NCBI GenBank assembly: GCA_905612235.1
Contig: CAJQRF010000011.1
Span: 40,835-104,834, forward strand
Length of the DNA stretch: 64,000 bases
Source of the DNA: an uncultured Pelagibacteraceae bacterium
GTDB taxonomy: Bacteria; Pseudomonadota; Alphaproteobacteria; Pelagibacterales; Pelagibacteraceae
Direction of reading: 5' to 3'
Made by a program: the position numbers and the translations under genes
Shown: piece after piece, positions 1 to 64,000 of the stretch
How positions within the stretch are numbered: the first letter of the stretch is position 1
Layout: every line of letters starts with the position of its first letter
Notes under the pieces: model-generated
What the model was told of the DNA's origin: nothing
Databases searched by the model: none
What the model saw: only the letters and a program-made list of their open reading frames with translations

Positions 1-1205
1 AGGACAGGACCAAAAATTTCATCCTGAGCAATGGTCATATTTTCTTTTACGTTATCAAAAAGAGTTGGTTTTGCAAAAAAACCTTTTTGATTACTTTCTG
101 AAGTTCCTCCATGTAAAATAGAAGCCCCTTCATCAATGCCTTTTTGAATATAACCATCAACTTTGGCCAAATGTCCTTTTGATATCATAGAGCCCATATT
201 TGTATTTACATCTAAAGGGTTTCCAACTTTAATTTTTTTTACTTTTTTTAAAACTTTATCTAAAAATTCATCTTTAACTTTACTATGAATAATCTGACGC
301 ATATTAGCTGAACAGTTTTGCCCACCATTCCAAAAAGCTGAGTTAATAGCATTATCTATTAATGTGTCATTTATTTTTGCATCCTCTAGGACTAAAAAAG
401 GACTTTTTCCTCCCATTTCAAGACCAATAGATTTTAAATTACTTTCTCCAGAATATTTCATAAATAAACCACCAACTTCAGTCGATCCAGTAAACGAAAC
501 TGCGTCAACATCATTATGTCTTCCTAAAGCCTCGCCAGCATCACCAAAGCCAGGTATAACATTAAATACACCATCAGGAATTCCAGCTTCTTTTGATATT
601 TGTGCAATTCTAATTGCAGACAATGGAGTATCTTCAGCTGGTTTAATTATAACTGAACAGCCTGCTGCCAAAGCTGGAGCGAGTTTCCACACAGCCATCA
701 TTAATGGGAAATTCCATGGAACAACTCCCGCAACAACACCTATTGGTTCTTTTATAATTAAACTAGTTACTGATGGATCTGTTGGAGGAACTTTTCCAAA
801 AGTTTTGTCTATAAGTTCTGCATACCATTGAAAATGCATTGGTGTATCATTTGCTACTTCATTAATGCAATCAATAATTAATTTACCACTATCTACACAT
901 TCTAAGACTGCGTTCTCTTCACCATGATGAGTTAATAGTTCAGCAAATTTTAATAAAATATTTTTTCTATATTCTGGAGCAGTCTTTGACCAGACTCCAC
1001 TTTCAAAAGCTTTTCTTGAAGCACTTACTGCCAAATCCACATCTTGGTGATTACACCTAGCTACAGAACAAAGTACATCACCAGTTGCAGGATTTATACT
1101 TTCAAACTTTCTGCCATCAATAGCATCTACATATTTTCCATTAATAAATGCTCTTCCTTCAAATTTCAGTTTACTAGCAATAGATTTATAGTTTGTTGAG
1201 GTCAT
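1..1205 (-). CDS. NAD(P)-dependent aldehyde dehydrogenase (C-terminus cut by window edge)
   Basis: Absent from the ORF track because it runs off the window. Reverse translation from the ATG at 1205 gives MTSTNYKSIASKLKFEGRAFINGKYVDAIDGRKFESINPATGDV..., then LEMGGKSPF, GQNCSA and EIFGPV, typical ALDH superfamily motifs. The + ORF 364..831 is its antisense shadow. Confidence 0.85.
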   Translation of the reverse strand, partial: MTSTNYKSIASKLKFEGRAFINGKYVDAIDGRKFESINPATGDVLCSVARCNHQDVDLAVSASRKAFESGVWSKTAPEYRKNILLKFAELLTHHGEENAVLECVDSGKLIIDCINEVANDTPMHFQWYAELIDKTFGKVPPTDPSVTSLIIKEPIGVVAGVVPWNFPLMMAVWKLAPALAAGCSVIIKPAEDTPLSAIRIAQISKEAGIPDGVFNVIPGFGDAGEALGRHNDVDAVSFTGSTEVGGLFMKYSGESNLKSIGLEMGGKSPFLVLEDAKINDTLIDNAINSAFWNGGQNCSANMRQIIHSKVKDEFLDKVLKKVKKIKVGNPLDVNTNMGSMISKGHLAKVDGYIQKGIDEGASILHGGTSESNQKGFFAKPTLFDNVKENMTIAQDEIFGPV

Positions 1206-1298
1206 ATTTTTAAAATCATAAGTTAATTGAAATAAATATTACAGTAAAGCTTCTTTAACAAACTTTAAAAAAGGTATAATAGAAGAGGTCTATAGACA

Positions 1299-2210
1299 AT
1301 GTTATCAAATAAAAAAATCATCTGCCCTATAAACTTGCTGGAAGTTGCTAAAAAATTTGGGATTATTAATGCTGCTATAGTTAATGCTGGAGAAATATTT
1401 CCTATGGAATCGGTGCATAAAGCAGTTGAGCATGGGTTAATCAATCCAATATTTATTGGAAACAAAAATGAAATTGAAAAATATGCCAAGAAATTAAATT
1501 GGGACATAAACAAATATGAAATTATCGACGAAAAAAATGAAAATGCTACAGCTCAGATAGCTGCAAAACTTGCAAGTGAAAATAAAGTAAAAGTTATAGT
1601 TAAAGGACATATACATACTGATGTGTTAATGAAAGCTGTTTTGAAAAGGGACTTAAATTTGATAGGCAAAAAGAGGTTAAGTCATGTATGGCATATGACA
1701 TTAAATTCTAATGACAAACCTTTTATAATCACTGATGGAGTGGTGAATGTGCTGCCTAAATTGGAAGTAAAAATGCATATACTAAAAAATGCTATAGATT
1801 TTGCCAAGAAGATTGGAATTTCTAGACCTAAAGTTGCCATTCTTTCAGCTACTGAAGAAGTAATAGAGAGTGTCCCTAGTTCAATTGACGCTGATATAAT
1901 TACAAAAAGAGTCAAGGATGAAAAAATTGATGCAGATGTTTTTGGTCCTCTAGCTTTTGACAATTCAGTATCAAAAAAATCTGCTTCCATTAAAAGAATT
2001 AAAAACTCTGTTTCAGGGGATGTTGATATAATGTTGGTTCCTAATATTGAGACAGGAAATGCGCTGGTTAAAATGATGATTTATTTTATGGGAGCTTGTG
2101 CTGCTGGGGTCGTATTAGGAGGAAAAGCTCCAGTTGTAATCACTAGCCGCTCAGATGAAGCTGAAGCAAGATTAGCCTCGATAGCTGCTTCAATAGTTGC
2201 ACTTGGTTAA
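1299..2210 (+). CDS. phosphate acetyl/butyryl transferase family protein (short Pta/Ptb type)
   Basis: 303 aa; family-like core and C-terminus (GGKAPVVITSRSDEAEARLASIA). Could convert Xsc-derived acetyl phosphate, but lies 17 kb from xsc. Confidence 0.7.
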   Translation: MLSNKKIICPINLLEVAKKFGIINAAIVNAGEIFPMESVHKAVEHGLINPIFIGNKNEIEKYAKKLNWDINKYEIIDEKNENATAQIAAKLASENKVKVIVKGHIHTDVLMKAVLKRDLNLIGKKRLSHVWHMTLNSNDKPFIITDGVVNVLPKLEVKMHILKNAIDFAKKIGISRPKVAILSATEEVIESVPSSIDADIITKRVKDEKIDADVFGPLAFDNSVSKKSASIKRIKNSVSGDVDIMLVPNIETGNALVKMMIYFMGACAAGVVLGGKAPVVITSRSDEAEARLASIAASIVALG

Positions 2211-2239
2211 TGTAAAAAAGTAGTATTATTAATTAACTT

Positions 2240-4117
2240 ATGACATCATCTTTAGGAAATTTTTCTCTCTGGGTAACTTTGTTTTTTTCTATTTCCCAAT
2301 TTTTCTTTTCAAGAAAAAAAAATCAATTAAAATTTGTTACAATTAGTGCTAATGGATTGTTCATCGCATCATTTATATCTTTTTTTTTGTTGATGTACGC
2401 TCATGTAATTTCAGATTTTAGCTTAGTAAATGTTTTCCAAAACTCACATACTACAAAACCTTTAATCTATAAAATTTCTGGTGTCTGGGGAAATCACGAA
2501 GGTTCAATGTTATTATGGATACTTGTTTTGACCTTGTTTAACTTTTTTATATATAAGTTATATAATGATAAAAATTCCACTTTTATTTTTAAAACCTTGG
2601 AAATCCAATCACTTATCACAACAGGCTTTATAGTATTTACAATTTTTACGTCCAACCCATTTAAAAAAATGATTTCGGTTGCAGAAAATGGATTGGGCTT
2701 TAATCCTATATTACAAGACCCCGCTTTAGCTATTCACCCACCTCTTCTATATATTGGTTATGTTGGTTTCTCTGCTGCTTTTTCTATGAGTGTCGCTACT
2801 TTATCTTTAAATAAAAATGAAAGTTTTTATTGGTATAATTATATGAAGCCCTTTGTGCTGGCGGCTTGGACTTTTCTTTCAATTGGCATAGCTCTAGGTT
2901 CTTTGTGGGCATACTATGAACTGGGCTGGGGTGGTTGGTGGTTTTGGGATCCAGTTGAGAACGCTTCTTTCATGCCTTGGTTATTAGGTACCGCATTGTT
3001 GCACTCGCTTATTATTGCTGACAAAAGAAGATCACTTCAAGCTTGGGTTTTGTTGCTAGCAATACTTACTTTTCTTTTAAGTGTAATAGGTACATTCCTT
3101 GTCAGATCTGGAATATTAACTAGTGTTCATACGTTTGCTTTAGATCCTTCAAGAGGAATATATATTCTAGTATTTACAGCTCTTTTGGGAGGATACTCTT
3201 TAATACTGTTTGCCTCTAAATCAAAAATATATTTTAGTAATAATTATTTCTCTTTTTTTAGCAAAGAGGGAGCAATACTAATTAATAACATTTTTATGGT
3301 CGTTATTTGCTCAACAGTTTTTTTAGGAACAATCTATCCATTGCTAATAGAAGCTCTCACAGACAACAAAATTTCTGTTGGAGAGCCTTATTACAATTCA
3401 ACAGTAGTTCCTATTATATTGCCAGCAATTCTGATCATGGGTGTGGGTCCGCTCTTATCTTGGGAAAAAGAAAATATTTCAAAAGTAATTAAAAAAATAT
3501 TACCTAGTGCTATTTTTACATTGATGCTTTCAGTATTATTTTTTTCTATATATAAAATCTATAGCCTTATTGCCATAGCAGGTGTTTCTTTAGCTTTTTG
3601 GATAATTACTAATAATTTAATTATTATTTATAAAAAAAGATTTAACTATTCGATTGGGATGATTATTTCACATTTAGGTGTTGGGTTATTAATATTAGGT
3701 GTAACAGGATCAAGTGTTTGGCAAATAGAAAAAATTTCAAAAATGAAAATTAATGATGAAATCAAAATTAATAATTATAATATAATATTCAAAAAAATCA
3801 GTGAAATTAAAGGACCTAACTATTTGGCATTAAAAGGAAGCTTTTTTGTCTACAATAGTAAAAAAAAACTTATCACAACACTAAATCCAGAAAACCGATT
3901 TTATCCAATAACAGGAAATTTTACGTCAGAAGCATCAATACATACTAATATATCAAGAGACCTATATATTGTTCTAGGCAAGGGAAACATAAATAATGGC
4001 TGGACAGTAAGAGTTTATTATAACCCTCTTGTTATTTGGATTTGGATTGGAGCTTTAATAATATTTTTAGGTGGAATTGCATCCACGGTTCAAAATATAA
4101 AAAAAATACCAAAATGA
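2240..4117 (+). CDS. ccmF: cytochrome c-type biogenesis protein CcmF (heme lyase subunit)
   Basis: 625 aa polytopic protein with the WWD motif WGGWWFWDPVENASFMPWL. Confidence 0.92.
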   Translation: MTSSLGNFSLWVTLFFSISQFFFSRKKNQLKFVTISANGLFIASFISFFLLMYAHVISDFSLVNVFQNSHTTKPLIYKISGVWGNHEGSMLLWILVLTLFNFFIYKLYNDKNSTFIFKTLEIQSLITTGFIVFTIFTSNPFKKMISVAENGLGFNPILQDPALAIHPPLLYIGYVGFSAAFSMSVATLSLNKNESFYWYNYMKPFVLAAWTFLSIGIALGSLWAYYELGWGGWWFWDPVENASFMPWLLGTALLHSLIIADKRRSLQAWVLLLAILTFLLSVIGTFLVRSGILTSVHTFALDPSRGIYILVFTALLGGYSLILFASKSKIYFSNNYFSFFSKEGAILINNIFMVVICSTVFLGTIYPLLIEALTDNKISVGEPYYNSTVVPIILPAILIMGVGPLLSWEKENISKVIKKILPSAIFTLMLSVLFFSIYKIYSLIAIAGVSLAFWIITNNLIIIYKKRFNYSIGMIISHLGVGLLILGVTGSSVWQIEKISKMKINDEIKINNYNIIFKKISEIKGPNYLALKGSFFVYNSKKKLITTLNPENRFYPITGNFTSEASIHTNISRDLYIVLGKGNINNGWTVRVYYNPLVIWIWIGALIIFLGGIASTVQNIKKIPK

Positions 4118-4647
4118 AGAATCACTTATTAAAAATACCTTTTATATTTTTTTCAATTATTTTATTAATATTTTTTTATTTACTAATAATTGAAAGAAAT
4201 CCTACAGACATTCCTTCCGCTTTATTAAATAAAAAAGTTCAACAGTTTGAAACTAGCTCATTATTTAATAGTCAAAAATTTAATTCTTCACAAGAATTTG
4301 ATAACAATGTAGTGTTAGTAAATTTTTTTGCTTCTTGGTGCAAGCCCTGTAGAGACGAACATAAGTTTATTAAAAAAATTTCTGAAAAAAAAAATTTAAA
4401 AATAATAGGCATAAATTATAAAGATAATCCTAAAAAAGCAATTGAATGGCTTGAAAAATTAGGAAACCCATATTCAAATGTTGCGATAGATAGAAATGGA
4501 GAAATTGCAATAGATTGGGGTGTGTACGGAATACCTGAGACTTTTATAGTTGATGCCAAAGGTATTATTAAATTCCGTCACGTGGGACCTATTACAAAAA
4601 AAATATACAAGAAAATTAATTTATTAATTGATGAAGTAAAGCAATGA
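4114..4647 (+). CDS. ccmG: thiol:disulfide oxidoreductase CcmG/DsbE
   Basis: WCKPC thioredoxin motif after one N-terminal TM segment. ATG at 4114 overlaps the ccmF stop (ATGA); the track ORF start at 4036 is an upstream extension inside ccmF. Confidence 0.85.
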   Translation: MKNHLLKIPFIFFSIILLIFFYLLIIERNPTDIPSALLNKKVQQFETSSLFNSQKFNSSQEFDNNVVLVNFFASWCKPCRDEHKFIKKISEKKNLKIIGINYKDNPKKAIEWLEKLGNPYSNVAIDRNGEIAIDWGVYGIPETFIVDAKGIIKFRHVGPITKKIYKKINLLIDEVKQ

Positions 4648-5054
4648 TTAAAAATAAATTTTTTATAATATTTTCTTTTTTTTTATTCCAAACTTTCTTA
4701 ACTAATATCGGAGCTGTAGAGCCTGATGAAGTTTTGAAAAATAATGCACAAGAATTAAGAGCTCGGAATATTTCTAAAAATATAAGATGTATGGTTTGCC
4801 AAAATCAATCTATTGATGAATCAGAGGCCCCTCTTGCTAAAGATTTGCGCATTTTAATTAGAAATAAAATTAAAAGTGGAAAAGATGACAAGGAAATTTA
4901 TAATTTTTTAACAAGTAGGTATGGAGATTTTATTCTTTTGCAACCTGCTTTTAAATTAAATACTTTTGCTCTTTGGTTGCTTCCAGTGTTTTTTTTGTTA
5001 ATAGGTGTCTATGTAATTTTTAGACAAAATAAGCTATTTAAGAGAAAATCTTAA
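4644..5054 (+). CDS. ccmH: cytochrome c-type biogenesis protein CcmH
   Basis: Signal peptide, then the CMVCQNQSIDES (CxxC) CcmH/CycL signature and a C-terminal TM; start overlaps the ccmG stop. Confidence 0.85.
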   Translation: MIKNKFFIIFSFFLFQTFLTNIGAVEPDEVLKNNAQELRARNISKNIRCMVCQNQSIDESEAPLAKDLRILIRNKIKSGKDDKEIYNFLTSRYGDFILLQPAFKLNTFALWLLPVFFLLIGVYVIFRQNKLFKRKS

Positions 5055-5059
5055 AATAT

Positions 5060-5770
5060 TTAATTATTTTTATTTTTTTTATTTACTTTAATTTTAATTA
5101 TTTCAACCTTGTATCTCATTAAAAAAATTATTAATGAGTATATTATCATTGCTGAAAGCATTATAACCAAAGGTACTAACATGGTGTTGTGTATTGTTGG
5201 GGCTGAAGTGAGAGTTATGCTAGATGGTTGATGAAGTGTATTCCACCAATCTACTGAATATTTTATAACTGGTAAATTAAATAATCCAATAATTCCAATT
5301 ACTGATGTTAATTTATTTGCCTCTTCAAAGTTTTTTACATAATTCCATAAAAAGATATAAGTAAGGTAAAAGAAAAACAAAACTAACATAGATGTTAATC
5401 TAGCATCCCAAACCCACCAGACGCCCCATGTTGGTTTTCCCCATAATGATCCTGTAATAATAGAAATCAATGCAAAAATACATCCAATTGGCGCAATGCT
5501 TTTTGCCATTAAAGAAACAAATTTTATTTTAAAAACTAAATTTAATATTGAGGCTATTCCAATAAATCCAAAAAAACCAAGTGATAAAATTGAAGCTGGC
5601 ACATGAACATACATTATTCTGACTGAGTCACCTTGAATGTAATCTGGGGGAGATAAAAATAATGCATATATTAATCCTATTATGATTATTAAAAGCATTA
5701 GAAATACTAAATTATTAATTAACTTATTATTTGATGAAAGAATTCTTTTGGGTAAAAAAAATTTAAGCAT
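5060..5770 (-). CDS. ccmC: heme exporter protein CcmC
   Basis: 236 aa membrane protein with the WWD motif WGVWWVWDARLTS. Confidence 0.9.
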   Translation of the reverse strand: MLKFFLPKRILSSNNKLINNLVFLMLLIIIIGLIYALFLSPPDYIQGDSVRIMYVHVPASILSLGFFGFIGIASILNLVFKIKFVSLMAKSIAPIGCIFALISIITGSLWGKPTWGVWWVWDARLTSMLVLFFFYLTYIFLWNYVKNFEEANKLTSVIGIIGLFNLPVIKYSVDWWNTLHQPSSITLTSAPTIHNTMLVPLVIMLSAMIIYSLIIFLMRYKVEIIKIKVNKKNKNN

Positions 5771-5818
5771 TTTTTAATATTACATTTATAGGTGTATTGT
5801 TAAATACATTTTTTAAAA

Positions 5819-6238
5819 TTATTTTTCTAGTGCTTCGCTAACTTCAGGTGGCATATAGTTTTCATCATGTTTTGCTAAAATTTTTTCTGCTATAAAGTAT
5901 TTTTTATCTTTTAATTTACCTTCGGCTATAACTCCTTTACCTTCTGAGAACAGATTAGGTAAAAGCCCATTATAATTTACAATTATCTCATTTTTTAAAT
6001 CAGTAATAATAAAATTTATCGACTCATCATTTTTAATAAATGAATTATCTTTAACAAGACCCCCTATTCTTATTTTTTTATTTAAAGAAATATTTTGTTT
6101 ATTTTTAATTTCCGTAGGAGAAAAAAAATAAACTAAATTTTCTTCTAAAGATCTAAATATAAAAGTAATGATGATGATTGAAATTATTACAAATGACACC
6201 AAGAATAACATTCTCGATTTTACTTTATTACCAAACAT
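5819..6238 (-). CDS. ccmE: heme chaperone CcmE
   Basis: N-terminal anchor, OB-fold-sized body and a heme-binding [13 protein letters not shown]-terminal motif. Confidence 0.85.
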
Positions 6239-6264
6239 TTAATATTTTTAACTAATTAGATTTT

Positions 6265-6480
6265 TTAAAAAATTGGACTTTTGGATAAAGACTTTCTTAA
6301 ATCAAAGTCTTCAATTTTAACATCTTGATTTTGTTGGTATTCATTTAAATATAACTTCTCATATTTTTTAAATTTTTTATATGTTTTTGCGTATAAAACA
6401 AAACAACTAAAAAAAGTAAAAATAAACGCTGGCCAAACAAATTGACCATAACCATTTAAAAATAAAAATTCTAAGTCCAT
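6265..6480 (-). CDS. ccmD: heme exporter protein CcmD-like small membrane protein
   Basis: 71 aa, single TM, NGYGQFVWPAF resembles the CcmD GGYxxFVW motif; directly upstream of ccmE. Confidence 0.55.
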   Translation of the reverse strand: MDLEFLFLNGYGQFVWPAFIFTFFSCFVLYAKTYKKFKKYEKLYLNEYQQNQDVKIEDFDLRKSLSKSPIF

Positions 6481-6637
6481 CTAAAATGACTATCCTAAAG
6501 ATTGTATAAAAATACAAGAGTTAAATTGTCCCTAAAACTCCATTAAATTACTTAGACATTTTGCCGTCTATGTAACTATTGAATTATAGCATATTTTAAT
6601 ACTTATAAATGTTGATAAAATTAATCACACTTAAAAT

Positions 6638-7822
6638 ATGAATTTTCAAAAAAAAAATACTAATTTTGACATTGTTATTGTAGGAGGTGGCCCTATAGGA
6701 ATAGCTTTCGCTTGCGGATTAGCAAATACTACAATTAAAATAGCTATTGTGGACAAGCTATCAAAATATGCAATATCAAATCCTAAAGTAGATGGAAGAG
6801 AAATTGCATTAACTCAACATTCATTAAAAATTTTAGAAAAACTAAATGTTTGGAATTACGTTCCTAAAAAATTAATATCTACGATTAAAGAAGCTCGTGT
6901 ATTAGATGGTAATTCCAAGTATTTTTTAAATTTTGCTCACAGCGAAATTAAAAAAGAATGTTTGGGTTATATTGTTCCAAATTATTTAATAAGAAAAAGT
7001 CTTTTTAAAAGGGTAAAAAATCTTAAAAATGTAACTTTAATAAATAATAGCGAATGCTTAGCAGTAAATATTTCTAAAAAGTACGCTACACTTAAAATGT
7101 CCAATAAAAAAAATATTAAAACTTCTTTAGTTGTCGCTGCTGACAGTCGTTTTTCTAAAATGCGTTCAAAAATGGGAATTGCTGCATTTACACGTAATTT
7201 TGATAAAAACATGATTGTTTGTAGAATGAGACACGGAAAATCTCATAAAAATATAGCTTATGAATTTTTTCGTTATAATCAAACACAAGCATCATTGCCA
7301 TATATTAAAAATCAATCTGGTATAGTAACAACAGCAACTAAAGATCTGACTGAAGTTTTAATGAAAATGAACAAAAAACAATTTAATAAAGAGATGGAAA
7401 ATAATTTTGATAGTTCTTTTGGAAAAATGGAACTTGTAGGCAAGCGCTACTCTTATCCTATGATCACAACTTATGCTAAAAAATTTATAGCACATCGGTT
7501 TGCTCTAATAGGTGATGCTGCTGTTGGAATGCATCCTGTAACTGCTCATGGATTTAATTTAGGTTTAAAAGGATTGGATATATTAAATACTGAAATTAAA
7601 AAAGCTTTAAAAAACAAAACTGATATTGGTATTATAGATGCTCTTAAAAATTACCAAACTAAGCTACATCGTGCTGCTGCACCTGTATACTTAGCAACCA
7701 ATGGAATAATTAATCTTTATACATCTAATATTTTGCCAGCCAAAATCACTAGGCAATTTATACTAAGATTTGTTAATATTGTAAAACCAATTAAACAAAC
7801 ATTTTTAAACATATTAAAATAA
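6638..7822 (+). CDS. FAD-dependent monooxygenase, UbiH/UbiF/Coq6 family (ubiquinone biosynthesis hydroxylase)
   Basis: VIVGGGPIG dinucleotide fold and the GDAAVGMHPVTAHGFNLG family signature. Confidence 0.75.
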   Translation: MNFQKKNTNFDIVIVGGGPIGIAFACGLANTTIKIAIVDKLSKYAISNPKVDGREIALTQHSLKILEKLNVWNYVPKKLISTIKEARVLDGNSKYFLNFAHSEIKKECLGYIVPNYLIRKSLFKRVKNLKNVTLINNSECLAVNISKKYATLKMSNKKNIKTSLVVAADSRFSKMRSKMGIAAFTRNFDKNMIVCRMRHGKSHKNIAYEFFRYNQTQASLPYIKNQSGIVTTATKDLTEVLMKMNKKQFNKEMENNFDSSFGKMELVGKRYSYPMITTYAKKFIAHRFALIGDAAVGMHPVTAHGFNLGLKGLDILNTEIKKALKNKTDIGIIDALKNYQTKLHRAAAPVYLATNGIINLYTSNILPAKITRQFILRFVNIVKPIKQTFLNILK

Positions 7823-7825
7823 TAT

Positions 7826-8830
7826 TCAAATTAACAAAATAATTTTTGGGGCTGCACATGTCCCTTCGTGTATTCGTTTAAAGGCTGATGATCCATCTTT
7901 TAATTTTCTATATTCAATCCAATCAAGTTTTCCTATTTTATTTTCTGCTAAAATGATTAAAGTTTTTTCAAAATCTTTATTTGTATAGCAATAAGTTCCA
8001 ATAAATGTAACTTCCTGGAGCGTTGCTTTTCTAAAATCAAAGCTTCCACTAGGTTGAGTAAGACCAATGTGAATAATGACCCCACCTGGTTTTATTGATT
8101 GCATGGCTTGTTTTCTAGTAACCTCCATACCAACTGTGTCAAAAACTAAATCAAAATGATCATTGACTACACTCTTGCTTTCTGGTTTTGCAGGTATTGC
8201 ATCTAAATATTTAGAGCATTCTGCTAATCTTTTTTCGTTCGGCTCGACAATTACTATTTCTTTACAATTTTTTACTTTAGATAAAATTAACCCACTGAGC
8301 AATCCAATTGCTCCACCTCCTATAACTAAAACTTTTGCATTTTTTAATGACTTTGAAAGTTCCTTTTCACCAAGTTCAACTGCGTGTAATGCTACTGCTG
8401 TAGGTTCTGCTATAGGCGCTTCTTTTATTTCTAAATTTTTTGGTAATTCGTATATATTTTTATCTGGAATAGAAACATATTCGGCAAAACCACCTTGTCT
8501 TTCGATGGGTCGATTCATGCCTAAAATAATTCTTTTTTCACATAAATGTTCTCTGCCGCTTGAGCAGTACTCGCATGCACCACAGGTAATTAAAGGATTT
8601 AGAATAACTTTTTTACCAGAAAATTTACCCTTGTCTATTGTGCCACTTATTTCATGCCCCAATATCAATGGTGGAATTCTTCTGTTATCTTTTCCATGAT
8701 AAGCATGCATATCTGAACCACAGATACCTGAGGCAAAAACTTTTACTATACTTTCTTTGTTTATAATTTTAGGATTTTTTTCTTCTCTGTAAATTAATTC
8801 TTGTGTGCCAGTATAAACAAGAGCTTGCAT
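7826..8830 (-). CDS. zinc-dependent medium-chain alcohol/polyol dehydrogenase
   Basis: GICGSDMH, GHEISGT, structural-zinc cysteines (CGACEYC) and a GGGAIGLL Rossmann motif. Confidence 0.8.
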   Translation of the reverse strand: MQALVYTGTQELIYREEKNPKIINKESIVKVFASGICGSDMHAYHGKDNRRIPPLILGHEISGTIDKGKFSGKKVILNPLITCGACEYCSSGREHLCEKRIILGMNRPIERQGGFAEYVSIPDKNIYELPKNLEIKEAPIAEPTAVALHAVELGEKELSKSLKNAKVLVIGGGAIGLLSGLILSKVKNCKEIVIVEPNEKRLAECSKYLDAIPAKPESKSVVNDHFDLVFDTVGMEVTRKQAMQSIKPGGVIIHIGLTQPSGSFDFRKATLQEVTFIGTYCYTNKDFEKTLIILAENKIGKLDWIEYRKLKDGSSAFKRIHEGTCAAPKIILLI

Positions 8831-8832
8831 AA

Positions 8833-10119
8833 TTATTTTGAATGACCGTACTTTTTCAATCTTATGTCAGCTGTTCTTGCGTGAGCTTCCATTCCTTCAG
8901 CTCTTGCTAGTCTTGCCGCTGTAGCTCCTACCACTTTATTAGCATCCCTGCTCATTCTTTGGAATGTTAATGTTTTAATAAATTTCCCAACAAATAAGCC
9001 TCCTGTATATCTTCCTCCACCTTTTGTAGGCAAGATATGATTTGTACCAGAGCACTTATCTCCATATGCTACTGTTGTTTCTTCTCCTAAAAATAGCGAT
9101 CCATAATTTCTTAATCTCTTGAGCCACCAATCAAGATTTTCCGCATGAACTTCCAAATGTTCAGATGCATATTTGTCACTTACTATAGCCATCTCTTCGT
9201 TTGAATCACAAAGCACTACTTCACCATAATCTTTCCAAGCTGCTTCAGCGCTTATTCTTGGGAGTTCCGGTAATTCTTTTATTAATTCAGGAATTCGTTT
9301 TATTACGTAGTCAGCAACAGATTTATCTGTTGTAAATAACCAGCCGGGAGAATTGTAACCATGTTCTGCTTGGCCCACTATATCAACCGCCACTATTTCT
9401 TTGTCAGCAGACTTGTCGGCTATAATTGCAATTTCTGTTGGGCCAGCAAACTGATCTATTCCAACTTTTCCATAAACTATTCTTTTAGCTTCAGCTACAT
9501 ATTGATTACCTGCGCCAACTAAAAAATCGACTGGTGGGTTATTAAAACATCCATATGTCATTGAAGCTATTGCGGCTATGCCACCCAAATTTAAAATGAC
9601 ATCCGCACCGCAAAGATTGGCAGCGTAGATAATTCCAGCGTTAGCGCCATTTACATCTTTTGGAGGGCTTGCACAAATTATAGTTTTAACACCCGCAACC
9701 TTAGCTGGAGTAATTGCCATTACTGCTGAAGAAATATGAGCATAACGACCACCTGGGATATAACAGCCAGCTGTATCAACGGGTATAAGTCTTTGCCCTG
9801 CATATAAACCATCTGAAAGCTCAACCTCAAAATTATTATTCATGCTTTTAAGCTGATGTTCAGCAAATTTTCTTACTCTCTCGTGAGCAAACTGCACGTC
9901 ATCTTTTGTTTTTTGACTTACTTTTTTTGAAGCTTCTTCAATTTTTTCTTTAGAAACTATTACCTCACCTTCATAATTATCAAATTTTTTTGTTACTTCT
10001 TTAATGGCTTCTTCTCTTCTTTTTTCAATATCATTAAGAATATTTTGAACTATTTCCCTTGTTTTGTTATCATCTGTGGATGGATTTTTAATTGCTTTTT
10101 TTAAATATTTTATAGCCAT
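8833..10119 (-). CDS. histidinol dehydrogenase family protein (HisD or HpsN-like sulfopropanediol 3-dehydrogenase)
   Basis: 428 aa with QAEH and SEHLEVH HisD-family motifs. Not in a his operon context; 3 nt from the Zn-ADH gene. Confidence 0.8.
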   Translation of the reverse strand: MAIKYLKKAIKNPSTDDNKTREIVQNILNDIEKRREEAIKEVTKKFDNYEGEVIVSKEKIEEASKKVSQKTKDDVQFAHERVRKFAEHQLKSMNNNFEVELSDGLYAGQRLIPVDTAGCYIPGGRYAHISSAVMAITPAKVAGVKTIICASPPKDVNGANAGIIYAANLCGADVILNLGGIAAIASMTYGCFNNPPVDFLVGAGNQYVAEAKRIVYGKVGIDQFAGPTEIAIIADKSADKEIVAVDIVGQAEHGYNSPGWLFTTDKSVADYVIKRIPELIKELPELPRISAEAAWKDYGEVVLCDSNEEMAIVSDKYASEHLEVHAENLDWWLKRLRNYGSLFLGEETTVAYGDKCSGTNHILPTKGGGRYTGGLFVGKFIKTLTFQRMSRDANKVVGATAARLARAEGMEAHARTADIRLKKYGHSK

Positions 10120-10184
10120 AATTCACCTCTAAATATGATTTGTTATGAAATTTTTTTTATTTTAATATATAAATATTTTATTCT

Positions 10185-11090
10185 ATGAAAAACAAATATC
10201 CAAGAAATATGATTGGTTATGGGTCAAAAACTCCTACTATAAAATGGCCAAATAACTCAAAATTAGCTCTTCAAATAGTTTTAAATTATGAAGAGGGTTC
10301 AGAGAGCTGTGTTTTGCATGGAGATGGACATTCAGAAACTTTTTTATCAGAAATGGTTGGGGCTTTGCCTGTAAAAGGAAGACATATAAATATGGAATCG
10401 TTTTATGAATATGGTTCTCGTAGAGGTTTTTGGAGAATTCATGAAATGTTTCAAGAAAAAAAAATACCTTTAACTATTTTTGGTGTGGGGATGGCGTTAG
10501 AAAGAAATCAAAAAATATGTAATGCAATAAAAGAAGCTAACTATGAAGTAGCATCACATGGATGGAAATGGATTGATTATCAAAATGTATCAAAAGCTAA
10601 CGAAAAAAAACATATGGGTCTAGCAATAAAATCTATTAAAAAAATATTTGGTCAAAGACCTTTAGGTTGGTACACCGGCAGGTGTAGTTCAAATACAAGA
10701 GATTTAGTAATGGAAGAAGGTGGTTTCCTTTATGATAGCGATTCATACAGCGATGATCTTCCTTACTGGGAAGTTCGAGGTAAAAAGAAACAATTAATTA
10801 TCCCATATACGTTAGATAATAATGATATGAAGTTTGCTACCAGTCAAGGATTTAATAATGGTGATCAATTTTACACTTACTTGAAAGATAGTTTTGATAC
10901 CCTTTATAATGAAGGACAAACAAAACCCAAAATGATGTCTGTAGGATTACATTGTCGCTTAATAGGAAGGCCTGGAAGAATACAATCTTTAAAAAAGTTC
11001 CTTGATTATGTTCTAAAACATGACGATGTTTGGATCTGCAAACGCATAGACATTGCTCATCACTGGATAAAAAATTACTCAAATATTTAA
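10185..11090 (+). CDS. puuE: PuuE-type allantoinase (polysaccharide deacetylase fold)
   Basis: 301 aa; LQIVLNYEEGSESCVLHGD is very close to the PuuE signature; followed by allantoicase. Confidence 0.75.
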   Translation: MKNKYPRNMIGYGSKTPTIKWPNNSKLALQIVLNYEEGSESCVLHGDGHSETFLSEMVGALPVKGRHINMESFYEYGSRRGFWRIHEMFQEKKIPLTIFGVGMALERNQKICNAIKEANYEVASHGWKWIDYQNVSKANEKKHMGLAIKSIKKIFGQRPLGWYTGRCSSNTRDLVMEEGGFLYDSDSYSDDLPYWEVRGKKKQLIIPYTLDNNDMKFATSQGFNNGDQFYTYLKDSFDTLYNEGQTKPKMMSVGLHCRLIGRPGRIQSLKKFLDYVLKHDDVWICKRIDIAHHWIKNYSNI

Positions 11091-11098
11091 ATTTTTTT

Positions 11099-12094
11099 AT
11101 GAAAAAGAATAAATATATTTATACAAATGGATTAATTGATTTAGCTCAATCAAGATTAGGATCAAAAATTGTTTTTAAGACTGATGAATTTTTTGCTCCA
11201 GCTAGTCGAATTATAAACCCACTGCCGCCTGTATTTAAAGAAGGTGTTTTCGACTTACATGGAAAATGGATGGATGGATGGGAAACTAGGAGAAAAAGAA
11301 AAAAAGGCCATGACTATTTAATAATAAAACTTGGAAAACCTGGTAGAGTTTCTAAAGTTAATATTGATACATCCTTTTTTAATGGAAACCAACCAACGCA
11401 AGTTTCTTTAGAAGCATGTTTTAGTAAAAAAAATATTCCATATAAAAAAATAAAGTGGAATAAAATACTAAGCAATAAAAAAATAAAAGCAAATAATCAT
11501 CATTTTTTTAATATAAAAAGCAAAACTATTTATTCTCATATTAAATTAAATATTTTTCCTGATGGGGGTATTGCTAGACTTAGAATTTATGGTTCTATAG
11601 ATAATAATAAAATTAAATTTAAAAAAAAAATGATTAATCTTACTTCAGTTTTAAATGGTGCATCGATAATAGCATGTAACAACGAACACTTTGGTAAAGC
11701 TGAAAATATATTAGCTCCAGGCATGGGGAAAAATATGGGTGATGGATGGGAAACTAGAAGAAGCAGAGGAAAGAATTTTGATTGGCTTATACTAAAATGT
11801 GTCACCGCTGGAAAAGTAAATAAAATTCAGATTGATACCCATCACTTTAAGGGAAATTTTCCAGATGCATGTAGTTTACAAGCTGCTTATATAACAAAGA
11901 ATAATACACCTCAATTAATTGTTCAAAATTCTAATAAATGGAAATTATTATTAAATAAAGTAAAGTTAGGACCTCATCGAAAACATAATTTTCAAAATAC
12001 TTTAATGAAGAATACTAAAATAAATTATGTTAAAATTAATATATTTCCTGATGGTGGCATATCAAGAATAAGATTGTTTGGAAATCCAAAATAA
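11099..12094 (+). CDS. alc: allantoicase
   Basis: Two repeated allantoicase modules, each with DGWETRR. ATG at 11099; the track start at 11030 overlaps puuE and is an extension. Confidence 0.85.
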   Translation: MKKNKYIYTNGLIDLAQSRLGSKIVFKTDEFFAPASRIINPLPPVFKEGVFDLHGKWMDGWETRRKRKKGHDYLIIKLGKPGRVSKVNIDTSFFNGNQPTQVSLEACFSKKNIPYKKIKWNKILSNKKIKANNHHFFNIKSKTIYSHIKLNIFPDGGIARLRIYGSIDNNKIKFKKKMINLTSVLNGASIIACNNEHFGKAENILAPGMGKNMGDGWETRRSRGKNFDWLILKCVTAGKVNKIQIDTHHFKGNFPDACSLQAAYITKNNTPQLIVQNSNKWKLLLNKVKLGPHRKHNFQNTLMKNTKINYVKINIFPDGGISRIRLFGNPK

Positions 12095-12588
12095 TGGAAA
12101 CTATTATAAAACCTGTTAAAGTTACAAAAGATAACTTTTCTGATTTTGGAGACGTAATATCTTCAGAAAATATAAAGCCAATTGATATTAACGCAGGTTA
12201 CGCAAAGAGATTTGATGATCTAGCCAATATTAATACTCTTAAAGGTGAGGGAAAAACTATAGTAAGTATTTTTTCTGCACTAAAAAGAAACTTTCCCATT
12301 GAGATTGATATGATGGAAAAACACCCATTGGGTAGCCAAGCTTTTATTCCAATGATTAAAACAACTTTTTTAGCATTTGTTGCGCCTCAAGGAGATTTGC
12401 CAGAAATTAATAAAATTAAATCTTTTGTTATCCCTCCTTCAAAAGGAATAAATTACAAGCCAGGTATTTGGCATTTTCCTTTAATTTCTACTGAAGATAC
12501 TGATTACCTGGTAATTGATAGAAAAGGAGACGGAGACAACTTAATTATTCATCAATTTAGTAAAGAAAAAATCATTCTTAAATACTAA
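12094..12588 (+). CDS. allA: ureidoglycolate lyase
   Basis: 164 aa, HPLGSQAFIP motif, start overlaps the alc stop (TAATG). Confidence 0.8.
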   Translation: METIIKPVKVTKDNFSDFGDVISSENIKPIDINAGYAKRFDDLANINTLKGEGKTIVSIFSALKRNFPIEIDMMEKHPLGSQAFIPMIKTTFLAFVAPQGDLPEINKIKSFVIPPSKGINYKPGIWHFPLISTEDTDYLVIDRKGDGDNLIIHQFSKEKIILKY

Positions 12589-12715
12589 TACTTCAAATGT
12601 ATTATGGACCGTAAATATAGTTCGGCAACCATAAAACAATTTGTGGAAATACAAATGCACCAACTATAATGATTGCTGAAAAAGCTGCAGACATGATAAT
12701 AGAAGATGACAAATT

Positions 12716-13291
12716 ATGATTGAACAAATAATTATTTTTTTTCAAATAGTTTTTATAGACCTAGTCTTAGCAGGAGATAATGTAATTATTATCGGCATGG
12801 TGGCTTCTAAGTTTGATCTCAAATTAAGAAAAAAAATTATATTTTGGGGTATAGGAGCTGCAATTATCTTAAGAATTATATTTACTTTAATCACCGCATA
12901 TTTGCTTCAAATTAATGGTCTTAAATTTATAGGAGGATTACTACTGCTATATATTTCCTATAAACTTTATAAAGATGTAATTAAAAATAAAACAGAAAAT
13001 GAAGCTAATATTAAAGTTGATAAATCAAGTTTTTTTAAAGCAATTATGACAGTAATTATTGCAGATGTAAGCATGAGTTTAGATAATGTGCTGGGAGTTG
13101 CTGGTGCAGCCAAAGATCATTACATTTTATTAATTTTTGGTTTAATTTTATCTATTATTTTGATGGCTACAGTAGCTAATATTATATCTACATGGATAAA
13201 AAAATATAGATGGATTGGTTGGATAGGATTGTTTGCGATAGTGGTAGTTGCGATAGATTTAATTTATAGTGATTTAAAATTATTTTTATAA
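12716..13291 (+). CDS. TerC/YjbE family integral membrane protein
   Basis: 191 aa, duplicated AGDNVIIIG / [12 protein letters not shown] motifs. Confidence 0.75.
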
Positions 13292-13293
13292 AT

Positions 13294-14061
13294 ATGTATC
13301 TTAAAAAAATAAATTTAAAAAATAAAACTGCCTTAGTTACTGGTGCAGGAAAAGGTATTGGCTTAGCTTGTGCTGTTGCTTTAGCTGAGGCTGGGGCTAA
13401 TTTAATTATCATTAGCAGAACTCAGAAAGATCTAGATAAAGTTGCTAAAATAATAAGAACATTTAAATCTAAATGTGTTTCTTACGCTTGCGATGTTACC
13501 AATTACTCGCAAATAAAAAGCTTCATAAATAAACAAAAAAAAATTGATATTTTGGTAAATAACGCTGGAACTAATATTCCTGAACATTTTACAAAAGTAA
13601 AAAAAAAAAATATGGAATATTTAGTTAAACTTAATACCGTAGCAACTTTTAATATAGCTCAACTATGTACTTTAAAAATGCTTGAATCAAAAAATAGAAA
13701 AAAAATAGGTGGTTCAATTATTAATATGTCTTCTCAAATGGCTCATGTGGGTGGTCCTACCAGAAGTGTTTACAATATGACAAAAGCTGGATTGGAAGGT
13801 TTGACTAAAGGTATGGCGCTTGATTTAGCAAAGAGTAATATTAGAGTCAATACGGTATGCCCAACTTTTATAGTTACTCCTATGACAAAAAAATTTCTTA
13901 AGGATAAAAAATTTAAAGAAACTATGTTAAAAAATATTCCATTAGGGAGATTTGCTCAAACAAGTGATGTGGCTACTACCGTTGCTTTTTTAGCTTCAGA
14001 TGCTTCTTCAATGATAACAGGAACTTCAATACTTATCGATGGTGGTTGGACAGCAATGTAG
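13294..14061 (+). CDS. short-chain dehydrogenase/reductase (SDR)
   Basis: TGAGKGIG cofactor motif and a YNMTK (YxxxK) catalytic motif. Contains an in-frame A12 run at 13599-13610. Confidence 0.85.
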   Translation: MYLKKINLKNKTALVTGAGKGIGLACAVALAEAGANLIIISRTQKDLDKVAKIIRTFKSKCVSYACDVTNYSQIKSFINKQKKIDILVNNAGTNIPEHFTKVKKKNMEYLVKLNTVATFNIAQLCTLKMLESKNRKKIGGSIINMSSQMAHVGGPTRSVYNMTKAGLEGLTKGMALDLAKSNIRVNTVCPTFIVTPMTKKFLKDKKFKETMLKNIPLGRFAQTSDVATTVAFLASDASSMITGTSILIDGGWTAM

Positions 14062-14165
14062 AAAAGAAATTTGTATAGATCTAAGATACTATAATCCAAT
14101 CAAATATAATAATACATAATGATTTAATTTTTGTTAGGAATGATTTTGAAGTATAAGATAATAAT

Positions 14166-14537
14166 ATGAGTAATTTTACAGATGTAAAAGTGTTTATGGA
14201 AACTTTTGGCCAAATGGTAAGAACTAAACCAAATTTTCCAGACGATAAAACTATGCAGCTTAGACTTGATTTAATTAAAGAAGAGTTGAGTGAATTAGAA
14301 GAGGCGATGAAAACTAAAAATCTAAAAGAAATTGCTGATGCTTTAACTGATATTTTGTATGTCACTTATGGTGCGGGATATGCGTATGGCATAGATTTAG
14401 ACCAATGTTTTAAAGAAGTGCAAAGAGCAAATATGAGTAAATTGGGAAAAGATGGAAAACCTATTTATAATGAAAAAGGTAAAGTAATGAAAGGACCTAA
14501 TTATATTGGTCCAAACCTCAAGCCGTTTGTAGAGTGA
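14166..14537 (+). CDS. MazG-like nucleoside triphosphate pyrophosphohydrolase family protein
   Basis: 123 aa all-alpha; EELSELEEA...DALTDILYV resembles the MazG/HisE-like metal-binding helices. Confidence 0.55.
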   Translation: MSNFTDVKVFMETFGQMVRTKPNFPDDKTMQLRLDLIKEELSELEEAMKTKNLKEIADALTDILYVTYGAGYAYGIDLDQCFKEVQRANMSKLGKDGKPIYNEKGKVMKGPNYIGPNLKPFVE

Positions 14538-14884
14538 GCAAAAGAAAAATAACAGACCCATTTAATGTAAAATTTAAACCATTTAATAACTATGGTTCAC
14601 CAATTCCTGGAATGAGTTGGCATAAAATTACTTATAAACAAAAAACAGGACAAGGAACTTATATATTAAAAATGGAACCAGGTGCAAAAAGCAAACTCCA
14701 TAAACATGTAGATTTTGAAGAATTTATTATGCTTGATGGTGATCTGATTGATCCTGACAATAAAACTTTTAAAAAAGGAGACATCGTAACATTCGCGCCA
14801 GGCACTAGTCATTCTTCTTACACAAAAAATGGTTGTTTAATTCTAGTTTTTATGAGAGCTCTTAACAAAGCAATTAACAAATAA
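14534..14884 (+). CDS. cupin domain protein
   Basis: 116 aa; HKHVDFEEFIMLDGDL...PGTSH fits a cupin two-motif pattern. GTG start overlaps the upstream stop. Confidence 0.5.
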   Translation: MSKRKITDPFNVKFKPFNNYGSPIPGMSWHKITYKQKTGQGTYILKMEPGAKSKLHKHVDFEEFIMLDGDLIDPDNKTFKKGDIVTFAPGTSHSSYTKNGCLILVFMRALNKAINK

Positions 14885-14914
14885 AACTAATAAATTTTAA
14901 GGAATTAAATTAGC

Positions 14915-15643
14915 ATGATTGGAATTTTAGGTGGAATGGGAACGCAGGCTGGCCTAGATTTCTGCAATAAGTTAGCAATTTTAAATAGAGGTAAAGTTGA
15001 TCAAAAGTATCCGATCTTCATATTATACAATAAATCAAATATTCCTGGGAGACCTGAAAACTTACACAAATACAACAAAGTATTAAAAAGTTTAATTAAA
15101 GGATGTCTTTTACTTCAAAAAAATAAATGTAAATTTATTGTTATTCCTTGTAACACTGCGCATTATTGGTACGACGATTTACAAAAAAGAATTAGAATCC
15201 CAATAATTAGTATGCCTAAAGAAGTATATCTACACGCTAAAAAAAATTGTAAAAACAATTCTAAAATAGGAATTCTTGCTACTGAAGAAACGTTAAAAAC
15301 TAACGTTTATTATAAGTTTTTTTATAAAAACTTCAGTCTAATAAGTCCAAAAAAATCTTTACAAACTAAAAATGTCAATAAAGCAATTAAATATGTAAAA
15401 ATGGGAAAAATTAAAAATGCAGAACAAATTATAAAGCCCGCTATCAATTATTTAATAAAAATGAAATGTAGCAAAATAATATTAGGATGTACTGAGTTGC
15501 CGATAGCAATTTTTGCATTTAAATCTTTTAAAAAAATAAAGTTATCTAAGATTTTTTTAGACCCTAATTTAATATTAGCCAGTGCTTCAATGAAAAAATA
15601 CAAAAGTTTTCAAGCGAGAGGATTAAAACAAATAAAGAGCTAA
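14915..15643 (+). CDS. aspartate/glutamate racemase family protein
   Basis: Both catalytic-cysteine motifs are present: PCNTAHYW and GCTELP. Confidence 0.8.
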   Translation: MIGILGGMGTQAGLDFCNKLAILNRGKVDQKYPIFILYNKSNIPGRPENLHKYNKVLKSLIKGCLLLQKNKCKFIVIPCNTAHYWYDDLQKRIRIPIISMPKEVYLHAKKNCKNNSKIGILATEETLKTNVYYKFFYKNFSLISPKKSLQTKNVNKAIKYVKMGKIKNAEQIIKPAINYLIKMKCSKIILGCTELPIAIFAFKSFKKIKLSKIFLDPNLILASASMKKYKSFQARGLKQIKS

Positions 15644-15657
15644 AAAAATCTTTGTAA

Positions 15658-16272
15658 TTACATTTCACCAACTAATTGAGCTAAAACATAAAAAGCCAAG
15701 AAGGACATAAATATAATAATTAATATATTTATTATTTTCCAGATTTCTTCAGTTTTAAGATAGTTAGATAAATGCTTAGAGGCATATCCAATGAAAAAGA
15801 AAAATATTATTGATGATGTGGATGCTCCCAAACCAAAAAATATTTTTTGTTTTAACATAAGATCTTTAGAAAAATTACCTAAGAAAAAAACAGTATCAGA
15901 ATACACGTGTGGATTAAGGTAAGTAAAACCTAATGTTTTAAATATGATTGGTATCAATGATTCTTTATTATTCTTAACACTTAAATTCAATTTATCTATT
16001 TTAGTATTAATTTTACTCCATATAAAATGTAATAAAAAAATTAATAATAATATATTTAAAATAAATTCAATAAATGGTGTAAAAAAATCTTGAAAAAAAT
16101 GAAATACAAAAATTCCTAAAAAAATTAATAAAAAATCAGAAATTGAACAAATCAAACAAACAATAAAGGTGTACTCTTTTTTTAAACCCTGCTCTATTAC
16201 AAAAATATTTTGTGCTCCTATGGCTAAAATCAAACTCATTCCAGTAACAAAACCAAGGATTAAGTAACTCAT
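15658..16272 (-). CDS. LysE/ArgO family amino-acid exporter
   Basis: 204 aa, six-TM pattern, N-terminal GxxxGxSLILAIGAQN typical of LysE. Confidence 0.75.
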   Translation of the reverse strand: MSYLILGFVTGMSLILAIGAQNIFVIEQGLKKEYTFIVCLICSISDFLLIFLGIFVFHFFQDFFTPFIEFILNILLLIFLLHFIWSKINTKIDKLNLSVKNNKESLIPIIFKTLGFTYLNPHVYSDTVFFLGNFSKDLMLKQKIFFGLGASTSSIIFFFFIGYASKHLSNYLKTEEIWKIINILIIIFMSFLAFYVLAQLVGEM

Positions 16273-16277
16273 AATTA

Positions 16278-17039
16278 TTATCTTCTTTTGTTTAAAAATT
16301 TATTAATTACATTATTAAACTCTTTAACTTTTTCTAAATGAATGTTGTGAGCGCAATCTTTAAAAATAACAAGTGAACTATTTGAAATATGATGATTTAA
16401 AGTTTGAGCTTGTTTTCTATTATACGATTTATCTTTATCTCCCCACACAATTAAAGTTTCATTTTTTATATTTTTTAAATTTTTCAGACCATTCCAATTT
16501 TTCATAGCTATCAAAGCATTATCTGCTGTTTCAGCAGTGGTGAAATTATCAGTACCAGAGCAAAGATAAAAATGCTTTGCTTTTTCTCTTTCAATAAACC
16601 ATGTTTTGGCAATTTTAAGCGCTGTTGTTTGCAATCCATTTTTTTTAATTTTTTCTCTAGATTTGTCAATTGTTTCAAATCGTCCAGGCATTTCTCCTAT
16701 TGGACCTGTGCTGTAACAAACTAACTTTGAAATTTTTTCTCCGTTTATTTTTGCCATTTCTTGAACAATCATACCCCCCATTGAATGTCCTAATAGATTA
16801 TACTTATTTATTTTTTTTTCTTTTAAACAATTTACTAACAATTTGGCGATTGACTTTATGCAATTATGTGATTTTATATTTTTGCTTTTACCAAAACCTG
16901 GGAGGTCTGGAGCAATTACTCTAAAGCTTTTTTTAAAAAAATTTATTTGAGGCTTCCATATTTTGGACGAACCTAAAAAACCGTGAACAAATACTAGAGG
17001 AAAACCTTTTCCTATATCTTCAATGTATATATCATGCAT
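16278..17039 (-). CDS. alpha/beta hydrolase
   Basis: HGFLGS oxyanion region and a GHSMGG nucleophile elbow. Confidence 0.8.
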   Translation of the reverse strand: MHDIYIEDIGKGFPLVFVHGFLGSSKIWKPQINFFKKSFRVIAPDLPGFGKSKNIKSHNCIKSIAKLLVNCLKEKKINKYNLLGHSMGGMIVQEMAKINGEKISKLVCYSTGPIGEMPGRFETIDKSREKIKKNGLQTTALKIAKTWFIEREKAKHFYLCSGTDNFTTAETADNALIAMKNWNGLKNLKNIKNETLIVWGDKDKSYNRKQAQTLNHHISNSSLVIFKDCAHNIHLEKVKEFNNVINKFLNKRR

Positions 17040-17987
17040 TTAATTTAAAGATTTAGGTAATTTAAAGGTTACACTTTCTTTTGTTAGAACAATTTCTTCA
17101 ATAATAACTTTGCAGTGTTTTTTTATTTCATTAATAAGATTTTGAACTAATTGCTCAGGCGCAGATGCTCCAGAAGTAATTCCTATTTTTTTACTTTTAA
17201 TAATTAAATCAATTGGCAGTTTTTCACCAAAAGTTATTAGTTCTGAGTTGATGCAGCCAGATTTTTTTGCTACTTCGATCAATCTTTGGGAATTTGATGA
17301 ATTTTCACTTCCAACTACAAAAAACATATCACACATAGGTGCAATTTTTTTAACAGCTTCCTGTCGATTTGTTGTTGCATAACAAATATCTTCTTTGATA
17401 GGTGATTTTATTTTAGGAAATTTACTTTTGAATACGTCAATAATATCTTTCGTATCATCAACCGATAGTGTCGTCTGAGTAACATAAGACACTGGTTTAC
17501 TTATTTGTTTTTCATTTATATTTTGAGCATCTTCATATGTCTCAATTAATTTTATAGATCCTTTTGGAAGCTGACCCATTGTGCCGAGAACCTCTGGATG
17601 ATTTTTATGACCTACTAGAAATATATAATAACCATTTTTATAATGAAATTCAGCTTCTCTATGAACCTTTGTCACAAGAGGACATGTGGCATCTATATGA
17701 AACATTTTTTTAGAAGAGGCTTCTTCTGGAACTGATTTTGGAACGCCGTGAGCAGAAAAAATAACAGGTCTTGAATGGTCTTCTATTTCATTAAGTTCTT
17801 CTACAAAAACAGCACCTTTTTTTTTTAAATCATCTACTACATGTTTATTATGAACTATTTCATGTCTTACATAAACAGGTGTACCATATTTATCTAAAGC
17901 TTTTTCAACTATATCTATAGCTCTAACAACGCCAGCACAAAAACCTCTTGGGGCCGCTAAAAGTATTTTAATTTCTTTTTTTTTCAT
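17040..17987 (-). CDS. ispH: 4-hydroxy-3-methylbut-2-enyl diphosphate reductase
   Basis: 315 aa, PRGFCAGV and conserved cluster cysteines, full-length IspH/LytB pattern. Confidence 0.92.
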   Translation of the reverse strand: MKKKEIKILLAAPRGFCAGVVRAIDIVEKALDKYGTPVYVRHEIVHNKHVVDDLKKKGAVFVEELNEIEDHSRPVIFSAHGVPKSVPEEASSKKMFHIDATCPLVTKVHREAEFHYKNGYYIFLVGHKNHPEVLGTMGQLPKGSIKLIETYEDAQNINEKQISKPVSYVTQTTLSVDDTKDIIDVFKSKFPKIKSPIKEDICYATTNRQEAVKKIAPMCDMFFVVGSENSSNSQRLIEVAKKSGCINSELITFGEKLPIDLIIKSKKIGITSGASAPEQLVQNLINEIKKHCKVIIEEIVLTKESVTFKLPKSLN

Positions 17988-18156
17988 TTTTCTCTAATAA
18001 ATATTCAAGCAATATATGCGGAAATGTTAAAGACGCCAATCCAATAAATATAGTTTTTGTTAATAAGCTATTTAAGTATGCATCATTTAAATTAAACATA
18101 AATAAAGCTGAAAAAATAAATAAGACCCCAGTTAAAGCTGTTAAAGGAAACGACAT
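17968..18156 (-). CDS. small hypothetical membrane protein
   Basis: 62 aa, two hydrophobic segments, overlaps the ispH start by 20 nt on the same strand. No recognisable family. Confidence 0.3.
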   Translation of the reverse strand: MSFPLTALTGVLFIFSALFMFNLNDAYLNSLLTKTIFIGLASLTFPHILLEYLLEKNEKKRN

Positions 18157-18226
18157 AATAAGAAATTTTTACAAAGAAACGTCTTTAAAGAGCTTAAAAT
18201 AGATAATTTCAACTTTAAAAATGATT

Positions 18227-20002
18227 TTAAACTTGTTGAACCTTCATGTCTTTAATATTGATACCAGCTACTTGAACGGGTTTTTTCATAGCATCTCTTC
18301 TAAAAGGTTCACCCAATTCTTGGTTTAAAATTATTTCTATAAAAGTGGTTATGCCTTTTTTTTGATCTTCACATGATTGCTTGATTGCATTAGTAGTTTC
18401 TTCCATGGTTTTCACCGTAATACCTTTTAATCCACATGCGTCAGCTACTTTGGCATAACTTAATTCTGGATCTAACTCTGTACCAACGAAATTATCATCA
18501 AACCATAAAATAGAATTTCTTTTTTCAGCTCCCCATTGGTAGTTTCTAAAAATTACCATAGCAATCGCTGGCCATTCTTTTCTTGCGCAAGAACTCATTT
18601 CATTCATGCTGATGCCAAAAGCTCCGTCACCAGCAAAACCAATCACTGGGGTTTTAGGACAACCAATTTTTGCACCTAAAATAGATGGAAAGCCATAACC
18701 GCAAGGGCCGAAAAGTCCTGGTGCTAAATATTTTCTTCCTTTTTCAAAAGTTGGGTATGCATTTCCGATTGCACAATTATTACCTATATCACTAGATATT
18801 ATAACATCTTCCGGCATTCCTGCTTGAATAGCTCTCCACGCTTGTCTAGGTGACATTCTATCCTTATCTCTTTCTCTAGCCTCTTTATTCCAAACAGTTC
18901 CTTTGTCATCGTCTTCATGATCTAAACTTGATAATTTTTGTAACCAAGCAGATTTTGTTTGGTGAATTAAATTTTTTCTTTTTTCTCTACCAGTATCACC
19001 AGCATCAGATGAAAGTTTATCAAGTATTTGTTTCGCAACTAATTTTGCATCTCCACAAATCCCAACTGTTACTTTCTTGGTCAAACCTATTCTATCAGAA
19101 TTCATATCAACTTGAATTATACTTGCATCTTTAGGCCAATAATCCATTCCATAACCTGGTAAAGTTGAAAAAGGATTTAATCTTGTTCCAAGAGCTAAAA
19201 CAACATCAGCTTTAGAAATTAATTCCATTGCTGCCTTTGATCCATTGTATCCAAGTGGTCCAACTGCAAGAGCGTGGCTACCTGGAAAACTATCATTATG
19301 TTGATATCCCGAACATACAGGTGCATCTAATTTTTCTGCAAGTTTTTTACAATCCTCTATAGCTCCTCCAATAACAACACCTGCGCCTGATAAAATAACT
19401 GGAAATTTTGCTTCAGATAACAATTTTGCAGCTCTATTAATTGCTTCAAATCCTCCTGCTTGTCTTTCCAATCTAACTATTGGTGGTAACTCAATATCAA
19501 TAACTTGAGTCCAATAATCTCTTGGCACATTTATTTGTGCTGGAGCTGAACCTCTTATAGCTTTTTCAATGACACGATTTAAAACTTCTGCCATTCTTGA
19601 TGCGTCTCTAACTTCTTCTTGATAGCAAACCATATCTTTAAATAAATTCATTTGTTCTACTTCTTGAAATCCACCTTGACCCATTGTTTTATTTGCTGCT
19701 TGAGGTGTCACTAAAAGTAATGGAGTATGATTCCAGTAAGCTGTTTTTATTGGTGTTACTAATCCTGTAATACCTGGTCCATTTTGCGCAATAACCATTG
19801 ACATTTTTCCAGTTGATCTTGTATATCCGTCAGCAATTAAACCACCGTTAGTTTCATGAGCAACATCCCAGAATGTAATACCTGCTTTTGGAAATATATC
19901 TGAAATCGGCATAAATGCTGAGCCGATAATTCCAAAAGCATGTTCTATGCCATGCATTTGCAGCACTTTTACGAAAGCTTCTTCTGTTGTCATTTTTGTC
20001 AT
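18227..20002 (-). CDS. xsc: sulfoacetaldehyde acetyltransferase
   Basis: From the ATG at 20002 the protein starts MTKMTTEEAFVKVLQMHGIEHAFGIIGSAFMPISD, a characteristic Xsc N-terminus, with the ThDP motif GDGAFG...N. The 59 extra codons in the track ORF run into the divergent promoter and are rejected. Confidence 0.85.
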   Translation of the reverse strand: MTKMTTEEAFVKVLQMHGIEHAFGIIGSAFMPISDIFPKAGITFWDVAHETNGGLIADGYTRSTGKMSMVIAQNGPGITGLVTPIKTAYWNHTPLLLVTPQAANKTMGQGGFQEVEQMNLFKDMVCYQEEVRDASRMAEVLNRVIEKAIRGSAPAQINVPRDYWTQVIDIELPPIVRLERQAGGFEAINRAAKLLSEAKFPVILSGAGVVIGGAIEDCKKLAEKLDAPVCSGYQHNDSFPGSHALAVGPLGYNGSKAAMELISKADVVLALGTRLNPFSTLPGYGMDYWPKDASIIQVDMNSDRIGLTKKVTVGICGDAKLVAKQILDKLSSDAGDTGREKRKNLIHQTKSAWLQKLSSLDHEDDDKGTVWNKEARERDKDRMSPRQAWRAIQAGMPEDVIISSDIGNNCAIGNAYPTFEKGRKYLAPGLFGPCGYGFPSILGAKIGCPKTPVIGFAGDGAFGISMNEMSSCARKEWPAIAMVIFRNYQWGAEKRNSILWFDDNFVGTELDPELSYAKVADACGLKGITVKTMEETTNAIKQSCEDQKKGITTFIEIILNQELGEPFRRDAMKKPVQVAGINIKDMKVQQV

Positions 20003-20109
20003 AAAATATCTTTTTAAATAAATTTTTCTTAATATTGGCGTTTTTTTGCTTAATGTCAAAAAACTTACTTTAATTATATCAAATTTAGGTCTATATCCAG
20101 TAAGAAAAA

Positions 20110-20397
20110 ATGTCTCAAACAGATTTAATAATTCATGATGAAAAAGATAACGTTGCAGTAGTTGTTGTTGAAAAAACAACGAAAAATCAAGAATGCAATG
20201 GTTGGATTATGGAAAACGATAAAACCATTAACATTACATCAATCAATGAAATTCCATTAGGTCATAAAATAGCTCTACAGGATCTTAAAGAAGGCGATAC
20301 AATACTAAAATATGGTCATGATATTGGTAAAGTTGTTAAGCCAATAGCAAAAGGTGATCATGTTCATGTTCACAATGTCAAAACTAAGAAGTGGTAA
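20110..20397 (+). CDS. suyA: UxaA-family small (SAF-domain) subunit, probable (2R)-sulfolactate sulfo-lyase subunit alpha
   Basis: 95 aa SAF-like N-terminal module of the altronate-dehydratase family, encoded as a separate gene. Divergent from xsc. Confidence 0.6.
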
Positions 20398-20401
20398 AAA
20401 T

Positions 20402-21568
20402 ATGGAAATTCCAAAAAGTTTTTTAGGTTTTAAAAGAGAAAATGGCAGAGCTGGTACTAGAAATCATGTGATTATCCTGCCAGTTGATGATATTTCAAAT
20501 GCTTGTGCCGAAGCTGTTGCAAATAATATTAAAGGAACAATTGCATTACCTCATTCTTATGGAAGACTTCAATTTGGCGCTGATTTAGAATTGCACTTTA
20601 GAACAATGATTGGAACTGGAAGCAATCCAAATGTTGCAGCAGTAATAGTTATTGGAATTGAACCTAAATGGACAAAAAAAATAGTGGATGGAATTGCAAA
20701 AACTGGGAAACCTGTTGAAGGTTTTCATATTGAGCGCACTGGAGATATTGGCACAGTTATGAAGGCTTCAAAAAAAGCTCAAGAATTTGTGATGTGGGCA
20801 TCTGAAAAACAAAGAGAAGAATGTCCTTTAAGTGATTTGTGGATATCAGTTAAGTGTGGAGAATCTGATACAACTTCTGGATTGGCTGCAAACCCAACAG
20901 TTGGAAATTTAATGGATAAATTAGAACCATTAGGAGTTCATTTGTGTTTTGGAGAAACATCAGAGCTTACGGGGGCTGAAACTGTTTGTGCTAAGAGAGG
21001 TTCTACACCAGAGGCTTCTGAAAAATTTATGAAGGCGTGGAACTCTTATAACGATTTTATACTTAAAGAGGCAACTGATGACCTTTCAGAAAGCCAACCT
21101 ACTGCAGGAAATATTGCAGGAGGTCTTACAACAATTGAAGAAAAGGCATTTGGGAACTTTCAAAAGATAGGGGCATGTAAGTTTATAGATGTTTTGGGGC
21201 CAGCAGAAGAACCTAAAAAAGGAAAAGGTCTTTACTTTATGGATACTTCATCTGCAGCAGCAGAATGCGTAACTCTTCAAGCAGCAGCTGGTTTCAATAT
21301 TCATTTATTTCCAACAGGTCAAGGTAACATTGTAGGAAATCCTATTGAACCTGTTATTAAATTAACAGCTAATCCGTTAACTGTTAAAGGTATGGGCGAA
21401 CATATTGATTGTGATGTTTCAAAAATACTTACACGTGAGATGAACATGTCTCAAGCTGGTGATGAATTAATTAAAACCACAATAAGAGTAGCTAACGGTA
21501 GACTAACCTGCGCAGAAGCATTAGGTCATAAAGAGTTTGTAATGACTAAACTTTACAGAAGTGCGTAA
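20402..21568 (+). CDS. suyB: UxaA-family large subunit, probable (2R)-sulfolactate sulfo-lyase subunit beta
   Basis: 388 aa UxaA C-terminal-type protein starting at the ATG at 20402, 4 nt after suyA. The split two-gene architecture matches SuyAB. Confidence 0.6.
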
Positions 21569-21963
21569 TGACAAAATCTGAAAATGATTGTTTTTTATGC
21601 AGTAGAGCAAAAAACGAATGTATTTATTCGAGTAAGTTTGTGTTTGTTATTAGGGATAATAAATTTCCTGTTACCAAACACCACACATTAATTGCAACCC
21701 ATAGACATGTTTCTGATTTCTTTGATTTAAATAATGAAGAACTTAATGATTTATCTAATGTACTTAAAAAACAAAGACAATTATTAATAAACTTAGATAA
21801 AGAAATTACTGGTTTTAATGTAGGGGTTAATGCTGGTGTCGATGCAGGTCAATCAATTATGCACTGTCATATTCATTTAATTCCACGAAGAAAAGGTGAT
21901 ATGGATAATCCTAGAGGTGGCGTTAGAGGAGTGATACCATCAAAACAAAAATATAATAAATGA
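21568..21963 (+). CDS. HIT family nucleotide hydrolase/transferase
   Basis: 131 aa with the histidine triad HCHIHLIPR. Start overlaps the suyB stop (TAATG). Confidence 0.85.
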   Translation: MTKSENDCFLCSRAKNECIYSSKFVFVIRDNKFPVTKHHTLIATHRHVSDFFDLNNEELNDLSNVLKKQRQLLINLDKEITGFNVGVNAGVDAGQSIMHCHIHLIPRRKGDMDNPRGGVRGVIPSKQKYNK

Positions 21964-22880
21964 ATAAAGATTATTTTTCAAAAGTAAGAATCTTAGATGG
22001 TGGCATGGGACAGACCCTACTTCAAAAAGGATTAAAGGCTAAAGGATCTCTTTGGTCAGCTACTGCATTGATTGAAGAAAAATATCACCAACTAGTAATA
22101 GATACCCATTTAGATTTTATAAAATCTGGAGCAGACGTCATTGTTACCAATAATTTTGCTGCACGAAGATCAAGAACTCTACAAAATAATGTAGATGAAC
22201 ACTTTAATTATGCTAATAAAAAAGCTGGGGAACTTGCTCTGAAAGCAAAAGAAGTTTCAAAAAAAAATATTTTAATAGCAGGTAGTTTGCCAGCTCAATA
22301 TGATACTTATGTACCTGATGAAAGAGATCAAAATTTAATAAAGGAAGATTTTTATGATCAAGCTAATTTATTAAAACCTTTTATTGATTTTTTTTACTTA
22401 GATGTTTTATCTAGTATTAGAGAAATTGAAATTGCATTAAATGTGGTTGAAAAAATGAATCTTCCTGTTTTGATTGGAATGCATATTAGCGAAAATGGTA
22501 AATTACCTTCAGGTGAAACTATAACTAAAATGGTCGAAACATGTAAAAGTAAAAATTGGTTAGGTTTAATTGCGTCATGTGTTTCGCCAGAAATTATAGA
22601 AAATACTATTGATGAGATTAGATCATTAAAAATTTCTTTTGGCTTTAAAGCAAATCTTTGGAAAGAACAACCACTGCCAGTTGGCGAAATTGTTAGAATA
22701 GATGCAGCTGGTTTTGGAGAAAACCCTGTTGTTGTTTTGGGTACTAGAGATGAGATTACAGCAGAAAAGTTTTATGACTTTTCAAAAAAAATGGTTGATA
22801 AAGGTGCTACTATTTTAGGTGGATGCTGTGAGACAAAACCAGCTCATATTAACGCTATTTCCGAATTGAAGCAGATCTAG
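21960..22880 (+). CDS. homocysteine S-methyltransferase (MmuM/BHMT-type)
   Basis: LDGGMGQ N-terminus and zinc-ligand cysteines (SCVSPE, GGCCETKP). Start overlaps the HIT stop (ATGA). Confidence 0.8.
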   Translation: MNKDYFSKVRILDGGMGQTLLQKGLKAKGSLWSATALIEEKYHQLVIDTHLDFIKSGADVIVTNNFAARRSRTLQNNVDEHFNYANKKAGELALKAKEVSKKNILIAGSLPAQYDTYVPDERDQNLIKEDFYDQANLLKPFIDFFYLDVLSSIREIEIALNVVEKMNLPVLIGMHISENGKLPSGETITKMVETCKSKNWLGLIASCVSPEIIENTIDEIRSLKISFGFKANLWKEQPLPVGEIVRIDAAGFGENPVVVLGTRDEITAEKFYDFSKKMVDKGATILGGCCETKPAHINAISELKQI

Positions 22881-23319
22881 CTTTCTTAATTCTCCATCTA
22901 GATCCTTCTCTAACTATATAACCTACGCAATTTTTTGCTCCACACTTGCAAACAAATTGTTTATAGTCCTCATCATAACCAAATCCATAATCATAAGATA
23001 ATTCTTCACCTTTTTTTATATCTTTAATAGCAGTAATCCATAGTTTCAAACCTTTACCTTCTACTTCACAATTTGGATTGCAAGAATGATTGATTAATCT
23101 TGCATCATTATACTTAAAGTCTCCATCCAGATCATATCTGCTGTTCAAATTAAATAAATATATTGCTTTATCGTTATCAAATTTTGGATTTGTGTCGGTT
23201 TCTTTTTTTGTGATGAGCTTACCTTTATAATTAATAACTAATTTTCCAGATTTTATATTTTTTGTTGCATAAAGACCTTTATTATCAATATTTGATTTTT
23301 TAATTTTATATAATTTCAT
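22855..23319 (-). CDS. SET-domain protein (putative protein-lysine methyltransferase)
   Basis: 154 aa; NHSCNPN, ELSYDYGF and a post-SET CKCGAKNC. 3' end overlaps the convergent methyltransferase gene by 26 nt. Confidence 0.8.
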   Translation of the reverse strand: MKLYKIKKSNIDNKGLYATKNIKSGKLVINYKGKLITKKETDTNPKFDNDKAIYLFNLNSRYDLDGDFKYNDARLINHSCNPNCEVEGKGLKLWITAIKDIKKGEELSYDYGFGYDEDYKQFVCKCGAKNCVGYIVREGSRWRIKKARSASIRK

Positions 23320-23321
23320 AG

Positions 23322-23626
23322 TTATTTGTTTGTACTGGTAAATACATAATATGCAACAGCTTCAATTTCTTCAGGGGTTAAAATACCTTCCCAAGGTGGC
23401 ATAACTCCAGCACCATTTGTCACAGCATAAATAATCTGATCAATCTGCAGTTTAAGCATATCAAGATTTGGACCAATATCGCCTGATGATTCTGCAGATT
23501 TCAAAGTGTGACAAGTCCCACACGCTGCTTTATTGTTATAAATCTCTAATCCTAAAATCATTTTTTCATCAGCAAAAGAAACTTTTGAAAAAAAAATAAA
23601 ACTAAGATGAGTAGTTTTTTTTTCAT
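23322..23626 (-). CDS. class I c-type cytochrome, apparently split by a frameshift between signal peptide and mature domain
   Basis: Mature domain 23322..23561 has a CGTCH heme site and a VMPPW Met-ligand region but no signal peptide. An ATG at 23626 opens MKKKLLILVLFFF... in another frame; one extra nt in the T9 run (mRNA sense) at 23588-23596 would join them. Confidence 0.65.
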
Positions 23627-23635
23627 ATATAAAAT

Positions 23636-24739
23636 CTATATTGCTTTTGGAGGTATCGTTTTGGGTGCATTAATCCGTTTACTTATTTGCCTTCTTATAT
23701 AAGAAACTGCAACACCAAAAAATAAAGCTATAAAAATTGACAATATTCCATAAACAATTGGGTAGTTATTTGATAAATTATAAATTGTATTTCCAAAATC
23801 ACTAATCTCTGCGATTTTATTTGTTGGAAGTGTTAAGCTTGCTTTTCCACTTTCTTTATTTTTAAAAAAAGTTTCATATGCCATCAGCAGTCCAATTGAG
23901 AGCATAAGCACAGCTAATAAGGCTTTAAGTTGAGACCCCTGAAGTCTTTGTCCAATTTTTTGACCTACATGAACTCCAGCAATAGATCCTGTGATTAGTA
24001 TTAAAACAAGCATTAAATCAATTGTTTGATAGGTGAAAGCGTGAGAGATTGTAACAAATCCTGTTACGAATATAGTTACAAATAATGAAGTGCCAGGAAC
24101 AAGTTTTGTTGGCATGCCAATTATATATATCATTGCTGGCACCATTAAAAATGCTCCACCCACACCCATAATAGCAGAGACAAAACCAACAATAACACCT
24201 AATAAAAGTGGAACTAAAGCGCTTTCATAAACTTTAGATGTCTTAAATCTCATTCTAAAAGGAAGTCCATGTATCCAGTAATGAGTATGTAATTTTTTTT
24301 TTATTGGAATTTTATTTTTGAAAATATTAAGTTCTTTGAGTCCATCTCTAAGCATGAAACTGCCAATGATTGCCAATACATACATGTATGCTAACGCGAT
24401 TACTATATCTATTTTACCAATTCCTTTAAAATAACTGAATGTTAAAATTCCAATAAAAGTTCCTGCTAACCCACCAGTAATTATTAACCAACCTATTTTA
24501 ATATCTAATGTTTTTTTAAACCAATGAGTGAGAGCTCCAGATGATGATGAGGCTAAAATATTATTTGCTTCATTTGCTACTGCATAAATTGGAGGTATGC
24601 CCATAAAAATTAACAAGGGGGTCATCAAAAATCCTCCCCCCACACCGAATAATCCAGATAAAAAACCTACGCTATAACTTACGAAAAGTATTAAAATTAC
24701 GTTTATTTGAACTTCTGCTATGGGTAAAAAAACTTCCAT
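23636..24739 (-). CDS. TauE/SafE family sulfite/organosulfonate exporter-like membrane protein
   Basis: 367 aa, internal duplication with FGVGGGFLMTP and MGVGGAFLMVP motifs. Confidence 0.8.
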   Translation of the reverse strand: MEVFLPIAEVQINVILILFVSYSVGFLSGLFGVGGGFLMTPLLIFMGIPPIYAVANEANNILASSSSGALTHWFKKTLDIKIGWLIITGGLAGTFIGILTFSYFKGIGKIDIVIALAYMYVLAIIGSFMLRDGLKELNIFKNKIPIKKKLHTHYWIHGLPFRMRFKTSKVYESALVPLLLGVIVGFVSAIMGVGGAFLMVPAMIYIIGMPTKLVPGTSLFVTIFVTGFVTISHAFTYQTIDLMLVLILITGSIAGVHVGQKIGQRLQGSQLKALLAVLMLSIGLLMAYETFFKNKESGKASLTLPTNKIAEISDFGNTIYNLSNNYPIVYGILSIFIALFFGVAVSYIRRQISKRINAPKTIPPKAI

Positions 24740-24795
24740 AAAATATTTAGTTTATAAATATTCTTGAAATATAATAATGTCAACTAGTAGATAGC

Positions 24796-25146
24796 TTAAT
24801 AAATAGTTGCGCCAAAGACTTTAACATCATCATCTTCGACACCAAGCACTAAACGCCCTAAGAAATCCCCTGGAATCGTATTACTATTCTGTTTATAAAT
24901 AACTGTTACATGAAGGTTTCTTCTTAAACAGCCCAATACTTCTTTTTTATCTGATAAACTTGTTAGCAACTTGTTATTTGCCCATTGTTTCCCCAGCTCC
25001 ACTTCATTAGCTCCAAAAAGCATTTTTGTTGAAAAATCTCTTGTAAAACCACCGTAATCTTTAATATTAGACGACTTTACGAGATTTTTCCAAATAGGGT
25101 TGGCTATTTTTATAATCTCTTCGTCAGTTTTCTTGAGAAGATCCAT
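24796..25146 (-). CDS. hypothetical protein (116 aa), immediately downstream of aprA
   Basis: Soluble-looking ORF with no motif I recognise. Sits 16 nt after aprA on the same strand. Confidence 0.5.
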   Translation of the reverse strand: MDLLKKTDEEIIKIANPIWKNLVKSSNIKDYGGFTRDFSTKMLFGANEVELGKQWANNKLLTSLSDKKEVLGCLRRNLHVTVIYKQNSNTIPGDFLGRLVLGVEDDDVKVFGATIY

Positions 25147-25162
25147 TTATTTTTCTGATAAT

Positions 25163-27022
25163 TTAAGAAGCTTTCTTTTTCTCTTTTTCATCAACTATAT
25201 GGTAAACAGGAACTTTTTCTAAAGTAAATTTTCCAGTTTGGGGATCTCGTCTTGATACAGTCAAGCAATGCCAGTTTTCATCATCTAATTTCATGTGATC
25301 ACCACGATAATAATAACCAGGCCAACGAGTTTCTTCACGAAATAAAGTGTGTTCTGTTACACATTGAGAAGTTAAAGCACGGTGTTTTAACTCCCAAGCA
25401 CGCATAAGTTGGTGGTAATCTTCAGCTCCTACATTTTCTAAATCTTCTTCTAACCATTTAAGAAGTTCTAAACCTTTTTTAAGCATATTGCCGTTTGTCA
25501 TATAATTAGTAGCAATACCTCCAACGTATTCATCCATAATTCTTTGTAGACGTTGAAGACCTTGAATTGGAGAAATATAGCTTGGAGAAACTGTTCCTCC
25601 AGTAATTTCATTACGACCTATGGTATAATTTTCTAATGGTTTATAAATAACTTTTTTAAAATTTTCACACTGTTTTTCAGAAACATTTATATTTTCTGCT
25701 TTTTTATCTTCTATATATTTTACTGCTGCTTTTGCAGCTAAACGTCCTTCGGTAAAAGAGCCTGAAGAAAATTTATGAGCGCTACCTCCAACAGTATCTC
25801 CTGCTCCAAAAAGTCCTTCAACAGTTAACATTCTGTTGTATCCCCAGAAATATTCTGGTGGGGAAAGATCTTCTGGACCGCTTACCCAAGCACCTGAACA
25901 GGTGGCATGAGATCCCATTACGTAAGGTTCAGAAGTAGTTAGTTCAGGATTAGTATACTTTGGATCAATATTTTGAGATGCCCAAACTACAGCTTGACCA
26001 ACAGTCATGCCAAGAAAATTTTCCCACCCAACAGTCTCTAGGTGTGGATCTTGAAATGCTTCAGTTGTCACCATTTGAATTGGCCCTCTACCAGCAATCG
26101 TTTCTTGAATAAATGCATGATTTCGTAAACATGTTGGTGTTGGATGATGATCAATATATTCACCAACTAATTCTTTAGTTTGATCATACCATTTTTTTTC
26201 GTAATTTTCTCCGTTTGCATTTTGAGTATAAGTTTTTAAATGTAAGAAATAAGCACCTACTGGACCATATCCATCTTTAAATCTACATAAAACAATTCTG
26301 TTTTCCATTTGAGTCATTTTAGCGCCAACAGCAATTGGTAATGCATAAGCAGAACCATTACTCCATGGTGCGTACCAAGTTCTTCCCATACCTTCACCTA
26401 CAGCTCTTGGTTTAAAAATATGTGATGCTCCACCAGCAGCTACAATTACTGTTTTAGCGCGAAAAACATAATAATCTCCCGTGCGCATATTAAAACCAAC
26501 TGCACCACCTACTCTATTCTCGTTCGTCTCATCCATTAGTAAATGAGTTATCATAATTCTATTATATATTTTATCAGCAGATTTTTTTGCTGCTTCAGCA
26601 ACAATTGGTTTGTAACTTTCTCCATGAATCATTATCTGCCATTTACCTTCTCTTAGATAACGACCAGTTTTTTCATTTTTCATCATTGGCAAACCCCACT
26701 CATCAAACATATGTACTGTTGAGTCAACATGACGAGCCATATCATAGCCAAGATCTTCTCGAACCATACCCATCAGGTCATTACGTGCATATCTAACATG
26801 ATCTTCAGGTTGATTCTCATCCCACTGCATGCCCATGTAACAATTAATTGCATACAGTCCTTGAGCTACTGCACCGCTTCTATCTATGTTTGCTTTTTCA
26901 ACACAAATGATTTTTAAATCTCTTCCCCAATGTCTAGCTTCAAAGGCAGCACCAGTTCCTGCCATCCCGCCCCCAACAACAAGTACATCACAATCTTCAA
27001 AATGTGTTTTATGTTTGGCCAT
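25163..27022 (-). CDS. aprA: adenylylsulfate (APS) reductase alpha subunit
   Basis: 619 aa flavoprotein, VVGGGMAGTGAA FAD fold, AprA-length and pattern; overlaps aprB by 1 nt. Confidence 0.9.
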   Translation of the reverse strand: MAKHKTHFEDCDVLVVGGGMAGTGAAFEARHWGRDLKIICVEKANIDRSGAVAQGLYAINCYMGMQWDENQPEDHVRYARNDLMGMVREDLGYDMARHVDSTVHMFDEWGLPMMKNEKTGRYLREGKWQIMIHGESYKPIVAEAAKKSADKIYNRIMITHLLMDETNENRVGGAVGFNMRTGDYYVFRAKTVIVAAGGASHIFKPRAVGEGMGRTWYAPWSNGSAYALPIAVGAKMTQMENRIVLCRFKDGYGPVGAYFLHLKTYTQNANGENYEKKWYDQTKELVGEYIDHHPTPTCLRNHAFIQETIAGRGPIQMVTTEAFQDPHLETVGWENFLGMTVGQAVVWASQNIDPKYTNPELTTSEPYVMGSHATCSGAWVSGPEDLSPPEYFWGYNRMLTVEGLFGAGDTVGGSAHKFSSGSFTEGRLAAKAAVKYIEDKKAENINVSEKQCENFKKVIYKPLENYTIGRNEITGGTVSPSYISPIQGLQRLQRIMDEYVGGIATNYMTNGNMLKKGLELLKWLEEDLENVGAEDYHQLMRAWELKHRALTSQCVTEHTLFREETRWPGYYYRGDHMKLDDENWHCLTVSRRDPQTGKFTLEKVPVYHIVDEKEKKKAS

Positions 27023-27492
27023 TAATAATAGACACCTTTTTTAAATGAATCTTTAGGAATTGATGGTAGTTCTTTTTTTGTGTTTAATCCTTTAGGTTCA
27101 TTATAAAGAATCTGAGATTTAATTTCACCTGGATTAGGCTTTTCTCCTTCAGCAAGTTTTGGAATAAATTTACCCCAAGGCTTGGTTGTTATAGGAGAAA
27201 CAAAGTTTTTTTCTTTGCCATTTCTAAATTTTATCTTCCAAGAGATTGTACCTTTTTCTTCTTCTCTTCTAACTCTTACGCTGTGACCCATTGGAGCAAA
27301 GTCAGCGTACCCACGAACATCTATTGCGTGATTGGGGCAAGCTTTAACGCAAGCATAACATTCCCAACAAAAATTAGGTTCAATATTTACAGCACGTCTA
27401 ATCGTTTCATCAATGTGCATAATATCAGATGGGCAAATATCTACGCAGTGTCCGCAACCATCGCAGCGAGTCATGTATACAAATGTTGACAT
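27022..27492 (-). CDS. aprB: adenylylsulfate (APS) reductase beta subunit
   Basis: 156 aa, two [4Fe-4S] motifs (CDGCGHCVDICP, CWECYACVKACP) plus the AprB C-terminal tail. Confidence 0.9.
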   Translation of the reverse strand: MSTFVYMTRCDGCGHCVDICPSDIMHIDETIRRAVNIEPNFCWECYACVKACPNHAIDVRGYADFAPMGHSVRVRREEEKGTISWKIKFRNGKEKNFVSPITTKPWGKFIPKLAEGEKPNPGEIKSQILYNEPKGLNTKKELPSIPKDSFKKGVYY

Positions 27493-27597
27493 TTTAATTT
27501 ATGCCTTTCTTTAAACTTTTACTCAATTTGGATAGCTCGTTTATCAAGCTTCATTAAAATCGAATTAATCTTATTATGTATATATTTAGTGTTCATA

Positions 27598-28398
27598 TTA
27601 ATAGTGTTTTGGTGCCTCACGTTTAATTCCTAAGCCAAATCGTTTAGGTGCATCAGCTTCAGGAGGTAAATTATCTCTTGATCCATCGGCTTCAGCTAAA
27701 TTTTTTTGAATTGCTGCTCCTGGCTTATAAAACATGTGTGCAAATTTTGACCAGTAAACTCCACCAAATAAGACTAGGTTAGAAACGCCATATAAAACTA
27801 AAAATACCTTATCATCCCATCTGTCATTTAAATTTAAAGATTGTAAATAAGACCAAATTAATCCAAACAAAGATGTAGCAATAAGTGCAAGCACAAATAA
27901 ATCTGCTTTAATAATTCTGTACCAAGGTTGTGCTTCTGAGTAAACATCTACTCTTAAGAACAGCCAAAACCAACTTCCACCTAGAACAGTCATAAATGCA
28001 CCTGCATGCCAAATTATAGGCCATGCCGATGGTGTGTTAGAAGATGAAGAAGTATAACAAAAAATCATAACAGCCGAAGCAATCCAAAATAAAATAGTTC
28101 CATACATTCCTAGTAAATGTGCAACTCTTCTTTTGCCGGCGCCTAACTCCGAAGTAGTTCCAATATCGTAGACTACAGATTTAACAATAATAGAAGCTCT
28201 TTCTCTAGTTCCTAATACTCTTGTCGCAGATTTTTTTGCTTTTTTTGCATTTTCAAAAAAATATTTTACATTTTTTTTATGAATTATATCAAGCAATGTT
28301 CCCATAGCCGCGAGCACCACCATTACAATTAAAAACAATTGAATATAGAGAGGCGAAACTATATCTGTGAGCGTTGAAAATGGATTGTTATAAATCAT
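27598..28398 (-). CDS. aprM: AprM-like membrane anchor of APS reductase
   Basis: 266 aa polytopic protein directly upstream of aprBA, the aprM-aprBA arrangement described for sulfur oxidisers and SAR11. Assignment rests on context plus topology. Confidence 0.7.
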   Translation of the reverse strand: MIYNNPFSTLTDIVSPLYIQLFLIVMVVLAAMGTLLDIIHKKNVKYFFENAKKAKKSATRVLGTRERASIIVKSVVYDIGTTSELGAGKRRVAHLLGMYGTILFWIASAVMIFCYTSSSSNTPSAWPIIWHAGAFMTVLGGSWFWLFLRVDVYSEAQPWYRIIKADLFVLALIATSLFGLIWSYLQSLNLNDRWDDKVFLVLYGVSNLVLFGGVYWSKFAHMFYKPGAAIQKNLAEADGSRDNLPPEADAPKRFGLGIKREAPKHY

Positions 28399-28413
28399 TA
28401 CACCTCTAAAATT

Positions 28414-28448
28414 AATATAGACGGTCTTTTGAAAGAACCGTCTATATT
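28414..28448. promoter_or_regulatory. long near-perfect palindrome (attenuator/terminator or operator) just upstream of the aprM ribosome-binding site
   Basis: AATATAGACGGTCTTT-TG-AAAGAACCGTCTATATT: 12 bp, a 1-nt bulge, then 3-4 bp. It lies 40 nt after the CADD-like stop and 15 nt before the aprM SD (AGAGGTG). Confidence 0.5.
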
Positions 28449-28487
28449 GTCTCTATAAATATCTTAAATTTATTGTACTAAAATCAA

Positions 28488-29159
28488 CTAAGCAGCTACT
28501 TGCATTGGAATATTATGCTTAACTGCCATTCCAGTTAAAAAATTCCAAAGATATTTAGCTGTAGATAAAGCTGATTTTTCCGCCTTAACTTGTTCAGCTA
28601 CAGTTAAACCATCAAGTAATTTTTCACATGCTACTCTGTGGTATTTGTCAGCAGTTTTATGAACTTCAAAAAATTCCAATCCTTCTTTTGAAGAAACTCC
28701 ATAATGATTTTTTAGTCCTCTAATCTTAGTTTCAGCAATTTCTGGAATTTGTCTTTCGTAAGTGTAAAGAGAGGCTAAACCTTCTGCATAACTAGCTCTT
28801 CCATTTTTGAAAAAATTATCAATCATATCTTCAGTAAACTTTTCTTTAGTAACTGAATCTATTTTTGATTTATCCGCACCCATAGCTGATGCAAAATTTT
28901 TCCAAAGTTTAGGATGATCTGCGTTTTGGTTTTCTTCATCTTGAAGATTTTCAAGTAAAATTTTTCTTTTCTCGATATCTTCACACAAAGAATGAGTAGC
29001 ACTAATATAACGTGGAAACGCTTTTACATGTTGATAATACTGCTCAGCATAATCTTTTATTATTTCTCTAGTTAGTTTGCCTTCATTCCAAGATTTGTAA
29101 AATGGATGATTTAGTAAGTGGTACTGGTCCAGTTTTTTGTTTAGTTCTTTTGAAAACAT
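28488..29159 (-). CDS. CADD/PqqC-like heme-oxygenase-fold di-metal oxygenase
   Basis: Aligns by eye along its length with Chlamydia CADD (CT610): HPFYKSW..G.LT, YYQHVKAFPRYISA.HS.C, LL.NL.DEEN, LW..F, LYTYERQIPEIA..KIRGL, H..AD..H. Confidence 0.8.
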   Translation of the reverse strand: MFSKELNKKLDQYHLLNHPFYKSWNEGKLTREIIKDYAEQYYQHVKAFPRYISATHSLCEDIEKRKILLENLQDEENQNADHPKLWKNFASAMGADKSKIDSVTKEKFTEDMIDNFFKNGRASYAEGLASLYTYERQIPEIAETKIRGLKNHYGVSSKEGLEFFEVHKTADKYHRVACEKLLDGLTVAEQVKAEKSALSTAKYLWNFLTGMAVKHNIPMQVAA

Positions 29160-29267
29160 TTATTCCTCCTGAGTTAATAATTTTAATACTTACTTTTTTC
29201 TTAACTTTAATCAAGATACATTTCTTAAATTTATAGAAGGTTAGCCTTCAACCAAAGGTTGTGTAAT

Positions 29268-29642
29268 TTATTTTAATTTACCTTTTTCTCTTAGTTCTTT
29301 TCTGATTTTTGTGGCTGAAATTTTCTGAATTTCCTCAGACAAAACTATTTTTTCAATTTTGTAACCAACTCCTCTACCGTAGCAAATGTTTGTAATATTT
29401 GGCACAAGAACAACTTTAAATCTATTTTTAAATTTTGGGTCTAGTCTCTCAGTTATTTTTAATTTTACTTCGTTAAAATCAAATGGATTATCATCTACCC
29501 CTTTGACATCTCTTACCTGTATGCAAACTTGTCCTGTTTTCTTAATTATTTTTTCAAATAATGCGTAGTGTCCATCATGGAAAGGCTGCCATCTTCCAAG
29601 CATTTGTGCTGTTGGTTTTTTGTTATCCCACGCGTAAGACAT
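29268..29642 (-). CDS. small HxGH nucleotidyltransferase (NMNAT/cytidylyltransferase-like)
   Basis: 124 aa; GRWQPFHDGH (HxGH) and ISATKIR (ISxTxxR) motifs of the nucleotidylyl transferase superfamily. Confidence 0.65.
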   Translation of the reverse strand: MSYAWDNKKPTAQMLGRWQPFHDGHYALFEKIIKKTGQVCIQVRDVKGVDDNPFDFNEVKLKITERLDPKFKNRFKVVLVPNITNICYGRGVGYKIEKIVLSEEIQKISATKIRKELREKGKLK

Positions 29643-29644
29643 TG

Positions 29645-30052
29645 TTATTTAATTTCCCTTGAAATTTTTGCTGCCCATTCTTTAGCATTTTGAGTTGTTA
29701 CATGGTAATCATATTTTTCTGGTTTTACAAATAATGCATTTGTATCATCAAATCTTCCTTTTTTTATAGTATCTACCCATACCGTATAATCAGCATTAAA
29801 TAACTCTCTAGTTTTAGGCAACGGACAAATAAAGTCTGCAACTACACGATGCCCTTCTTTGATATACTTGTCAGCATAATCTGACATCCTTTTAGCTTGT
29901 CTTAATCTCGCTTCTGGTGAAAAATCCCAATCATTAAGCTGTTCTCTTATTTTGTCCGCATTAAGCCATTTTGCGTCTAGTAAGGCTGCAAGTTCAGAAG
30001 CCAAAGTTGTTTTTCCAGATCCTGGCAAACCCATTACAAGAATTTTCTTCAT
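29645..30052 (-). CDS. small P-loop kinase, adenylylsulfate (APS) kinase-like
   Basis: 135 aa; GLPGSGKTTLA Walker A, then NADKIREQLNDWDFSPEARLRQAKRM...VVADFICP, paralleling the CysC pattern D..R..L...LGFS..DR.EN.RR...FISP. Confidence 0.6.
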   Translation of the reverse strand: MKKILVMGLPGSGKTTLASELAALLDAKWLNADKIREQLNDWDFSPEARLRQAKRMSDYADKYIKEGHRVVADFICPLPKTRELFNADYTVWVDTIKKGRFDDTNALFVKPEKYDYHVTTQNAKEWAAKISREIK

Positions 30053-30073
30053 AAATTTTGTATACTTCAGTTT

Positions 30074-31303
30074 TTATGCGGTAGCAAGTCTTGGTAGTGG
30101 CTTCTCGTCAATCGGCAAGTGGACTAAAGTTGCAAAAAAAGAAAGAGCAATAGATAAATACCAAGCATAATCAAATGACCCATATTCATCATAAAAATAC
30201 CCTCCTAAATAAGCACCTAAAAATGATCCTATTTGATGACTAAAAAATACTAACCCATACAATGTTGCTAAATATTTTGTACCAAAAATTTGTGAAATGA
30301 TTCCGTTTGTTGGCGGAATAGTTGCTAACCAAAGAAATCCATAGAGCACACCAAAACCTATTGCTACATAAGTTGATGTAGGAAGAATTAGAAACAAAAT
30401 TAGTACAATTCCACGAGCAAAATATAAAATACTCAATAATATTTTTTTACTATATTTTCCTGACAAGTATCCAAAAGTTAGTGTGCCAAAAACATTAAAA
30501 AGACCTATTAAAGATAAAATTGCAGTAGCTGTCCATATTTCAAATCCACGTTCTTGAATGTAACTAGGTATGTGTGCTGAAACTAAAGTTATATTAAAAC
30601 CACAAACAAAGAAACCAAATGTTAAAAGTATAAAACCTTTATGATTAAATGCTTCTTTTAGAGCTTCTGTGAGAGTTTGATTGTCTACTTTAGTGCTGTC
30701 GCTTATATTCTTTTCTTTCTTAACTTCGCGAAGAAAGATCGCAGCAATTACTCCAAATAAAACTAGGTACAAATATGTGTTTAGTGTTTTTTCCCATCCA
30801 AACGCAGATAATGCGAATTTTGTGTATATAGGAGAAAAAAAATAACCAATTGATGCCATAGCAACCACAATTCCTATAGCCATACCTCTGGTTTTGTTTG
30901 GAAAATGCTTTCCAACCGCAGCAATCTGAACACTTATTGCTGTCCCACCTAAACCAATTCCAATTAGTAAACCTAAATTAATTTGAAAAAATATTCCTGT
31001 GTTTGGTCCTGAATAAAGCAAATAAATTCCTAATGCTACAAAGCAAGATGCAATTATTGTAACTTTTGCACTTCCAATTTTATCTGCTAAAGCACCAAAG
31101 ATTGGTGCAAACATTCCCCACATCAACATTTGCAATCCTATTGCTAAACCAAACTCTGTAATTGTGGACTGTAAATCTTTTACAAAAAAATCTGTAAATA
31201 ACCCAAAGACCATACGGAGTCCCATAAATACCGCAACTATTAAGCAAGCAGAAATAAGTGTAATGAGAGCTACTTGATTTGGAAAAAATTTTTCTTTTAT
31301 CAT
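30074..31303 (-). CDS. MFS transporter
   Basis: 409 aa, 12-TM pattern. Start overlaps the metC-like stop (ATGA). Confidence 0.85.
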   Translation of the reverse strand: MIKEKFFPNQVALITLISACLIVAVFMGLRMVFGLFTDFFVKDLQSTITEFGLAIGLQMLMWGMFAPIFGALADKIGSAKVTIIASCFVALGIYLLYSGPNTGIFFQINLGLLIGIGLGGTAISVQIAAVGKHFPNKTRGMAIGIVVAMASIGYFFSPIYTKFALSAFGWEKTLNTYLYLVLFGVIAAIFLREVKKEKNISDSTKVDNQTLTEALKEAFNHKGFILLTFGFFVCGFNITLVSAHIPSYIQERGFEIWTATAILSLIGLFNVFGTLTFGYLSGKYSKKILLSILYFARGIVLILFLILPTSTYVAIGFGVLYGFLWLATIPPTNGIISQIFGTKYLATLYGLVFFSHQIGSFLGAYLGGYFYDEYGSFDYAWYLSIALSFFATLVHLPIDEKPLPRLATA

Positions 31304-32478
31304 TTAATAAATTTTAAAGAACTTTTTAAATCATTTATTAAATCCTTAGGATCTTCAAGGCCGATATGTAAACGAACTAGGTGTTCATTTTTTTCAAATT
31401 TAAAATAACGTCTTGTTCCTAGTTCAACTGGATCTGTATAAACAACAAGACTTTCAAATCCTCCCCAACTATAGCCTATTCCAAAAAGCTCTAAAGAATT
31501 TACAAATTTATATATTGAGTTTTTACTCTTACTTTTTATAATTAAACTTAATAACCCTGATGCTCCTGAATAATATTTTTTCCATAATTTAAATTCTTTT
31601 GACGAAGTTTTGTAAGGGTATAATATTTTTGATATTTTTTTTTGATTTTTTAAAAAATTAATAACTGTTTTTGTACTTTCTTGATGCTTGTCCATTCTTA
31701 TATCTAATGTTCTTAATCCTCTTATAATTAAATAAGCATCATCTGGAGATAAACGATAACCTGATAAGTGATTGTACCACCAAACCTTTTTATAAACTTT
31801 TTTATTAACCGCAACAGTTCCCCCCATCACGTCGCTGTGGCCCGAATAATATTTAGTTGCTGACGTGATTGCCATATCAAAACCTAATTTTAATGGTTTA
31901 AAAAAATAGGCAGTTGCCCAAGTATTGTCTATAGCTGTTAAAATATTTTTACTTTTAGCAAAAGAAACTACTTTCCCTAGGTCCTGCATTTCAAATGTAT
32001 TGCTACCAGGATTTTCTACGTAAATTAGTTTAGTTTTTTTATTAATTTTATTTTTTAAGTCTTCAAAATTATTAGGGTTATACCAAACTGCCTTTACATT
32101 AAATTCTTTTAATAAATCATCTGTAAGTTTTTGTGTAGGTCTATACACGCCATCTGAAATTACTATTTCATCACCTGGTCTGCATATACTCATTATAGCT
32201 AAAACAACAGCACTAAATCCTGTTGGTGTTAAAAAAACTTGATAGGCATCTTCTAATCCTCTTAGAAATTTTTGTAATTGAACTGTTGTTTGCGTCCCTT
32301 GTCTTCCATAATCCCAATGTTCAACATCTTTATGTTCTGCAATATCTTTTTGATGTTTTCTTAATTCTTGCATCGTTTTAAATAATATTGTCGATGCACG
32401 TACTACAGGAGGATTAACTGATCTTGTATTATAATCTTTAGCTGCTGTTTTTAGGTATGTTTTTATTGATCTTTTCAT
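31300..32478 (-). CDS. metC: PLP-dependent cystathionine beta-lyase family enzyme
   Basis: TSATKYYSGHSDVMGG PLP-lysine motif of Cys/Met metabolism enzymes. ATG at 32478 preferred over the GTG at 32517. Confidence 0.78.
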   Translation of the reverse strand: MKRSIKTYLKTAAKDYNTRSVNPPVVRASTILFKTMQELRKHQKDIAEHKDVEHWDYGRQGTQTTVQLQKFLRGLEDAYQVFLTPTGFSAVVLAIMSICRPGDEIVISDGVYRPTQKLTDDLLKEFNVKAVWYNPNNFEDLKNKINKKTKLIYVENPGSNTFEMQDLGKVVSFAKSKNILTAIDNTWATAYFFKPLKLGFDMAITSATKYYSGHSDVMGGTVAVNKKVYKKVWWYNHLSGYRLSPDDAYLIIRGLRTLDIRMDKHQESTKTVINFLKNQKKISKILYPYKTSSKEFKLWKKYYSGASGLLSLIIKSKSKNSIYKFVNSLELFGIGYSWGGFESLVVYTDPVELGTRRYFKFEKNEHLVRLHIGLEDPKDLINDLKSSLKFIK

Positions 32479-32564
32479 AAAATATTTGATAACAAAATAG
32501 GAGAATGCTATATCCACCGGATAAGGTCAATCAGATTAACAAAAAAAATAAGGAGATAAAAAAT

Positions 32565-32648
32565 ATGGGTTATCCTAAAAAGCACCGAGGCAGAAGAAAA
32601 GTGGGTTCAAAAAAGAGAAGAGCTCGTAAAAGAAATAAGAGAAAATAG
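32565..32648 (+). CDS. 27-aa polybasic peptide (MGYPKKHRGRRKVGSKKRRARKRNKRK)
   Basis: Below the ORF-track cutoff. A perfect AAGGAG SD precedes the ATG with a 9-nt spacer (ATAAAAAAT). 17 of 27 residues are Lys/Arg. 18 nt upstream of the next + gene. Confidence 0.45.
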   Translation: MGYPKKHRGRRKVGSKKRRARKRNKRK

Positions 32649-32666
32649 CTTTTTATATAAGTAAAA

Positions 32667-33749
32667 ATGCACTCTAATAAGTTTTCAAATAAAGTAAAAA
32701 AATATGCTTTAATTTCATTTTTAATTCCATTGTTGACAATAAATTCCTGTCTCTTGCTTTATAAGTTTTTTGGAAATTTGTATGTATATCCTGCTCCAAA
32801 TTTTGACTACAGTAAAAATGAAGTTACGTACAGTTACGATAAATATAAAAATATTTTAAGTGATAATAAATCAAAATCATTTACTAATTGTCCTAAAAAC
32901 TATCTTACTAGAACTTTTGTAACTTATGATGGTATAAGAATTGAAACATTTGATAGAGATGGTCTACCCAGGGGAACCGCTAAAGACAATTATATAGCAA
33001 TCAATAAAATAGAAAAAAATACGCCGGATAAACAAAAAATTAAATCAATTATACTTAAAAAAACTAATATTAAAAATTTCCATTGTGTAAAAAATTATCA
33101 TTTTTTTTACGGATTGTTAGAAAAAGTAAATTTTTTAGAATCATTTTTGTTAAAAACTATCTTATTGAAAGAAAGTTCCTTTGCTAAAGTAAAAAACCCT
33201 TATTTGTATGGTGAGGTATCTATAAGTAGAACGGCCAGATATTTTCCTGCAGTATTTATATTTAAACCATTTATTATTTTAAGCGCTTTTATGCTTCTGT
33301 TATATTGGAAAAGTAATTTAAATTTATTTAATTATATTAAAAATGAAAATAAATTAGATTCGATTTCTAAAAAATTTTTTTATTTTGGTGTTCTTTCTTG
33401 TTTATTTTTAATCTTGCATGCAGTATTATTGGGTGTAGATTATGATTCAAGCATATTTAGGAAAATAAGAAGGTTAATAATAACTCTTTTTATAATTTTT
33501 GAATTAACTTCCCAAGTTTTATTAACAAAAAATATTTTTGATCATAAAAAATATTTAAAAAAATATATAAATCCAACTATTCTTAAAATGAAGATTATTT
33601 TTGTTGTAGTGATGTTTGTTATTACCATAATATCATTTACATTTTTGATTTATGGAGATCCAACAACTACATTCCAAAATGTTTTGGAATGGAATTATTT
33701 TAGTCTGCTTCTTGTTTACTATCTTTTAAGTAGATTGCTCTGGAAATAA
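32667..33749 (+). CDS. hypothetical membrane protein
   Basis: 360 aa; N-terminal signal/anchor, soluble middle, four or five C-terminal TM segments; no family recognised. Confidence 0.55.
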   Translation: MHSNKFSNKVKKYALISFLIPLLTINSCLLLYKFFGNLYVYPAPNFDYSKNEVTYSYDKYKNILSDNKSKSFTNCPKNYLTRTFVTYDGIRIETFDRDGLPRGTAKDNYIAINKIEKNTPDKQKIKSIILKKTNIKNFHCVKNYHFFYGLLEKVNFLESFLLKTILLKESSFAKVKNPYLYGEVSISRTARYFPAVFIFKPFIILSAFMLLLYWKSNLNLFNYIKNENKLDSISKKFFYFGVLSCLFLILHAVLLGVDYDSSIFRKIRRLIITLFIIFELTSQVLLTKNIFDHKKYLKKYINPTILKMKIIFVVVMFVITIISFTFLIYGDPTTTFQNVLEWNYFSLLLVYYLLSRLLWK

Positions 33750-33925
33750 AAACCTGGTCCACACACCCGAAGGTGCATGAACAAAAGTTTTTGGTTCGTC
33801 GTTTTAGGCGCTACCGCCGAACCCGCCACTCCACTTGTTTAGCGCTGCTTAGTGGAGTTTTCTGCCCTATAAGCTTGAACCTTTCGGTTTTTCCTTATCT
33901 GGCCAGTTAAGAGTTGCCTCTTAAG
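33750..33925 (-). ncRNA. unassigned structured small RNA (multi-hairpin, about 170 nt)
   Basis: ORF-free patch, much more GC-rich than its flanks, between convergent genes. Read on the minus strand it forms hairpins capped by GCAA (33914-17), GAAA (33882-85) and UUCG (33768-71), plus a 7-bp hairpin at 33829-57. A closing helix CUGGCC/GG(A)CCAG is followed by U5. Confidence 0.6.
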
Positions 33926-34004
33926 TCAAATACATTTAACCACATTAAAAAAAAAATTAAATCACTATTTAGTTGTTTTATAAGTCTAATAACTAACCTG
34001 TTAA

Positions 34005-35153
34005 CTATGGGGATAAATATTTATTGACAGTACTTGTTATCCAGCCACCACCCAAAACTTTGTCACCAATATTATTTGTTGAATAAAATACACATGCTTG
34101 TCCAGGCGAAATTCCTGCTTCTTCTTCTTCTAATTTTACTTCCGCTTTATTTTGTTTAATTTCAATTTTAGCTTTAATGAATCTTCCTGTGGATCTAACT
34201 TTAATAAATAAATTATTTTTGTAATTTTCAATATTACTTAAAATATTAACGTTTTTCAAAAAAATTTTATTTATCATCAACTCTGATCTTTTTCCTACGA
34301 TAACCTTATTTTCTTTTGCAATAATATTTACTACATACAGTGGTTCATCGTGAGAAATTCCAATTCCTTTTCTTTGACCAATTGTAAAATTAATTATCCC
34401 ATCATGTTTTCCAATAATGTTGTTTTTTGTATCGAAGATATCTCCTGCCATAAAAGATTCAGGCCTATATTTATTGATCACTGAAGCATAATTGCCATTA
34501 GGTACAAAACAAATATCTTGACTATCAGGCTTGTCTGCTACATTTAAATTTAGCTCTGTAGCAATGTTTCTTGTGTTTTTTTTATTTAAAGCACCTAAAG
34601 GAAACCTTAAAAAATTAAGCTGCTCTTGAGTTGTTGCAAAAAGAAAGTAGCTTTGATCTCTTGATATATCAAAAGCCCTATACATTTCTGCTTTACCATT
34701 ATTTTGAATTCTATTAACATAATGGCCTGTCACTAAGGTATCAGCATTTAAATCTTTAGCATAAGAATATAGATCTCTAAATTTTACTGTTTGGTTACAT
34801 GTAACGCATGGTATGGGTGTTTCTCCAGATGCATAACTATCAATAAATGATTCTATAACTTCTTCTCTAAATTTTTTTTGGTAGTATAAAATTTTATGAT
34901 TAATATTTAATTTTTGAGCTACTCTTTTTGCATCCAAAATATCTTGTCCAGCGCAGCATTGTTTTTTAGATTTTGAGGCTTTAGAATCGTCATAAAGCTT
35001 AAGTGTTATTCCCGTGACATCGTACCCTTCTTTTTTCATTAAACCAGCTACAGTAGATGAATCTACGCCACCTGACATAGCTACTACTACTTTTGTATCT
35101 TTAGGTTTCTTTAAAAAACCAAGTGAGTTTGTTTTTTTTTCCATAATGTTCAT
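34005..35153 (-). CDS. mnmA: tRNA-specific 2-thiouridylase
   Basis: PP-loop AMSGGVDSS, conserved cysteines, full MnmA-length pattern. Confidence 0.92.
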
Positions 35154-35199
35154 AAATTAATATGTTTGTTTTATTATATAAAATGATATTTTTCTACAA

Positions 35200-35376
35200 A
35201 TGTTTTTTATTTATGAACCTGGAGATTTTGTAATTAACCCTGATAATAAAGGTTGGGGAATTGGACAAATTCAGTCTATAGTAAAAAATAAAGTTACAGT
35301 CAATTTTGAAAATGTGGGCAAAAAAGTTATAAATAACAAAGAGATTTTATTAGAAAGAATTAAAAAAATTGAATAA
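35200..35376 (+). CDS. DUF3553-like small protein
   Basis: 58 aa, below the track cutoff; EPGDFVINPDNKGWGIGQIQSIVKNKVTVNFENVGKKVI matches the DUF3553 pattern common in alphaproteobacteria. Confidence 0.65.
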   Translation: MFFIYEPGDFVINPDNKGWGIGQIQSIVKNKVTVNFENVGKKVINNKEILLERIKKIE

Positions 35377-36151
35377 TTTAAATTTAAAAAATACAGCAGA
35401 AGATCTTATAGATACTTTTTTAAAAGCTGGAGAGGTAGCAAAAGAAATTAGTAAAAGTGGGATTAAAATTACAATCAAGCCAGACAATTCTCCCGTAACA
35501 AATGGAGATTTGGCTGTAGATGAAATTTTAAGAGTTAAAATAAAAACTATTACACCAGACATTCCAATTATTTCAGAAGAAACTGTAAATTTAAACATCG
35601 AGGTTAATAAGCAAAATAAAAATTTTTGGTTAATAGACCCAATAGATGGAACTAGAGACTATATAAATAAAAAAGATGAATATACTTTAAATGCAGCATT
35701 GATAATTAATTTAATGCCTGCAATTGGTATAGTTTACGCTCCAGCTAAAGATAGGTTGTTTTTTTCTTATGGTAAAAACCTAGCTTACGAAATCAAAAAT
35801 GGAAAAAAATCAATTTTAAATTGCAAAAAAGTAAATAAAAAAGATGTTATAGGGTTAGAAAATTCTCGAACAACACCAAATGAAGTTTTGGATATCTATG
35901 ATAAATTTAAAGTCACTAAAAAAGTGAAAATGTCCAGCTCTCTTAAATTTTGCACTTTAGCTTCCGGTGAAGCCGACATATACGCAGCTAATGCGAGAGC
36001 ATTTGAGTGGGATATAGCAGCAGGACATGCAGTATTAGAACACGCAGGAGGTTCTGTTAAAAATCATGAGGGAGAAATATTTTTTTACGGTAAAGATAAA
36101 TACAAAAATTTACCTTTAATTGCTTTAAGATCAAATTATTTAGATAAATAA
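35369..36151 (+). CDS. cysQ: inositol monophosphatase family protein, probable 3'(2'),5'-bisphosphate nucleotidase
   Basis: WLIDPIDGT and WDIAAGHAV motifs. TTG start at 35369 overlaps the small upstream ORF; the true start is uncertain. Confidence 0.75.
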   Translation: MNNLNLKNTAEDLIDTFLKAGEVAKEISKSGIKITIKPDNSPVTNGDLAVDEILRVKIKTITPDIPIISEETVNLNIEVNKQNKNFWLIDPIDGTRDYINKKDEYTLNAALIINLMPAIGIVYAPAKDRLFFSYGKNLAYEIKNGKKSILNCKKVNKKDVIGLENSRTTPNEVLDIYDKFKVTKKVKMSSSLKFCTLASGEADIYAANARAFEWDIAAGHAVLEHAGGSVKNHEGEIFFYGKDKYKNLPLIALRSNYLDK

Positions 36152-36241
36152 ATACAACTTAAAGTTGCGCCTAAATTGGTCATCATAACTCTTTTTATTT
36201 ATTAAAAAAAACAATATACTAATGCATTAAGGGGAGATTCT

Positions 36242-36514
36242 ATGTTGAAAAAGTTAATGTTTATAACTGTAATAGGTTTGCTTACATCAGGGTGCTTTAT
36301 GGCACCGCTGGCATTAATAGGTCCGCTATCGTCAGGATTTAGCACAGCTTCAATAATACAATCAGGCATATCTAGTGGGGCCAATTTATTAGTTAAAAAA
36401 TCTACAGGAAAAACTATTTCTGAACATATTTTTGAATCAACAAGTGAAGAAACTTTATCAAGTGCATATTTTCCAAAAAGCGCCAATTACAAAACTCAAT
36501 ATTCTCAAAAATAA
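36242..36514 (+). CDS. small putative lipoprotein
   Basis: 90 aa; signal peptide ending in the lipobox-like LLTSGC; GGGGAG SD upstream. Confidence 0.45.
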   Translation: MLKKLMFITVIGLLTSGCFMAPLALIGPLSSGFSTASIIQSGISSGANLLVKKSTGKTISEHIFESTSEETLSSAYFPKSANYKTQYSQK

Positions 36515-36550
36515 AAACTTCCTAAATAAAAAAATAATTTAAATACAGAT

Positions 36551-36676
36551 ATGTTGAAAACTATACTGACCATAGTGATATCAGTCACTGCATTCGGAAT
36601 TTTATTTTATTTTTATGTAAAAAAAATATTAAAAAAAAGATTAGATTTTTTATTAAAAAATAGTAAAAAAAAGTAA
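36551..36676 (+). CDS. possible 41-aa single-TM peptide
   Basis: MLKTILTIVISVTAFGILFYFYVKKILKKRLDFLLKNSKKK; fills an otherwise empty spacer. Composition could arise by chance in AT-rich DNA. Confidence 0.2.
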   Translation: MLKTILTIVISVTAFGILFYFYVKKILKKRLDFLLKNSKKK

Positions 36677-36679
36677 TAT

Positions 36680-37240
36680 TTAGAGCATTTTGCAAAATTT
36701 CAAAAACTCATCTTTAGGGATATCCAATACTCTCTTTGAAACTTCATAACTGAAACCAGATCTAGCCAAAATCGAAATATCCTTTTTGTAAAATAGGGAT
36801 CTATTACTTTCCTCTCTATTGGGGCCTATTCTTCTTTTTTTACATATTCTTATTGCGGAAAAAAAATCAGGATCAGATTCATTTTCTTTAATTTTAGATA
36901 TACTTCCCTTAATATATTCTTCATCAATTCCTTTTTTTATTAAATTATATCTAATTTTATTAAGTGAATATCCTCTTCTTAAAAATGATTTTGATTTAGC
37001 ATCTGAATAATACTTATCATTTAAAAGATTTTGATCAACTAAAGATAAAACTACTGTATCTATTAAATCAAAAATTTCTTTTTTACTGGTTTTTTTTTGA
37101 TTTATCTTAATTAATTTTTTAAAGAGATATGTTTTAAGCTGTTGTTTTGATGGACTGTATTTTTCTAAATAAGAATAGGCAAAATTTCTTATATCATCAA
37201 TTGTTGCCTCTAAATTCTTCTTATTTTTTATAGGATTCAT
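36680..37240 (-). CDS. recX: RecX-like regulatory protein
   Basis: 186 aa basic helical-repeat protein of RecX size and pattern; weak by-eye match only. Confidence 0.5.
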   Translation of the reverse strand: MNPIKNKKNLEATIDDIRNFAYSYLEKYSPSKQQLKTYLFKKLIKINQKKTSKKEIFDLIDTVVLSLVDQNLLNDKYYSDAKSKSFLRRGYSLNKIRYNLIKKGIDEEYIKGSISKIKENESDPDFFSAIRICKKRRIGPNREESNRSLFYKKDISILARSGFSYEVSKRVLDIPKDEFLKFCKML

Positions 37241-37275
37241 GATTTTAATATACTATATTATAAAACTAAATTTAT

Positions 37276-37749
37276 ATGCTAATGCAATTTCAAGATTTCT
37301 TAACATTTGAAAATATATATTTCTGGGCAAATTGTTTAATTCTGCCTTTTTGGATGTTGCTTATAGCTCTTCCAAATTCAAGATTTACTCAATTTTTTCT
37401 TAATTCAATTATTTTACCTTTGATTCTTGGTGCAATCTACACATACGTTATTTATCAGGCTATTTTACTTGAAGAATCTTTGTTCGATGTTTTCAAAATC
37501 TATTTGAATTTGGATAATTTATATACAGTATTTGCTACTGAAAGTTTTTTACTCGTTTTTTGGTTGCATTTCATTACGATAAATCTTTTTTTAGGATCTT
37601 GGATTGCTAGAGATGGAGTAAAGCATAACATTCAGCGAAAACTAGTTTGTGTTCCATTAATTTTAGTTTATTTTACTGGACCATTAGGGCTAGTCTCTTA
37701 TTGGTTTATAAGAATATTTCACGCAAAGAGATTAAGTTTTCATGATTAG
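37276..37749 (+). CDS. DUF4281 (ABA4-like) membrane protein
   Basis: 157 aa, four TM; N-terminal FxxANxLILPFWxLLIxxP pattern typical of the family. Confidence 0.5.
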   Translation: MLMQFQDFLTFENIYFWANCLILPFWMLLIALPNSRFTQFFLNSIILPLILGAIYTYVIYQAILLEESLFDVFKIYLNLDNLYTVFATESFLLVFWLHFITINLFLGSWIARDGVKHNIQRKLVCVPLILVYFTGPLGLVSYWFIRIFHAKRLSFHD

Positions 37750-37757
37750 ATAAATTT

Positions 37758-38798
37758 ATGAAGATTCAAAATTTAAGAAAAAAACAATTTATAAAAAAGA
37801 TTTTTATAAAAATCTGCAGAATTCTTGGTTACGAAATAATTGATCACAATAATCTATACATACCTACATCAGATAAATTTGCCACTGAAGAACTTAGTAA
37901 ACCTGGCAAAAGATCTATTAGTGTACCTCTTGGTGAAGTTAAAATCACAAGACAAGTTAAAAATTTAGATATTATTATTAAGACTTGCACTGGTGTTAAA
38001 TTAGTTAGTCAATCCAAAGAAAGGGTTTTTGAACACAATAAATCAGAATATACTTTTAGATCAATTAATTCTGTAATCAGAAGTGTAAATTATGCAAAAA
38101 AAGAAATGCCTAATATTGTGTTTAATATCTTTGTTATTGATCACAGTTCTTGCTCTGAAGACTTATCTACGATTAAAAACTTATTAGAAAATTCTAATAT
38201 TTCTTTTAAAATAATAAATTTAAACATTGATGAATTTTCTAGCAAAATTAACAAAAAAAATACTAAGGGGGAGAATGTTACTGAAAATATGATAGCTACT
38301 ATGTCAAGTATTTATAAATCTTTTTTGCTTGCCAAAGAAAAATGTAATGATTTGGTTTATTTTGTTGAAGATGATTATGTTCATCAAATTGAAACAATAA
38401 AGGAAATGATATTTTCTTACGAAAGAATTTCATCTCAGATAAACAGGGATTTTATCATATGCCCTTCTGACTATCCTTTTTTATATAATAAAGTTGATAA
38501 AACTGAAATTTATTTAGGTAATAAAAGACATTGGAGAAAAACTGAAGAAACGCTACTTACTTTTATGATTAGCATGAATTTACTAAACAAACATTGGAAT
38601 CTATTTGAGAAAATGTGCCAATTTGAGAATTCGCCTTTTGAAGAACCACTCCATAAAATATATCAGAATGAATTATGTTTATCCCCTATACCTTCATTGG
38701 CTATGCATTGCACAAATGTTAACTCTGTGTTTGGTCTACCTCCAAATTATGATTGGAAAAAAGTTTGGGAAGAGAATAAAAATTACAAGAATGATTAA
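37758..38798 (+). CDS. hypothetical protein, possibly glycosyltransferase-like
   Basis: 346 aa soluble protein; VYFVEDDY could be a DxD-type motif; otherwise unrecognised. Confidence 0.35.
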   Translation: MKIQNLRKKQFIKKIFIKICRILGYEIIDHNNLYIPTSDKFATEELSKPGKRSISVPLGEVKITRQVKNLDIIIKTCTGVKLVSQSKERVFEHNKSEYTFRSINSVIRSVNYAKKEMPNIVFNIFVIDHSSCSEDLSTIKNLLENSNISFKIINLNIDEFSSKINKKNTKGENVTENMIATMSSIYKSFLLAKEKCNDLVYFVEDDYVHQIETIKEMIFSYERISSQINRDFIICPSDYPFLYNKVDKTEIYLGNKRHWRKTEETLLTFMISMNLLNKHWNLFEKMCQFENSPFEEPLHKIYQNELCLSPIPSLAMHCTNVNSVFGLPPNYDWKKVWEENKNYKND

Positions 38799-38801
38799 AT
38801 A

Positions 38802-38841
38802 AAAACAGCCTTTATTTTTAATTGGAAATAAAGGCTGTTTT
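38802..38841. terminator. bidirectional intrinsic terminator
   Basis: 16-bp perfect stem AAAACAGCCTTTATTT / AAATAAAGGCTGTTTT with an 8-nt loop, U-runs on both strands, between convergent genes. Confidence 0.75.
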
Positions 38842-38847
38842 AATATG

Positions 38848-39123
38848 CTATTTGTTAAACATTTCCTTAAGTGCTTTAGCTGGTAAAAACTTAACTTTTT
38901 GAGAAGCTCCAATTTGGATTTGCTCTCCAGTTCTTGGATTTCGACCTACTCTAGCTTTTCTTTTAGCCACTTTATAAGTTCCAAAACCCGCAATTTTTAC
39001 CTGCTCATCACCTTTTAAACTGCCTAAAATAATCTCAGTAATTCCATCAAAAGTGCGTTCAGCATCAGCTTTACTAAGATTCATAGAAGACGATATTTTT
39101 GCAACTAGTTGTTTTTTGTTCAT
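38848..39123 (-). CDS. hup: HU family DNA-binding protein
   Basis: 91 aa; GFGTYKV...RVGRNPRTGEQIQI arm motif. Confidence 0.9.
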   Translation of the reverse strand: MNKKQLVAKISSSMNLSKADAERTFDGITEIILGSLKGDEQVKIAGFGTYKVAKRKARVGRNPRTGEQIQIGASQKVKFLPAKALKEMFNK

Positions 39124-39288
39124 TTTACCCCTTTTATTGTGGTTTTTTTAACTTTTTACACAAATACAAGTAAAATCAACATTTTTTTTAGCGTATAGTG
39201 AAGATATCAACACAATATATAGTTATCACGTCTAAAAACGTTGAATTTATTGACTTTTTTAAAAATTATATTTTATTAAATTTTTTTT

Positions 39289-40404
39289 TTAAAACAAACC
39301 TAAGGATTTCAAATCATTAAAAGTCACAAAAAACATTAAAGAAAACAGTAAAAAAAGACCGATTCGAAAAAAACCTTCTTGGGTTTTTTGACTTAAAGGT
39401 CTGCCGAGGAGTTTCTCAAAAAAATAAAACATTAAATGACCGCCATCTAACATTGGAATTGGAAACAAATTTACTAAACCTAAGCTTATTGAAATATATG
39501 CCATTATACTAAAAAAGGGCAAAATTCCATATTCAGCTACTTGTCCAGTTAATTTTGCTATTTTTATAGGGCCACCTAGCTGGGAAGTGTCCGCTGCGCC
39601 AATAATCATTTTTCCAAGGTAATTTAATGAAGTTGTAGTAACAAACCAAACCTCTTTTAATGAATAGTATATTGATTTGCTGAAGCTAAGAGATTCCTTC
39701 TTAAATTCATTATTTAAGGGAGATAATTTAATACCAACAATTCTTTTATTAACCGCGTTTCCAAACGAATCTTCTCCTGCAACTAAATTTGGTTTAACCA
39801 AAATTGAAATCTCTTGCTTGTTTCTGAGTAATAAAAAATTTATTTTTTCGGTAGTGGATATATTAATAAATGTGGAGACTTCCAATATACTTTCGACCTT
39901 TCTGCCATTAATAGAAATAATTTTATCATTTTTTTTCATTCCTGCTGAAAAAGCTGGACTATTTGGTTGAACTTCTGTGATTACTGCTGGAGTCATGTCT
40001 TTCCCAGCAATCATATTTATTGCAAAAAAAATTAGAATAGCCAATACAAAGTTTGCTAAAGGGCCAGCAAAAACAATTAAAGATCTTTGGTATAGCGGTT
40101 TTAATATAAATAATTTATTTCTATCTTCATCACTGTATTTTCTTATTTCTTCTTGCTGTTCCGCTTGACTAAAAACGTTTCTATCACCAAAGAATTTTAC
40201 ATATCCTCCTAATGGAATCCAGCAAAATTTCCAACGAGTGCCATATTTATCATTCCAACCAAAAATTTCTCTTCCAAAGCCTATAGAAAAATCAGTTATT
40301 CCAACGCCATATTTTTTTGCAAAATAATAGTGTCCATATTCATGAATAAACACCACTATTGTTATCAATACAAAAAAAGGTACTACGTAATTTATTATTC
40401 CCAT
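39289..40404 (-). CDS. rseP: RIP zinc metalloprotease RseP (site-2 protease)
   Basis: HEYGHY zinc motif, a PDZ-sized middle domain, NLFPIPMLDGGH second motif. Confidence 0.9.
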   Translation of the reverse strand: MGIINYVVPFFVLITIVVFIHEYGHYYFAKKYGVGITDFSIGFGREIFGWNDKYGTRWKFCWIPLGGYVKFFGDRNVFSQAEQQEEIRKYSDEDRNKLFILKPLYQRSLIVFAGPLANFVLAILIFFAINMIAGKDMTPAVITEVQPNSPAFSAGMKKNDKIISINGRKVESILEVSTFINISTTEKINFLLLRNKQEISILVKPNLVAGEDSFGNAVNKRIVGIKLSPLNNEFKKESLSFSKSIYYSLKEVWFVTTTSLNYLGKMIIGAADTSQLGGPIKIAKLTGQVAEYGILPFFSIMAYISISLGLVNLFPIPMLDGGHLMFYFFEKLLGRPLSQKTQEGFFRIGLFLLFSLMFFVTFNDLKSLGLF

Positions 40405-41072
40405 GGTCCTTTCACAATTTTATTTTTTTTTTTATTAAAAAATAATATCAAAATTATCCCAGATATAAAACCACCAATATGGGCTGCATAAGCAACGCCG
40501 CCTCCACTTGAAAAAAATTGAAGAATAAACCAAAAACCTAAAACATATAAAGCTCTTATTTTAATAAGTTGACTAAAAAAACCAAAGGGAATTAAAACTA
40601 GTACTTTGGCATTAGGATGATTAATTAAATAAGCTCCGAGCACCCCACCAATGGCACCACTTGCTCCCACCATTGGAATTTGGGAGTGTGTATCCATAAA
40701 AACCTGGGTCATTGCAGCACCAACACCAGAAAGTATATAGAATAATAAAAATTTTTTTGGTCCTAAATTGTCTTCAATATTGTCTGCAAAAATCCACATA
40801 TAAAGCATATTTCCAATTAAATGCATAAATCCTCCATGCATAAACATAGAGGTAAAAATAGTTATATAACCAGGCGCCGCATAAAGATCTAAAGGTAACT
40901 GTTTATGACCCATCAATACAGATGGGATCAATCCATAAGAATAAAAAAGCTGTCCACTTTTGTAGCTTACGGTGCTAAATTGCAATAAAAAGACTAAGAT
41001 ACATAAACCAATTATAAAATAAGTTATAATTGGTTGGTTTGAAGTTGGATTGTCATCTTTTAAAGGAATCAT
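40395..41072 (-). CDS. rhomboid family intramembrane serine protease
   Basis: HGGFMHLIGNM and GASGAIGGVLGA catalytic motifs, and the AHIGG motif. Confidence 0.85.
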   Translation of the reverse strand: MIPLKDDNPTSNQPIITYFIIGLCILVFLLQFSTVSYKSGQLFYSYGLIPSVLMGHKQLPLDLYAAPGYITIFTSMFMHGGFMHLIGNMLYMWIFADNIEDNLGPKKFLLFYILSGVGAAMTQVFMDTHSQIPMVGASGAIGGVLGAYLINHPNAKVLVLIPFGFFSQLIKIRALYVLGFWFILQFFSSGGGVAYAAHIGGFISGIILILFFNKKKNKIVKGPWE

Positions 41073-42504
41073 TACTCATTATAGCAATTGCTGGCCCAAC
41101 TGTTGCCACTAAAAAAGAAAGAAAGAGCAAAGATTTAGAAACAAATGAAGGAAATAGGTCTGCAGACAATAAAAAACCTACCAACAAACTTTTTGAAAAG
41201 TCTGGGACTGGAAACAGAAGAAAGCCACCTATTAAACCAAAAATTATGGAAATAAATGCAGTTTTTTCATTTAACTGTTTATTATAAAAACTATAAAATA
41301 CTGCAAAAACAAAAGCGCAACAAAATAAATCTGCCAACAGAAATAAATATAAAACACTAAATCCTTTTGATGATATGACAAAAGCTATAATAGACAAAAC
41401 TATTACGAAATATCTTGATAATTTTAAATAATTTTGTTTATGCGAAAGTCCCAACGTAGCTTTAGCATCAACTATAACTAAGCTTGATATAGCATTAACT
41501 AAAGTATCTACTGTACTAATTGTCAGTGAAAGTCCTAAAGTTATAATTATTATAGATAACAATTCTGTTTGGTCTTTTAACAATAAAGAAAAAAAACTTA
41601 AATCTGGAATTACTTTAGGATTTATTGATACAGCTACTAAACCACTAAATCCCATAAAGAAAACGATTGGGATTATTACTATAAAAGAAACTATTAAGCT
41701 TTTTTTTAAAATTCTATTATTTTTTGCAGCATAAATTCTTTGCCAGTTTCCCTGATGAAAGAGATTGGTCGCAGCTACAGCAATAAAAAAAGTCAATCCC
41801 GCCGTATAGTTTGGTAAATAACTACCACTTAATAATAGAGGGTTTTTTTGACTTATAAACTCCAAAGAAAATTGATTGCCTACGAATGAATACAAATAAA
41901 AAATGGAAATTAAAAGTAAAATTAAAATTACCCCTAATTGTATGGTGTCTGTAAAAATTGAAACCTTCAATCCGCCATAAAGTGTATATGTTACGGTAGT
42001 AATTAATACCACAAAAGATGTTATCCATAAAGCTGTTCCAGAAATATAATTTATTAACATAGCAACAGCAGTAACTTCAGCGCACAAAAATATGAACATA
42101 TAAAATATACTCATAATTAAAATTAATTTAAATAAATTCTTTCTGAATTTTTTTCTTAGAAATTCAACTAAAGTAGATCCCTTAGGAAATTCTTTTCTTA
42201 TTTTTTTTCCAAAAAATATCAAAAGTATCATGGGAAAAGCTGTTCCGATGGAATAACCTACTACTGCTCCTATTCCTCCCCATGTTGCTGCAGAGGCTGG
42301 CCCAAATAAAATCCAGGCTCCAAGAGATGAGGCTATAAAACTTGCTGAAAGTGAAAAAGAACCCACACTTCTATTTGCTATTAAATAATTTTCAAGATCT
42401 TGGTATTTTTTAGAATAAACCAATCCCAAAAGTGTAAAAATTAAACTAATTACTATAACTAGAGTTAATGATGTTGATTGGTTGATAAAGTATGTTTTAT
42501 CCAT
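41053..42504 (-). CDS. thiV: sodium:solute symporter family transporter (ThiV-type, thiamine-precursor uptake candidate)
   Basis: 483 aa SSS-type polytopic protein directly behind a TPP riboswitch. Confidence 0.75.
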   Translation of the reverse strand: MDKTYFINQSTSLTLVIVISLIFTLLGLVYSKKYQDLENYLIANRSVGSFSLSASFIASSLGAWILFGPASAATWGGIGAVVGYSIGTAFPMILLIFFGKKIRKEFPKGSTLVEFLRKKFRKNLFKLILIMSIFYMFIFLCAEVTAVAMLINYISGTALWITSFVVLITTVTYTLYGGLKVSIFTDTIQLGVILILLLISIFYLYSFVGNQFSLEFISQKNPLLLSGSYLPNYTAGLTFFIAVAATNLFHQGNWQRIYAAKNNRILKKSLIVSFIVIIPIVFFMGFSGLVAVSINPKVIPDLSFFSLLLKDQTELLSIIIITLGLSLTISTVDTLVNAISSLVIVDAKATLGLSHKQNYLKLSRYFVIVLSIIAFVISSKGFSVLYLFLLADLFCCAFVFAVFYSFYNKQLNEKTAFISIIFGLIGGFLLFPVPDFSKSLLVGFLLSADLFPSFVSKSLLFLSFLVATVGPAIAIMSNDSFKR

Positions 42505-42507
42505 TGT

Positions 42508-42576
42508 TCTCCCTTTCTGAATTACCGGACAGGTTATTAGGGTATAATCTCAGTCACTATTGACACCCCTGATTAT
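42508..42576 (-). promoter_or_regulatory. TPP (THI-box) riboswitch
   Basis: Minus-strand RNA AAUCAGGGGUGUCAAUAGUGACUGAGAUUAUACCCUAAUAACCUGUCCGGUAAUUCAGAAAGGGAGAACAAUG carries GGGGUG, a short hairpin, CUGAGA, ACCC, AACCUG, GGUAAU and AGGGA. The SD (GGGAG) is embedded in the 3' part. Confidence 0.8.
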
Positions 42577-42598
42577 TTAAAAATATATTAGTATAAAA

Positions 42599-43657
42599 TT
42601 AAAAGCAAACTATATGGTCAATGTTAATTGGTCTTTTTATGCCAAATTTCTCATCAACTTCATGTTGATGTATGTGGTGTGAATGAACAAAAACTGGAAT
42701 TAGTAAATTGCTTAAAGTTTTTAGCGTATAAATAAAATTAGTACCTCGAAACTTTCTATCAACAACTTCTAATTTTAAATTGCTTTTATCATCATGCTCT
42801 AAATCTTCTGGTTGCAATAAAAGTTGAACATCTGAACCTTTTGGATAGTGTTTAATGAAATTGCCTTTAATAGTTCCTAAATCGTTATTTTCCAAAGTAT
42901 TTTCACCAGTTACTTTAGCTGGTATCAAAATACCTCTATTTAAAAAATTAACAACTTCTACAGAATTAGGAAAATGGTATACGTTGTATGGATCGTCATA
43001 TTGTCTAAGCTGACCATTTAAAATAATTCCACATTTTGAACCTAAATAAAAAGCTTCGTAAGAATCGTGAGTTACAATGATTGTTGTTATTTTTAATTCA
43101 TTTAAAATCTTTTTTAATTTAACCTGAATTTCTTCTTTAAAGTTTTGATCGACATTTGACAAAGGTTCGTCTAATAATAGTAAATCTGGTTTAGAAAGTA
43201 GAGATCTTGCTAATGATGCTCTTTGAGCTTCACCAGAACTAATTTCGTGTGGAAACTTATCTACAATATGCTCTAAATGAAGAAATTTTACTACTTCCTC
43301 AATGGTTAAGTTTTTTTCTTTTGTTTTATTCCTTGCTGCTCCAAATTTAATATTTTCGATTACATTGTAGTGTGGAAATAAACAATTATCCTGAAACGAG
43401 AGTGAAATATTTCTTTTTTCAGGTTCAATATGAATATCTTTAGAAGATATAATTTTATTTTTTAAAAAAATTTTTCCTGATTGAACTTTTTCAAGACCGG
43501 CAATAGTTCGCAAAATTGTTGTTTTTCCAATTCCTGATGGCCCTAATAAACAAATAACATCTCCTTCATTTTCAATATTTAAAGAAACATTGCTGACTTT
43601 ATTTTTTTCGCTTGCAGCAAATGTAACATTATTAATTTCTAGAAAGTTTACAGACAT
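42599..43657 (-). CDS. sfuC: Fe(3+)-type ABC transporter ATP-binding protein
   Basis: Walker A GPSGIGKTT, signature ISSGEAQR, Walker B LLLLDEP, and a C-terminal regulatory domain. Confidence 0.88.
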   Translation of the reverse strand: MSVNFLEINNVTFAASEKNKVSNVSLNIENEGDVICLLGPSGIGKTTILRTIAGLEKVQSGKIFLKNKIISSKDIHIEPEKRNISLSFQDNCLFPHYNVIENIKFGAARNKTKEKNLTIEEVVKFLHLEHIVDKFPHEISSGEAQRASLARSLLSKPDLLLLDEPLSNVDQNFKEEIQVKLKKILNELKITTIIVTHDSYEAFYLGSKCGIILNGQLRQYDDPYNVYHFPNSVEVVNFLNRGILIPAKVTGENTLENNDLGTIKGNFIKHYPKGSDVQLLLQPEDLEHDDKSNLKLEVVDRKFRGTNFIYTLKTLSNLLIPVFVHSHHIHQHEVDEKFGIKRPINIDHIVCF

Positions 43658-43662
43658 AAAAT

Positions 43663-45297
43663 TTAATCTTTAAGGATATACTTAGATGTAAATAAAATAA
43701 AGACACTTGCTATAAGAATAAGAAATAAAGAGGGCGCTGCGGCAGCTTCTAATAGGTCTTGGGAAGCAAAAATGTACGCAGTAGTGGCAAAAGTTTCAAA
43801 ATTAAAAGGTCTCATAATAAGAGTAATAGGCAATTCTTTTATAATTTCAATTGCAATTAATACACCAATTAAAAGAATTGAATTTTTTAAATATGGAATA
43901 TGTATTTTAGTAAAGGTTTTAAATTTTGAGTACCCAAGTAAGTAGGAACTTTCATCTATAGAATAATTAATTTTCAAGTATCCTGATTTAATTCCATTAC
44001 AAGCTAATGAATAAAATCTGATAAAATAAACAAGAACTAAACCTAAAATTGAACCTATAAAAATAGGTTTAATAGTATCAAGTTCTAAAAAATTTATTAT
44101 TCTATTATCAAGCCATGAAATAAAAGTTATAAAAGCAACAGCAAGGATAATTCCTGGTATTGCATAACCAGAAACTGAAAAAGCAGTTAAAGATTCCAGA
44201 ATTTTGCTTTTAGAAACTCTATTTCCATAATTTGAAATAAAAGCTAAAGATATTAATAAACAGCATGATACAAATACTAATAATATAGTGTTAAAAAATA
44301 ACTCCAATATATTTAAATCAATAAAATGTTTTGGGAAAATGATGGTCCAGTAAAGCATTTGAAGAACTGGAAATATAAAACTTAAAAAAAATACAACAAA
44401 ACAGAATGAAAAAGCTAAATATGATTTATGACCTTTTAAAATTATTGGAGATTTTGACTTAAACCCACCCTTTGTAGGAGAGTGGTATTGTGCTTTTTTT
44501 CTAGAAAAATTTTCAAGCATAAATAAACCTAAAATAAAAATAAGTAAATAAAACGAAAGTCTATTAGCTAAAGTGAGATCATCAAATGAAATCCACGCAT
44601 TATATATTCCTGTTGTTAAAGTTGATAAACCAAAAAAAGAAACAGATCCAAAATCAGAAAGTGTCTCCATGGCAACCAAAGAAAGTCCGGCAGCAATTGC
44701 AGGTCTAGCTGATGGTAGGATAATTTTAAAAAATGATTTTCTTCTTGAAAATCCAAGATTTTTCCCTAATTCAATTAAATTTTGTGATTGGTAATGAAAT
44801 GATGCCCTAGTCAGTACATAAACATATCCAAATAATGAGAATGAAATTGAAATAATGGCTCCCAACATTCCATCAAATTTAGGAATAAATGAATTATAAT
44901 TTCCTTCACCAAATAAATTTTTTAATATTGAAAAAGCCGTGCCAAAATTTTCAAAAAAAGCAGTTAATGAGTAAGCATATATATAAGCAGGTATGGCGAA
45001 TGATAAGATTAAAGCCCATTTAAAAAAATTTACTCCAGGAAATTTGTAAAAAGAAACTATATAAGCGCAGCCTACGCCAATAACAAATGTTAAGGTCAAC
45101 ACTCCTATTAAAAGAAATAGTGAATTAAAAATATAGTCATATAGAAATGTATCTTTTATAATAGAAGAGTAATTGCTCGTAGCATCAAAAAAACTAGTAA
45201 AAACTGTTATGATGGGTATTGCTACAATTAGTGATATTAAAAAAGAACTAATATACCAAATATTGATTTTCTTAAATTCCATACTTAATACCTTCAA
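43663..45297 (-). CDS. sfuB: Fe(3+)-type ABC transporter permease (duplicated membrane domain)
   Basis: 544 aa with two permease halves. TTG at 45297 lies 11 nt from an AAGGAG; an in-frame ATG at 45282 is the alternative start. Confidence 0.88.
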   Translation of the reverse strand: MKVLSMEFKKINIWYISSFLISLIVAIPIITVFTSFFDATSNYSSIIKDTFLYDYIFNSLFLLIGVLTLTFVIGVGCAYIVSFYKFPGVNFFKWALILSFAIPAYIYAYSLTAFFENFGTAFSILKNLFGEGNYNSFIPKFDGMLGAIISISFSLFGYVYVLTRASFHYQSQNLIELGKNLGFSRRKSFFKIILPSARPAIAAGLSLVAMETLSDFGSVSFFGLSTLTTGIYNAWISFDDLTLANRLSFYLLIFILGLFMLENFSRKKAQYHSPTKGGFKSKSPIILKGHKSYLAFSFCFVVFFLSFIFPVLQMLYWTIIFPKHFIDLNILELFFNTILLVFVSCCLLISLAFISNYGNRVSKSKILESLTAFSVSGYAIPGIILAVAFITFISWLDNRIINFLELDTIKPIFIGSILGLVLVYFIRFYSLACNGIKSGYLKINYSIDESSYLLGYSKFKTFTKIHIPYLKNSILLIGVLIAIEIIKELPITLIMRPFNFETFATTAYIFASQDLLEAAAAPSLFLILIASVFILFTSKYILKD

Positions 45298-45652
45298 TCA
45301 CTGTATAACTCCTTATTTTTTAATTCAAATAATATGCTTACCAGCTATTCCTCTAAGTAGTTTGGTAAGTATATTATAAAAACTACCGACTAAGAGGAAA
45401 CGAAAATTTTATAAGTTTCTTCATTTCTTTATTGCTAACAGTTGATAGTCTTCTCCCATTTATTTTATTGTTAACTTTTTTACATGCATCCATGCAGGGA
45501 TTGCACGATTTTGCAGACTTATGCAGTCAACATTAAATAAAATTTTTAATTTTTTTTTAATAACTTCATGCATAATTATCATTCCATTTATATCTTTAAT
45601 TTTTTTTAATCTTGCTCTTTGTTTAATTTTATCTATTCTTAATTTATTTTTT

Positions 45653-45682
45653 CCCCTTTACTGTCAAAAGTTAGTAAAGGGG
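45653..45682 (-). other. intercistronic stem-loop in the sfuA-sfuB spacer
   Basis: CCCCTTTAC-N12-GTAAAGGGG, a 9-bp GC-anchored stem. On the transcribed (minus) strand an A-run follows, so it is not a canonical terminator. Confidence 0.45.
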
Positions 45683-45747
45683 CATTATTTTTATATTCAA
45701 ATTCTAATATTTTATTTTTATTATATTTGAACATTCTTACTTAATAA

Positions 45748-46770
45748 TTACTTCCATTTAGCTGCCAACATTACTTCTAATGCGTCAGCTTGTTTTTTTC
45801 CATAAGAAGAGACTTTAGTTTTAAGATCTTGTTTAAATCCTAAGCCCATTTTAGCTAACAATTCGTGAGGCTTAACACCATCAATCATTGGATATTCAAA
45901 TGTATTATTAACTATATGTTCTTGGGCTTCTTTAGTTACCAAAAACTCAAGAAGTTTAATTGCATTAGCTTTATTAGGAGCGTATTTTAATATTCCACCT
46001 CCACTAATATTCATATGAGTTCCTCTTCCATCTTGATTAGGGAAAAATGGCTTAACTTTTTTAGCTGCTGCTTGTTGTTCTGCTCCTTTTTGTCCAGATA
46101 ACATCAAAGCTAAATAATATGTATTAGCTACCGCTAAATCTGCCTCGCCGGCTGCTACAGCTAAAATCTGAGCTCTATCATTGCCTTTCGAATCTCTAGC
46201 CATATTAGCAACTACTTCTTTTGCCCATGCTGCGGTTGCCTTTTTGCCGTTATTTTCAATTAACGACGCTACTAATGATTGATTATAAACATTATTTGAT
46301 TTTCTTATTACAATTTTGCCTTTCCATTTAGGTTTGGCCAAATCTTCATAAGTCATTCCTTTAAGATCGTTTGAACTTACTCTTTCTGGAGAATAGTAAA
46401 TTATTCTTGCTCTCTTAGCTATTCCAGTCCAATAGGCTGTCCTAAAATTTGAGGGCACCACTGCTTTTATAGCTTTAGAACTTGCTCCTCTTTGAAACAT
46501 TCCTTTTGATTGAAAAGCTCCTAATCTTCCTGCATCTGCTGTTATATAAAGATCAACTTTTGAATCTTTTCCTTCTTCAGTTATTCTTTTTTGAAGAGCC
46601 TTATCTTTTCCTGATACAATATTTACTTTAATTCCAGTTTTTGCAGTAAATTTTTCATAAAGCTGAACGTCAGAATCATAATGTCTTGCGCTAAAAACAT
46701 TGACCTCGTTAGCAATAGATACTGCTGATAATGAAAATAAAATTGTTAATATTAATGTTATTTTTTTCAT
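45748..46770 (-). CDS. sfuA: Fe(3+) ABC transporter periplasmic binding protein
   Basis: 340 aa, signal peptide MKKITLILTILFSLSAVSIA, FbpA/SfuA-like pattern; first gene of the operon. Confidence 0.88.
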   Translation of the reverse strand: MKKITLILTILFSLSAVSIANEVNVFSARHYDSDVQLYEKFTAKTGIKVNIVSGKDKALQKRITEEGKDSKVDLYITADAGRLGAFQSKGMFQRGASSKAIKAVVPSNFRTAYWTGIAKRARIIYYSPERVSSNDLKGMTYEDLAKPKWKGKIVIRKSNNVYNQSLVASLIENNGKKATAAWAKEVVANMARDSKGNDRAQILAVAAGEADLAVANTYYLALMLSGQKGAEQQAAAKKVKPFFPNQDGRGTHMNISGGGILKYAPNKANAIKLLEFLVTKEAQEHIVNNTFEYPMIDGVKPHELLAKMGLGFKQDLKTKVSSYGKKQADALEVMLAAKWK

Positions 46771-46796
46771 TTTTATTTACTTATTAAAAAATTTTT

Positions 46797-46837
46797 TATA
46801 ATGATAATAGTTATCATTTGCAATGATAATGATTATC
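46797..46837. promoter_or_regulatory. two tandem Fur boxes upstream of sfuA
   Basis: TATAATGATAATAGTTATC (46797-46815; 16/19) and TGCAATGATAATGATTATC (46819-46837; 15/19), both scored against the GATAATGATAATCATTATC consensus. They lie 27-67 nt upstream of the sfuA ATG. Confidence 0.65.
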
Positions 46838-46923
46838 AGTATCAATATGTCGCAGATAGTACAACCAAAAAGTGTATATGAGCAAGTTTATTCTGTGTAT
46901 ATGATTAGTTGTATAGGTATTTT

Positions 46924-47241
46924 ATGACAGACGAAAAAACATCAATACTTTTATCTAACGTATCCATTGAAGGAGAAGTGGTGGAAAAAGATAAAATTAT
47001 AATAGACGCAAAGATAAATGGAGACGTTAAGGCTGAGGATGTAATAACTCATTCAAAGTCGAATATCTCAGGGAACATCAAATCAAAATTTGCCTCTTTG
47101 GGTGGAAAACTTAAAGGGAATGTAAATTCTGAAAAGATATATATTAAAAAAACAGCAGATATAGAGGGTGTATTAAATCAAAAAACATTATCTATACAAG
47201 AAGGCGCGCAGTTAAAAATTAAATCTGAAACTAGTAAATAA
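46924..47241 (+). CDS. bactofilin family cytoskeletal protein
   Basis: Repetitive beta-helix pattern (IEGEVVEKDKIIIDAKINGDVKAEDVI...GNIKS...GKLKGNV...IEGVL). ATG at 46924 preferred over the TTG at 46909. Confidence 0.72.
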   Translation: MTDEKTSILLSNVSIEGEVVEKDKIIIDAKINGDVKAEDVITHSKSNISGNIKSKFASLGGKLKGNVNSEKIYIKKTADIEGVLNQKTLSIQEGAQLKIKSETSK

Positions 47242-47244
47242 TAA

Positions 47245-48135
47245 TTAAAATTCCCATTTTTTTATTTTACTATATAAAAAATTTCTAAACGCTATTACTC
47301 TCGCTACATTCTTAAGTGACTGAGGATAAACAAAGTGAGCTTCGGTTTTGGGTCCTTCAACTTTAGGCAATACTCTAATTATGTTTGGAACTGATACAGT
47401 TATATAGTCAGGAAGTGCTGCTAAACCTACTCCACTTTGGACAGCAAGAAGTAAACCGTAAACACTATTTACTTTCATGATAGGTTTTCTTTTCTTATCA
47501 TCTTTTGCTCCTATTTTTAAAGCCCAGTCAGGATTAAAAACTGGAGATGGCGCTCCTCTTCCGTAAGAAATAAAATTATGTTTATTTAAATCAGATAAAC
47601 TTTTGGGGTAACCAGATAGCTCTAAATACTTTGTTGAACCATAAATATGATAATTAATATCAATTAGTTTTTTTTGGATATGATTTAATTGTTTTGGACG
47701 TCTCATCCAAATTCCAATGTCTGCCTGTCGCGTACTGAGGTCAAGCTCCTTGTCATCAAAAATTAGCTCAATCTCAATTTCGGGATTAAGTTTCATAAAC
47801 TCTTGTATTCTAGGGGTAAGCCAAGTTGTGCCAAAGCTAACTACAGTAGTAACAGTAAGTTTGCCACTTGGTTTATTTTTTTTATCTATTAAAGTTGATT
47901 CTACATCTTTAAGTTTGGAAATAATTTCATGTGCTGTTTTAAAAAGATATTCTCCATTTTCTGTTAAAGATAGACCTCTGGCATGTCTCTCAAATAATTG
48001 TGTTTTTAGAGCTTGTTCTAAAGATTGAATTTGCCTACTGATTGCCGATTGACTTAAGTTTAGTATGTAAGTTGCCTTGGTAAAATTTCCCGCTTCTGCC
48101 ACGGCATGAAATATTTTAAGTTTGTCCCAATCCAT
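47245..48135 (-). CDS. LysR family transcriptional regulator
   Basis: N-terminal wHTH FTKATYILNLSQSAISRQIQSLE plus a LysR substrate-binding domain of the expected length. Confidence 0.9.
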   Translation of the reverse strand: MDWDKLKIFHAVAEAGNFTKATYILNLSQSAISRQIQSLEQALKTQLFERHARGLSLTENGEYLFKTAHEIISKLKDVESTLIDKKNKPSGKLTVTTVVSFGTTWLTPRIQEFMKLNPEIEIELIFDDKELDLSTRQADIGIWMRRPKQLNHIQKKLIDINYHIYGSTKYLELSGYPKSLSDLNKHNFISYGRGAPSPVFNPDWALKIGAKDDKKRKPIMKVNSVYGLLLAVQSGVGLAALPDYITVSVPNIIRVLPKVEGPKTEAHFVYPQSLKNVARVIAFRNFLYSKIKKWEF

Positions 48136-48136
48136 A

Positions 48137-49138
48137 TTATTTATTTAAATCTACTAAAATTCTTCCTGAAGTTTTTCCACTTAACATTTCAGGAAAAATA
48201 TTTAACAATTCTTCTAAATTAACAGTTTTTATATTTTTTTCTAAAAGTTTAAAATCAACTAAATCTGTAACCTGTGACCAAATAAATTCTCTTCTCTTTT
48301 TGCTAATCGTAACGGAATCTATTCCCCATAATTTTACACCTCTGATTATAAAAGGCATTACTGACGTGTTAAGTTTGATTCCTCCTGCGTTCCCACATGC
48401 TGCAACTATTCCATTGGGTTTAGTTTGCGAAATTGCATTTGCCAAAACGTTGCCTCCAACTGTATCGACAACACCATCCCATAAACCTTTTCCTAGAAGT
48501 TTTGCTTCACCTTCAAATTCTTTTCTTGCAACAATATTTTTTGCACCTAGATCTTTTAAATAATTAGATTTATTCTCCTTGCCAGTCATTGCTGTAACGT
48601 TATATCCAAATTTAGAAAGCACCATTACAGCTATACTTCCAACTCCTCCCGTTGCGCCAGTTACTAATACATCATTAACTTTATCTCCTAACAATAATTC
48701 TTCTCTAGCTTTTATTGCAAAAGCACATAATAGAGATGTAAAACCTGCTGTACCAAGAATCATTGCATTTTTATTTGAAATAGCTTTAGGTTTTTTTACT
48801 AATAACTCATTTTTTACTTTTACTAGTTGTGAATAACCGCCAGGAAAGATTTCACCAACTCTACATCCGGTTAAAACAACATCATCACCAGGTTTAAAAT
48901 CATGGGTTTCACTTTCAATAACTTTTCCTGAAAAATCTATACCAGGTATATGAGGATATTCTTTAACGAGCCTTGCACCATTTTTTAAAATCAAAGCATC
49001 TTTATAATTTAAACCAGAATATTCTATTTTAACTAAAACATCTCCAGTTTTAAAAAAACTTTTGTCTAACTCTTTTATTTCTCGAGAAAATTGTTCACCT
49101 GTTTGATTTAGAACTATTGCTTTAAACTTATCAACCAT
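48137..49138 (-). CDS. YhdH/AcuI-type MDR NADPH-dependent oxidoreductase (acrylyl-CoA reductase-like)
   Basis: 333 aa zinc-less MDR with the YhdH pattern (GIDFSG, VLVTGATGGVGS). Confidence 0.75.
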   Translation of the reverse strand: MVDKFKAIVLNQTGEQFSREIKELDKSFFKTGDVLVKIEYSGLNYKDALILKNGARLVKEYPHIPGIDFSGKVIESETHDFKPGDDVVLTGCRVGEIFPGGYSQLVKVKNELLVKKPKAISNKNAMILGTAGFTSLLCAFAIKAREELLLGDKVNDVLVTGATGGVGSIAVMVLSKFGYNVTAMTGKENKSNYLKDLGAKNIVARKEFEGEAKLLGKGLWDGVVDTVGGNVLANAISQTKPNGIVAACGNAGGIKLNTSVMPFIIRGVKLWGIDSVTISKKRREFIWSQVTDLVDFKLLEKNIKTVNLEELLNIFPEMLSGKTSGRILVDLNK

Positions 49139-49173
49139 TTTGTAAACTTCTAAGAATATTTATTAATAAACAA

Positions 49174-49785
49174 CTAATCTTTATTAATATATCTTAAGTA
49201 GCGATTTTGAAAACTTAAATCATCCTTGAAGGCACCAAGAAAATAATTTGTTACAGTTGTTGCAGTTTCTTTTTTAATTCCTCTAGTGGTCATGCATTGA
49301 TGTGAAGCGTCTATTGTTACAGCAACTCCTCTTGGTTGTAAGACATCCATTATTGTTTTTGCTATTTGCATTGTTAAACGTTCTTGTGTTTGTAATCTTT
49401 TTGAAAAAACTTCAACTACTCTTGCTAGTTTACTTAAACCCACTACTTTATTGGATGGAATGTAAGCAACATGTGCTACACCCATAATTGGAGCCATATG
49501 ATGTTCACAGTGACTTTGTAAGCTAATGTTTTTTTCAATCACCATATCATCGTAACCATCAACTTCTGTAAAGGTTTTGGATAAATATTTATTAGGTTCC
49601 TCGGTGTAACCTTTAAAATATTCTTTATAAGCTTTTATTACTCTTTTTGGTGTTGAAAGGAGTCCTTCACGGTTAGGGTTCTCTCCTATCCATTCAATGA
49701 TTGTTTTAACAGCTGCTTCAGCTTGTTCATCAGAAACCTGTTGTTTTTTTCTTTCTACTTGTTTTGCGTCTTTTACTAATTTCAT
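49174..49785 (-). CDS. folE: GTP cyclohydrolase I
   Basis: SHCEHHMAPIMG and the HQCMTTRG motif. Confidence 0.92.
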   Translation of the reverse strand: MKLVKDAKQVERKKQQVSDEQAEAAVKTIIEWIGENPNREGLLSTPKRVIKAYKEYFKGYTEEPNKYLSKTFTEVDGYDDMVIEKNISLQSHCEHHMAPIMGVAHVAYIPSNKVVGLSKLARVVEVFSKRLQTQERLTMQIAKTIMDVLQPRGVAVTIDASHQCMTTRGIKKETATTVTNYFLGAFKDDLSFQNRYLRYINKD

Positions 49786-49829
49786 AATATTAATTTTATA
49801 ATTATTTTAATATCTATATAATATAATTA

Positions 49830-50297
49830 ATGTTTAAAAAAAGAAATAATATAAAAGAAATTGAAGAAGGCAAGTATTTAGAACCAAAATTTGATAAAAA
49901 TGGCCTTATACCTGTTGTAGTTAGTGATTTTAGAAATGGTGACATCCTGATGCATGGGCACATGAATAGTTTAGCTCTTAAAAAAACTATAGAAACAAAA
50001 GAAGCTTATTATTGGAGTCGTTCACGAAAAAAAATATGGCACAAAGGTCAGATAAGTGGTTTTGTGCAAAAAGTGAAAGAAATGAAAATAGATGATGATC
50101 AAGACTCGGTTTGGATATCTGTTGATATTGGCAATGGTGCAAGCTGTCATGTGGGTTATCGTTCTTGTTTTTATCGATCTATACCGTTAGGGAAAATTAA
50201 AAATACAAAAAAAATAAAAATTAATTTTAAAGAAAAAAAAAAAGTTTTTAATCCTAGCAAAGTTTATAAAAATCAACCCAACCCAACAAAATTATAA
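49830..50297 (+). CDS. hisI: phosphoribosyl-AMP cyclohydrolase (monofunctional, with a basic C-terminal extension)
   Basis: GLIPVVV.D......LM.G.MN..AL..T......YWSRSR...W.KG..SG pattern and a CH..YRSCF motif. Confidence 0.88.
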   Translation: MFKKRNNIKEIEEGKYLEPKFDKNGLIPVVVSDFRNGDILMHGHMNSLALKKTIETKEAYYWSRSRKKIWHKGQISGFVQKVKEMKIDDDQDSVWISVDIGNGASCHVGYRSCFYRSIPLGKIKNTKKIKINFKEKKKVFNPSKVYKNQPNPTKL

Positions 50298-50677
50298 TGA
50301 GTGAAAAAGATTTTCAAAAAAATGTATTAGGTGAAGAACTTGAAGATTGTTCATTAGATCCAGTTACTGGATGGCTTAGAGATGGCTGTTGTAATACAAA
50401 CGAAGAAGACCGTGGTTTTCATACGGTATGTGCTAAAGTTACAAATAAATTTTTAGAATGGTCTAAGGAAGCTGGAAATGATTTAATCACTCCTCACCAT
50501 GAATTTAATTTTCCTGGTTTAAAAGACGGTGATAGTTGGTGTGTTTGTGCAGCTACATACGCTCAATCAATAGAGGCGGGCACCGCATGTAAAATTTTTT
50601 TAAAAAAAACCAATTATAAAACTTTAGAAATTGTACCGCTGGAAAAACTCAAAAAATACGCAATAGACCTTTCGTAA
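50297..50677 (+). CDS. DUF2237 family protein
   Basis: 126 aa; TGWLRDGCCNT...GFHTVCA pattern typical of DUF2237. Start overlaps the hisI stop (ATGA). Confidence 0.65.
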   Translation: MSEKDFQKNVLGEELEDCSLDPVTGWLRDGCCNTNEEDRGFHTVCAKVTNKFLEWSKEAGNDLITPHHEFNFPGLKDGDSWCVCAATYAQSIEAGTACKIFLKKTNYKTLEIVPLEKLKKYAIDLS

Positions 50678-50682
50678 TCTTT

Positions 50683-52290
50683 TTACATATTTCCATACTT
50701 TGGACCGCCGCCGCCTTCTGGCGCTACCCAAATGATATTTTGAGATGGTTCTTTAATATCACATGTTTTACAGTGTATGCAATTCTGTGAATTAATTACA
50801 AATTTTTCTTGTTGCACTTCGTAAACCCCTACAGGACAGTATCGTTGAGCAGGTTCATCATATTTTTTTAATGTATAGTTGATTGGTAAATTAGGATCTT
50901 TTAATTTTAGATGCACAGGTTGGTTTTCAGTATGGTTGGTACCAGTTAAATAAACTGAACTTGTTTTATCAAATGTTAATTTTCCATCAGGTTTTGGATA
51001 TTCTATTTTTTTAGTTTCGTTAGCTAGTTCTAAAGATTTGTGATCAGCATGTTTATGTTTTAGAGTAAAAGGCAATTTTCCTCTAAATAATATTTGATCT
51101 ACCCCTGTAAAAATAATTCCTAAAATTAAACCCCAGCTAAAACTTGGTTTAACATTTCTTACCGCATAAAGCTCTTTGTAAGCCCAGCACTTTCGAAATT
51201 TTTTTTCATAGATTGATAAATCTGTTTTATTTTTTATATTTTCAACAATAGTTTCTGCTGCAACAATTCCACTCTTCATTGCTGTATGAGAGCCTTTAAT
51301 TTTTGTCATATTTAAGGTCCCTGCATCACAACCAATTAATAAACCACCGGGCATATACATTTTTGGTAAACTTTGGATACCACCTTCAATTAAAGCTCTT
51401 GCTCCAAATGCAATTCTTTTTCCTCCCTCTAGTATTTTTCTAATATCTTTATGAGTTTTAAATCTCTGAAATTCATCAAAAGGTGATAAATATGGATTTT
51501 TGTAATCTAAACCAATTACATAACCAATATAAATTTGTTTTTTTTCTGCATGATAAACAAAACTACCTCCATAAGTTTTGTTATCAAGTGGCCACCCAGT
51601 TGTATGCATAACCAAACCTTCTTCGTGTTGTTTTTCGTTAACTTCCCATATCTCTTTAAAACCAATTCCATATTGTTGTGGGTTTTTGCCATTATCAAGA
51701 TTGTATTTTTTAATAATTTCTTTTCCCAAATGGCCTCTACAGCCTTCTGCAAAAACGGTAACTTTAGCATGCAATTCCATGCCTTCTTGATATGTATCCT
51801 TTTTATGACCATTTTTATCTAAACCCATATCTAATGTGGCTACACCTTTTATTGATCCATTTTCATTATATAAAACTTCACTAGCTGGAAATCCTGGAAA
51901 TATTTCAACACCAAGTTTTTCTGCTTGTTCAGCTAACCAACGGCACAAATTAGCAAGGCTAATAATATAATTTTTATGATTTTTTTGAACAGGAGGCAAA
52001 AGCCATGTGGGCCAGCTAAAAGATTTACTTTTTCCTAAAAATAAGAATTTTTCTTTAGAAACTTTTGTTTTGACAGGAGCTCCTTCTTCTTGCCATTTAG
52101 GTAATAATTCATCAAGTGCTTTGGTTTCAAAAACGTTTCCACTTAATATATGAGCACCAACTTCTGATCCTTTTTCTAAAATACAAACACTGATATTTGG
52201 ATCAATTTGTTTTAATTTAATTGCAGTAGATAGGCCAGCTGGTCCTGCGCCAACAATTACTACGTCGTATTCCATTGCTTCTCTAGACAT
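50683..52290 (-). CDS. electron transfer flavoprotein-ubiquinone oxidoreductase
   Basis: VVIVGAGPAGLS FAD fold and a C-terminal CIHCKTCDIKEP cluster motif; 535 aa. Confidence 0.92.
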   Translation of the reverse strand: MSREAMEYDVVIVGAGPAGLSTAIKLKQIDPNISVCILEKGSEVGAHILSGNVFETKALDELLPKWQEEGAPVKTKVSKEKFLFLGKSKSFSWPTWLLPPVQKNHKNYIISLANLCRWLAEQAEKLGVEIFPGFPASEVLYNENGSIKGVATLDMGLDKNGHKKDTYQEGMELHAKVTVFAEGCRGHLGKEIIKKYNLDNGKNPQQYGIGFKEIWEVNEKQHEEGLVMHTTGWPLDNKTYGGSFVYHAEKKQIYIGYVIGLDYKNPYLSPFDEFQRFKTHKDIRKILEGGKRIAFGARALIEGGIQSLPKMYMPGGLLIGCDAGTLNMTKIKGSHTAMKSGIVAAETIVENIKNKTDLSIYEKKFRKCWAYKELYAVRNVKPSFSWGLILGIIFTGVDQILFRGKLPFTLKHKHADHKSLELANETKKIEYPKPDGKLTFDKTSSVYLTGTNHTENQPVHLKLKDPNLPINYTLKKYDEPAQRYCPVGVYEVQQEKFVINSQNCIHCKTCDIKEPSQNIIWVAPEGGGGPKYGNM

Positions 52291-52311
52291 GAAATGACTA
52301 TATCAAAATTT

Positions 52312-53265
52312 TTATTTTTGGATAGTGTTGAGTTTGTTTAACTCTTCTAAAAATTGTGGCAAAGCTTCAAATAAATCTGCCTCAAGACCATAGTCAGCAA
52401 TGCTAAAAATTGGAGCTTCTCCATCCTTATTTATTGCTACAATCACTTTGCTTTCCTTCATGCCAGCTAAGTGTTGAATTGCCCCTGAAATTCCTACAGC
52501 AATATATAAATCTGGAACAACAACCTTGCCAGTTTGTCCCACTTGATGATCATTGCCAATATAACCAGCATCTACAGCTGCTCTGGATGCTCCTACTGCA
52601 GCGTTTAATTTGTCAGCAATAGAATTAATAAGTTTAAAATTTTCTCCACTTTGCATGCCACGGCCACCTGATATTACTATTCTAGCCGTTCCTAACTCAG
52701 GTCTTTCAGATTTTGTTTCTTCTCTTTTGATAAATTTTGATACATTTTTGATATCAGCAGGTTCTATTTTTTCTATGGATGCCGATCCACCTGATTTTGG
52801 TGCAGGCTCAAATGAAGTTGGTCTTATTGTTATACATTTTTTTTTATCACTACTTTTTACCGTTGCAAATGCATTGCCAGCATAAATTGGTCTTAAAAAT
52901 TCTTCTGAATTATTTATTTTAATTACATCACTTATTTGCGAGCTATCCAGTAACGCAGAAACTCTTGGCATAAAGTTTTTTCCAAAAGTATTAGCAGATG
53001 CAATTATATGTGTATAAGACTCTGAAACTTTAATTATTAAAGGAGTTAAATTTTCTGCTAAAAAATTTTCATAATTTGGTGAATCGCAGTAAATAACTTT
53101 TTTTACTAACGGAATTGCCGCAACTTCTTTTGCTACGCTATCGCATTTATTTCCAGCAACTAAAACATGTGTTTCTTTATCAATTTTAGATGCTGCTGTA
53201 ATTGCATTTAAAGTAAAGACCTTTAAATTTGAATTATCATGTTCAGCAATTAGTAAAATTGACAT
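52312..53265 (-). CDS. etfA: electron transfer flavoprotein alpha subunit
   Basis: AVGISGAIQHLAGM FAD-binding signature. Confidence 0.92.
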   Translation of the reverse strand: MSILLIAEHDNSNLKVFTLNAITAASKIDKETHVLVAGNKCDSVAKEVAAIPLVKKVIYCDSPNYENFLAENLTPLIIKVSESYTHIIASANTFGKNFMPRVSALLDSSQISDVIKINNSEEFLRPIYAGNAFATVKSSDKKKCITIRPTSFEPAPKSGGSASIEKIEPADIKNVSKFIKREETKSERPELGTARIVISGGRGMQSGENFKLINSIADKLNAAVGASRAAVDAGYIGNDHQVGQTGKVVVPDLYIAVGISGAIQHLAGMKESKVIVAINKDGEAPIFSIADYGLEADLFEALPQFLEELNKLNTIQK

Positions 53266-54014
53266 TATATAACTTTAGCCTCGTTTTTAAGTTTACTAAT
53301 TAATTCAGCAACATTAGCTACTTTTATTCCACTTTTTCTTTTTGGTGGTTCTTCAACTTTGATTTGCTGAATCCTGTTTGTAATATCTACACCAAGATCT
53401 TTAGCATTTAATTGTTCAATTGGCTTTTTCTTCGCTTTCATTATATTGGGTAGAGAAGCAAACCTTGGTTCATTAAGTCTTAAATCGCACGTTATAATTG
53501 CTGGTAGATTAATTTGTATAGTTTCCAAACCTTCATCAACTTCTCTCGTTACTTCAATAACTTTATCTTTATGTTCAATTTTTGATGCAAAAGTTCCTTG
53601 GGGCCAATCCAGCATAGCAGCTAGCATTTGTCCTGTTTGATTACAATCGTCATCAATAGCTTGCTTTCCTAAAAAAACAAGATCAGGTTTTTCTTTTTCA
53701 ACAATTTTTTTTAAAACTTTTGCTATACCTAGAGGTTCTATATAATTATCTGATTTGACATGTATACCTCTGTCCGCTCCGACTGCTAGAGCTTTTCGCA
53801 CTGTTTCTTGAGCTTTTTCTTCCCCAATTGTAACAGCAATAATTTCTTTTGCTTTACCAGATTCTTTTAACCTTACAGCTTCTTCAATAGCATTATCATC
53901 TGGAGGATTTGTTGACATTTTGACATTATCTTTATTAACACCACTGCCATCTTCTTTAACTCTAATTTGCACATTGTAATCAATAACCCTTTTAACAGCG
54001 ACTAAAATTTTCAT
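53265..54014 (-). CDS. etfB: electron transfer flavoprotein beta subunit
   Basis: [16 protein letters not shown]-terminus and the overall EtfB pattern; 1-nt overlaps on both sides. Confidence 0.92.
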
Positions 54015-56446
54015 TATCCTCTTAAAAGTTTATTTTCTGAATCATAAGGACTCTCTTCTAAAATGGTAGCATCATACATTTTTCCAAGAATATCAATTTT
54101 CAATTTTTGTCCTGTTGTCGCAATCTCTGGTTTAACCATTCCTAAAGCTATCGATTTACCCAATCTAAAACCAAAATCTCCTCCAGTTGCTCGACCAACA
54201 ACTTTCCCTTTATCATAAATAGGGTTATTTCCTAATACGTCTGCATCTTCAACATTATGAATTTCTAAAGTTACTAATTTATTATTAAAACCTTTTTCTC
54301 TCCATTTATTTAAAGCTTCTAATCCAATAAAATTTCCTTTATTTGGGTGGACAAACCTATCCAATCCAGATTCATAAGGTGAATATTCAATTGATAATTC
54401 AGTTCCTACCAATTTATATGATTTTTCAAGCCTTAAACTGTTCATGGCTCTAATGCCATAAGGTTTAAGTCCTAAGTCTTTTCCAGCTTCCATTAATTTA
54501 TCAAAAATGTGGTTTTGGTACTCGATTGGATGATGCAGCTCCCAACCTAGTTCTCCAACAAAATTTACTCTCATAGCATTAACTGGTGCGTTTCCAACAT
54601 TTACATTTTTTGCACTTAACCATTTAAAATTATCGTTGGAAAAATCATCTTTTGAGACTCTTTTCATTAAATCTCTGGCTTTAGGACCTGACACAACCAA
54701 AACTCCTAAACTATTAGTTAAGTTTTCAAATTGAACGCTTCCATCTTTTGGCATCCATTTATTAATCCAATCATGATCTAATCTTTGATTGGCACCTGCA
54801 GAAACTAAATAAAAACTATCTTCGCTTTCCCTCATGATTGTAAATTCAGAGTGAACTCCTCCTTTTGTATTTAGTGCATGACACAAACCAATTCTTCCTA
54901 TTTTTTTAGGAAGTTTATTAGCTACTAAATAATCTAAAAAATTTTCTGCTCCTGGTCCTTTTATTCTGCATTTTGCAAATGCTGTCATATCTAGTAACCC
55001 AACATTTTCTCTAACATTTTTGCACTCTTTTTCTATCGCTTTAAACCATTTAGATCTTCGAAAAGACCAATCATCTTTCTGCCCCATCCCATCCACTGCA
55101 AAAAAGTTTGGTCTTTCCCAACCAAATTTTTGACCAAAAACTGCACCTAGATTTTTCATTCTGTCATAACAAGGTGATGTTCTTAATTCTCTAGCAGCGC
55201 CTCTTTCTTCATCTGGGTAATGAACTTTAAATACATGATTATATGCTTCTTCATTTTTTTCTTTAAGATATGATTTGGTTGCATAATCACCATATCGTCT
55301 TGGTTCAACACCAAGCATATCTACTGTTGGTTCACCATCTACTATCCATTCAGCAAGTTGCCAGCCAGCTCCTCCTGCTGCTGTAATACCAAAACTATGT
55401 CCTTCATTAATCCAAAAATTTTTTAAACCCCACGCAGGACCAACGATTGGATTTCCGTCTGGCGTATAACAAATAGCACCATTGTAAACTTTTTTAACTC
55501 CAACTTCACCAAAAGCTGGAACACGATGAATTGCACCTTCTATATGTGGAGCAAGTCTATCTAAATCTTCTTGAAATAATTCATATTCTGAATCTTTTGA
55601 AGGTCCATCAACATAACAACATGGAGCTCCATCTTCGTAAGGTCCTAATAGTAATCCTCCCGCTTCTTCTCTCATATACCACCTGCTATCACTATCTCTT
55701 AGCACTCCCATTTCCGGTAGGCCGTCTTTTTTCCTTTTTTGAATTTCAGGATGCGCTTCAGTAACTATATATTGATGCTCTACTGGAATCGCAGGAATAT
55801 TAAGGCCAACCATTTCACCAGTTTGTCTAGCAAAATTTCCTGTGCATGAAACAACATGTTCACATTCTATTGTTCCTTTGTCAGTTTCTACCACCCAGCC
55901 ATTTTTTGTTTGTTTAATTCCAGTTACTACTGTGTTTCTATAAATTTCTGCTCCTCTATTCCTAGCACCCGTAGCTAAAGCTTGAGTTAGATCTGCTGGC
56001 TGAATATAACCATCCTCTGGATGTTGAATCGCACCAACTAAATCTTTAACATTACATAAAGGCCAAATATCTTTTACTTGTTGTGGTGTTAAAAACTTCA
56101 CATCAACACCAATGGTTTGAGCAACACCTGCGTACTGGTGATATTCATCCATTCTATCTTTTGTGCTAGCTAAACGAATATTTGATACAACGCTAAATCC
56201 TACATTTTTACCAGTCTCTTTTTCTAAAGTTTTATAAAAATCAACAGCATACTTATGAAGTTGTCCTACGGAATAACTCATATTAAATAGAGGTAATAGA
56301 CCAGCTGCATGCCAAGTCGAGCCTGATGTTAATTCTTTTCTTTCAACGCAAACGACATCAGACCATCCTTTTTTCGCTAAATGGTAGAGCATACTAACTC
56401 CAACAACCCCTCCCCCGATTACGACTACTTTGGCTTTTGATTTCAT
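54014..56446 (-). CDS. dimethylglycine/sarcosine dehydrogenase family (FAD oxidoreductase fused to a GcvT-type folate domain)
   Basis: 810 aa; [15 protein letters not shown] domain followed by an aminomethyltransferase-like C-terminal half; co-oriented with etfBA and ETF-QO. Confidence 0.85.
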
Positions 56447-56511
56447 AAAATAAATATGGTTAAATTTATGTAATTACTAAATGGAAGGATATAATACGTC
56501 AACAAAATTAA

Positions 56512-57093
56512 ATGACTAAAAAGATTATACTTTTGCTTGCTATAGCCGGTCCTTTTGTAGCGTATTTTTTATATACGCGACTCATGAGGTTTGATAAAAA
56601 AAAATACCCTATAAAAATACTTTCTCTAATTAGTGTTGTTCTGATTGTTGCTAGCTTAGGATCTTTAAGACTTTATGACAATTATTCACCTTCCTTAACT
56701 AAACCAAATATATCTTTAAAACCAATTGATGTTATATCAATTCAGTTAAATTCTCTTCAAAGGAATAATATTCCATTTAAAGATGCAGGCATTGAACAAA
56801 TTTGGGAATTTGCGCACCCAAATAATAAAAAAATAACAGGTCCTTTAAAAAAATTTAAAAAAATGATTTACAGTGAAAGTTATAAAATGTTAATTGGACA
56901 TGAAAATAGTGATATCACTATTTTGAGCGAGGATTCAAACAAATCAATCTATAAAGTTTTTATATTATCTAGTGATAAAAAAAAATACTCTTATATTTGG
57001 AAAATTGAAAAAGTCAATCAAGAAGGAAATTTAAAAAATTGCTGGATGACTATCAGTGTATCTATCCCTGAATACTTGGGTGAGATTATATGA
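56512..57093 (+). CDS. hypothetical protein, DUF4864-like
   Basis: N-terminal TM, then VISIQLNSLQRNN...IWEFAHPNNKKITGPL..F..M, resembling DUF4864. Confidence 0.4.
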   Translation: MTKKIILLLAIAGPFVAYFLYTRLMRFDKKKYPIKILSLISVVLIVASLGSLRLYDNYSPSLTKPNISLKPIDVISIQLNSLQRNNIPFKDAGIEQIWEFAHPNNKKITGPLKKFKKMIYSESYKMLIGHENSDITILSEDSNKSIYKVFILSSDKKKYSYIWKIEKVNQEGNLKNCWMTISVSIPEYLGEII

Positions 57094-57242
57094 GCAACGA
57101 AATTAAATATAGTAAAAATGAGTTAGATGACATCTGTGAAGAATGTAAAAAAGAGAAAAAAAGTGTTTCTCAAAATTTAATTATGTATGGTTATAAAATC
57201 TGTGAGTCTTGTCGATTATCAAAAACTATTTTCCCAATTTAG
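57090..57242 (+). CDS. 50-aa CxxC...CxxC zinc-ribbon peptide
   Basis: MSNEIKYSKNELDDICEECKKEKKSVSQNLIMYGYKICESCRLSKTIFPI. Below the track cutoff. ATGA overlap with the upstream stop; its 3' end overlaps the convergent gene by 4 nt. Confidence 0.4.
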   Translation: MSNEIKYSKNELDDICEECKKEKKSVSQNLIMYGYKICESCRLSKTIFPI

Positions 57243-57787
57243 CTTTGTCCAAAAAATTTTAATATTATGGCTAGAACAATAGCTTGAACTAAAAAGCCTA
57301 TAACAACAACACCAATAGCTCTCCAAGTACTTTCGTAGTCTAGTGCTTGCCTTACGGCAATAACCATAGCAACTAGCATCCATATGCCAGATCCAATAAA
57401 TGTTATGCTCATTAATTCTGGGGTAAATCCAAATATTCGAATTAAACCTGGTGCGCTTGAAAATCCGATTGTTCTCAAAAGTTGACCATGATCTGCTTCA
57501 GTTTTTGACTCAGGGAAAAGTTTTGTTCCAATAAAGTATATTAAATATGCCCAAAGGTACCAACTAACCAGCGATAATAATGGTGCCAATAAAAAATTTG
57601 AAGCTCCAAGTGATATTGCTCCAATGCCTGCTGCAATACTTGAAAGAACAACTACTAACGCAGCTTGAAGAGTGGCTGATTTGTCAGCCTCAACTTCTTC
57701 ATATAAACTAACATCAAGCTTGCATGCTCTTATTATTCTATTAATAAATACTGAATTCATTTTTTCTCTATACCATATTGTTGCCAT
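57239..57787 (-). CDS. Yip1-domain membrane protein
   Basis: 182 aa; soluble N-terminus (LYEEVEADKSAT) followed by five TM segments, as in the YIP1 family. Confidence 0.55.
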   Translation of the reverse strand: MATIWYREKMNSVFINRIIRACKLDVSLYEEVEADKSATLQAALVVVLSSIAAGIGAISLGASNFLLAPLLSLVSWYLWAYLIYFIGTKLFPESKTEADHGQLLRTIGFSSAPGLIRIFGFTPELMSITFIGSGIWMLVAMVIAVRQALDYESTWRAIGVVVIGFLVQAIVLAIILKFFGQS

Positions 57788-57808
57788 TAAAATATATGAA
57801 ATAACACT

Positions 57809-58435
57809 ATGTCAGCAGTTTTTTTAAATTCCTTTATTTTGTTCTTTATTACTATTGATACCATAGGAAACTTGCCTTTTTTTATTAGTTTAACAGAAGG
57901 GGCTCCAATTAAGAAAAAAAATCAGATAGCTGTAAAAAGTATAATTATAGCATTTTTTATAACAATCTTATTTGCTTATCTTGGTAAATATTTACTTGAT
58001 GCAATCGGTGTTTCTTTAGATTCATTAAAAATTGCTGGTGGTGTTATTCTTATGTTTATAGCAATAGATATACTATTTGAGAAAAGAAAAATAAGACGAG
58101 AAAAAAAAGTAGAAGCAGCTCTTGATGAAAAAAACTTTGATGAAGTTATTGTATTCCCAATAGCAATACCCTTTATTGCAGGACCTTCTACATTAGCAAC
58201 AATTATACTATTGATGGGTAATTACTCTGATTCAATTGAATCACAGATGGTTGTTATTTTTGCATTAATAGTTGCATTAATTGTAAGTTTGTTTTTAATG
58301 ATTGGAACAAATTTTACAACAAAATATATTCCCCAACAAATTCTACATGCTACATCTAGAGTATTTGCTTTTATTCTAGCTGCGTTAGCAACACAATTTA
58401 TAATCGACGGTATTAAAGCAAGTTTTAATATTTAA
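57809..58435 (+). CDS. MarC family (UPF0056) membrane protein
   Basis: 208 aa, six TM, N-terminal FFITIDTIGNLPFF motif. Confidence 0.8.
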   Translation: MSAVFLNSFILFFITIDTIGNLPFFISLTEGAPIKKKNQIAVKSIIIAFFITILFAYLGKYLLDAIGVSLDSLKIAGGVILMFIAIDILFEKRKIRREKKVEAALDEKNFDEVIVFPIAIPFIAGPSTLATIILLMGNYSDSIESQMVVIFALIVALIVSLFLMIGTNFTTKYIPQQILHATSRVFAFILAALATQFIIDGIKASFNI

Positions 58436-58439
58436 TTGC

Positions 58440-59879
58440 TTATTTTACCTCACGAGTATTTGCGTTAAATGATTCTGTAAACGGAATTGGCACTACTACA
58501 GCGTCAACTGGTTTACTAGAATACTTTGCTGGCAAGTGAACTTTATATTTCTTTCCAAAATTGGCAATTGGGAAACCTTTAGCGTTCTTGTGTCCTTCAT
58601 ACGGAACATATCCCATTGCAATATTTTTACCTTTTTCTGGGTGATACCAAGGAGAGGTAATATAACCAACCGGTTTACCTCCTTCGGCATCTGATATTAA
58701 CCAGAAGTCTGGAGCATATTCTTCAATTGGTTTTCCACCTAATTCCATACCGACAAGTTGAAGTTTGTAAGGTTTGTCTCCATTAGAAATTTGGCTTTTC
58801 ATTTTTTCTAAAGCCTCTTTCCCAATATAATCAGCTGATTTGTTCCATTCACCTTTTCCAGATAAGGAAACTTGATATCCTAAGTTACACTGAAAAGGAT
58901 TATGTTCATTATCCATATCTTGACCCCAAGATAATATTCCAGCTTGAATTCTTCTATGGTGAGCAGGAGCAATAACCATTAATTTATGTTTCTTTCCAGC
59001 TTTAAGAACTGCATTCCACATATCTTCAGCATATAAAGTTGCATCACGAAGATAAATTTCATAACCAGCTTCACCTGAGAAACCAGATTGTGAAATTACA
59101 CAACTTCTTCCTCCAACTTTAGCTTCGGCTAAACCATAAAATGGCATGTTGTCTAAATCAACTTGATCTCCAATTAAATCTTTCATTAAAGCTTTTGATT
59201 TAGGGCCTTGAATTTGAACTGGACAAGAATCAATTTCATCAATTTCGACATTGAATCTTTTATCTGCATTCACTCCTTGCAAATATAAGCCTATACCTGA
59301 ATCTGATAAACTAAACCAAAATTCATCTTCTGCTACTCTTAACAAAACAGGATCGTTTAATACTCCACCGTTGTAGTTACAAAGAATAACATAACGTGCT
59401 CTCATTGTTGAAATTTTAGTAGCATCACGTGTTATTACATAATCTGTAAATTTTTCAGCATCAGGTCCTTTAACACGTATTTGTCTTTCAACAGCAACGT
59501 TCCACATTGTTACGTGTTTTTTAATTGCTTCATATTCAACCATAGCTCCACCTTTTTCAGGTCTCACATAACCTCGAGGATGGTAAATACGGTTATAAAT
59601 TGTAGCTCTCCAACATCCTGCTTTCATTGATAAATGCCAATAAGGGGATTTTCTTACTCTTGTTGAAATTAACATTTCAACTTTAGTAGAACCACTTTGT
59701 CTTAAATTGTAAGGAACGCGTCTATCTGATTGATCTACAGATGTTTCGTGTCTAACTTTACTGTAATCAACTTTTTCAGGTTTAAAAGAAACTGATTTAG
59801 TTTTTTTTACTTTTTTAACTTTTTTAACTTTAATTTTTTTAGATTTACTTTTTTTAGATTTTTTCTTTTTTTTAGGCAT
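58440..59879 (-). CDS. GcvT/DmdA-family tetrahydrofolate-dependent (amino)methyltransferase with a Lys-rich N-terminal extension
   Basis: Core RKSPYW...AGC..ATIYN...P.GY...EYEAIKKHVTMWNVAVERQIRVKGPDAEKF...RD parallels DmdA/GcvT N-terminal regions. The ATG at 59879 overlaps the upstream stop by 8 nt; the track start at 59969 lies inside the upstream gene. Confidence 0.78.
   Translation of the reverse strand: MPKKKKKSKKSKSKKIKVKKVKKVKKTKSVSFKPEKVDYSKVRHETSVDQSDRRVPYNLRQSGSTKVEMLISTRVRKSPYWHLSMKAGCWRATIYNRIYHPRGYVRPEKGGAMVEYEAIKKHVTMWNVAVERQIRVKGPDAEKFTDYVITRDATKISTMRARYVILCNYNGGVLNDPVLLRVAEDEFWFSLSDSGIGLYLQGVNADKRFNVEIDEIDSCPVQIQGPKSKALMKDLIGDQVDLDNMPFYGLAEAKVGGRSCVISQSGFSGEAGYEIYLRDATLYAEDMWNAVLKAGKKHKLMVIAPAHHRRIQAGILSWGQDMDNEHNPFQCNLGYQVSLSGKGEWNKSADYIGKEALEKMKSQISNGDKPYKLQLVGMELGGKPIEEYAPDFWLISDAEGGKPVGYITSPWYHPEKGKNIAMGYVPYEGHKNAKGFPIANFGKKYKVHLPAKYSSKPVDAVVVPIPFTESFNANTREVK
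59793..59879 (-). repeat. Lys-codon low-complexity tract with 9-nt periodicity
   Basis: Encodes MPKKKKKSKKSKSKKIKVKKVKKVKKTKS (18 Lys in 29 residues). Plus-strand TTTTTTAAC-type units repeat at 59801-59840. Confidence 0.6.
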
Positions 59880-60600
59880 AGTTGTTCTCCGATAACCATT
59901 TGTTTGTTTCATTAAGACCACCAAATGTATAGATATGAAAATTTTGTGTAACGCTTTTAATTTCTTCAATCATATCATCTGGTTTTCTTGGTTTAAATAA
60001 ATCAATTGCTTTACTTGCATTTGATTTTAAAAAGTTAAGAGAATTTTTTGCTCCAACAATACTGGCAAACTTAAGTAAGCTCGTAATTTTGGCTGGCCCA
60101 GCTATCCCTATATGTACTGGTAAAGTTTGTTTAGAAACAAAGTCTATTATTGGAGAAGTTTCCATTAACCACTGAGTAACTATATAATCTGCGTATGGTT
60201 TCTTATCTATCATAGCTTTTTCTAAATCTGTGTCGGATATATCAGGGGAACCCTCCGGATGTCCAGCGATTCCTATCTTAAAATCTTCAAATAATCCTGT
60301 CTCAAATAGTTGTAGCGAACTGTGAAAATCTCCAACAGGTTGAGCTCCACCCCCTATTACAAGGGCTTGTTTTACGCCAAAATCTTTACACATATTAACG
60401 TAGTCTTTGAGTTCATTTTCATTTTTTATTGATCTAGCTGGAAAATGTGGAACAGGGTTTTTACCAAGCTTTACAAGTTCTTTAGCTTTATTAGCTACAT
60501 CTTTGTATTGATCTCCACTTAAAAGAGTGATGTAAACATCTTTAATATTGGGCAAAGTATTAAGATCAGTCTTAAGTCCTATCTCTAAAGAAAAATTCAT
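59872..60600 (-). CDS. methylenetetrahydrofolate reductase (MetF)-like protein
   Basis: 242 aa; PHFPARS, ALVIGGG, AGHPEGSP motifs of the MTHFR fold. Shorter than classical MetF. Confidence 0.7.
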   Translation of the reverse strand: MNFSLEIGLKTDLNTLPNIKDVYITLLSGDQYKDVANKAKELVKLGKNPVPHFPARSIKNENELKDYVNMCKDFGVKQALVIGGGAQPVGDFHSSLQLFETGLFEDFKIGIAGHPEGSPDISDTDLEKAMIDKKPYADYIVTQWLMETSPIIDFVSKQTLPVHIGIAGPAKITSLLKFASIVGAKNSLNFLKSNASKAIDLFKPRKPDDMIEEIKSVTQNFHIYTFGGLNETNKWLSENNYA

Positions 60601-60693
60601 AGCCTACGGGATATATCAGCGGACCTAGGTGAATGTCCAGCAATTTCATCTAAAACCTATTGCCTATTTTAACTAAAATGTTAGGTTTTTAAT

Positions 60694-61890
60694 ATGACTT
60701 CTAAGCTTAATGGTCACAGAAATATATATGACGTTGTAAAAAAAGGAAAATTAGACGTTGTTAATCAACCTATAAGTAAAGCTCACGGTCTTCCTAACGA
60801 ATGTTATAATAGTAGGGAATACACAAGTATTGAAAGAAAGAAAATATTTGAAGACAAATGGATAGTTGTTGGTGTTGCTAGTTCAATCTCCAAACCTGGA
60901 GATGCAAAACCTTTTGATGTACTTGGCATTCCTTTAATTTTATTAAGAACCAAAAACAATAAAATCAAAGTATACCATAATGTGTGTAGCCACAGAGGTT
61001 ATAAAATTTTACAAAAAGAATGTTCTATTAAAAATATATTAAGATGTCCTTATCATTCTTGGTCTTATAATCTTGAAGGAAAGCTAGTAGCCACTCCTCA
61101 TTTAGGGGGAATGAATAAACACAATTCTAAAGATTTTGACAAATCTATAAATGGTCTTAAAGAAGTTCGTTCATATGTTTGGCTAGACATGATTATGGTC
61201 AATATTTCTAATAACGAAATTCCTTTTGAACAATATATTAAACCTTTACAGGATCGTTGGTCTAAGTTTTGGCCAAAAAAAGATCAGAAACTAATTCAAC
61301 ATTCAAAAGATTTAGGTTATTTTAAATTGACAGCAAAATGCAATTGGAAGTTTGCAATAGAAAATTACTGTGAAAGTTATCATCTTCCATGGGTTCACCC
61401 TGGATTAAATTCTTACTCCAAAATTAGTGATCATTATCACATTGAAGGTTTGCCTAATAAATTTGCTGGACAAGGTACCATTGTATATAACCCAAGATTT
61501 AAAGGTAAACTTAAATTTCCGTGCTTTCCTAATTGGCCTAAAGATAAATTAAATATTGCTGAATATGTTGCTCTGTTTCCAAATGTAATGCTAGGAATTC
61601 ATAAAGATCACTATTATGCTTATTGGCTGGAACCAGTTAGTCATGAATTAACTATTGAGCATATGGAAATTTATTATGTAGGAAATATAGGAGCAAATTC
61701 AAAAAAATTTAAAAATCTTAGAAAACAAAATTTTAAACTTTGGCATAGTGTACAAACTGAAGATGTTGGTATTATTGAAGGAATGCAAGAAGGAAGAAAT
61801 TCTCCTTCTTATAATGGTGGTAATTTTTCTCCAGTTATGGATAATCCAACTCATCATTTTCATAAATGGATAGCAAAGAATTTAGTTTAA
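60694..61890 (+). CDS. Rieske [2Fe-2S] non-heme iron oxygenase, alpha-subunit type
   Basis: CSHRG-x17-CPYHSW Rieske motif, then a catalytic domain with ENYCESYHLPWVHP-type iron ligands. No reductase partner in the window. Confidence 0.85.
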   Translation: MTSKLNGHRNIYDVVKKGKLDVVNQPISKAHGLPNECYNSREYTSIERKKIFEDKWIVVGVASSISKPGDAKPFDVLGIPLILLRTKNNKIKVYHNVCSHRGYKILQKECSIKNILRCPYHSWSYNLEGKLVATPHLGGMNKHNSKDFDKSINGLKEVRSYVWLDMIMVNISNNEIPFEQYIKPLQDRWSKFWPKKDQKLIQHSKDLGYFKLTAKCNWKFAIENYCESYHLPWVHPGLNSYSKISDHYHIEGLPNKFAGQGTIVYNPRFKGKLKFPCFPNWPKDKLNIAEYVALFPNVMLGIHKDHYYAYWLEPVSHELTIEHMEIYYVGNIGANSKKFKNLRKQNFKLWHSVQTEDVGIIEGMQEGRNSPSYNGGNFSPVMDNPTHHFHKWIAKNLV

Positions 61891-61891
61891 T

Positions 61892-62743
61892 ATGAATAAT
61901 AGATTAGAGGCTATTGTTGATCTTCATAAATATCCAATTCAGGATCTAAATTCCTCATTAATAAAAGAAGTAATCCAAAAATGTAAAAAAGATTTAAACC
62001 AGTTTAGTTGCGCAACTATTCCTGATTTTATTTTACCTAAATCTTTAAAAATCATGCACTCAGAGTTAGAAAAACAACTCGATGAAGTTTATATGTCAAA
62101 ACAAAGTATCAATGCTTATTTATATTCTAAAAATGATCCTTCCCTACCTAAAGAACACCCAAAACGAATATTTATGGATCGTTATAACGGTTATTTAAAT
62201 TCAGAAGTCTTTGATAAAGATTCAGAAATGAAATTTCTTTATGAACAAGATGAACTTTTAAAGTTTGTTTCTGCTTGTCTTGGAGTGTCACCAATCTACA
62301 GATGGGCTGATCCTTTAGCTTGTCATGCTTACAATGTTATGAATCCTGAAGGAATTCTTCCTTGGCACTTTGATAGTTGTGAATTTACTTTAAGTTTTAT
62401 GATACAAAAGCCAGAAAACGGTGGAATATTTGAGTACTGCCCTAATATACGTGAACCAGGAAATGAAAATTTAGAAGAGGTTAAAAAAGTACTTAATGGA
62501 AATCGTAAAGGAGTTCGTCAATTAAAGTTAGAGCCAGGTGATTTACAAATATTTAAAGGGCGTTTTACACTTCATCGTGTTACAAAAATAGAAGGAAGCC
62601 GCGCAAGATATCTTTGTATACCAGCTTATGTTCTGGATCCTTGGAGAGTAAATACTCCTGAACATTCAAAAGCTATATATGGAAAAGTATTACCCATTCA
62701 TATTGAAAGAAATAAGCTTAGATCGGATGGTTTAGCTGATTAA
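61892..62743 (+). CDS. Fe(II)/2-oxoglutarate-dependent oxygenase-like protein
   Basis: 283 aa; WHFDS (HxD) and a distal LHRV His with a basic residue downstream; family uncertain. Confidence 0.45.
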   Translation: MNNRLEAIVDLHKYPIQDLNSSLIKEVIQKCKKDLNQFSCATIPDFILPKSLKIMHSELEKQLDEVYMSKQSINAYLYSKNDPSLPKEHPKRIFMDRYNGYLNSEVFDKDSEMKFLYEQDELLKFVSACLGVSPIYRWADPLACHAYNVMNPEGILPWHFDSCEFTLSFMIQKPENGGIFEYCPNIREPGNENLEEVKKVLNGNRKGVRQLKLEPGDLQIFKGRFTLHRVTKIEGSRARYLCIPAYVLDPWRVNTPEHSKAIYGKVLPIHIERNKLRSDGLAD

Positions 62744-63470
62744 GAAAAATATTAATGAAGCTGAATGGAAAGTAAGAGTTGATCTTGCTGCCATGTTTAG
62801 ACTAACTCACATGATGGGTTGGGATGATACTGTTTGGAATCATATAACTGCTAGAACACCTGGAACAGATCATACTTTTTTCATGCATGAATTTGGGCTT
62901 GTTTATGAAGAAATAAAAGCTTCAAATTTAATTAAAGTAGATGAAAATGGCAAAGTTTTAGAAGGACCAGAAAATGTAAATACAGCAGGTTTCATAATTC
63001 ATAGCGCAGTTCACTTAAATCATCCAAAAAATAAATTTGTTTTTCATGCCCATCCGCCAAAAGCATTAGCTGCAACATTATTAAAAGATGGAATTCCATA
63101 TTTAGTTCAGGACTCAGCAATGCTTTATGGAAAAGTGGGTTATCATAACTGGGAAGGTGTGTCGGTAGATAAAGATGAAAGATTTAGAATAGCGGAAAAT
63201 CTTGGAGAAAATAAAGTTTTAATTATGAGAAATCATGGGCTTTTAACTGTTGGAGAAACAGCGGGAGAGTCATTCATGAATATGTATTATGCCATAAGAA
63301 TGTGCGAAGTTGCGGTGCAAGCTCAAGGTTCAAATTTAAAATTAAAAACACCAGAAAAATCTTTATGGGAAAAAACTGTAAAGGCATATGATGCTTTTGC
63401 TCCAGGACCAAATGAATGGCCGGCTTTGCTCAGGAGATGCGATGCTATAGATCCATCATATAAGGAATAA
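62739..63470 (+). CDS. class II aldolase/adducin N-terminal domain family protein
   Basis: EAEWKVRVDLAAMFRL..MMGWDD.V.NHITAR and HSAVH...HAHPP motifs. The conserved N-terminus lies upstream of the first ATG (62793), so a non-ATG start (ATT 62739 or 62751) is inferred. Confidence 0.75.
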   Translation: MKKNINEAEWKVRVDLAAMFRLTHMMGWDDTVWNHITARTPGTDHTFFMHEFGLVYEEIKASNLIKVDENGKVLEGPENVNTAGFIIHSAVHLNHPKNKFVFHAHPPKALAATLLKDGIPYLVQDSAMLYGKVGYHNWEGVSVDKDERFRIAENLGENKVLIMRNHGLLTVGETAGESFMNMYYAIRMCEVAVQAQGSNLKLKTPEKSLWEKTVKAYDAFAPGPNEWPALLRRCDAIDPSYKE

Positions 63471-63472
63471 TT

Positions 63473-64000
63473 ATGTCGAGTAGTATAAATAAAGTAACTG
63501 TTATAGGAACTGGGGTTATTGGTGCTGGGTGGATTATTAGATGCTTAGCTCATAATAAAAAAGTTGTTGCATTTGACAAAGATCTAAAATTAAAAAAAAA
63601 ACTAGTTGCTGAGATAAAACGTACTTGGCCTTATGTAAAAAAATTATTCAATAAAAAAACACTTAATTTAAAAAACTTCAAATATGTTACTTCAATAGAA
63701 GAAGCTTTGAAAGAAGCTGACTTTATACAGGAGTGTGCAACTGAAAATTATAAAATAAAAACTAAAATAATGAGTATTATTGGAAAGTACTCAAAACCTA
63801 ATGCTATAATTTCATCAAGTTCATCTGGACTGCTTCCAACAAGAATATATTCTAAATGTAAAAATCCAGCGCGAGCTATGATTGGGCACCCTTTTAATCC
63901 TGTTTATATGTGTCCAGGAGTAGAAATTGTCCCCGGTAAAAAAACTAAAAAAAAATTCCTAAATAGAGCTAATAAATTTTATAAATCAATATCGATGAAT
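63473..64000 (+). CDS. 3-hydroxyacyl-CoA dehydrogenase-fold enzyme, L-carnitine dehydrogenase-like (3' end outside window)
   Basis: Open to the window end: MSSSINKVTVIGTGVIGAGWIIRCLAHNKKVVAFD...WPYV...ECATENYKIK...GHPFNP, matching the carnitine dehydrogenase N-terminal pattern (GxGVIGxGW..R.LAHG..V.A.D). Confidence 0.75.
   Translation, partial: MSSSINKVTVIGTGVIGAGWIIRCLAHNKKVVAFDKDLKLKKKLVAEIKRTWPYVKKLFNKKTLNLKNFKYVTSIEEALKEADFIQECATENYKIKTKIMSIIGKYSKPNAIISSSSSGLLPTRIYSKCKNPARAMIGHPFNPVYMCPGVEIVPGKKTKKKFLNRANKFYKSISMN

Follow-up and report, generated by a model that had tools for sequence, protein, structure and literature searches.

Which enzyme consumes the APS produced by a SAR11 (Pelagibacter) gene island that leads from organosulfonate through sulfite to APS? 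In the 64-kb stretch of DNA analysed here (the window), the island comprises xsc, split suyAB, a HIT protein, a TauE exporter, a SorU-like cytochrome c, aprM-aprB-aprA, a minimal nucleotidyltransferase (NT) and a small kinase (KIN). Profile matches and reading of the ORFs placed every gene of this list where the first-pass annotation had it. Dozens of independent contigs, from metagenomes and genomes, carry the same island, so its clustering is not due to chance. That annotation had also reported no Sat/CysDN-like gene and no canonical APS consumer in the window. The search bore this out: six-frame translation of the 64 kb contains no signature of Sat, CysD, CysN or CysH, and families of the ATP-sulfurylase, PAPS_reduct or Mo-oxidoreductase type are missing from the Pfam matches of the window's other 46 ORFs. 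The gap as such had been described before, since papers on SAR11 already report that sat, cysDN and cysH do not stand beside aprBA (PMC5069961; PMC12636525); 'cysC' was found by Smith et al. in exactly those five of seven SAR11 genomes that have aprA. What appears to be new is the comparative picture of what fills the slot of sat in sat-less relatives.

Sulfite is released by Xsc and, putatively, by SuyAB. The xsc gene for sulfoacetaldehyde acetyltransferase (18227..20002, minus strand) was matched by TIGR03457 with 964 bits (cut-off 676) and by NF005713 with 1032 bits. The 650-aa xsc reading frame of the program list is an artefact of an upstream TTG; the real protein has approximately 591 aa. 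Divergent from xsc, which adjoins suyAB in relatives too, lies a split UxaA-family lyase. It consists of a suyA-like small subunit of 95 aa with a SAF domain (20110..20397, plus strand) and a suyB-like large subunit of 388 aa (20402..21568, plus strand; GD_AH_C, E = 8e-85; GD_AH_second, E = 1e-32). Cluster members of the small subunit carry the JGI name '(2R)-sulfolactate sulfo-lyase subunit alpha', and SuyAB is a putative sulfite-releasing sulfolactate sulfo-lyase. A homocysteine S-methyltransferase gene (mmuM-like; 21960..22880, plus strand; PF02574, E = 7e-46) ends the suyAB-HIT unit in the window's lineage only and is not found at that position in L032-type islands. The TauE/SafE-family anion exporter (23636..24739, minus strand; PF01925, E = 6e-43), predicted to carry sulfite or sulfate, comes after a 116-aa gene in most islands. 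For the periplasmic c-type cytochrome (23322..23626, minus strand), the SorU family NF052248 is the best match, yet under its cut-off (81 versus 100 bits). The signal peptide lies in a different frame, separated from the mature part by an apparent 1-nt frameshift in the T9 run at 23588-23596; the homologue in L001 is intact, with 102 aa. The small cytochrome gene noted earlier is present, but its product cannot directly serve AprBA, because the cytochrome is periplasmic and AprBA is cytoplasmic.

The APS-forming genes all lie on the minus strand: aprA (25163..27022; TIGR02061, 995 bits, cut-off 642), aprB (27022..27492; TIGR02060, 192 bits, cut-off 136; PF12139) and a gene for an aprM-like membrane anchor (27598..28398), which has no Pfam match and a weak match to the QmoC membrane domain (E = 7e-4). 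The aprM-like gene precedes aprB in all loci compared, its position being invariant. Directly 3' of aprA in every case, sat-bearing relatives included, is the gene for a conserved 116-aa protein (24796..25146, minus strand). No match to it was found in Pfam, NCBIfam or PDB, and its family numbers more than 8000 clusters at 90% identity. An NTF2-like fold is predicted (AF2 pLDDT 75; NTF2-like Foldseek matches with TM up to 0.59). In the purple sulfur bacterium Allochromatium vinosum, sat-aprMBA is an experimentally defined transcription unit (PMC3779200). The window shares with it the membrane-anchored AprM-AprB-AprA of the oxidative lineage, and the window's sat-bearing relatives share the position of sat immediately upstream of aprM. 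In contrast, sat is absent from the window and the crown Pelagibacter clade, where the slot holds HIT, a mini-nucleotidyltransferase or folate genes, and sulfite stems from organosulfonates (xsc, suyAB) instead of rDsr.

An AprA-anchored scan covered 80 metagenome loci plus GTDB loci, the slot being defined as the same-strand gene immediately upstream of aprM, where visible. Counted over phylogenetically related metagenome loci, and therefore not as independent events, the slot was occupied by canonical Sat in 7-8 loci (PF01747, E = 1e-76 to 1e-87, plus PUA_2), by NT in nine, by a HIT protein of the window's own subfamily in nine, by pabC in eight, by CADD in three plus the window and by other genes in seven. 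The HIT proteins in the slot share the CxFC N-terminus and the tail AGQSxLHCHIHLIPRREGDVxNPQGGxRSVIP with that of the window. The sat-bearing relatives have AprA proteins that are 83-87% identical and carry sat directly upstream of aprM; their loci contain none of HIT, NT and KIN within 10 kb. TauE, suyAB and xsc are not nearby in these loci, which differ from the window in much else. The sat type is deep-branching in the AprA tree, and two loci that are sister to one of the sat clades, L048 and L049, have no sat and carry KIN-NT abutting the operon end. Among 18 sat-less islands fully covered from aprM-upstream to suyB, 14 contain HIT and/or NT and four contain neither; HIT is present in 11 and NT in nine. 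Since either takes the operon position of sat in related genomes, HIT and NT are the best candidates for the missing APS step. Adjacency in this region is not always functional, because CADD or pabBAC, which are folate genes, occupy the slot too; gene order in SAR11 is fluid, and L034 retains CADD-NT-TauE without aprMBA.

HIT (131 aa; 21568..21963, plus strand; PF01230, E = 9e-17) belongs to the Fhit branch. It was at first described as fused into the suyAB operon; it is a separate gene, whose ATG shares 1 nt with the stop codon of suyB and whose stop overlaps the start of the homocysteine S-methyltransferase gene by 4 nt. It is translationally coupled to suyB, a coupling kept at 58-92% identity (L001-3, L032, L115 and others). 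Its best solved relatives are NitFhit (E = 1e-12) and the Ap4A phosphorylase Rv2613c (E = 1e-10). The HIT fold, the HxHxHxx triad and the Fhit-like DAGQS...HxHxHLIPR motif are shared with the characterised superfamily, in which the chemistry needed, AMP being passed from sulfate onto water or phosphate, is a documented one: Fhit members have APS sulfohydrolase activity, and Hint4 and DcpS catalyse APS phosphorolysis as well (PMC4613722). The window protein represents a distinct bacterial subfamily, with the CxFC N-terminus and an NP(R/Q)GG(V/I)R tail, and shares no more than 30-45% identity with characterised members; the APAT of T. denitrificans falls in the GalT rather than the Fhit branch. 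Members of the subfamily are also carried by a Streptomyces phage and diverse plasmids, where a sulfur context is not evident. HIT is a candidate APS hydrolase or APS:phosphate adenylyltransferase.

NT (124 aa; 29268..29642, minus strand) is an HxGH nucleotidyltransferase with the motifs GRWQPFHDGH, YGRGVGY and ISATKIR. Its sequence and fold place it closest to archaeal NMNAT rather than to Sat. Profile searches matched archaeal NMNAT (E = 4.5e-13), NadM and NadR but no Sat; PF01747 gave at most 18 bits (cut-off 24.3); the top Foldseek matches were NadM, NMNAT and PPAT; and hhalign against the neighbouring Sats aligned 25 columns around HxGH with a probability of 5%. Membership of the Sat family is thus rejected by every one of these tests. 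NT has approximately 120 aa versus approximately 400 for Sat, and no PUA domain, QxRNPxHxxH or GRDHAG. Archaeal-type NMNAT, NadM and NadR share the GRFQPFHxGH, NPF and SxTxIR motifs with NT, and NadR, like KIN-NT, pairs an NMNAT domain with a P-loop kinase, although the domain order is reversed. Unlike these enzymes, NT has sulfur genes, not NAD genes, as neighbours, scores 29 bits against a family cut-off of 127 and lacks, in the alignment, the segment of approximately 35 residues between the third strand and the C-terminal helix of archaeal NMNAT. It is a candidate ATP-sulfurylase-like enzyme.

KIN (135 aa; 29645..30052, minus strand) lies 2 nt upstream of NT and is a lid-less APS-kinase-like P-loop kinase (PF01583 APS_kinase, 38.5 bits, gathering score 21.1; PDB APS kinase 2yvu, E = 3e-6). 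It covers only positions 5-91 of the 152 in the profile and retains the APS-kinase substrate motifs xxD-x-x-R, (D/G)FS and F(I/V)xP; SAR11 homologues are annotated as adenylylsulfate kinase in their source records. Fusions of KIN and NT, of approximately 260 aa, occur in Bradyrhizobium, Xanthobacteraceae, SAR11 and haloarchaea, and in phages of Xylella, Stenotrophomonas and Clavibacter, phrog_10255 spanning both domains. Because the two form one unit, KIN does not count as a third candidate in its own right. The first-pass proposal that one or more of the three small genes could be the step of APS turnover gains comparative support for HIT and NT, as candidates in the slot of sat, but not for KIN. 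The KIN-NT unit is not island-specific.

No fewer than four unrelated lineages have full KIN-NT modules beside sulfotransferases, Bradyrhizobium and three haloarchaeal genera among them. One partner alone does so in Pelagibacteraceae L051 (KIN), Flavobacteriaceae L053 (NT) and a Rhizobium plasmid (KIN). In the L017 taurine cluster the order is xsc...cysQ-KIN-NT...pta-tpa-ald, with a full-scoring cysQ directly upstream of KIN-NT. This context of sulfotransferases and cysQ suggests a module that would make PAPS rather than dispose of APS, and KIN-NT fits a compact PAPS-synthase-like module. PAPS synthases (human PAPSS1, 1x6v; Aquifex, 2gks) and NodPQ likewise have an APS-kinase-family kinase joined or adjacent to an HxGH-superfamily adenylyltransferase, and share sulfotransferases and cysQ as genomic partners; KIN differs from the kinase of bifunctional PAPS synthases in having no lid segment, and NT has no significant match to the Sat profile. 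The MeOPN pathway of Campylobacter jejuni combines a phosphoramidate cytidylyltransferase (Cj1416) with a cytidine diphosphoramidate kinase (Cj1415). The likeness lies in the two-step logic: a nucleotidyltransferase forms an anhydride of an NMP with an anion, whose 3'-OH is then phosphorylated by an APS-kinase homologue to yield a PAPS-like donor. The transferase fold family and the anion differ.

Taken together, these patterns of position and homology favour, with reasonable though limited confidence, a reading in which Sat was lost and APS turnover passed to HIT and/or NT, small non-orthologous enzymes of the island. Sat was probably displaced by HIT, as an APS hydrolase or phosphorylase, and/or by NT, as an ATP-sulfurylase-like enzyme. 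The pathway that we infer, with every catalytic activity given to HIT, NT and KIN, would run as follows. (i) Taurine-derived sulfoacetaldehyde would be desulfonated by Xsc, and sulfolactate by SuyAB, to sulfite. (ii) Toxic sulfite and AMP would be converted to APS on membrane-anchored AprMBA. (iii) The job of Sat, release of sulfate and an adenine nucleotide from APS, would fall in the window's lineage to HIT, either as an APS sulfohydrolase (yielding AMP and sulfate) or as an APS:phosphate adenylyltransferase (yielding ADP and sulfate), and/or to NT, as a minimal enzyme equilibrating APS and PPi with ATP and sulfate. (iv) KIN, in one functional unit with NT, would draw off part of the APS for conversion to PAPS, with PAP recycled by CysQ. 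(v) TauE would provide the exit for sulfate or sulfite.

A less probable alternative is that neither protein handles APS. HIT would then be a housekeeping Ap3A/Ap4A or nucleoside-phosphoramidate hydrolase and KIN-NT a NadR-like or CoA-synthase-like salvage pair (NMNAT- or PPAT-type transferase plus kinase); a dense, recombination-prone region would explain the proximity to apr, and APS would be cleared by another enzyme or by non-specific hydrolysis. The NMNAT-, NadM-, NadR- and PPAT-like sequence and fold of NT, its JGI name (phosphopantetheine adenylyltransferase), a weak match of KIN to the NadR kinase domain and the place of the phage fusion among early genes are consistent with salvage. 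So are the unrelated pABA genes in the region, the four islands with neither HIT nor NT, and the distance of KIN-NT from apr in most SAR11: in most Pelagibacteraceae genomes sampled its neighbourhood is an unrelated one and has no apr genes within 6 kb, and L001-type islands are without it. The best scores of KIN are nevertheless with APS kinases, and NT lacks the archaeal NMNAT segment. Salvage also leaves unexplained why two unrelated families with known or superfamily-level adenylyl-anhydride chemistry recur in the exact slot of sat, and why KIN-NT repeatedly has sulfotransferase, cysQ and xsc genes as neighbours across bacteria and archaea.

It is rather unlikely that KIN-NT is a compact PAPS synthase of purely assimilatory function (sulfate to APS to PAPS), serving sulfotransferases and unrelated to AprBA, with AprBA-derived APS cleared by HIT alone or by another enzyme. 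Sulfotransferase-linked KIN-NT does occur in organisms without apr genes in the fetched locus, the SAR11 modules lie mostly outside the apr island, and HIT is found in the islands more constantly than NT. Against this, NT stands without KIN directly before aprM in nine loci, and in L048 and L049 KIN-NT lies right against the operon. The thermodynamics of the Sat reaction (ATP + sulfate <-> APS + PPi) are established (PMC3779200), and an equilibrating enzyme would run towards ATP and sulfate when AprBA supplies APS; clearing APS and making PAPS are therefore not exclusive roles for NT. That nothing is missing, a canonical sat or APAT gene lying elsewhere in the genome, is very improbable: the window shows half of the 128-kb contig from which it comes and only a small part of the genome, and some relatives carry sat, but theirs adjoins aprM, a position otherwise occupied in the window, and genome surveys report neither sat nor cysDN in aprBA-bearing Pelagibacter (PMC5069961; PMC12636525).

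The left flank of the island, kept in relatives, is formed by metC-MFS (30074..32517, minus strand), namely an MFS transporter (30074-31303; PF07690) and the cystathionine beta-lyase metC (31300-32517; TIGR01324, 366 bits). Three genes had escaped the first-pass annotation: the 116-aa gene 3' of aprA, a CADD-type pABA synthase gene and a CysQ-like gene. The putative pABA synthase of the CADD family (28488..29159, minus strand; TIGR04305, 302 bits, cut-off 200) is a bystander between NT and aprM; pabB-pabA-pabC takes the same slot in relatives (L095, L090 and others). The CysQ-like 3'(2'),5'-bisphosphate nucleotidase (PAP/PAPS phosphatase; 35369..36151, plus strand; TIGR01331, 203 bits, cut-off 229) is encoded 5 kb from the island.

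The organosulfonate-to-APS island occupies 18.2-32.5 kb of the window, which has a SAR11-like G+C content of about 30% and belongs to a 128-kb NCBI contig. The xsc gene (minus strand) is divergent from suyA-suyB-HIT-mmuM (plus strand), in which HIT denotes a 131-aa HIT protein (21568-21963(+)). Read in the direction of transcription, the minus-strand order is metC, MFS, KIN, NT, CADD, aprM, aprB, aprA, a gene for a 116-aa protein (24796-25146(-)), TauE, cytochrome c and a SET-domain gene. KIN (29645-30052(-)) is a 135-aa lid-less APS-kinase-like protein, NT (29268-29642(-)) a 124-aa HxGH nucleotidyltransferase, and CADD (28488-29159(-)) a putative pABA synthase. Curated equivalog or subfamily cut-offs are passed by Xsc (equivalog TIGR03457, 964 bits, cut-off 676), AprA (TIGR02061, 995 bits, cut-off 642), AprB (TIGR02060, 192 bits, cut-off 136), CADD and MetC. 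AprM, for which no curated model exists, is a 266-aa hydrophobic protein encoded directly upstream of aprB and matches QmoC weakly. SuyA and SuyB are the small and large subunits of a split UxaA-family enzyme; the Pfam domains are present, and the putative identity as sulfolactate sulfo-lyase comes via the KO-based name from JGI. The suyAB genes of SAR11 carry this name in the literature (PMC12636525). Spacing is tight: the overlap of HIT is 1 nt with the stop of suyB and 4 nt with mmuM, whose start falls within the last part of HIT; 2 nt separate KIN from NT, and the 116-aa gene follows aprA after 16 nt. Scans for promoters and terminators found nothing that exceeded shuffled controls, and the limits of operons are therefore drawn from gene spacing only. 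In HTCC1062, mmuM is reported to be preceded by a SAM-V riboswitch (PMC5069961). No SAM-V or SAM-II riboswitch was detected at the HIT/mmuM junction (window 21900-22000), even at E <= 1.

The functions of the core families are established: Xsc and SuyAB release sulfite, and AprBA joins sulfite to AMP, with electrons passing via AprM. The usual consumer of the resulting APS is ATP sulfurylase (Sat). The first-pass annotation found no Sat- or CysDN-like gene in the window, and this is borne out. Motifs of Sat, CysD, CysN and CysH are absent from the six frames of the 64 kb, the Sat, CysDN and CysH Pfam families are absent from the other 46 ORFs of the window, and motif and Pfam scans of the entire window found neither SorA nor Soe; the island genes are present as listed. 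The SAR11 APS gap is already known from published work. SAR11 genomes carry aprBA without sat or cysDNCHIJ, and detoxification of organosulfur-derived sulfite is the role presumed for AprBA (PMC5069961). In Pelagibacteraceae, aprAB, suyAB and xsc belong to the core or near-core genes, with sulfate pathways that are called incomplete (PMC12636525). A 'cysC' is found in exactly the five of seven genomes with aprA in the table of Smith et al. (PMC5069961), and databases annotate SAR11 homologues of KIN as adenylylsulfate kinase. Full-text searches found no literature connecting a HIT protein or NT to the gap. The island and the missing sat were thus known before; the candidate substitutes and the evidence for positional replacement appear to be new.

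This evidence comes from an AprA-anchored search that yielded 80 metagenome loci, whose ORFs were labelled by the island proteins and Sat motifs, with key ones confirmed by Pfam. The aprM-aprB-aprA order is invariant across loci; the gene before it is not. Counted as arrangement classes rather than independent events, because the metagenome loci are interrelated, the same-strand position immediately upstream of aprM holds NT in nine loci (CADD-NT-aprM), HIT in nine (pabB-pabA-pabC-HIT-aprM) and canonical Sat in seven to eight; the remainder have pabC (8), CADD (3, plus the window) or other genes (7). The HIT proteins before aprM are 41-46% identical to that of the window and bear the same subfamily signatures. 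Where islands with HIT before aprM are also covered at the suyB end, they lack a copy after suyB, so HIT appears to have moved within the island. The Sat proteins match PF01747 at E = 1e-76 to 1e-87 and also carry PUA_2. In the loci that encode them, AprA is 83-87% identical and G+C is 0.33-0.41; HIT, NT and KIN are all absent within 10 kb. A neighbour-joining tree of AprA places the sat arrangement in two deep clades. Sister to one of these are two loci (L048 and L049) without sat, in which KIN-NT converges on the 116aa-aprA end. In A. vinosum, sat-aprMBA is a single transcription unit (PMC3779200). If non-orthologous enzymes had displaced Sat at the APS-consuming step, such a slot would be expected, occupied by Sat or by a HIT protein or HxGH transferase according to lineage.

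Co-occurrence of the small genes with aprBA, a corollary of the first-pass proposal that they handle APS, holds in part. Among 18 sat-less islands covered from upstream of aprM to suyB, 14 have HIT and/or NT (both in six, HIT only in five, NT only in two, NT with KIN in one) and four have neither. KIN-NT, on the other hand, lies mostly away from apr in Pelagibacteraceae: in a GTDB scan, most members carry it in an unrelated neighbourhood with no apr gene within 6 kb. This neighbourhood has dimethylglycine-dehydrogenase-like, methyltransferase, creatinase-like and Rieske oxygenase genes on one side, and HalD-like, enoyl-CoA hydratase, CoA-binding protein and BT1-like transporter genes on the other. 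The island itself also rearranges. CADD is replaced in situ by canonical pabB-pabA-pabC, an analogous route to the folate precursor, in L095:3367-5817, L090:2620-5115 and many relatives; the swap lies between MFS/NT and aprM/HIT. A region that exchanges its pABA genes is rearrangement-prone, and not every neighbour in it is therefore functionally linked. In islands of the L001 type, CADD leads directly to MFS. One locus of Pelagibacteraceae AG-916-L09 (L034:1-12345) reads metC-MFS-CADD-NT-TauE, with neither aprM, aprB and aprA nor the 116-aa gene; in this naturally apr-less variant, NT and TauE are retained.

HIT belongs to the Fhit branch of its superfamily (PF01230, 61.9 bits against 21.5) and has the triad HCHIHLI. 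Its best matches are NitFhit (E = 1e-12) and Rv2613c (E = 1e-10). Other HIT enzymes are documented APS sulfohydrolases or phosphorylases (PMC4613722). KIN scores above the threshold for APS kinase (PF01583, 38.5 bits against 21.1), but the match covers only positions 5-91 of the 152 in the profile, and the CysC equivalog TIGR00455 gives 31.5 bits against a cut-off of 138.7. At 135 aa, compared with about 180-200 aa for CysC, KIN is shortened after FICP, in the lid region. The P-loop, D-x-x-R, (D/G)FS and F(I/V)(C/A)P motifs are kept, and DGD is replaced by N-A-D.

KIN and NT form a single unit. When 1.8 billion representative proteins were searched with KIN, 841 relatives were recovered at E <= 1e-10, many of about 260 aa. 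These are KIN-NT fusions, to which KIN and NT of the window align end to end at 41-48% identity and which score 54-56 bits against PF01583. A P-loop, N-x-D-x-x-R, F(V/I)xP, GRxQPxHxGH, YGRxVGY and ISAxxxR are invariant across KIN-NT, and a single PHROG family, phrog_10255, spans both halves. Fusions also occur with an NTP_transferase domain, with GDSL-like domains and with membrane domains. KIN had been put forward as a separate third candidate for APS turnover; given the fusions, it does not stand apart from NT.

The neighbours of the unit in other genomes are informative. In Bradyrhizobium sp. LHD-71 a Sulfotransfer_1 gene follows the fusion after 15 nt, in Pelagibacteraceae AG-430-G14 (L051) a Sulfotransfer_3 gene begins before KIN has ended, and on a Rhizobium plasmid a sulfotransferase lies 1.5 kb from KIN. 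Haloarchaeal megaplasmids of three genera carry an operon of sulfotransferase, fusion (annotated 'cysC') and YqcI/YcgG; the YqcI/YcgG-family gene is kept after the pair in all three (L170:6863-7612, L171:6860-7603, L175:4861-5613). A distant fusion in a Planctomycetota MAG lies between two sulfatases. In a Flavobacteriaceae MAG (L053), NT is followed by a truncated pyruvate-kinase-like gene and then a sulfotransferase-like gene. Such pyruvate-kinase-like genes, of about 325 aa (TIGR01064, 213 bits, below the cut-off), adjoin KIN and/or NT in two Pelagibacteraceae and this one Flavobacteriaceae (L050:936-1916, L051:5004-5975, L053:1716-2723), with a sulfotransferase beside them in L051 and L053. 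The taurine cluster of alphaproteobacterium AG-404-B13 (L017) has a full-scoring cysQ directly before the unit, in the order xsc, Ca/Na antiporter, cysQ, KIN, NT, EamA, pta, aminotransferase, ald. Together with the APS-kinase-type motifs of KIN, the sulfotransferase, cysQ and taurine neighbours point to a compact module for the synthesis of PAPS or a PAPS-like donor, with the transferase half as the presumed source of the adenylyl anhydride. Casjensviridae phages of Xylella, Stenotrophomonas, Xanthomonas and Clavibacter also encode fusions, which are 40-46% identical to the SAR11-like fusion P0215; gp35 of Xylella phage Sano (L004:6992-7729) is one. They are grouped with early genes, close to one that is MazG-like and another annotated as cysteine dioxygenase, and the neighbourhoods in Xylella phage Sano and Clavibacter phage 33 are uninformative on the role of KIN-NT. 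Jumbo Ralstonia phages have KIN alone.

The affinities of NT count against this reading. NT belongs to the HxGH (cytidylyltransferase-like) superfamily by its invariant GRxQPxHxGH and ISAxxxR, with a borderline score against PF01467 (20.6 bits against 21). Some 75 residues of its AF2 model superpose on NMNAT and PPAT to within about 2.2 A, and by sequence and fold its closest relatives are archaeal NMNAT, NadM and NadR. NAD salvage of the NadR type was weighed as a role for KIN-NT. It ranks lower, given that sulfotransferase, cysQ, xsc and apr genes are the neighbours and that the NMN-binding segment is missing. NT is 124 aa long against 168-181 aa, lacks the segment after the third strand of NMNAT, and in the PDB profile covers just the N-terminal 70 or so residues of MJ0541; the models of archaeal-type NMNAT/NadM give 29 bits against 127 (TIGR01527) and 25 against 181 (NF002243). 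The shortened protein would have room only for a small acceptor. A unit resembling CoA synthase (PPAT with DPCK) ranks lower on the same neighbours and missing segment. A folate role, suggested by adjacency to CADD, was dropped, because that slot, after pabBAC, is filled by a HIT of the island's subfamily, and because NT is found elsewhere without pab genes. Membership of NT in the Sat family was also examined: one source labels an NT homologue 'ATP sulfurylase', a label that may stem from a sub-threshold Sat match, and beyond HxGH every comparison was negative. With lenient E-values allowed, the NT family reaches 12-18 bits against PF01747 (gathering score 24.3), and the window NT has no match. 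NT has GRWQPFHDGH, YGR(G/D)VGY and no PUA domain, and does not have the QxRNPxHxxH and GRDHAG motifs of the genuine Sats in L158-L167; hhalign against neighbouring Sats aligned 25 columns at a probability of 5%. Sat is absent from the PDB profile matches of NT (E <= 10) and from the Foldseek top 50 for its AF2 model. Lacking significant similarity to Sat, NT is not a member of that family.

The following route is proposed for the island. (i) Xsc and SuyAB would release sulfite in the cytoplasm. (ii) AprBA would add sulfite to AMP, and two electrons would pass via AprM to the quinone pool. (iii) HIT may clear APS by hydrolysis or phosphorolysis. (iv) Alone or alongside HIT, NT may clear APS by pyrophosphorolysis to ATP, the thermodynamically favoured direction. 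(v) To judge from context, KIN could turn part of the APS into PAPS for sulfotransferases, and CysQ (35369-36151) could recycle PAP. (vi) TauE would export the anion. It is probable that HIT, NT or both consume APS physiologically. For HIT specifically, whose position argues for conversion of APS to AMP or ADP plus sulfate, the chances are put slightly better than even. Genomic context is what argues for NT catalysing ATP + sulfate <-> APS + PPi, and its identity as a sulfate/APS adenylyltransferase is a serious possibility that falls somewhat short of an even chance. A wider reading is a real possibility, although taken as a whole somewhat less likely than not: NT would found a new, minimal sulfate adenylyltransferase family related to Sat and CysDN at the superfamily level only, NT and the lid-less KIN would form the smallest known PAPS synthase, and in SAR11 either NT or a dedicated Fhit-like APS phosphorylase or hydrolase would close the sulfite-to-sulfate pathway. 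The KIN-NT module is spread across SAR11, SAR86, rhizobia, haloarchaea and phages.

The aprBA genes are a core SAR11 pair under very strong purifying selection (PMC12636525), and published metabolic maps end at APS, with the pathway labelled incomplete. Knowing the APS-consuming step would complete the SAR11 route from taurine, DHPS and sulfolactate sulfur to sulfate and change the annotation of thousands of metagenomes. The energy yield depends on this step: a Sat-like transferase gives ATP, a phosphorylase ADP and a hydrolase nothing. If the proposal is true, sulfur oxidation in the most abundant marine heterotroph is no longer 'incomplete', and organosulfonate sulfur might yield ATP or ADP for the organism. 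As a sulfate adenylyltransferase, NT would represent a third, very small solution to sulfate activation and would account for 'orphan' cysC-like genes beside sulfotransferases in bacteria, haloarchaea and phages. HIT, NT and KIN are small, soluble and easily expressed, so a gap of long standing is open to direct test.

Among the unexplained partners of AprBA, the 116-aa protein is the most constant and a candidate accessory protein. Its gene lies directly after aprA in all but a few of the loci examined, sat-bearing ones included. The protein belongs to no family and is predicted to have an NTF2-like fold (pLDDT 75). Extremely abundant as well as conserved, it has more than 8000 clusters at 90% identity, and the best listed are 85-93% identical to the window protein. 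The homologues listed for it (at least 85% identical) and for HIT (at least 74%) are all from SAR11, a view confined to this clade. The cytochrome c scores 81 bits against SorU (NF052248, cut-off 100), and Pfam finds no Mo-oxidoreductase family in the window that could be a SorT/SorA partner. In the segment at 23588-23626(-), its start codon and signal peptide (MKKKLLILVLFFF...) are out of frame with the mature haem-binding part at a T9 run. One added T restores a 102-aa cytochrome c as in L001, where the gene is intact; the break reflects a sequencing error in the homopolymer or else a real frameshift or pseudogene. Being SorU-like with a signal peptide, the protein is periplasmic, and on this topology it was rejected as a partner of AprBA. 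The SET-domain (lysine methyltransferase-like) protein after it (154 aa, 22855-23319(-)) occurs in the closest relatives (L090, L091, L094) and not in L001. A PF03601 (YeiH-like) membrane protein, of a family often named putative sulfate exporter by NCBI, lies between TauE and suyB in L104:5845-6924, L099, L124 and L130; the window does not have it. ORFs from 1-16000 and 56512-63470, scanned as one set, include members of the ccmE, ccmF and ccmH families (cytochrome c maturation), a phosphate acetyl/butyryltransferase-family gene (PF01515) and a histidinol-dehydrogenase-family gene (PF00815, E = 3.5e-134), which could be hisD or the DHPS dehydrogenase HpsN. At 33791-33931(-), a 360-aa membrane ORF and a tRNA methyltransferase (mnmA-like) gene are separated by a full-length IMES-2 RNA motif (Rfam RF02035, 156 bits, E = 6e-41).

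Follow-up and report, generated by a model that had tools for sequence, protein, structure and literature searches.

The window analyzed is a stretch of 64,000 nucleotides from an uncultured Pelagibacteraceae bacterium, the genome of which has a GC content of 30.5%. Four consecutive genes lie within it on one strand, and a combination of ORF calling, inspection of the sequence and Pfam searches confirmed the reading frames, domain families and junctions that an earlier, sequence-only reading had assigned to them:

20110..20397, plus strand: suyA, predicted small subunit of (2R)-sulfolactate sulfo-lyase (95 aa; Pfam SAF)
20402..21568, plus strand: suyB, predicted large subunit of sulfolactate sulfo-lyase (388 aa; Pfam GD_AH_second and GD_AH_C)
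21568..21963, plus strand: HIT gene, predicted protein of the Fhit branch (131 aa; Pfam HIT)
21960..22880, plus strand: HMT gene, predicted Zn-dependent thiol (homocysteine-type) S-methyltransferase (306 aa; PF02574)

The suyA stop codon (TAA, 20395-20397) is separated from the suyB start codon (ATG, 20402) by 4 nt, with TAATG joining suyB to the HIT gene (21566-21570) and ATGA joining the HIT gene to the HMT gene (21960-21963). Searches for terminator-like sites and Rfam families detected neither inside the four genes. Gaps of 4 nt or less, or overlaps, were present in 21 of the 48 same-strand neighboring gene pairs in the window; given that tight junctions are ordinary in this genome, spacing alone is weak evidence for a functional link. 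By sequence comparison, however, the conservation of the junctions, unlike their spacing, exceeds chance: in the other species examined, TAATG recurs between suyB and the HIT gene, or between suyB and the HMT gene in species lacking HIT, and the HIT/HMT boundary again consists of ATGA. Short contigs from RNA libraries of relatives (~90% identity) cross both the suyB/HIT (21434-21704) and HIT/HMT (21843-22003) junctions, although such a contig is not equivalent to a single transcript and may stem from DNA carry-over. The four genes are probably a tightly packed, co-transcribed unit, and the coupling previously proposed for them is supported by the junctions kept across species, by the absence of an internal terminator or RNA motif and, weakly, by the RNA-library contigs.

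With regard to conservation of the gene order, the expectation held in part. The order recurs outside this strain, but the exact suyAB-HIT-HMT arrangement is limited to some species of one Pelagibacterales genus and is not general. Other species of that genus carry suyAB-HMT without the HIT gene, and HIMB058-like genomes have suyAB-HIT, with the HMT gene absent from the operon, such that each of the two genes was seen to accompany suyAB in the absence of its counterpart. A third layout, pabBAC-HIT-aprMBA, is widespread and places the HIT gene directly upstream of aprM; the gene thus changes position inside the island.

The genes that surround the unit in the window are as follows:

7826..8830, minus strand: Zn-dependent alcohol dehydrogenase encoded immediately 3′ of hpsN, candidate DHPS dehydrogenase of the HpsP type (Pfam ADH_N and ADH_zinc_N)
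8833..10119, minus strand: hpsN, predicted sulfolactate-forming sulfopropanediol (DHPS) 3-dehydrogenase (Pfam Histidinol_dh)
18227..20002, minus strand: xsc, predicted sulfoacetaldehyde acetyltransferase, divergent from suyA (NF005713, TIGR03457)
20003..20109, no strand assigned: xsc-suyA divergent intergenic region, presumed promoter region (107 nt, AT-rich)
22855..23319, minus strand: SET-domain protein gene, convergent to the HMT gene (Pfam SET, E 3e-23)
23322..23561, minus strand: small c-type cytochrome (Pfam Cytochrome_CBB3)
23636..24739, minus strand: TauE/SafE-family (TSUP) permease, presumed sulfite/sulfonate anion exporter (Pfam TauE, E 6e-43)
24796..25146, minus strand: conserved 116-aa protein (hyp116) after aprA, recognized by its conservation in SAR11 loci
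25163..27022, minus strand: aprA (TIGR02061, 994.6 bits; cut-off 641.75)
27022..27492, minus strand: aprB (TIGR02060, 192 bits; cut-off 135.65; Pfam APS-reductase_C)
27598..28398, minus strand: aprM-like membrane anchor (weak match to the QmoC model; always upstream of aprB)
29268..30052, minus strand: 124-aa nucleotidyltransferase-like gene (weak CTP_transf_like match) and 135-aa APS-kinase-like P-loop gene (AAA_33/APS_kinase)

The hpsN gene lies ~10 kb upstream of suyAB, and its product shares 54% identity with the annotated C. pinatubonensis HpsN (residues 2-423, E 3e-155). An MFS transporter gene and suyA flank a dehydrogenase gene in the hps-suy cluster of C. pinatubonensis, and HpsP of that organism is an (R)-DHPS 2-dehydrogenase (PMC11193023); we infer a candidate DHPS-dehydrogenase role for the product of 7826..8830. 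Xsc scored 1032 bits against NF005713, for which the cut-off is 620, and 964 bits against TIGR03457, for which it is 676. The two alignments begin only at residues 60-62 in the long ORF, and the true start of xsc is probably the ATG at 20002 rather than the TTG at 20179. The intergenic region between xsc and suyA contains a promoter-like match on the minus strand (20059-20031; consensus match only) and yielded no Rfam match. At the other end of the unit, the 3′ end of the SET-domain gene overlaps that of the HMT gene by 26 nt. Searches of Pfam, NCBIfam and PADLOC returned no match for hyp116, which directly follows aprA in nearly every SAR11 locus that reaches that far, Pelagibacter included.

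Known SuyAB enzymes depend on Fe(II) and split (R)-sulfolactate into sulfite and pyruvate. Those of Paracoccus pantotrophus and Cupriavidus pinatubonensis are two-subunit members of the UxaA family, each built from a small SAF protein and a larger partner, and the same split architecture was found here. The suyA product exceeded the Pfam SAF cut-off of 21 bits by a narrow margin (21.3 bits), while the suyB product gave strong matches to GD_AH_second (E 1e-32) and GD_AH_C (E 8e-85). Over 98-99% of its length, SuyB was 69.6% identical to a P. versutus protein encoded in a suyAB-exporter cluster and 64.6% identical to a C. pinatubonensis protein from an hpsN-hpsO-hpsP-suyAB cluster; the roles of these suy/hps clusters have been described (PMC11193023). 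In SAR11 relatives, suyA is conserved at 74-92% identity with suyB always directly downstream, and suyB evolves under a dN/dS of ~0.03 (against relative G013).

A different substrate has to be considered for this pair, in that UxaA-family proteins may also be sugar-acid dehydratases of the altronate/galactarate type, in which case the operon would be unrelated to sulfite. Among named NCBIfam and PDB entries, galactarate dehydratase alone was matched (TIGR03248, 156.7 bits; 6u7l, E 7e-35), the suyA product aligning with the N-terminal part of this GarD model. That score is, however, far under the TIGR03248 cut-off of 730.85, and the split SAF/large-subunit form, together with 65-70% identity to the SuyB proteins of known clusters, also argues against such an enzyme. 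So do the genes around the pair, which link it to sulfolactate supply (hpsN, within the window) and to sulfite disposal (xsc and tauE-aprABM, adjoining), and the transcripts and proteins reported for SAR11 SuyAB (bioRxiv 10.1101/2024.12.10.627767). A sugar-acid dehydratase is thus highly improbable; by sequence and gene context, the pair is SuyAB, as had been proposed. Like the known systems, it is linked to hpsN, an exporter gene and other sulfite-producing genes. It differs from those of Paracoccus and Cupriavidus in that the HIT and HMT genes are added through overlapping stop and start codons, and in that AprMBA, not a sulfite dehydrogenase of the SorAB type, would receive the sulfite.

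The HIT protein (Pfam HIT, E 9e-17) contains a CxxC motif, AGQS, the stretch HCHIHLIPRR and a C-terminal GD..NP.GGVRGVIP.KQ.Y tail. Alignment of nine SAR11 orthologues revealed 46 invariant columns, among them an HxHxHxx histidine triad whose x positions are hydrophobic (HCHIHLI, residues 99-105). Its nearest PDB sequences were NitFhit (1e-12), the Ap4A phosphorylase Rv2613c (1e-10) and human Fhit (6e-9), with Hint1 more distant (~4e-4). Foldseek searches with a structure model (mean pLDDT 74.7; C-terminal tail unreliable) likewise returned Rv2613c, NitFhit (rmsd 1.9, 38% identity) and Fhit as best matches. By sequence and modeled fold, the protein is a member of the Fhit branch, with Hint more distant from it than Fhit or Ap4A phosphorylase. 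It shares with Fhit (an Ap3A hydrolase that also acts as adenylylsulfate sulfohydrolase, EC 3.6.2.1) the common single-domain HIT fold, the triad and the DAGQ(S/T)..H.HIH(L/I).PRR.GD stretch, but is bacterial, with an N-terminal CxxC and a conserved C-terminal NP.GGVRGVIP.KQ.Y tail, and fusions to an HNH nuclease are frequent in its wider subfamily. Rv2613c (ATP adenylyltransferase) was the top fold match (3wo5/3ano) as well as a strong sequence match, and some orthologues are named "ATP adenylyltransferase" by JGI. The mycobacterial enzymes, however, have AGGS in place of AGQS in the alignment and are extended at the N terminus relative to the HIT protein, which scored only 46 bits against NCBIfam NF052622, far under the cut-off of 290.

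The sequence-only reading had also raised the option of a GalT-branch ADP-sulfurylase. This identity was rejected, the protein being a single domain of 131 residues on the Fhit branch that fails to reach the 23.1-bit cut-off of Ap4A_phos_N (21.2 bits); matches to DUF4922 and DUF4931 were also under their cut-offs. APAT, of the GalT branch, is larger and carries a motif of the HxHxQ type, in contrast to the full HxHxH triad found here. The APAT/ADP-sulfurylase of Thiobacillus denitrificans and yeast Apa1/2 nevertheless correspond to the HIT protein in proposed role, namely the removal, by a route other than ATP sulfurylase, of the APS that AprBA forms in a sulfite oxidizer.

We examined how the HIT gene is distributed relative to aprA. 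Among 151 genomes of the family, aprA was present in all 34 HIT-positive genomes as compared with 25 of the 117 HIT-negative ones. In genus g8, the HIT gene was found in 20 of 20 genomes sampled, all ~99% complete. It was missing, however, from most of the aprA-carrying genomes searched, including about half of those in genus g4 and most of those in g1, and was not found in the genomes searched of the Pelagibacter family (f2). Where present in the streamlined SAR11 genomes, it lies within 2 kb of apr or suy genes in three layouts and five genera; one SAR11 genome (G035) carries it in a non-sulfur context. The AU test did not reject a single SAR11 HIT clade (p 0.65). Outside SAR11, an alphaproteobacterial MAG (locus L054) has the arrangement sat-...-aprB-aprA-x-HIT-xsc, in which the co-occurrence of the two genes indicates that HIT is not simply a substitute for sat. 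ATP sulfurylase is nearly missing from the order: searches with PF01747 detected sat in four of 61 relatives, as compared with 38 that carry aprA over cut-off. No match was obtained in any of the 20 relatives that are at least 90% complete or in the source genome (62% complete), in agreement with published work on SAR11 (PMC5069961).

The closest non-SAR11 relatives of the HIT protein (50-56% identity) are C-terminal domains of HNH-HIT fusions or are encoded beside HNH or SNase nuclease genes, which suggests a nucleic-acid or defense role for the wider subfamily. Such fusions occur in SAR86, Marinobacterium, Palleronia, Nitrosomonas and Methylococcaceae. In Pelagibacter HIMB1509, the HIT gene comes after an HNH-like gene that is split; one further locus has an HNH gene beside the HIT gene and another an SNase gene nearby. 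Of the 150 best cluster representatives, about half are proteins of 190-340 aa with a C-terminal HIT domain. The gene might thus have no part in APS handling, serving instead in Fhit-like nucleotide housekeeping (Ap3A, Ap4A, AMP-amidate) or persisting, for an unrelated reason, as the leftover half of a mobile HNH-HIT nuclease or defense cassette. Its dispensability in many aprA-positive genomes would fit with this, as would its dN/dS of ~0.19, which corresponds to ~6 times faster evolution than that of suyB. Conversely, an HNH gene was beside HIT in none of ~58 SAR11 island loci, and the retention of the gene near apr or suy genes in streamlined genomes, with catalytic residues invariant, counts against such a reading. 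The presence of aprA in every HIT-positive genome, and the recurrence of the co-location with aprBA and xsc in the distant MAG, also speak against it. On balance, we regard a HIT protein without an APS role as rather unlikely, though a serious contender.

The alternative, APS handling, draws on the biochemistry of eukaryotic HIT proteins. Fhit has adenylylsulfate sulfohydrolase activity, and Hint4 and DcpS both hydrolyze and phosphorolyze APS (PMC4613722 and its reference 11), the chemistry of an AMP-histidine intermediate with sulfate as leaving group being documented for all three (PMC4613722). Given that the SAR11 protein is of the Fhit type, it is plausible that it, too, handles APS, and its invariant catalytic motifs and dN/dS of ~0.19 are in keeping with this. 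By homology and context, HpsN and the neighboring dehydrogenase would convert DHPS to sulfolactate, from which SuyAB would yield pyruvate and sulfite; Xsc would release further sulfite from sulfoacetaldehyde, and AprMBA would combine sulfite with AMP to form APS. His101, the middle histidine of HCHIH, may then attack the α-phosphate of APS, releasing sulfate and leaving an AMP-enzyme intermediate that could be resolved by water, to give AMP, or by phosphate, to give ADP. This reaction would give back the adenylate used by AprBA in a lineage where searches did not turn up ATP sulfurylase. HIT itself would be an accessory rather than an obligatory part. The APS role advanced from the sequence is therefore only partly borne out: HIT lies beside aprM in another layout, occurs within the family sample only in genomes with aprA and belongs to a lineage mostly without a detectable sat, but many aprA genomes do without it.

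APS might also be consumed by the products of the 124-aa and 135-aa genes near apr, with HIT as only a safety valve or proofreader that removes surplus APS or adenylylated by-products when SuyAB and Xsc release sulfite in bursts. The 124-aa gene, present in the window at 29268-29642, was found in exactly the 17 aprA-bearing f2 genomes, in which it is convergent to aprA-hyp116, and it tracks aprA much better than the HIT gene does (17/17, f2). Layouts A and B contain both this gene and HIT, and locus L054 contains HIT alongside sat. Against this, both proteins match Pfam only weakly, the match of the 124-aa protein to CTP_transf_like (20.6 bits) containing no significant stretch. Furthermore, two genomes of family f1 (G024 and G028) carry the 124-aa gene although aprA was found in neither, and in layout C the pair is not part of the island, though it occurs elsewhere in the genome of G030. 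We consider it unlikely that this pair is the main consumer of APS.

The HMT protein matched Pfam S-methyl_trans (PF02574) with an E value of 7e-46 (157.8 bits; cut-off 22), but fell under every NCBIfam equivalog cut-off (PRK09485, 90.8/215; PRK07534, 72.9/338; PRK08645, 97.6/453). It is about equally far from BHMT (7e-12) and MmuM (3e-11). With E. coli MmuM and mammalian BHMT it shares the TIM barrel, the DGG motif, a conserved Trp and three zinc-binding cysteines (Cys207, Cys289 and Cys290, the last two in GGCC), which are invariant, E. coli MmuM included. It is nevertheless only 23% identical to MmuM, and no S-methylmethionine or betaine transporter gene lies beside it, its neighbors being sulfite-handling genes instead. 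The Glu of the MmuM "CETLP" motif, equivalent to BHMT Glu159, is taken here to bind the homocysteine amino group; this position is Asp in HMT and most orthologues, His in G030 and Glu in G027. The protein would be a zinc-dependent thiol methyltransferase akin to BHMT and MmuM, for which conversion of homocysteine to methionine, with a small onium compound as donor, appears most likely.

Across five genera, orthologues of the HMT gene directly adjoin suyB, hyp116/aprA, or a TauE-family gene that has a SorA-like sulfite oxidase next to it; this retention with sulfite-handling genes may reflect the fact that both belong to the organosulfur economy of the cell. The suggestion that HMT connects organosulfonate breakdown to methyl-sulfur metabolism is borne out only to a limited degree: the gene follows sulfite-handling or TauE-family genes in several genera, and nothing connects it with sulfolactate itself. 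A closer involvement can be envisaged, whereby HMT acts inside the sulfonate pathway, either demethylating a sulfonium or ammonium sulfonate that feeds SuyAB or Xsc, or methylating a non-homocysteine thiol or sulfur nucleophile arising with sulfite. Consistent with this, TAATG joins suyB directly to the HMT gene in species without the HIT gene, the homocysteine-binding Glu is not kept, and an extra loop region resembles BHMT rather than the MmuM arrangement. Away from suyAB, moreover, G034 has HMT and TauE genes in one operon, next to a SorA-like Mo-enzyme and cytochrome c, and G030 a TauE-2OG oxygenase-HMT cluster. The TauE-family genes of these two genomes are, however, distant paralogues of the island tauE, in a family that moves many anions, and both loci lie among molybdenum-cofactor genes. 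In addition, HMT was not found in HIMB058-like genomes having suyAB, and its neighbors in G027 are unrelated to sulfur. A role inside the sulfonate pathway seems distinctly unlikely.

Taken together, the data suggest a four-gene operon within an organosulfonate-to-sulfate island, in which HIT would be an accessory APS-splitting enzyme and HMT a homocysteine-type methyltransferase, a reading that we advance tentatively and judge to fall only a little short of probable. A bolder version, which we consider possible but doubtful, is that a bacterial Fhit-type HIT protein, recruited from an HNH-riding subfamily, provides the exit from APS in that part of SAR11 with AprMBA and no ATP sulfurylase, releasing sulfate and AMP, or ADP by phosphorolysis; its PF02574 partner would then perhaps be a thiol methyltransferase of new substrate, tied to sulfite or sulfonate.

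SAR11 bacteria are the most abundant heterotrophs of the surface ocean and major consumers of algal sulfonates (DHPS, sulfolactate and taurine). Detoxification of sulfite by AprBA is accepted for this group in published work, which leaves the fate of APS open because sat and cys genes are missing (PMC5069961, PMC12636525). Comparison with relatives ties HIT to the neighboring APS-reductase genes. The link between the HIT subfamily and HNH nucleases cautions against inferring function from a single neighborhood. The HIT enzyme is nonetheless a concrete, cheap-to-test candidate for the step from APS to sulfate in part of the SAR11 clade and, if this is true, phosphorolysis of APS to ADP would conserve energy. 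Finally, the HIT and HMT genes behave as separable accessory cassettes, such that close relatives with and without each constitute a natural experiment.

The sequence-only reading had proposed that suyA, suyB, a HIT-family gene (HIT) and an S-methyltransferase gene (HMT) form a translationally coupled operon, and the operon proved to be real. Its four open reading frames are as follows:

20110-20397, forward strand: suyA, sulfolactate sulfo-lyase subunit (Pfam SAF domain)
20402-21568, forward strand: suyB, sulfolactate sulfo-lyase subunit (Pfam GD_AH_second plus GD_AH_C)
21568-21963, forward strand: HIT (Pfam HIT)
21960-22880, forward strand: HMT (Pfam homocysteine S-methyltransferase family)

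In the raw sequence, the suyA TAA stop codon (20395-20397) is separated by 4 nt from the suyB ATG at 20402, whereas suyB and HIT are joined by TAATG at 21566-21570, and HIT and HMT by ATGA at 21960-21963, exactly as had been claimed. Within the four-gene unit, no terminator-like hairpin, promoter excess or Rfam match was found; internal terminators or promoters were rejected, with none above chance, as was a riboswitch (e.g., SAM-V) or other RNA control element, for which 19800-23800 held no Rfam match at E values up to 1. Gaps of at most 4 nt or overlaps occur at 21 of the 48 same-strand neighboring gene pairs in this 30.5% GC window; close packing is therefore normal, and spacing alone shows no functional link. 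With regard to the expected single transcript, RNA-library contigs from relatives of approximately 90% identity crossed the two inner junctions, suyB/HIT and HIT/HMT (run X2, records 12 and 13), which fits co-transcription without proving it. RNA depth was dropped as a measure of expression, given that the runs are assemblies in which the contigs come from mixed relatives; suyB is covered deeply owing to its conservation, and the low HIT and HMT cover proves nothing. At the end of the unit, the 3' ends of HMT and the reverse-strand SET-domain gene overlap by 26 nt (22855-22880), with no terminator between them.

SuyB was 69.6% identical to its P. versutus counterpart, encoded in a suyA-suyB-exporter cluster, and 64.6% identical to that of C. 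pinatubonensis, encoded in an hpsN-hpsO-MFS-hpsP-suyAB cluster. Both types of system have been summarized as established SuyAB pathways (PMC11193023). Ten kilobases upstream of the unit lies an hpsN gene whose product is 54% identical to C. pinatubonensis HpsN, accompanied by a zinc alcohol dehydrogenase gene. These findings bear out the suyA-suyB identification, and the UxaA-family pair is predicted with high confidence to be SuyAB. The alternative of a sugar-acid substrate, as for UxaA-family dehydratases, was examined by homology and gene context and was rejected on the SuyB identities within suy and hps clusters and the nearby hpsN. The SuyAB part of the operon is already known biology. 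Divergent from suyA is xsc (1032 bits on NF005713), the real start of which is the ATG at 20002; downstream of HMT and convergent with it are the SET-domain gene, a small cytochrome c, a TauE-family permease, hyp116 (encoding a 116-aa protein), aprA, aprB and an aprM-like gene. The source genome, 62% complete at 836 kb, is that of a member of the Pelagibacterales; its named relatives are SAR11 single-cell genomes and HIMB058. Near this island, an Asp/Glu-racemase family protein (14915-15643, forward strand) reached 147.6 bits against the model for CuyB, a cysteate racemase, below the cut-off of 190, and is a possible cysteate-related racemase. The only Rfam match above gathering score in the window was a full-length IMES-2 RNA motif (RF02035, 156 bits) at 33791-33931 on the reverse strand.

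To place the unit in a wider context, HIT orthologues were sought in 61 relatives and 80 public loci, and the window's proteins were then mapped onto their flanks. The same island occurred in three layouts.

Layouts of the island in SAR11 genomes
Layout A: xsc divergent from suyA-suyB-HIT-HMT; the source genome plus five to six further species in its genus
Layout B: xsc divergent from suyA-suyB-HIT, facing tauE-hyp116-aprA-aprB-aprM, without HMT; HIMB058 and approximately 15 other loci
Layout C: pabB-pabA-pabC-HIT, 96 nt, aprM-aprB-aprA-hyp116-tauE, facing suyB-suyA divergent from xsc; approximately 35 loci

The four-gene order is therefore kept beyond this strain, yet only in part of one genus. 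Other species of the window's genus carry suyA-suyB-HMT without HIT, with the same TAATG joining suyB to HMT, except for one in which a 44-nt spacer takes its place. In L069, a layout C locus read in detail, the HIT start overlaps the pabC stop. HIT and HMT thus act as two separable cassettes, and the four-gene order is a local arrangement of the two, both optional. An apparent 22-residue HIT remnant 5' of HMT in G007, a relative's genome, was rejected as a decayed gene, being merely the end of a 4-kb contig. At the island position where layout C has pabB-pabA-pabC-like genes (L069:7500-10001), the window carries a CADD/TENA-like gene beside aprM (28488-29159, reverse strand), a swap that fits a CADD-like protein as an alternative p-aminobenzoate route.

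The HIT protein was closest in sequence to NitFhit (1e-12), mycobacterial Ap4A phosphorylases (1e-10 to 1e-11) and human Fhit (6e-9), with Hint proteins much farther away (approximately 4e-4), and its AlphaFold model (mean pLDDT 74.7, with an unreliable C-terminal tail) gave the same proteins as top fold matches. It does not belong with the GalT-branch ADP-sulfurylases. The protein has a full histidine triad, HCHIHLI, and an alignment of nine SAR11 orthologues has 46 invariant columns, among them CxxC, GQSI.HCHIHLIPRR.GD and a C-terminal P.GGVR.VIP..Q.Y tail. Compared with the nearest unsaturated relative, dN/dS was approximately 0.19 for HIT and 0.03 for suyB, indicating that HIT is under selection, though of a loose kind. 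A call between hydrolase and phosphorylase was dropped, the AGQS versus AGGS motif difference being too weak a basis, and our search of the open literature found no paper deciding the matter.

The suggestion that HIT handles adenylyl sulfate (APS) is a reasonable one. Among 151 genomes of the family, HIT was present in 34, all of which carried aprA, as compared with 25 of the 117 HIT-less genomes; by genus, HIT occurred in 20/20, 6/21 and 5/21 sampled genomes and in two single-genome genera, these genomes being related rather than independent. In layout C, moreover, HIT directly precedes aprM. A distant alphaproteobacterial MAG, OFTM99 (L054, 3145-13825), has the order sat-ankyrin-...-aprB-aprA-CxxCxxCC-HIT-xsc, with a different AprA (51% identity). 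Convergent to that cluster are pta and GMC oxidoreductase genes, and its 315-aa CxxCxxCC protein occupies the place expected for an aprM-type electron partner. SAR11 bacteria with aprBA but without sat have been described, the fate of APS being left open (PMC5069961, PMC12636525); a Sat hit came from only 4 of the 61 relatives, none of which is among the 20 nearly complete genomes. Fhit proteins are known to act as adenylylsulfate sulfohydrolases, and for Hint4 and DcpS both hydrolysis and phosphorolysis of APS are documented (PMC4613722). No publication on the HIT-APS idea for SAR11 was found in the literature, and the proposal would be a new use of known chemistry (Fhit sulfohydrolase, APAT).

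Against this, many aprA-positive genomes of the window's own family are without HIT, a search of the Pelagibacter family (24 genomes, 17 with aprA) gave no HIT orthologue, and the OFTM99 MAG with HIT beside aprBA also carries sat. In the Pelagibacter family, the apr locus reads aprM-aprB-aprA-hyp116 (loci L106-L108), and convergent to aprA-hyp116 are two genes that also occur in the window:

29268-30052, reverse strand: 124-aa nucleotidyltransferase-like and 135-aa APS-kinase-like P-loop pair

The 124-aa gene was present in exactly the same 17 of 24 Pelagibacter-family genomes as aprA, and is a better universal AprBA partner than HIT. In nearly all SAR11 loci examined, from both families, the gene right after aprA is hyp116 (24796-25146, reverse strand); its product matched nothing in Pfam, NCBIfam or PADLOC, and it is a conserved, unnamed part of the apr operon.

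Outside the SAR11 island, the closest HIT relatives (50-56% identity) were C-terminal domains of approximately 328-aa HNH endonuclease-HIT fusions, found in SAR86, Marinobacterium, Palleronia, Nitrosomonas marina and a Methylococcaceae MAG:

L062:9395-10387, L079:9449-10372, L100:289-1272, L057:9395-10369 and L078:9398-10381: HNH-HIT fusions
L050:8964-10372: split form

In approximately half of the 150 best cluster representatives, the HIT domain ends a longer protein; an HNH-like gene precedes HIT in Pelagibacter HIMB1509, and HNH or SNase genes adjoin it at other loci. A known defense system was rejected, since PADLOC gave generic HIT and HNH matches only, and nothing relevant on HNH-HIT fusions or on an HMT-TauE link was found in the literature. 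Although a quick tree grouped layout C HIT with the HNH-fused relatives (SH-aLRT 90), hinting at independent recruitment into the island, that reading was dropped after an AU test did not reject a single SAR11 HIT clade (p 0.65), the constrained tree scoring better. The simplest history would be one SAR11 HIT lineage, its nuclease lost or never had, shuffled inside the island.

HMT is a PF02574 enzyme equally far from BHMT and MmuM. It has the three zinc-binding cysteines, missed the cut-off of every curated equivalog model, and had a dN/dS of approximately 0.15. E. coli MmuM is only 23% identical to it. At the position of the Glu by which BHMT and MmuM bind the amino group of homocysteine, HMT has Asp, one genus has His and another has Glu. 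The longer loop region is BHMT-like. At least 13 genomes of the window's genus have an HMT orthologue joined to suyB, four genomes have one beside hyp116/aprA, and the G030 orthologue belongs to a TauE-2OG oxygenase-HMT cluster. In G034, which is without aprA and suyB, an HMT-TauE operon lies between a SorA-like molybdoenzyme with cytochrome c and molybdenum-cofactor genes; an unrelated context was seen in G027 only. The G034 locus (L116, G034:C1:548000-564000, approximately 3360-10500) comprises moaC-moaA, the SorA-like gene and cytochrome c, then HMT-TauE on the other strand, and after that flavodoxin-like, pirin and mog-like genes; it is an alternative module for sulfite oxidation in which a member of the same methyltransferase clade is embedded. 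HMT thus keeps company with sulfite-handling functions or a TSUP/TauE permease rather than with sulfolactate cleavage. Because the TauE family is a broad one and both small TauE genes are only distantly paralogous to the tauE of the island, this counts as no more than a lead. As regards the proposed link between sulfonates and methionine, nothing was found that connects HMT with sulfolactate as such.

Homology and context establish four steps: HpsN converts DHPS to sulfolactate, SuyAB cleaves sulfolactate to pyruvate and sulfite, Xsc converts sulfoacetaldehyde to acetyl phosphate and sulfite, and AprMBA forms APS from sulfite and AMP. HMT might, with low confidence, methylate homocysteine to methionine from some onium donor. 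Tentatively, and with the odds leaning slightly against it, the HIT protein would cleave APS via an AMP-His101 intermediate to sulfate and AMP or ADP, and would thereby serve as an accessory that frees the adenylate pool during sulfite bursts.

Follow-up and report, generated by a model that had tools for sequence, protein, structure and literature searches.

IMES-2 (Rfam RF02035) is a long-standing curated RNA family, and the RNA considered here is therefore itself already known. The acronym IMES stands for 'identified in marine environmental sequences'. The IMES-2 motif was reportedly first described by Weinberg et al. in Nature in 2009, and IMES RNAs are said to have been seen independently by Shi et al. 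in 2009 in metatranscriptomes from Station ALOHA; the original reports are said to have found them to be extremely abundant, with no cultivated host at that time. Our literature search for IMES-2 returned two incidental mentions only, with no dedicated study found, and likewise found no SAR11 paper mentioning this RNA. The RNA encoded in the window, that is, the whole 64-kb stretch of DNA that was analysed, resembles the described family in its four hairpins, its conserved loops, its marine origin and its extreme abundance in metatranscriptomes. Beyond the Rfam model, which ends at the fourth hairpin (P4), the gene described here exhibits a terminator and a promoter region that are both conserved, a SAR11 host, and covariation between the loops of the third and fourth hairpins (L3 and L4).

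Three further groups of RNAs invite comparison. (i) Like purine-riboswitch-type RNAs, IMES-2 has adjacent hairpins of matched, invariant length with Watson-Crick complementary loops; however, it possesses neither a conserved downstream gene nor a three-way junction with a binding pocket, and the resemblance is architectural only. (ii) Like 6S RNA and CsrB/RsmZ, IMES-2 is very abundant, stable and free-standing, and its repeated loop motif is reminiscent of the CsrB type, a likeness that in functional terms is speculation; it is nonetheless devoid of a long duplex with a central bubble, of GGA motifs, and of an Rfam match to these families. (iii) The GOLLD, ROOL and OLE RNAs, which measure roughly 600 nt or more, are, like IMES-2, structured bacterial orphan RNAs known from comparative genomics, and the self-complementary loops of IMES-2 could likewise kiss. 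IMES-2 is, in contrast, only ~135–183 nt long, and the viral contigs and GenBank phages that we searched contained no copy of it. According to a report on GOLLD, ROOL and OLE (PMC12286853), these large ornate bacterial RNAs form kissing-loop homo-oligomers.

The window is densely coding and has a GC content of ~30% (range 0.26–0.35). It comprises an ORF-free gap of 255 nt (33750–34004), which is flanked by ORFs at 32667..33749 (+) and 34005..35153 (−) and largely coincides with a GC-rich patch (0.45–0.47 across ~33700–33924, compared with 0.15–0.33 in the flanks). An earlier note, made from the sequence of the window, had drawn attention to both the gap and the patch and had placed GCAA, GAAA and UUCG tetraloops as well as CUCCACU/AGUGGAG and GGUUC/GAACC hairpins on the minus strand; all of these are indeed present where it had placed them (Table 1). 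Its assignment to an RNA of unknown class, on the other hand, was wrong. The Infernal/Rfam scan that it had named as a check identifies a known, not a novel, family: Rfam 15, applied to the whole window at gathering thresholds, yielded the single match RF02035 IMES-2 at 33931–33791 (−), with a score of 156.0 bits (gathering score 54.7) and an E-value of 6.3e-41. The match covers model positions 1–141 of 141 gap-free with posterior probabilities that are all '*', and the loops and linkers conserved in IMES-2 (GGCAAC, GGGCAGAAA, AGYAGCGCUAAA, GGCGGUAGCGC and AACGACG) are all found in the window copy. A permissive Rfam scan (E≤1) of both strands of 33650–34050 revealed no family besides IMES-2, in agreement with the earlier statement that the RNA is not SRP RNA, tmRNA, RNase P RNA or 6S RNA. 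Considering identity and gene architecture jointly, we are highly confident that the locus is the gene for IMES-2 RNA in a SAR11-type genome.

Table 1. Features of the IMES-2 gene in the 64-kb window, listed in the direction of transcription.
Feature	Start	End	Strand	Basis and remarks
DnaA-box-like motif TTATCCCCA	34008	34016	−	Overlaps the last codons and the stop of mnmA
Upstream element AACAAC-N5-AGTGAT	33961	33977	−	Conserved
Extended −10 element TGG-TTAAAT (TGGTTAAAT)	33934	33942	−	TGn + TAnnnT-like; predicted
IMES-2 RNA core	33791	33931	−	RF02035 model positions 1–141; cmscan
P1, hairpin UUAAGAG-GCAA-CUCUUAA	33907	33924	−	GNRA loop 33917–33914; 100% of cells paired (31 sequences); double changes in 2/7 pairs
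P2, long hairpin with base CUG-CC/GG-CAG and internal loop GAAA/CAAG	33862	33906	−	Apical GNRA loop GAAA 33885–33882; double changes in 7/11 lower and 2/4 upper pairs
P3, hairpin of 8 bp with 15-nt loop L3 (AAGCAGCGCUAAACA)	33828	33858	−	8/8 pairs covary
L3 segment GCGCUA, putative L4 partner	33840	33845	−	Complement of 33813–33808; GUACUA where L4 is UAGUAC
P4, hairpin of 9 positions (one a constant G.A) with 13-nt loop L4 (GUAGCGCCUAAAA)	33793	33823	−	Double changes in 4/9 pairs
L4 segment UAGCGC, putative L3 partner	33808	33813	−	Perfect complement of the L3 segment
Intrinsic terminator	33744	33782	−	Hairpin 33782–33757 with UUCG loop 33771–33768, U-run 33752–33744; terminator scan; outside the Rfam model

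Comparative analysis indicates that IMES-2 folds as a row of four hairpins, P1 to P4, which is followed by the terminator hairpin. The predicted folding energy of the minus strand is −65.1 kcal/mol (z = −4.90), a value reached by none of 200 shuffled sequences, while the plus strand folds with −48.3 kcal/mol (z = −1.63) and is equalled by 12 of 200. In an alignment of 31 distinct copies (A3), scored for the 45 pairs of the Rfam helices and the L3–L4 helix, 93.6% of the cells are paired, compared with 33–39% when the partners are slid by 1–3 columns. Double changes occur in 25 of the 45 pairs (16.0 ± 1.8 in shuffles, with 0/500 shuffles reaching 25), so that the search for compensatory base changes proposed in the earlier note had a positive outcome. 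G-U pairs, which would be mismatches if read on the other strand, are frequent, and one position of P4 alone is occupied by ten U-G pairs. The terminator, in which a U-run follows an 11-bp stem capped by UUCG, is terminator-like on the minus strand only; the scan found three terminator-like sites where 0.2 were expected, and the UUCG hairpin of the earlier note is, together with its U-run, one such site. The position of this hairpin is kept in 15 SAR11 loci, with double changes in 8 of 12 stem pairs and 96% of the cells paired. Fold z-scores, G-U pairs and the minus-strand terminator thus uphold the earlier claim of a discrete, structured non-coding RNA on the minus strand.

The closing helix that had been proposed to join CUGGCC (33906–33901) with GG(A)CCAG (33760–33753) did not survive comparison. 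In an alignment of 17 homologues that includes the 3' flank (A1), 68.6% of its cells are paired, which is the same as in shuffles, and compensatory changes are absent. Both of its strands, moreover, sit in other helices that covary, CUGGCC at the base of P2 and GGACCAG in the stem of the terminator, and we reject this helix. A 3-bp hairpin (GCG/CGC) that RNAalifold places inside L4 is likewise ruled out, as a clade in which the loop cores read GUAC has AAG/UAC at these positions.

The same alignments bear on the reading of the locus as a divergent housekeeping RNA (6S, SRP, RNase P or tmRNA), or else as a protein-coding or antisense feature represented by a 45-aa plus-strand ORF (33773..33910). 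Its abundance is indeed like that of 6S RNA or tmRNA, and the ORF does overlap the gene. Yet only IMES-2 matches in Rfam at E≤1, and the RNA folds into successive hairpins and not into one long bulged duplex. Moreover, 1-nt and 11-nt insertions that distinguish the homologues, along with the compensatory changes in the stems, are incompatible with a conserved reading frame and rule out the 45-aa ORF, and we assign a next to negligible probability to this reading as a whole.

Conservation extends beyond the stems to the invariant GCAA loop, a further GNRA loop, the linkers and the internal loop, a pattern that RNAs with a tertiary fold typically display. The stem lengths of P3 and P4 are constant, whereas P2 takes up an 11-nt apical insertion: in two metagenome loci (L122 and L123) the apical loop of P2 is replaced by a helix that is 11 nt longer. 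Constant P3 and P4 next to a variable P2 would fit hairpins that are packed side by side.

Most likely, the loops of P3 and P4 form a kissing helix with each other, as judged from the following sequence comparisons. The 6-nt duplex between L3 and L4 has a predicted free energy of −8.0 kcal/mol; its complementarity is kept in 22 of the 31 sequences, with 95.2% of the cells paired, and the four central positions are invariant in 26 of the 31, an invariance that carries no information in itself. In the remaining five (L139, L145, L148, L149 and L158), L3 reads GUACUA and L4 reads UAGUAC: two of the six pairs are doubly changed, and complementarity is kept. The two central pairs thus pass jointly from C-G/G-C to U-A/A-U in 5/31 sequences, a change that represents a single clade-level event with loops that are palindromic both before and after it. 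The clade is a broad one. The MnmA proteins encoded at the five loci belong to four different sequence clusters, and its P3 and P4 stems have an altogether different sequence and nevertheless remain paired. It is this concerted change of L3 and L4 in one broad clade that supports a loop-loop kissing helix. Exceptions within the helix are a G-U at the first pair (L159), a G.A (L127), and a terminal A-U replaced by U.U in eight sequences. The loop cores are palindromic in the old type (AGCGCU) and in the new type (AGUACU) alike. Among loose contig ends from metatranscriptomes, further lineages carry L3 GUAGUGCUA (including GUGCUA), and one carries L4 GUAGCAUC. Intermolecular loop pairing, or a joint change of two identical protein sites, would fit the L3/L4 covariation equally. 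The sequence GUAGCGC may resemble 5S rRNA or tRNA D-arm sequences, a likeness that is given no weight here.

Two other readings of these loops have to be weighed. In the first, IMES-2 is a trans-acting small RNA that base-pairs with mRNAs, the loops GUAGCGCUAAA (L3) and GUAGCGC (L4) serving as seeds. A free-standing, highly expressed gene equipped with a terminator of its own represents a common layout for regulatory sRNAs of bacteria, and IMES-2 shares it; the presence of two hairpin loops with nearly identical, conserved sequence would also be accounted for. We nevertheless consider this reading unlikely: the constraint reaches beyond the seeds, as neither the GNRA loops and linkers nor the internal loop and the lengths of the helices vary, and L3 and L4, being mutually complementary and changed together, are probably occupied. 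In addition, the window holds 10 copies of TAGCGC, two of which are the RNA itself, and this is no enrichment over the 6.4 ± 2.9 expected; the RNA is also far more abundant than catalytic antisense regulation would require.

In the second reading, the palindromic cores AGCGCU and AGUACU kiss between molecules (L3–L4' plus L4–L3', or L3–L3'), giving rise to homo-oligomers made of RNA only. None of the 31 sequences departs from a perfect palindrome in the L3 core, and the change from GCGC to GUAC leaves this intact; L4 contains a 6-nt palindrome in the GUAC clade and in L122 and L123; and very high cellular abundance would favour association between molecules. GOLLD, ROOL and OLE provide a precedent, as described in the report cited above (PMC12286853). 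Against this, L4 of the majority type (UAGCGC followed by A or C) has a palindrome of 4 nt only, the equal and invariant stems of P3 and P4 with their 3–5 nt linker fit an arrangement within one molecule, the RNA is small (~135 nt), and the covariation is alike for intra- and intermolecular pairing. We therefore regard RNA-only oligomers as improbable.

We turn next to the genomes that carry the gene. Homologues were sought with a DNA pattern built from two conserved loops, and at least 120 genome contigs matched. Among the matches listed, 14 are labelled Pelagibacteraceae, Pelagibacterales or Ca. Pelagibacter, and full-length IMES-2 is present in 14/14 of these SAR11 loci (147–164 bits); the other 106 contigs among the matches listed belong to other phyla and are chance matches, in which nhmmer found no IMES-2. 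Scanning of metagenome contigs added three loci (L121–L123) with a more divergent form of IMES-2. The gene upstream of the RNA in the window encodes MnmA, the tRNA 2-thiouridylase (Pfam PF03054, PF20259 and PF20258). This protein has thousands of close relatives, which stem from Tara and other marine metagenomes; a peptide-pattern search of the genome contigs gave no match to it, and a protein look-up gave no exact match. IMES-2 resides in the spacer downstream of mnmA in every contig that has a close MnmA relative and enough sequence, and 12 further loci obtained from MnmA relatives score 122–148 bits with the Rfam model. The comparison of mnmA-downstream spacers in relatives, as suggested in the earlier note, shows that the RNA is kept there. 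On these grounds the host clade of IMES-2 is assigned to SAR11 (Pelagibacterales) genomes.

The gene is encountered in three contexts: (i) IMPase, DUF3553 and mnmA upstream and a convergent gene for a hypothetical protein downstream (the window, L021, L082 and L124–L159); (ii) a gene for a tyrosine recombinase and/or a DUF2938 gene, the RNA, and then a 91-aa ogt-like gene (12 SAR11 loci listed); and (iii) epoxide hydrolase, an 83-aa ORF and the RNA, with Dak2 convergent (L123). The ogt-like gene (PF01035, the MGMT DNA-binding domain, with a PCHR motif) starts a few nucleotides past the U-run of the terminator. The next downstream gene is convergent in contexts (i) and (iii) and co-oriented only in the ogt context, and comparison of the gene neighbourhoods revealed neither a conserved neighbour hinting at a protein partner nor a common downstream gene family. 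On the minus strand, IMES-2 forms a transcription unit that stands free of its neighbours, and its occurrence in three unrelated neighbourhoods makes it an independent gene.

These contexts also bear on whether IMES-2 might be a cis-regulatory leader, for example a riboswitch or an attenuator, in which the terminator governs read-through into the gene that follows. Riboswitches classically consist of an aptamer, a terminator and then a gene, and in the 12 listed SAR11 loci of the ogt context the start codon of the ogt-like gene lies so few nucleotides past the U-run that there is no room for a promoter of its own. However, the gene that follows runs towards the RNA in the window, at all mnmA-context loci and in L123, where read-through control is thus impossible; a cis-regulatory role cannot, then, be general. 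There is, furthermore, no common downstream gene family, and the terminated RNA itself accumulates to extreme levels. The convergent contexts largely refute the cis-leader reading, which we consider very improbable.

Conservation extends upstream of the RNA. A TGnTAnnnT-type element lies at a fixed distance before P1 in most of the related loci and in all three contexts, and transcription is predicted to start 2–3 nt before P1, near 33927. Further upstream, 22 of 29 distinct upstream regions, from two contexts, share A[AT]AGTGAT about 36–39 nt before model position 1, and TT[AT]TC[CA][CA]C[AG] is found in the same orientation at −74 to −88 in 26 of the 29. The sequence TTATCCACA, which is the exact consensus of a DnaA box, is present in about half of the upstream regions, mainly those of mnmA-context loci. 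The pattern TTATCCMCA occurs once in the 64-kb window, namely at the site overlapping the end of mnmA, and by the textbook consensus TTATCC(A/C)CA would be a DnaA-box-like motif. Both AACAAC-N5-AGTGAT and TTATCC(A/C)CA accompany the gene in contexts (i) and (ii). Two other candidates were discarded: a sigma-32-type promoter reading of TTATCCCCAC finds no conserved −35 partner across the contexts, and a replication origin or terminus at the locus is ruled out by the GC-skew profile over 64 kb, which exhibits no switch there.

The sequence is present in 18 marine or seawater metatranscriptome runs. Measured as contig word depth, a rough measure in which several lineages are pooled and the contigs are unstranded, coverage of ~33794–33914 amounts to 5,000–15,000 in one run (X3) and reaches up to 8,759 (X7) and 3,519 (X5) in two others. 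It is at most ~40 at 33782–33788, at most ~15 beyond 33922 (zero in two of four runs), and 0–5 in the flanking genes. The abundant species in the metatranscriptome contigs hence spans ~33794–33918 and lies about three orders of magnitude above the neighbouring mRNAs. Only 3–10% of the placed contig sequence runs on into unlike sequence, so that the contigs mostly end at the boundaries of the core. Adapters assembled onto these ends are oriented alike in all of five runs, the P5-side adapter CACGACGCTCTTCCGATCT preceding 33785–33798 and the read-1 read-through adapter AGATCGGAAGAGCACA following 33912–33918. If these are dUTP-type stranded libraries, as we assume, read 1 is antisense and the RNA would lie on the minus strand.

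In the metatranscriptome contigs, the terminator hairpin is ~100-fold under-represented, which suggests that the abundant species is 3'-trimmed just past P4, near 33790–33794. Judging from assembled contigs of mixed lineages, the mature form is thus likely to be 3'-trimmed and devoid of the terminator hairpin. The apparent 5' boundary at 33912–33918 falls inside P1; loss of the first 8–14 nt in second-strand synthesis would give such a boundary for a transcript that starts near 33927. The transcript of 160–180 nt expected in the earlier note fits the predicted primary transcript (~183 nt) only, while the abundant species covers ~33794–33918.

The pathway that we propose is as follows. Transcription would begin near 33927 at an extended −10 promoter that is accompanied by conserved upstream elements, and RNA polymerase would then transcribe P1 to P4 and, subsequently, the UUCG hairpin and U-run, to end near 33745 with a product of ~183 nt. 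This primary transcript would be 3'-trimmed to just after P4. The L3–L4 kissing helix would lock P3 and P4, which are of equal length, side by side, and in combination with the A-rich linkers and both GNRA loops it might yield a compact fold. IMES-2 would act in trans as a stable, structured RNA. Our best guess on its function, which is speculative and to which we assign somewhat less than an even chance, is that of a trans-acting scaffold or decoy binding an abundant protein. This guess derives from the conservation pattern of a tertiary fold, from the abundance of the RNA, and from the lack of a conserved neighbour. One may go further and imagine a compact RNA with kissing-locked twin hairpins, be it within one molecule or between molecules as RNA-only oligomers, whose transcription is tied to DnaA through the TTATCCACA-type box ~80 nt upstream, a combination that we deem rather a long shot.

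The literature on SAR11 describes these organisms as the most abundant heterotrophic bacteria of the surface ocean. IMES-2, an orphan RNA that is among the most abundant transcripts of marine metatranscriptomes, is here placed in genomes labelled SAR11. To what was known of the family, the present analysis adds the SAR11 host, the full transcription unit, its independence of neighbouring genes, the rejection of the closing helix, a suggested maturation of the 3' end, and the probable L3–L4 contact. Host clade, defined unit and L3–L4 contact make the biology of IMES-2 directly testable. Finally, if a kissing RNA tied to DnaA were indeed to exist, the ocean's most numerous bacteria would possess an abundant, cell-cycle-linked global regulator or scaffold, which would partly offset the sparse set of protein regulators in SAR11.

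Two sequence elements lie upstream of the IMES-2 RNA (Table). The DnaA-box-like 9-mer recurs 74–88 nt upstream of the RNA in the homologous loci L015, L021, L024, L082 and L124-L159, as well as in others, reads exactly TTATCCACA in about half of these relatives, and is retained in two unrelated gene contexts; where mnmA precedes the RNA, it overlaps the stop and last codons of that gene. The AACAAC-N5-AGTGAT element, located ∼30–50 nt 5′ of the predicted IMES-2 start, is likewise kept across gene contexts. Its distance from the -10 element is too great for a normal -35, and it may therefore represent a regulator-binding site.

Where IMES-2 precedes an ogt-like gene, the 91-aa product of the latter consists solely of the DNA-binding domain of O6-methylguanine-DNA methyltransferase (PF01035), including a PCHR motif. 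The gene starts 6–10 nt past the IMES-2 terminator, which leaves no space for a promoter of its own; its expression may depend on terminator read-through. In the same context, a 317-aa tyrosine recombinase (Phage_integrase, an assignment confirmed by Pfam in L024 only) is encoded 0.35–0.9 kb upstream of the RNA; this enzyme may be a housekeeping XerC/D or may mark the boundary of an island.

Beside mnmA, the RNA faces a convergent ORF, for whose 360-aa product no Pfam family was found. Genes called at the same position in relatives vary widely in size (155–368 aa), and the ∼40% identity to the proteins of L021 and L082 is confined to the C-terminal half. A terminator scan scored the palindrome within the 3′ end of this ORF as terminator-like on both strands. 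On the other side of mnmA, the 58-aa ORF is the counterpart of a DUF3553 gene called in the same place in all related contigs.

Features in and around the IMES-2 loci
Feature	Location	Strand	Remark
360-aa ORF	window 32667-33749	+	convergent to IMES-2
Perfect 9-bp palindrome, 4-nt loop, CATTCCAAAATGTTTTGGAATG	window 33670-33691		inside 3′ end of 360-aa ORF
AACAAC-N5-AGTGAT element	window 33961-33977	-	
DnaA-box-like 9-mer TTATCCCCA	window 34008-34016	-	
58-aa ORF	window 35200-35376	+	between mnmA and inositol monophosphatase gene
91-aa ogt-like gene	L024 2648-2923	+	counterparts at 11 further SAR11 loci
317-aa tyrosine recombinase	L024 667-1620	-	
317-aa tyrosine recombinase	L079 4480-5433	+	
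317-aa tyrosine recombinase	L062 5751-6704	+	
Divergent IMES-2 subtype	L122 576-728	+	
Divergent IMES-2 subtype	L123 654-806	-	
Divergent IMES-2 subtype	L121		partial at contig end

The RNA itself varies as well. In the divergent subtype of contigs L121-L123, the apical GNRA loop of P2 is replaced by a helix that is 11 nt longer and carries a GAAG cap, both loops contain UAGCGCU, and the upstream region differs, containing a CTTGGATCAAG palindrome. Among metatranscriptome contigs from the marine runs X5, X7 and X15 (window 33840-33845), the L3 variant C88>U (33844 G>A), which yields the loop sequence GUAGUGCUA, is frequent (9.5–33% of depth), and in one lineage L4 reads GUAGCAUC. If these forms of L3 and L4, the proposed kissing partners, are indeed linked, they would constitute a second compensatory event, and a non-palindromic one.
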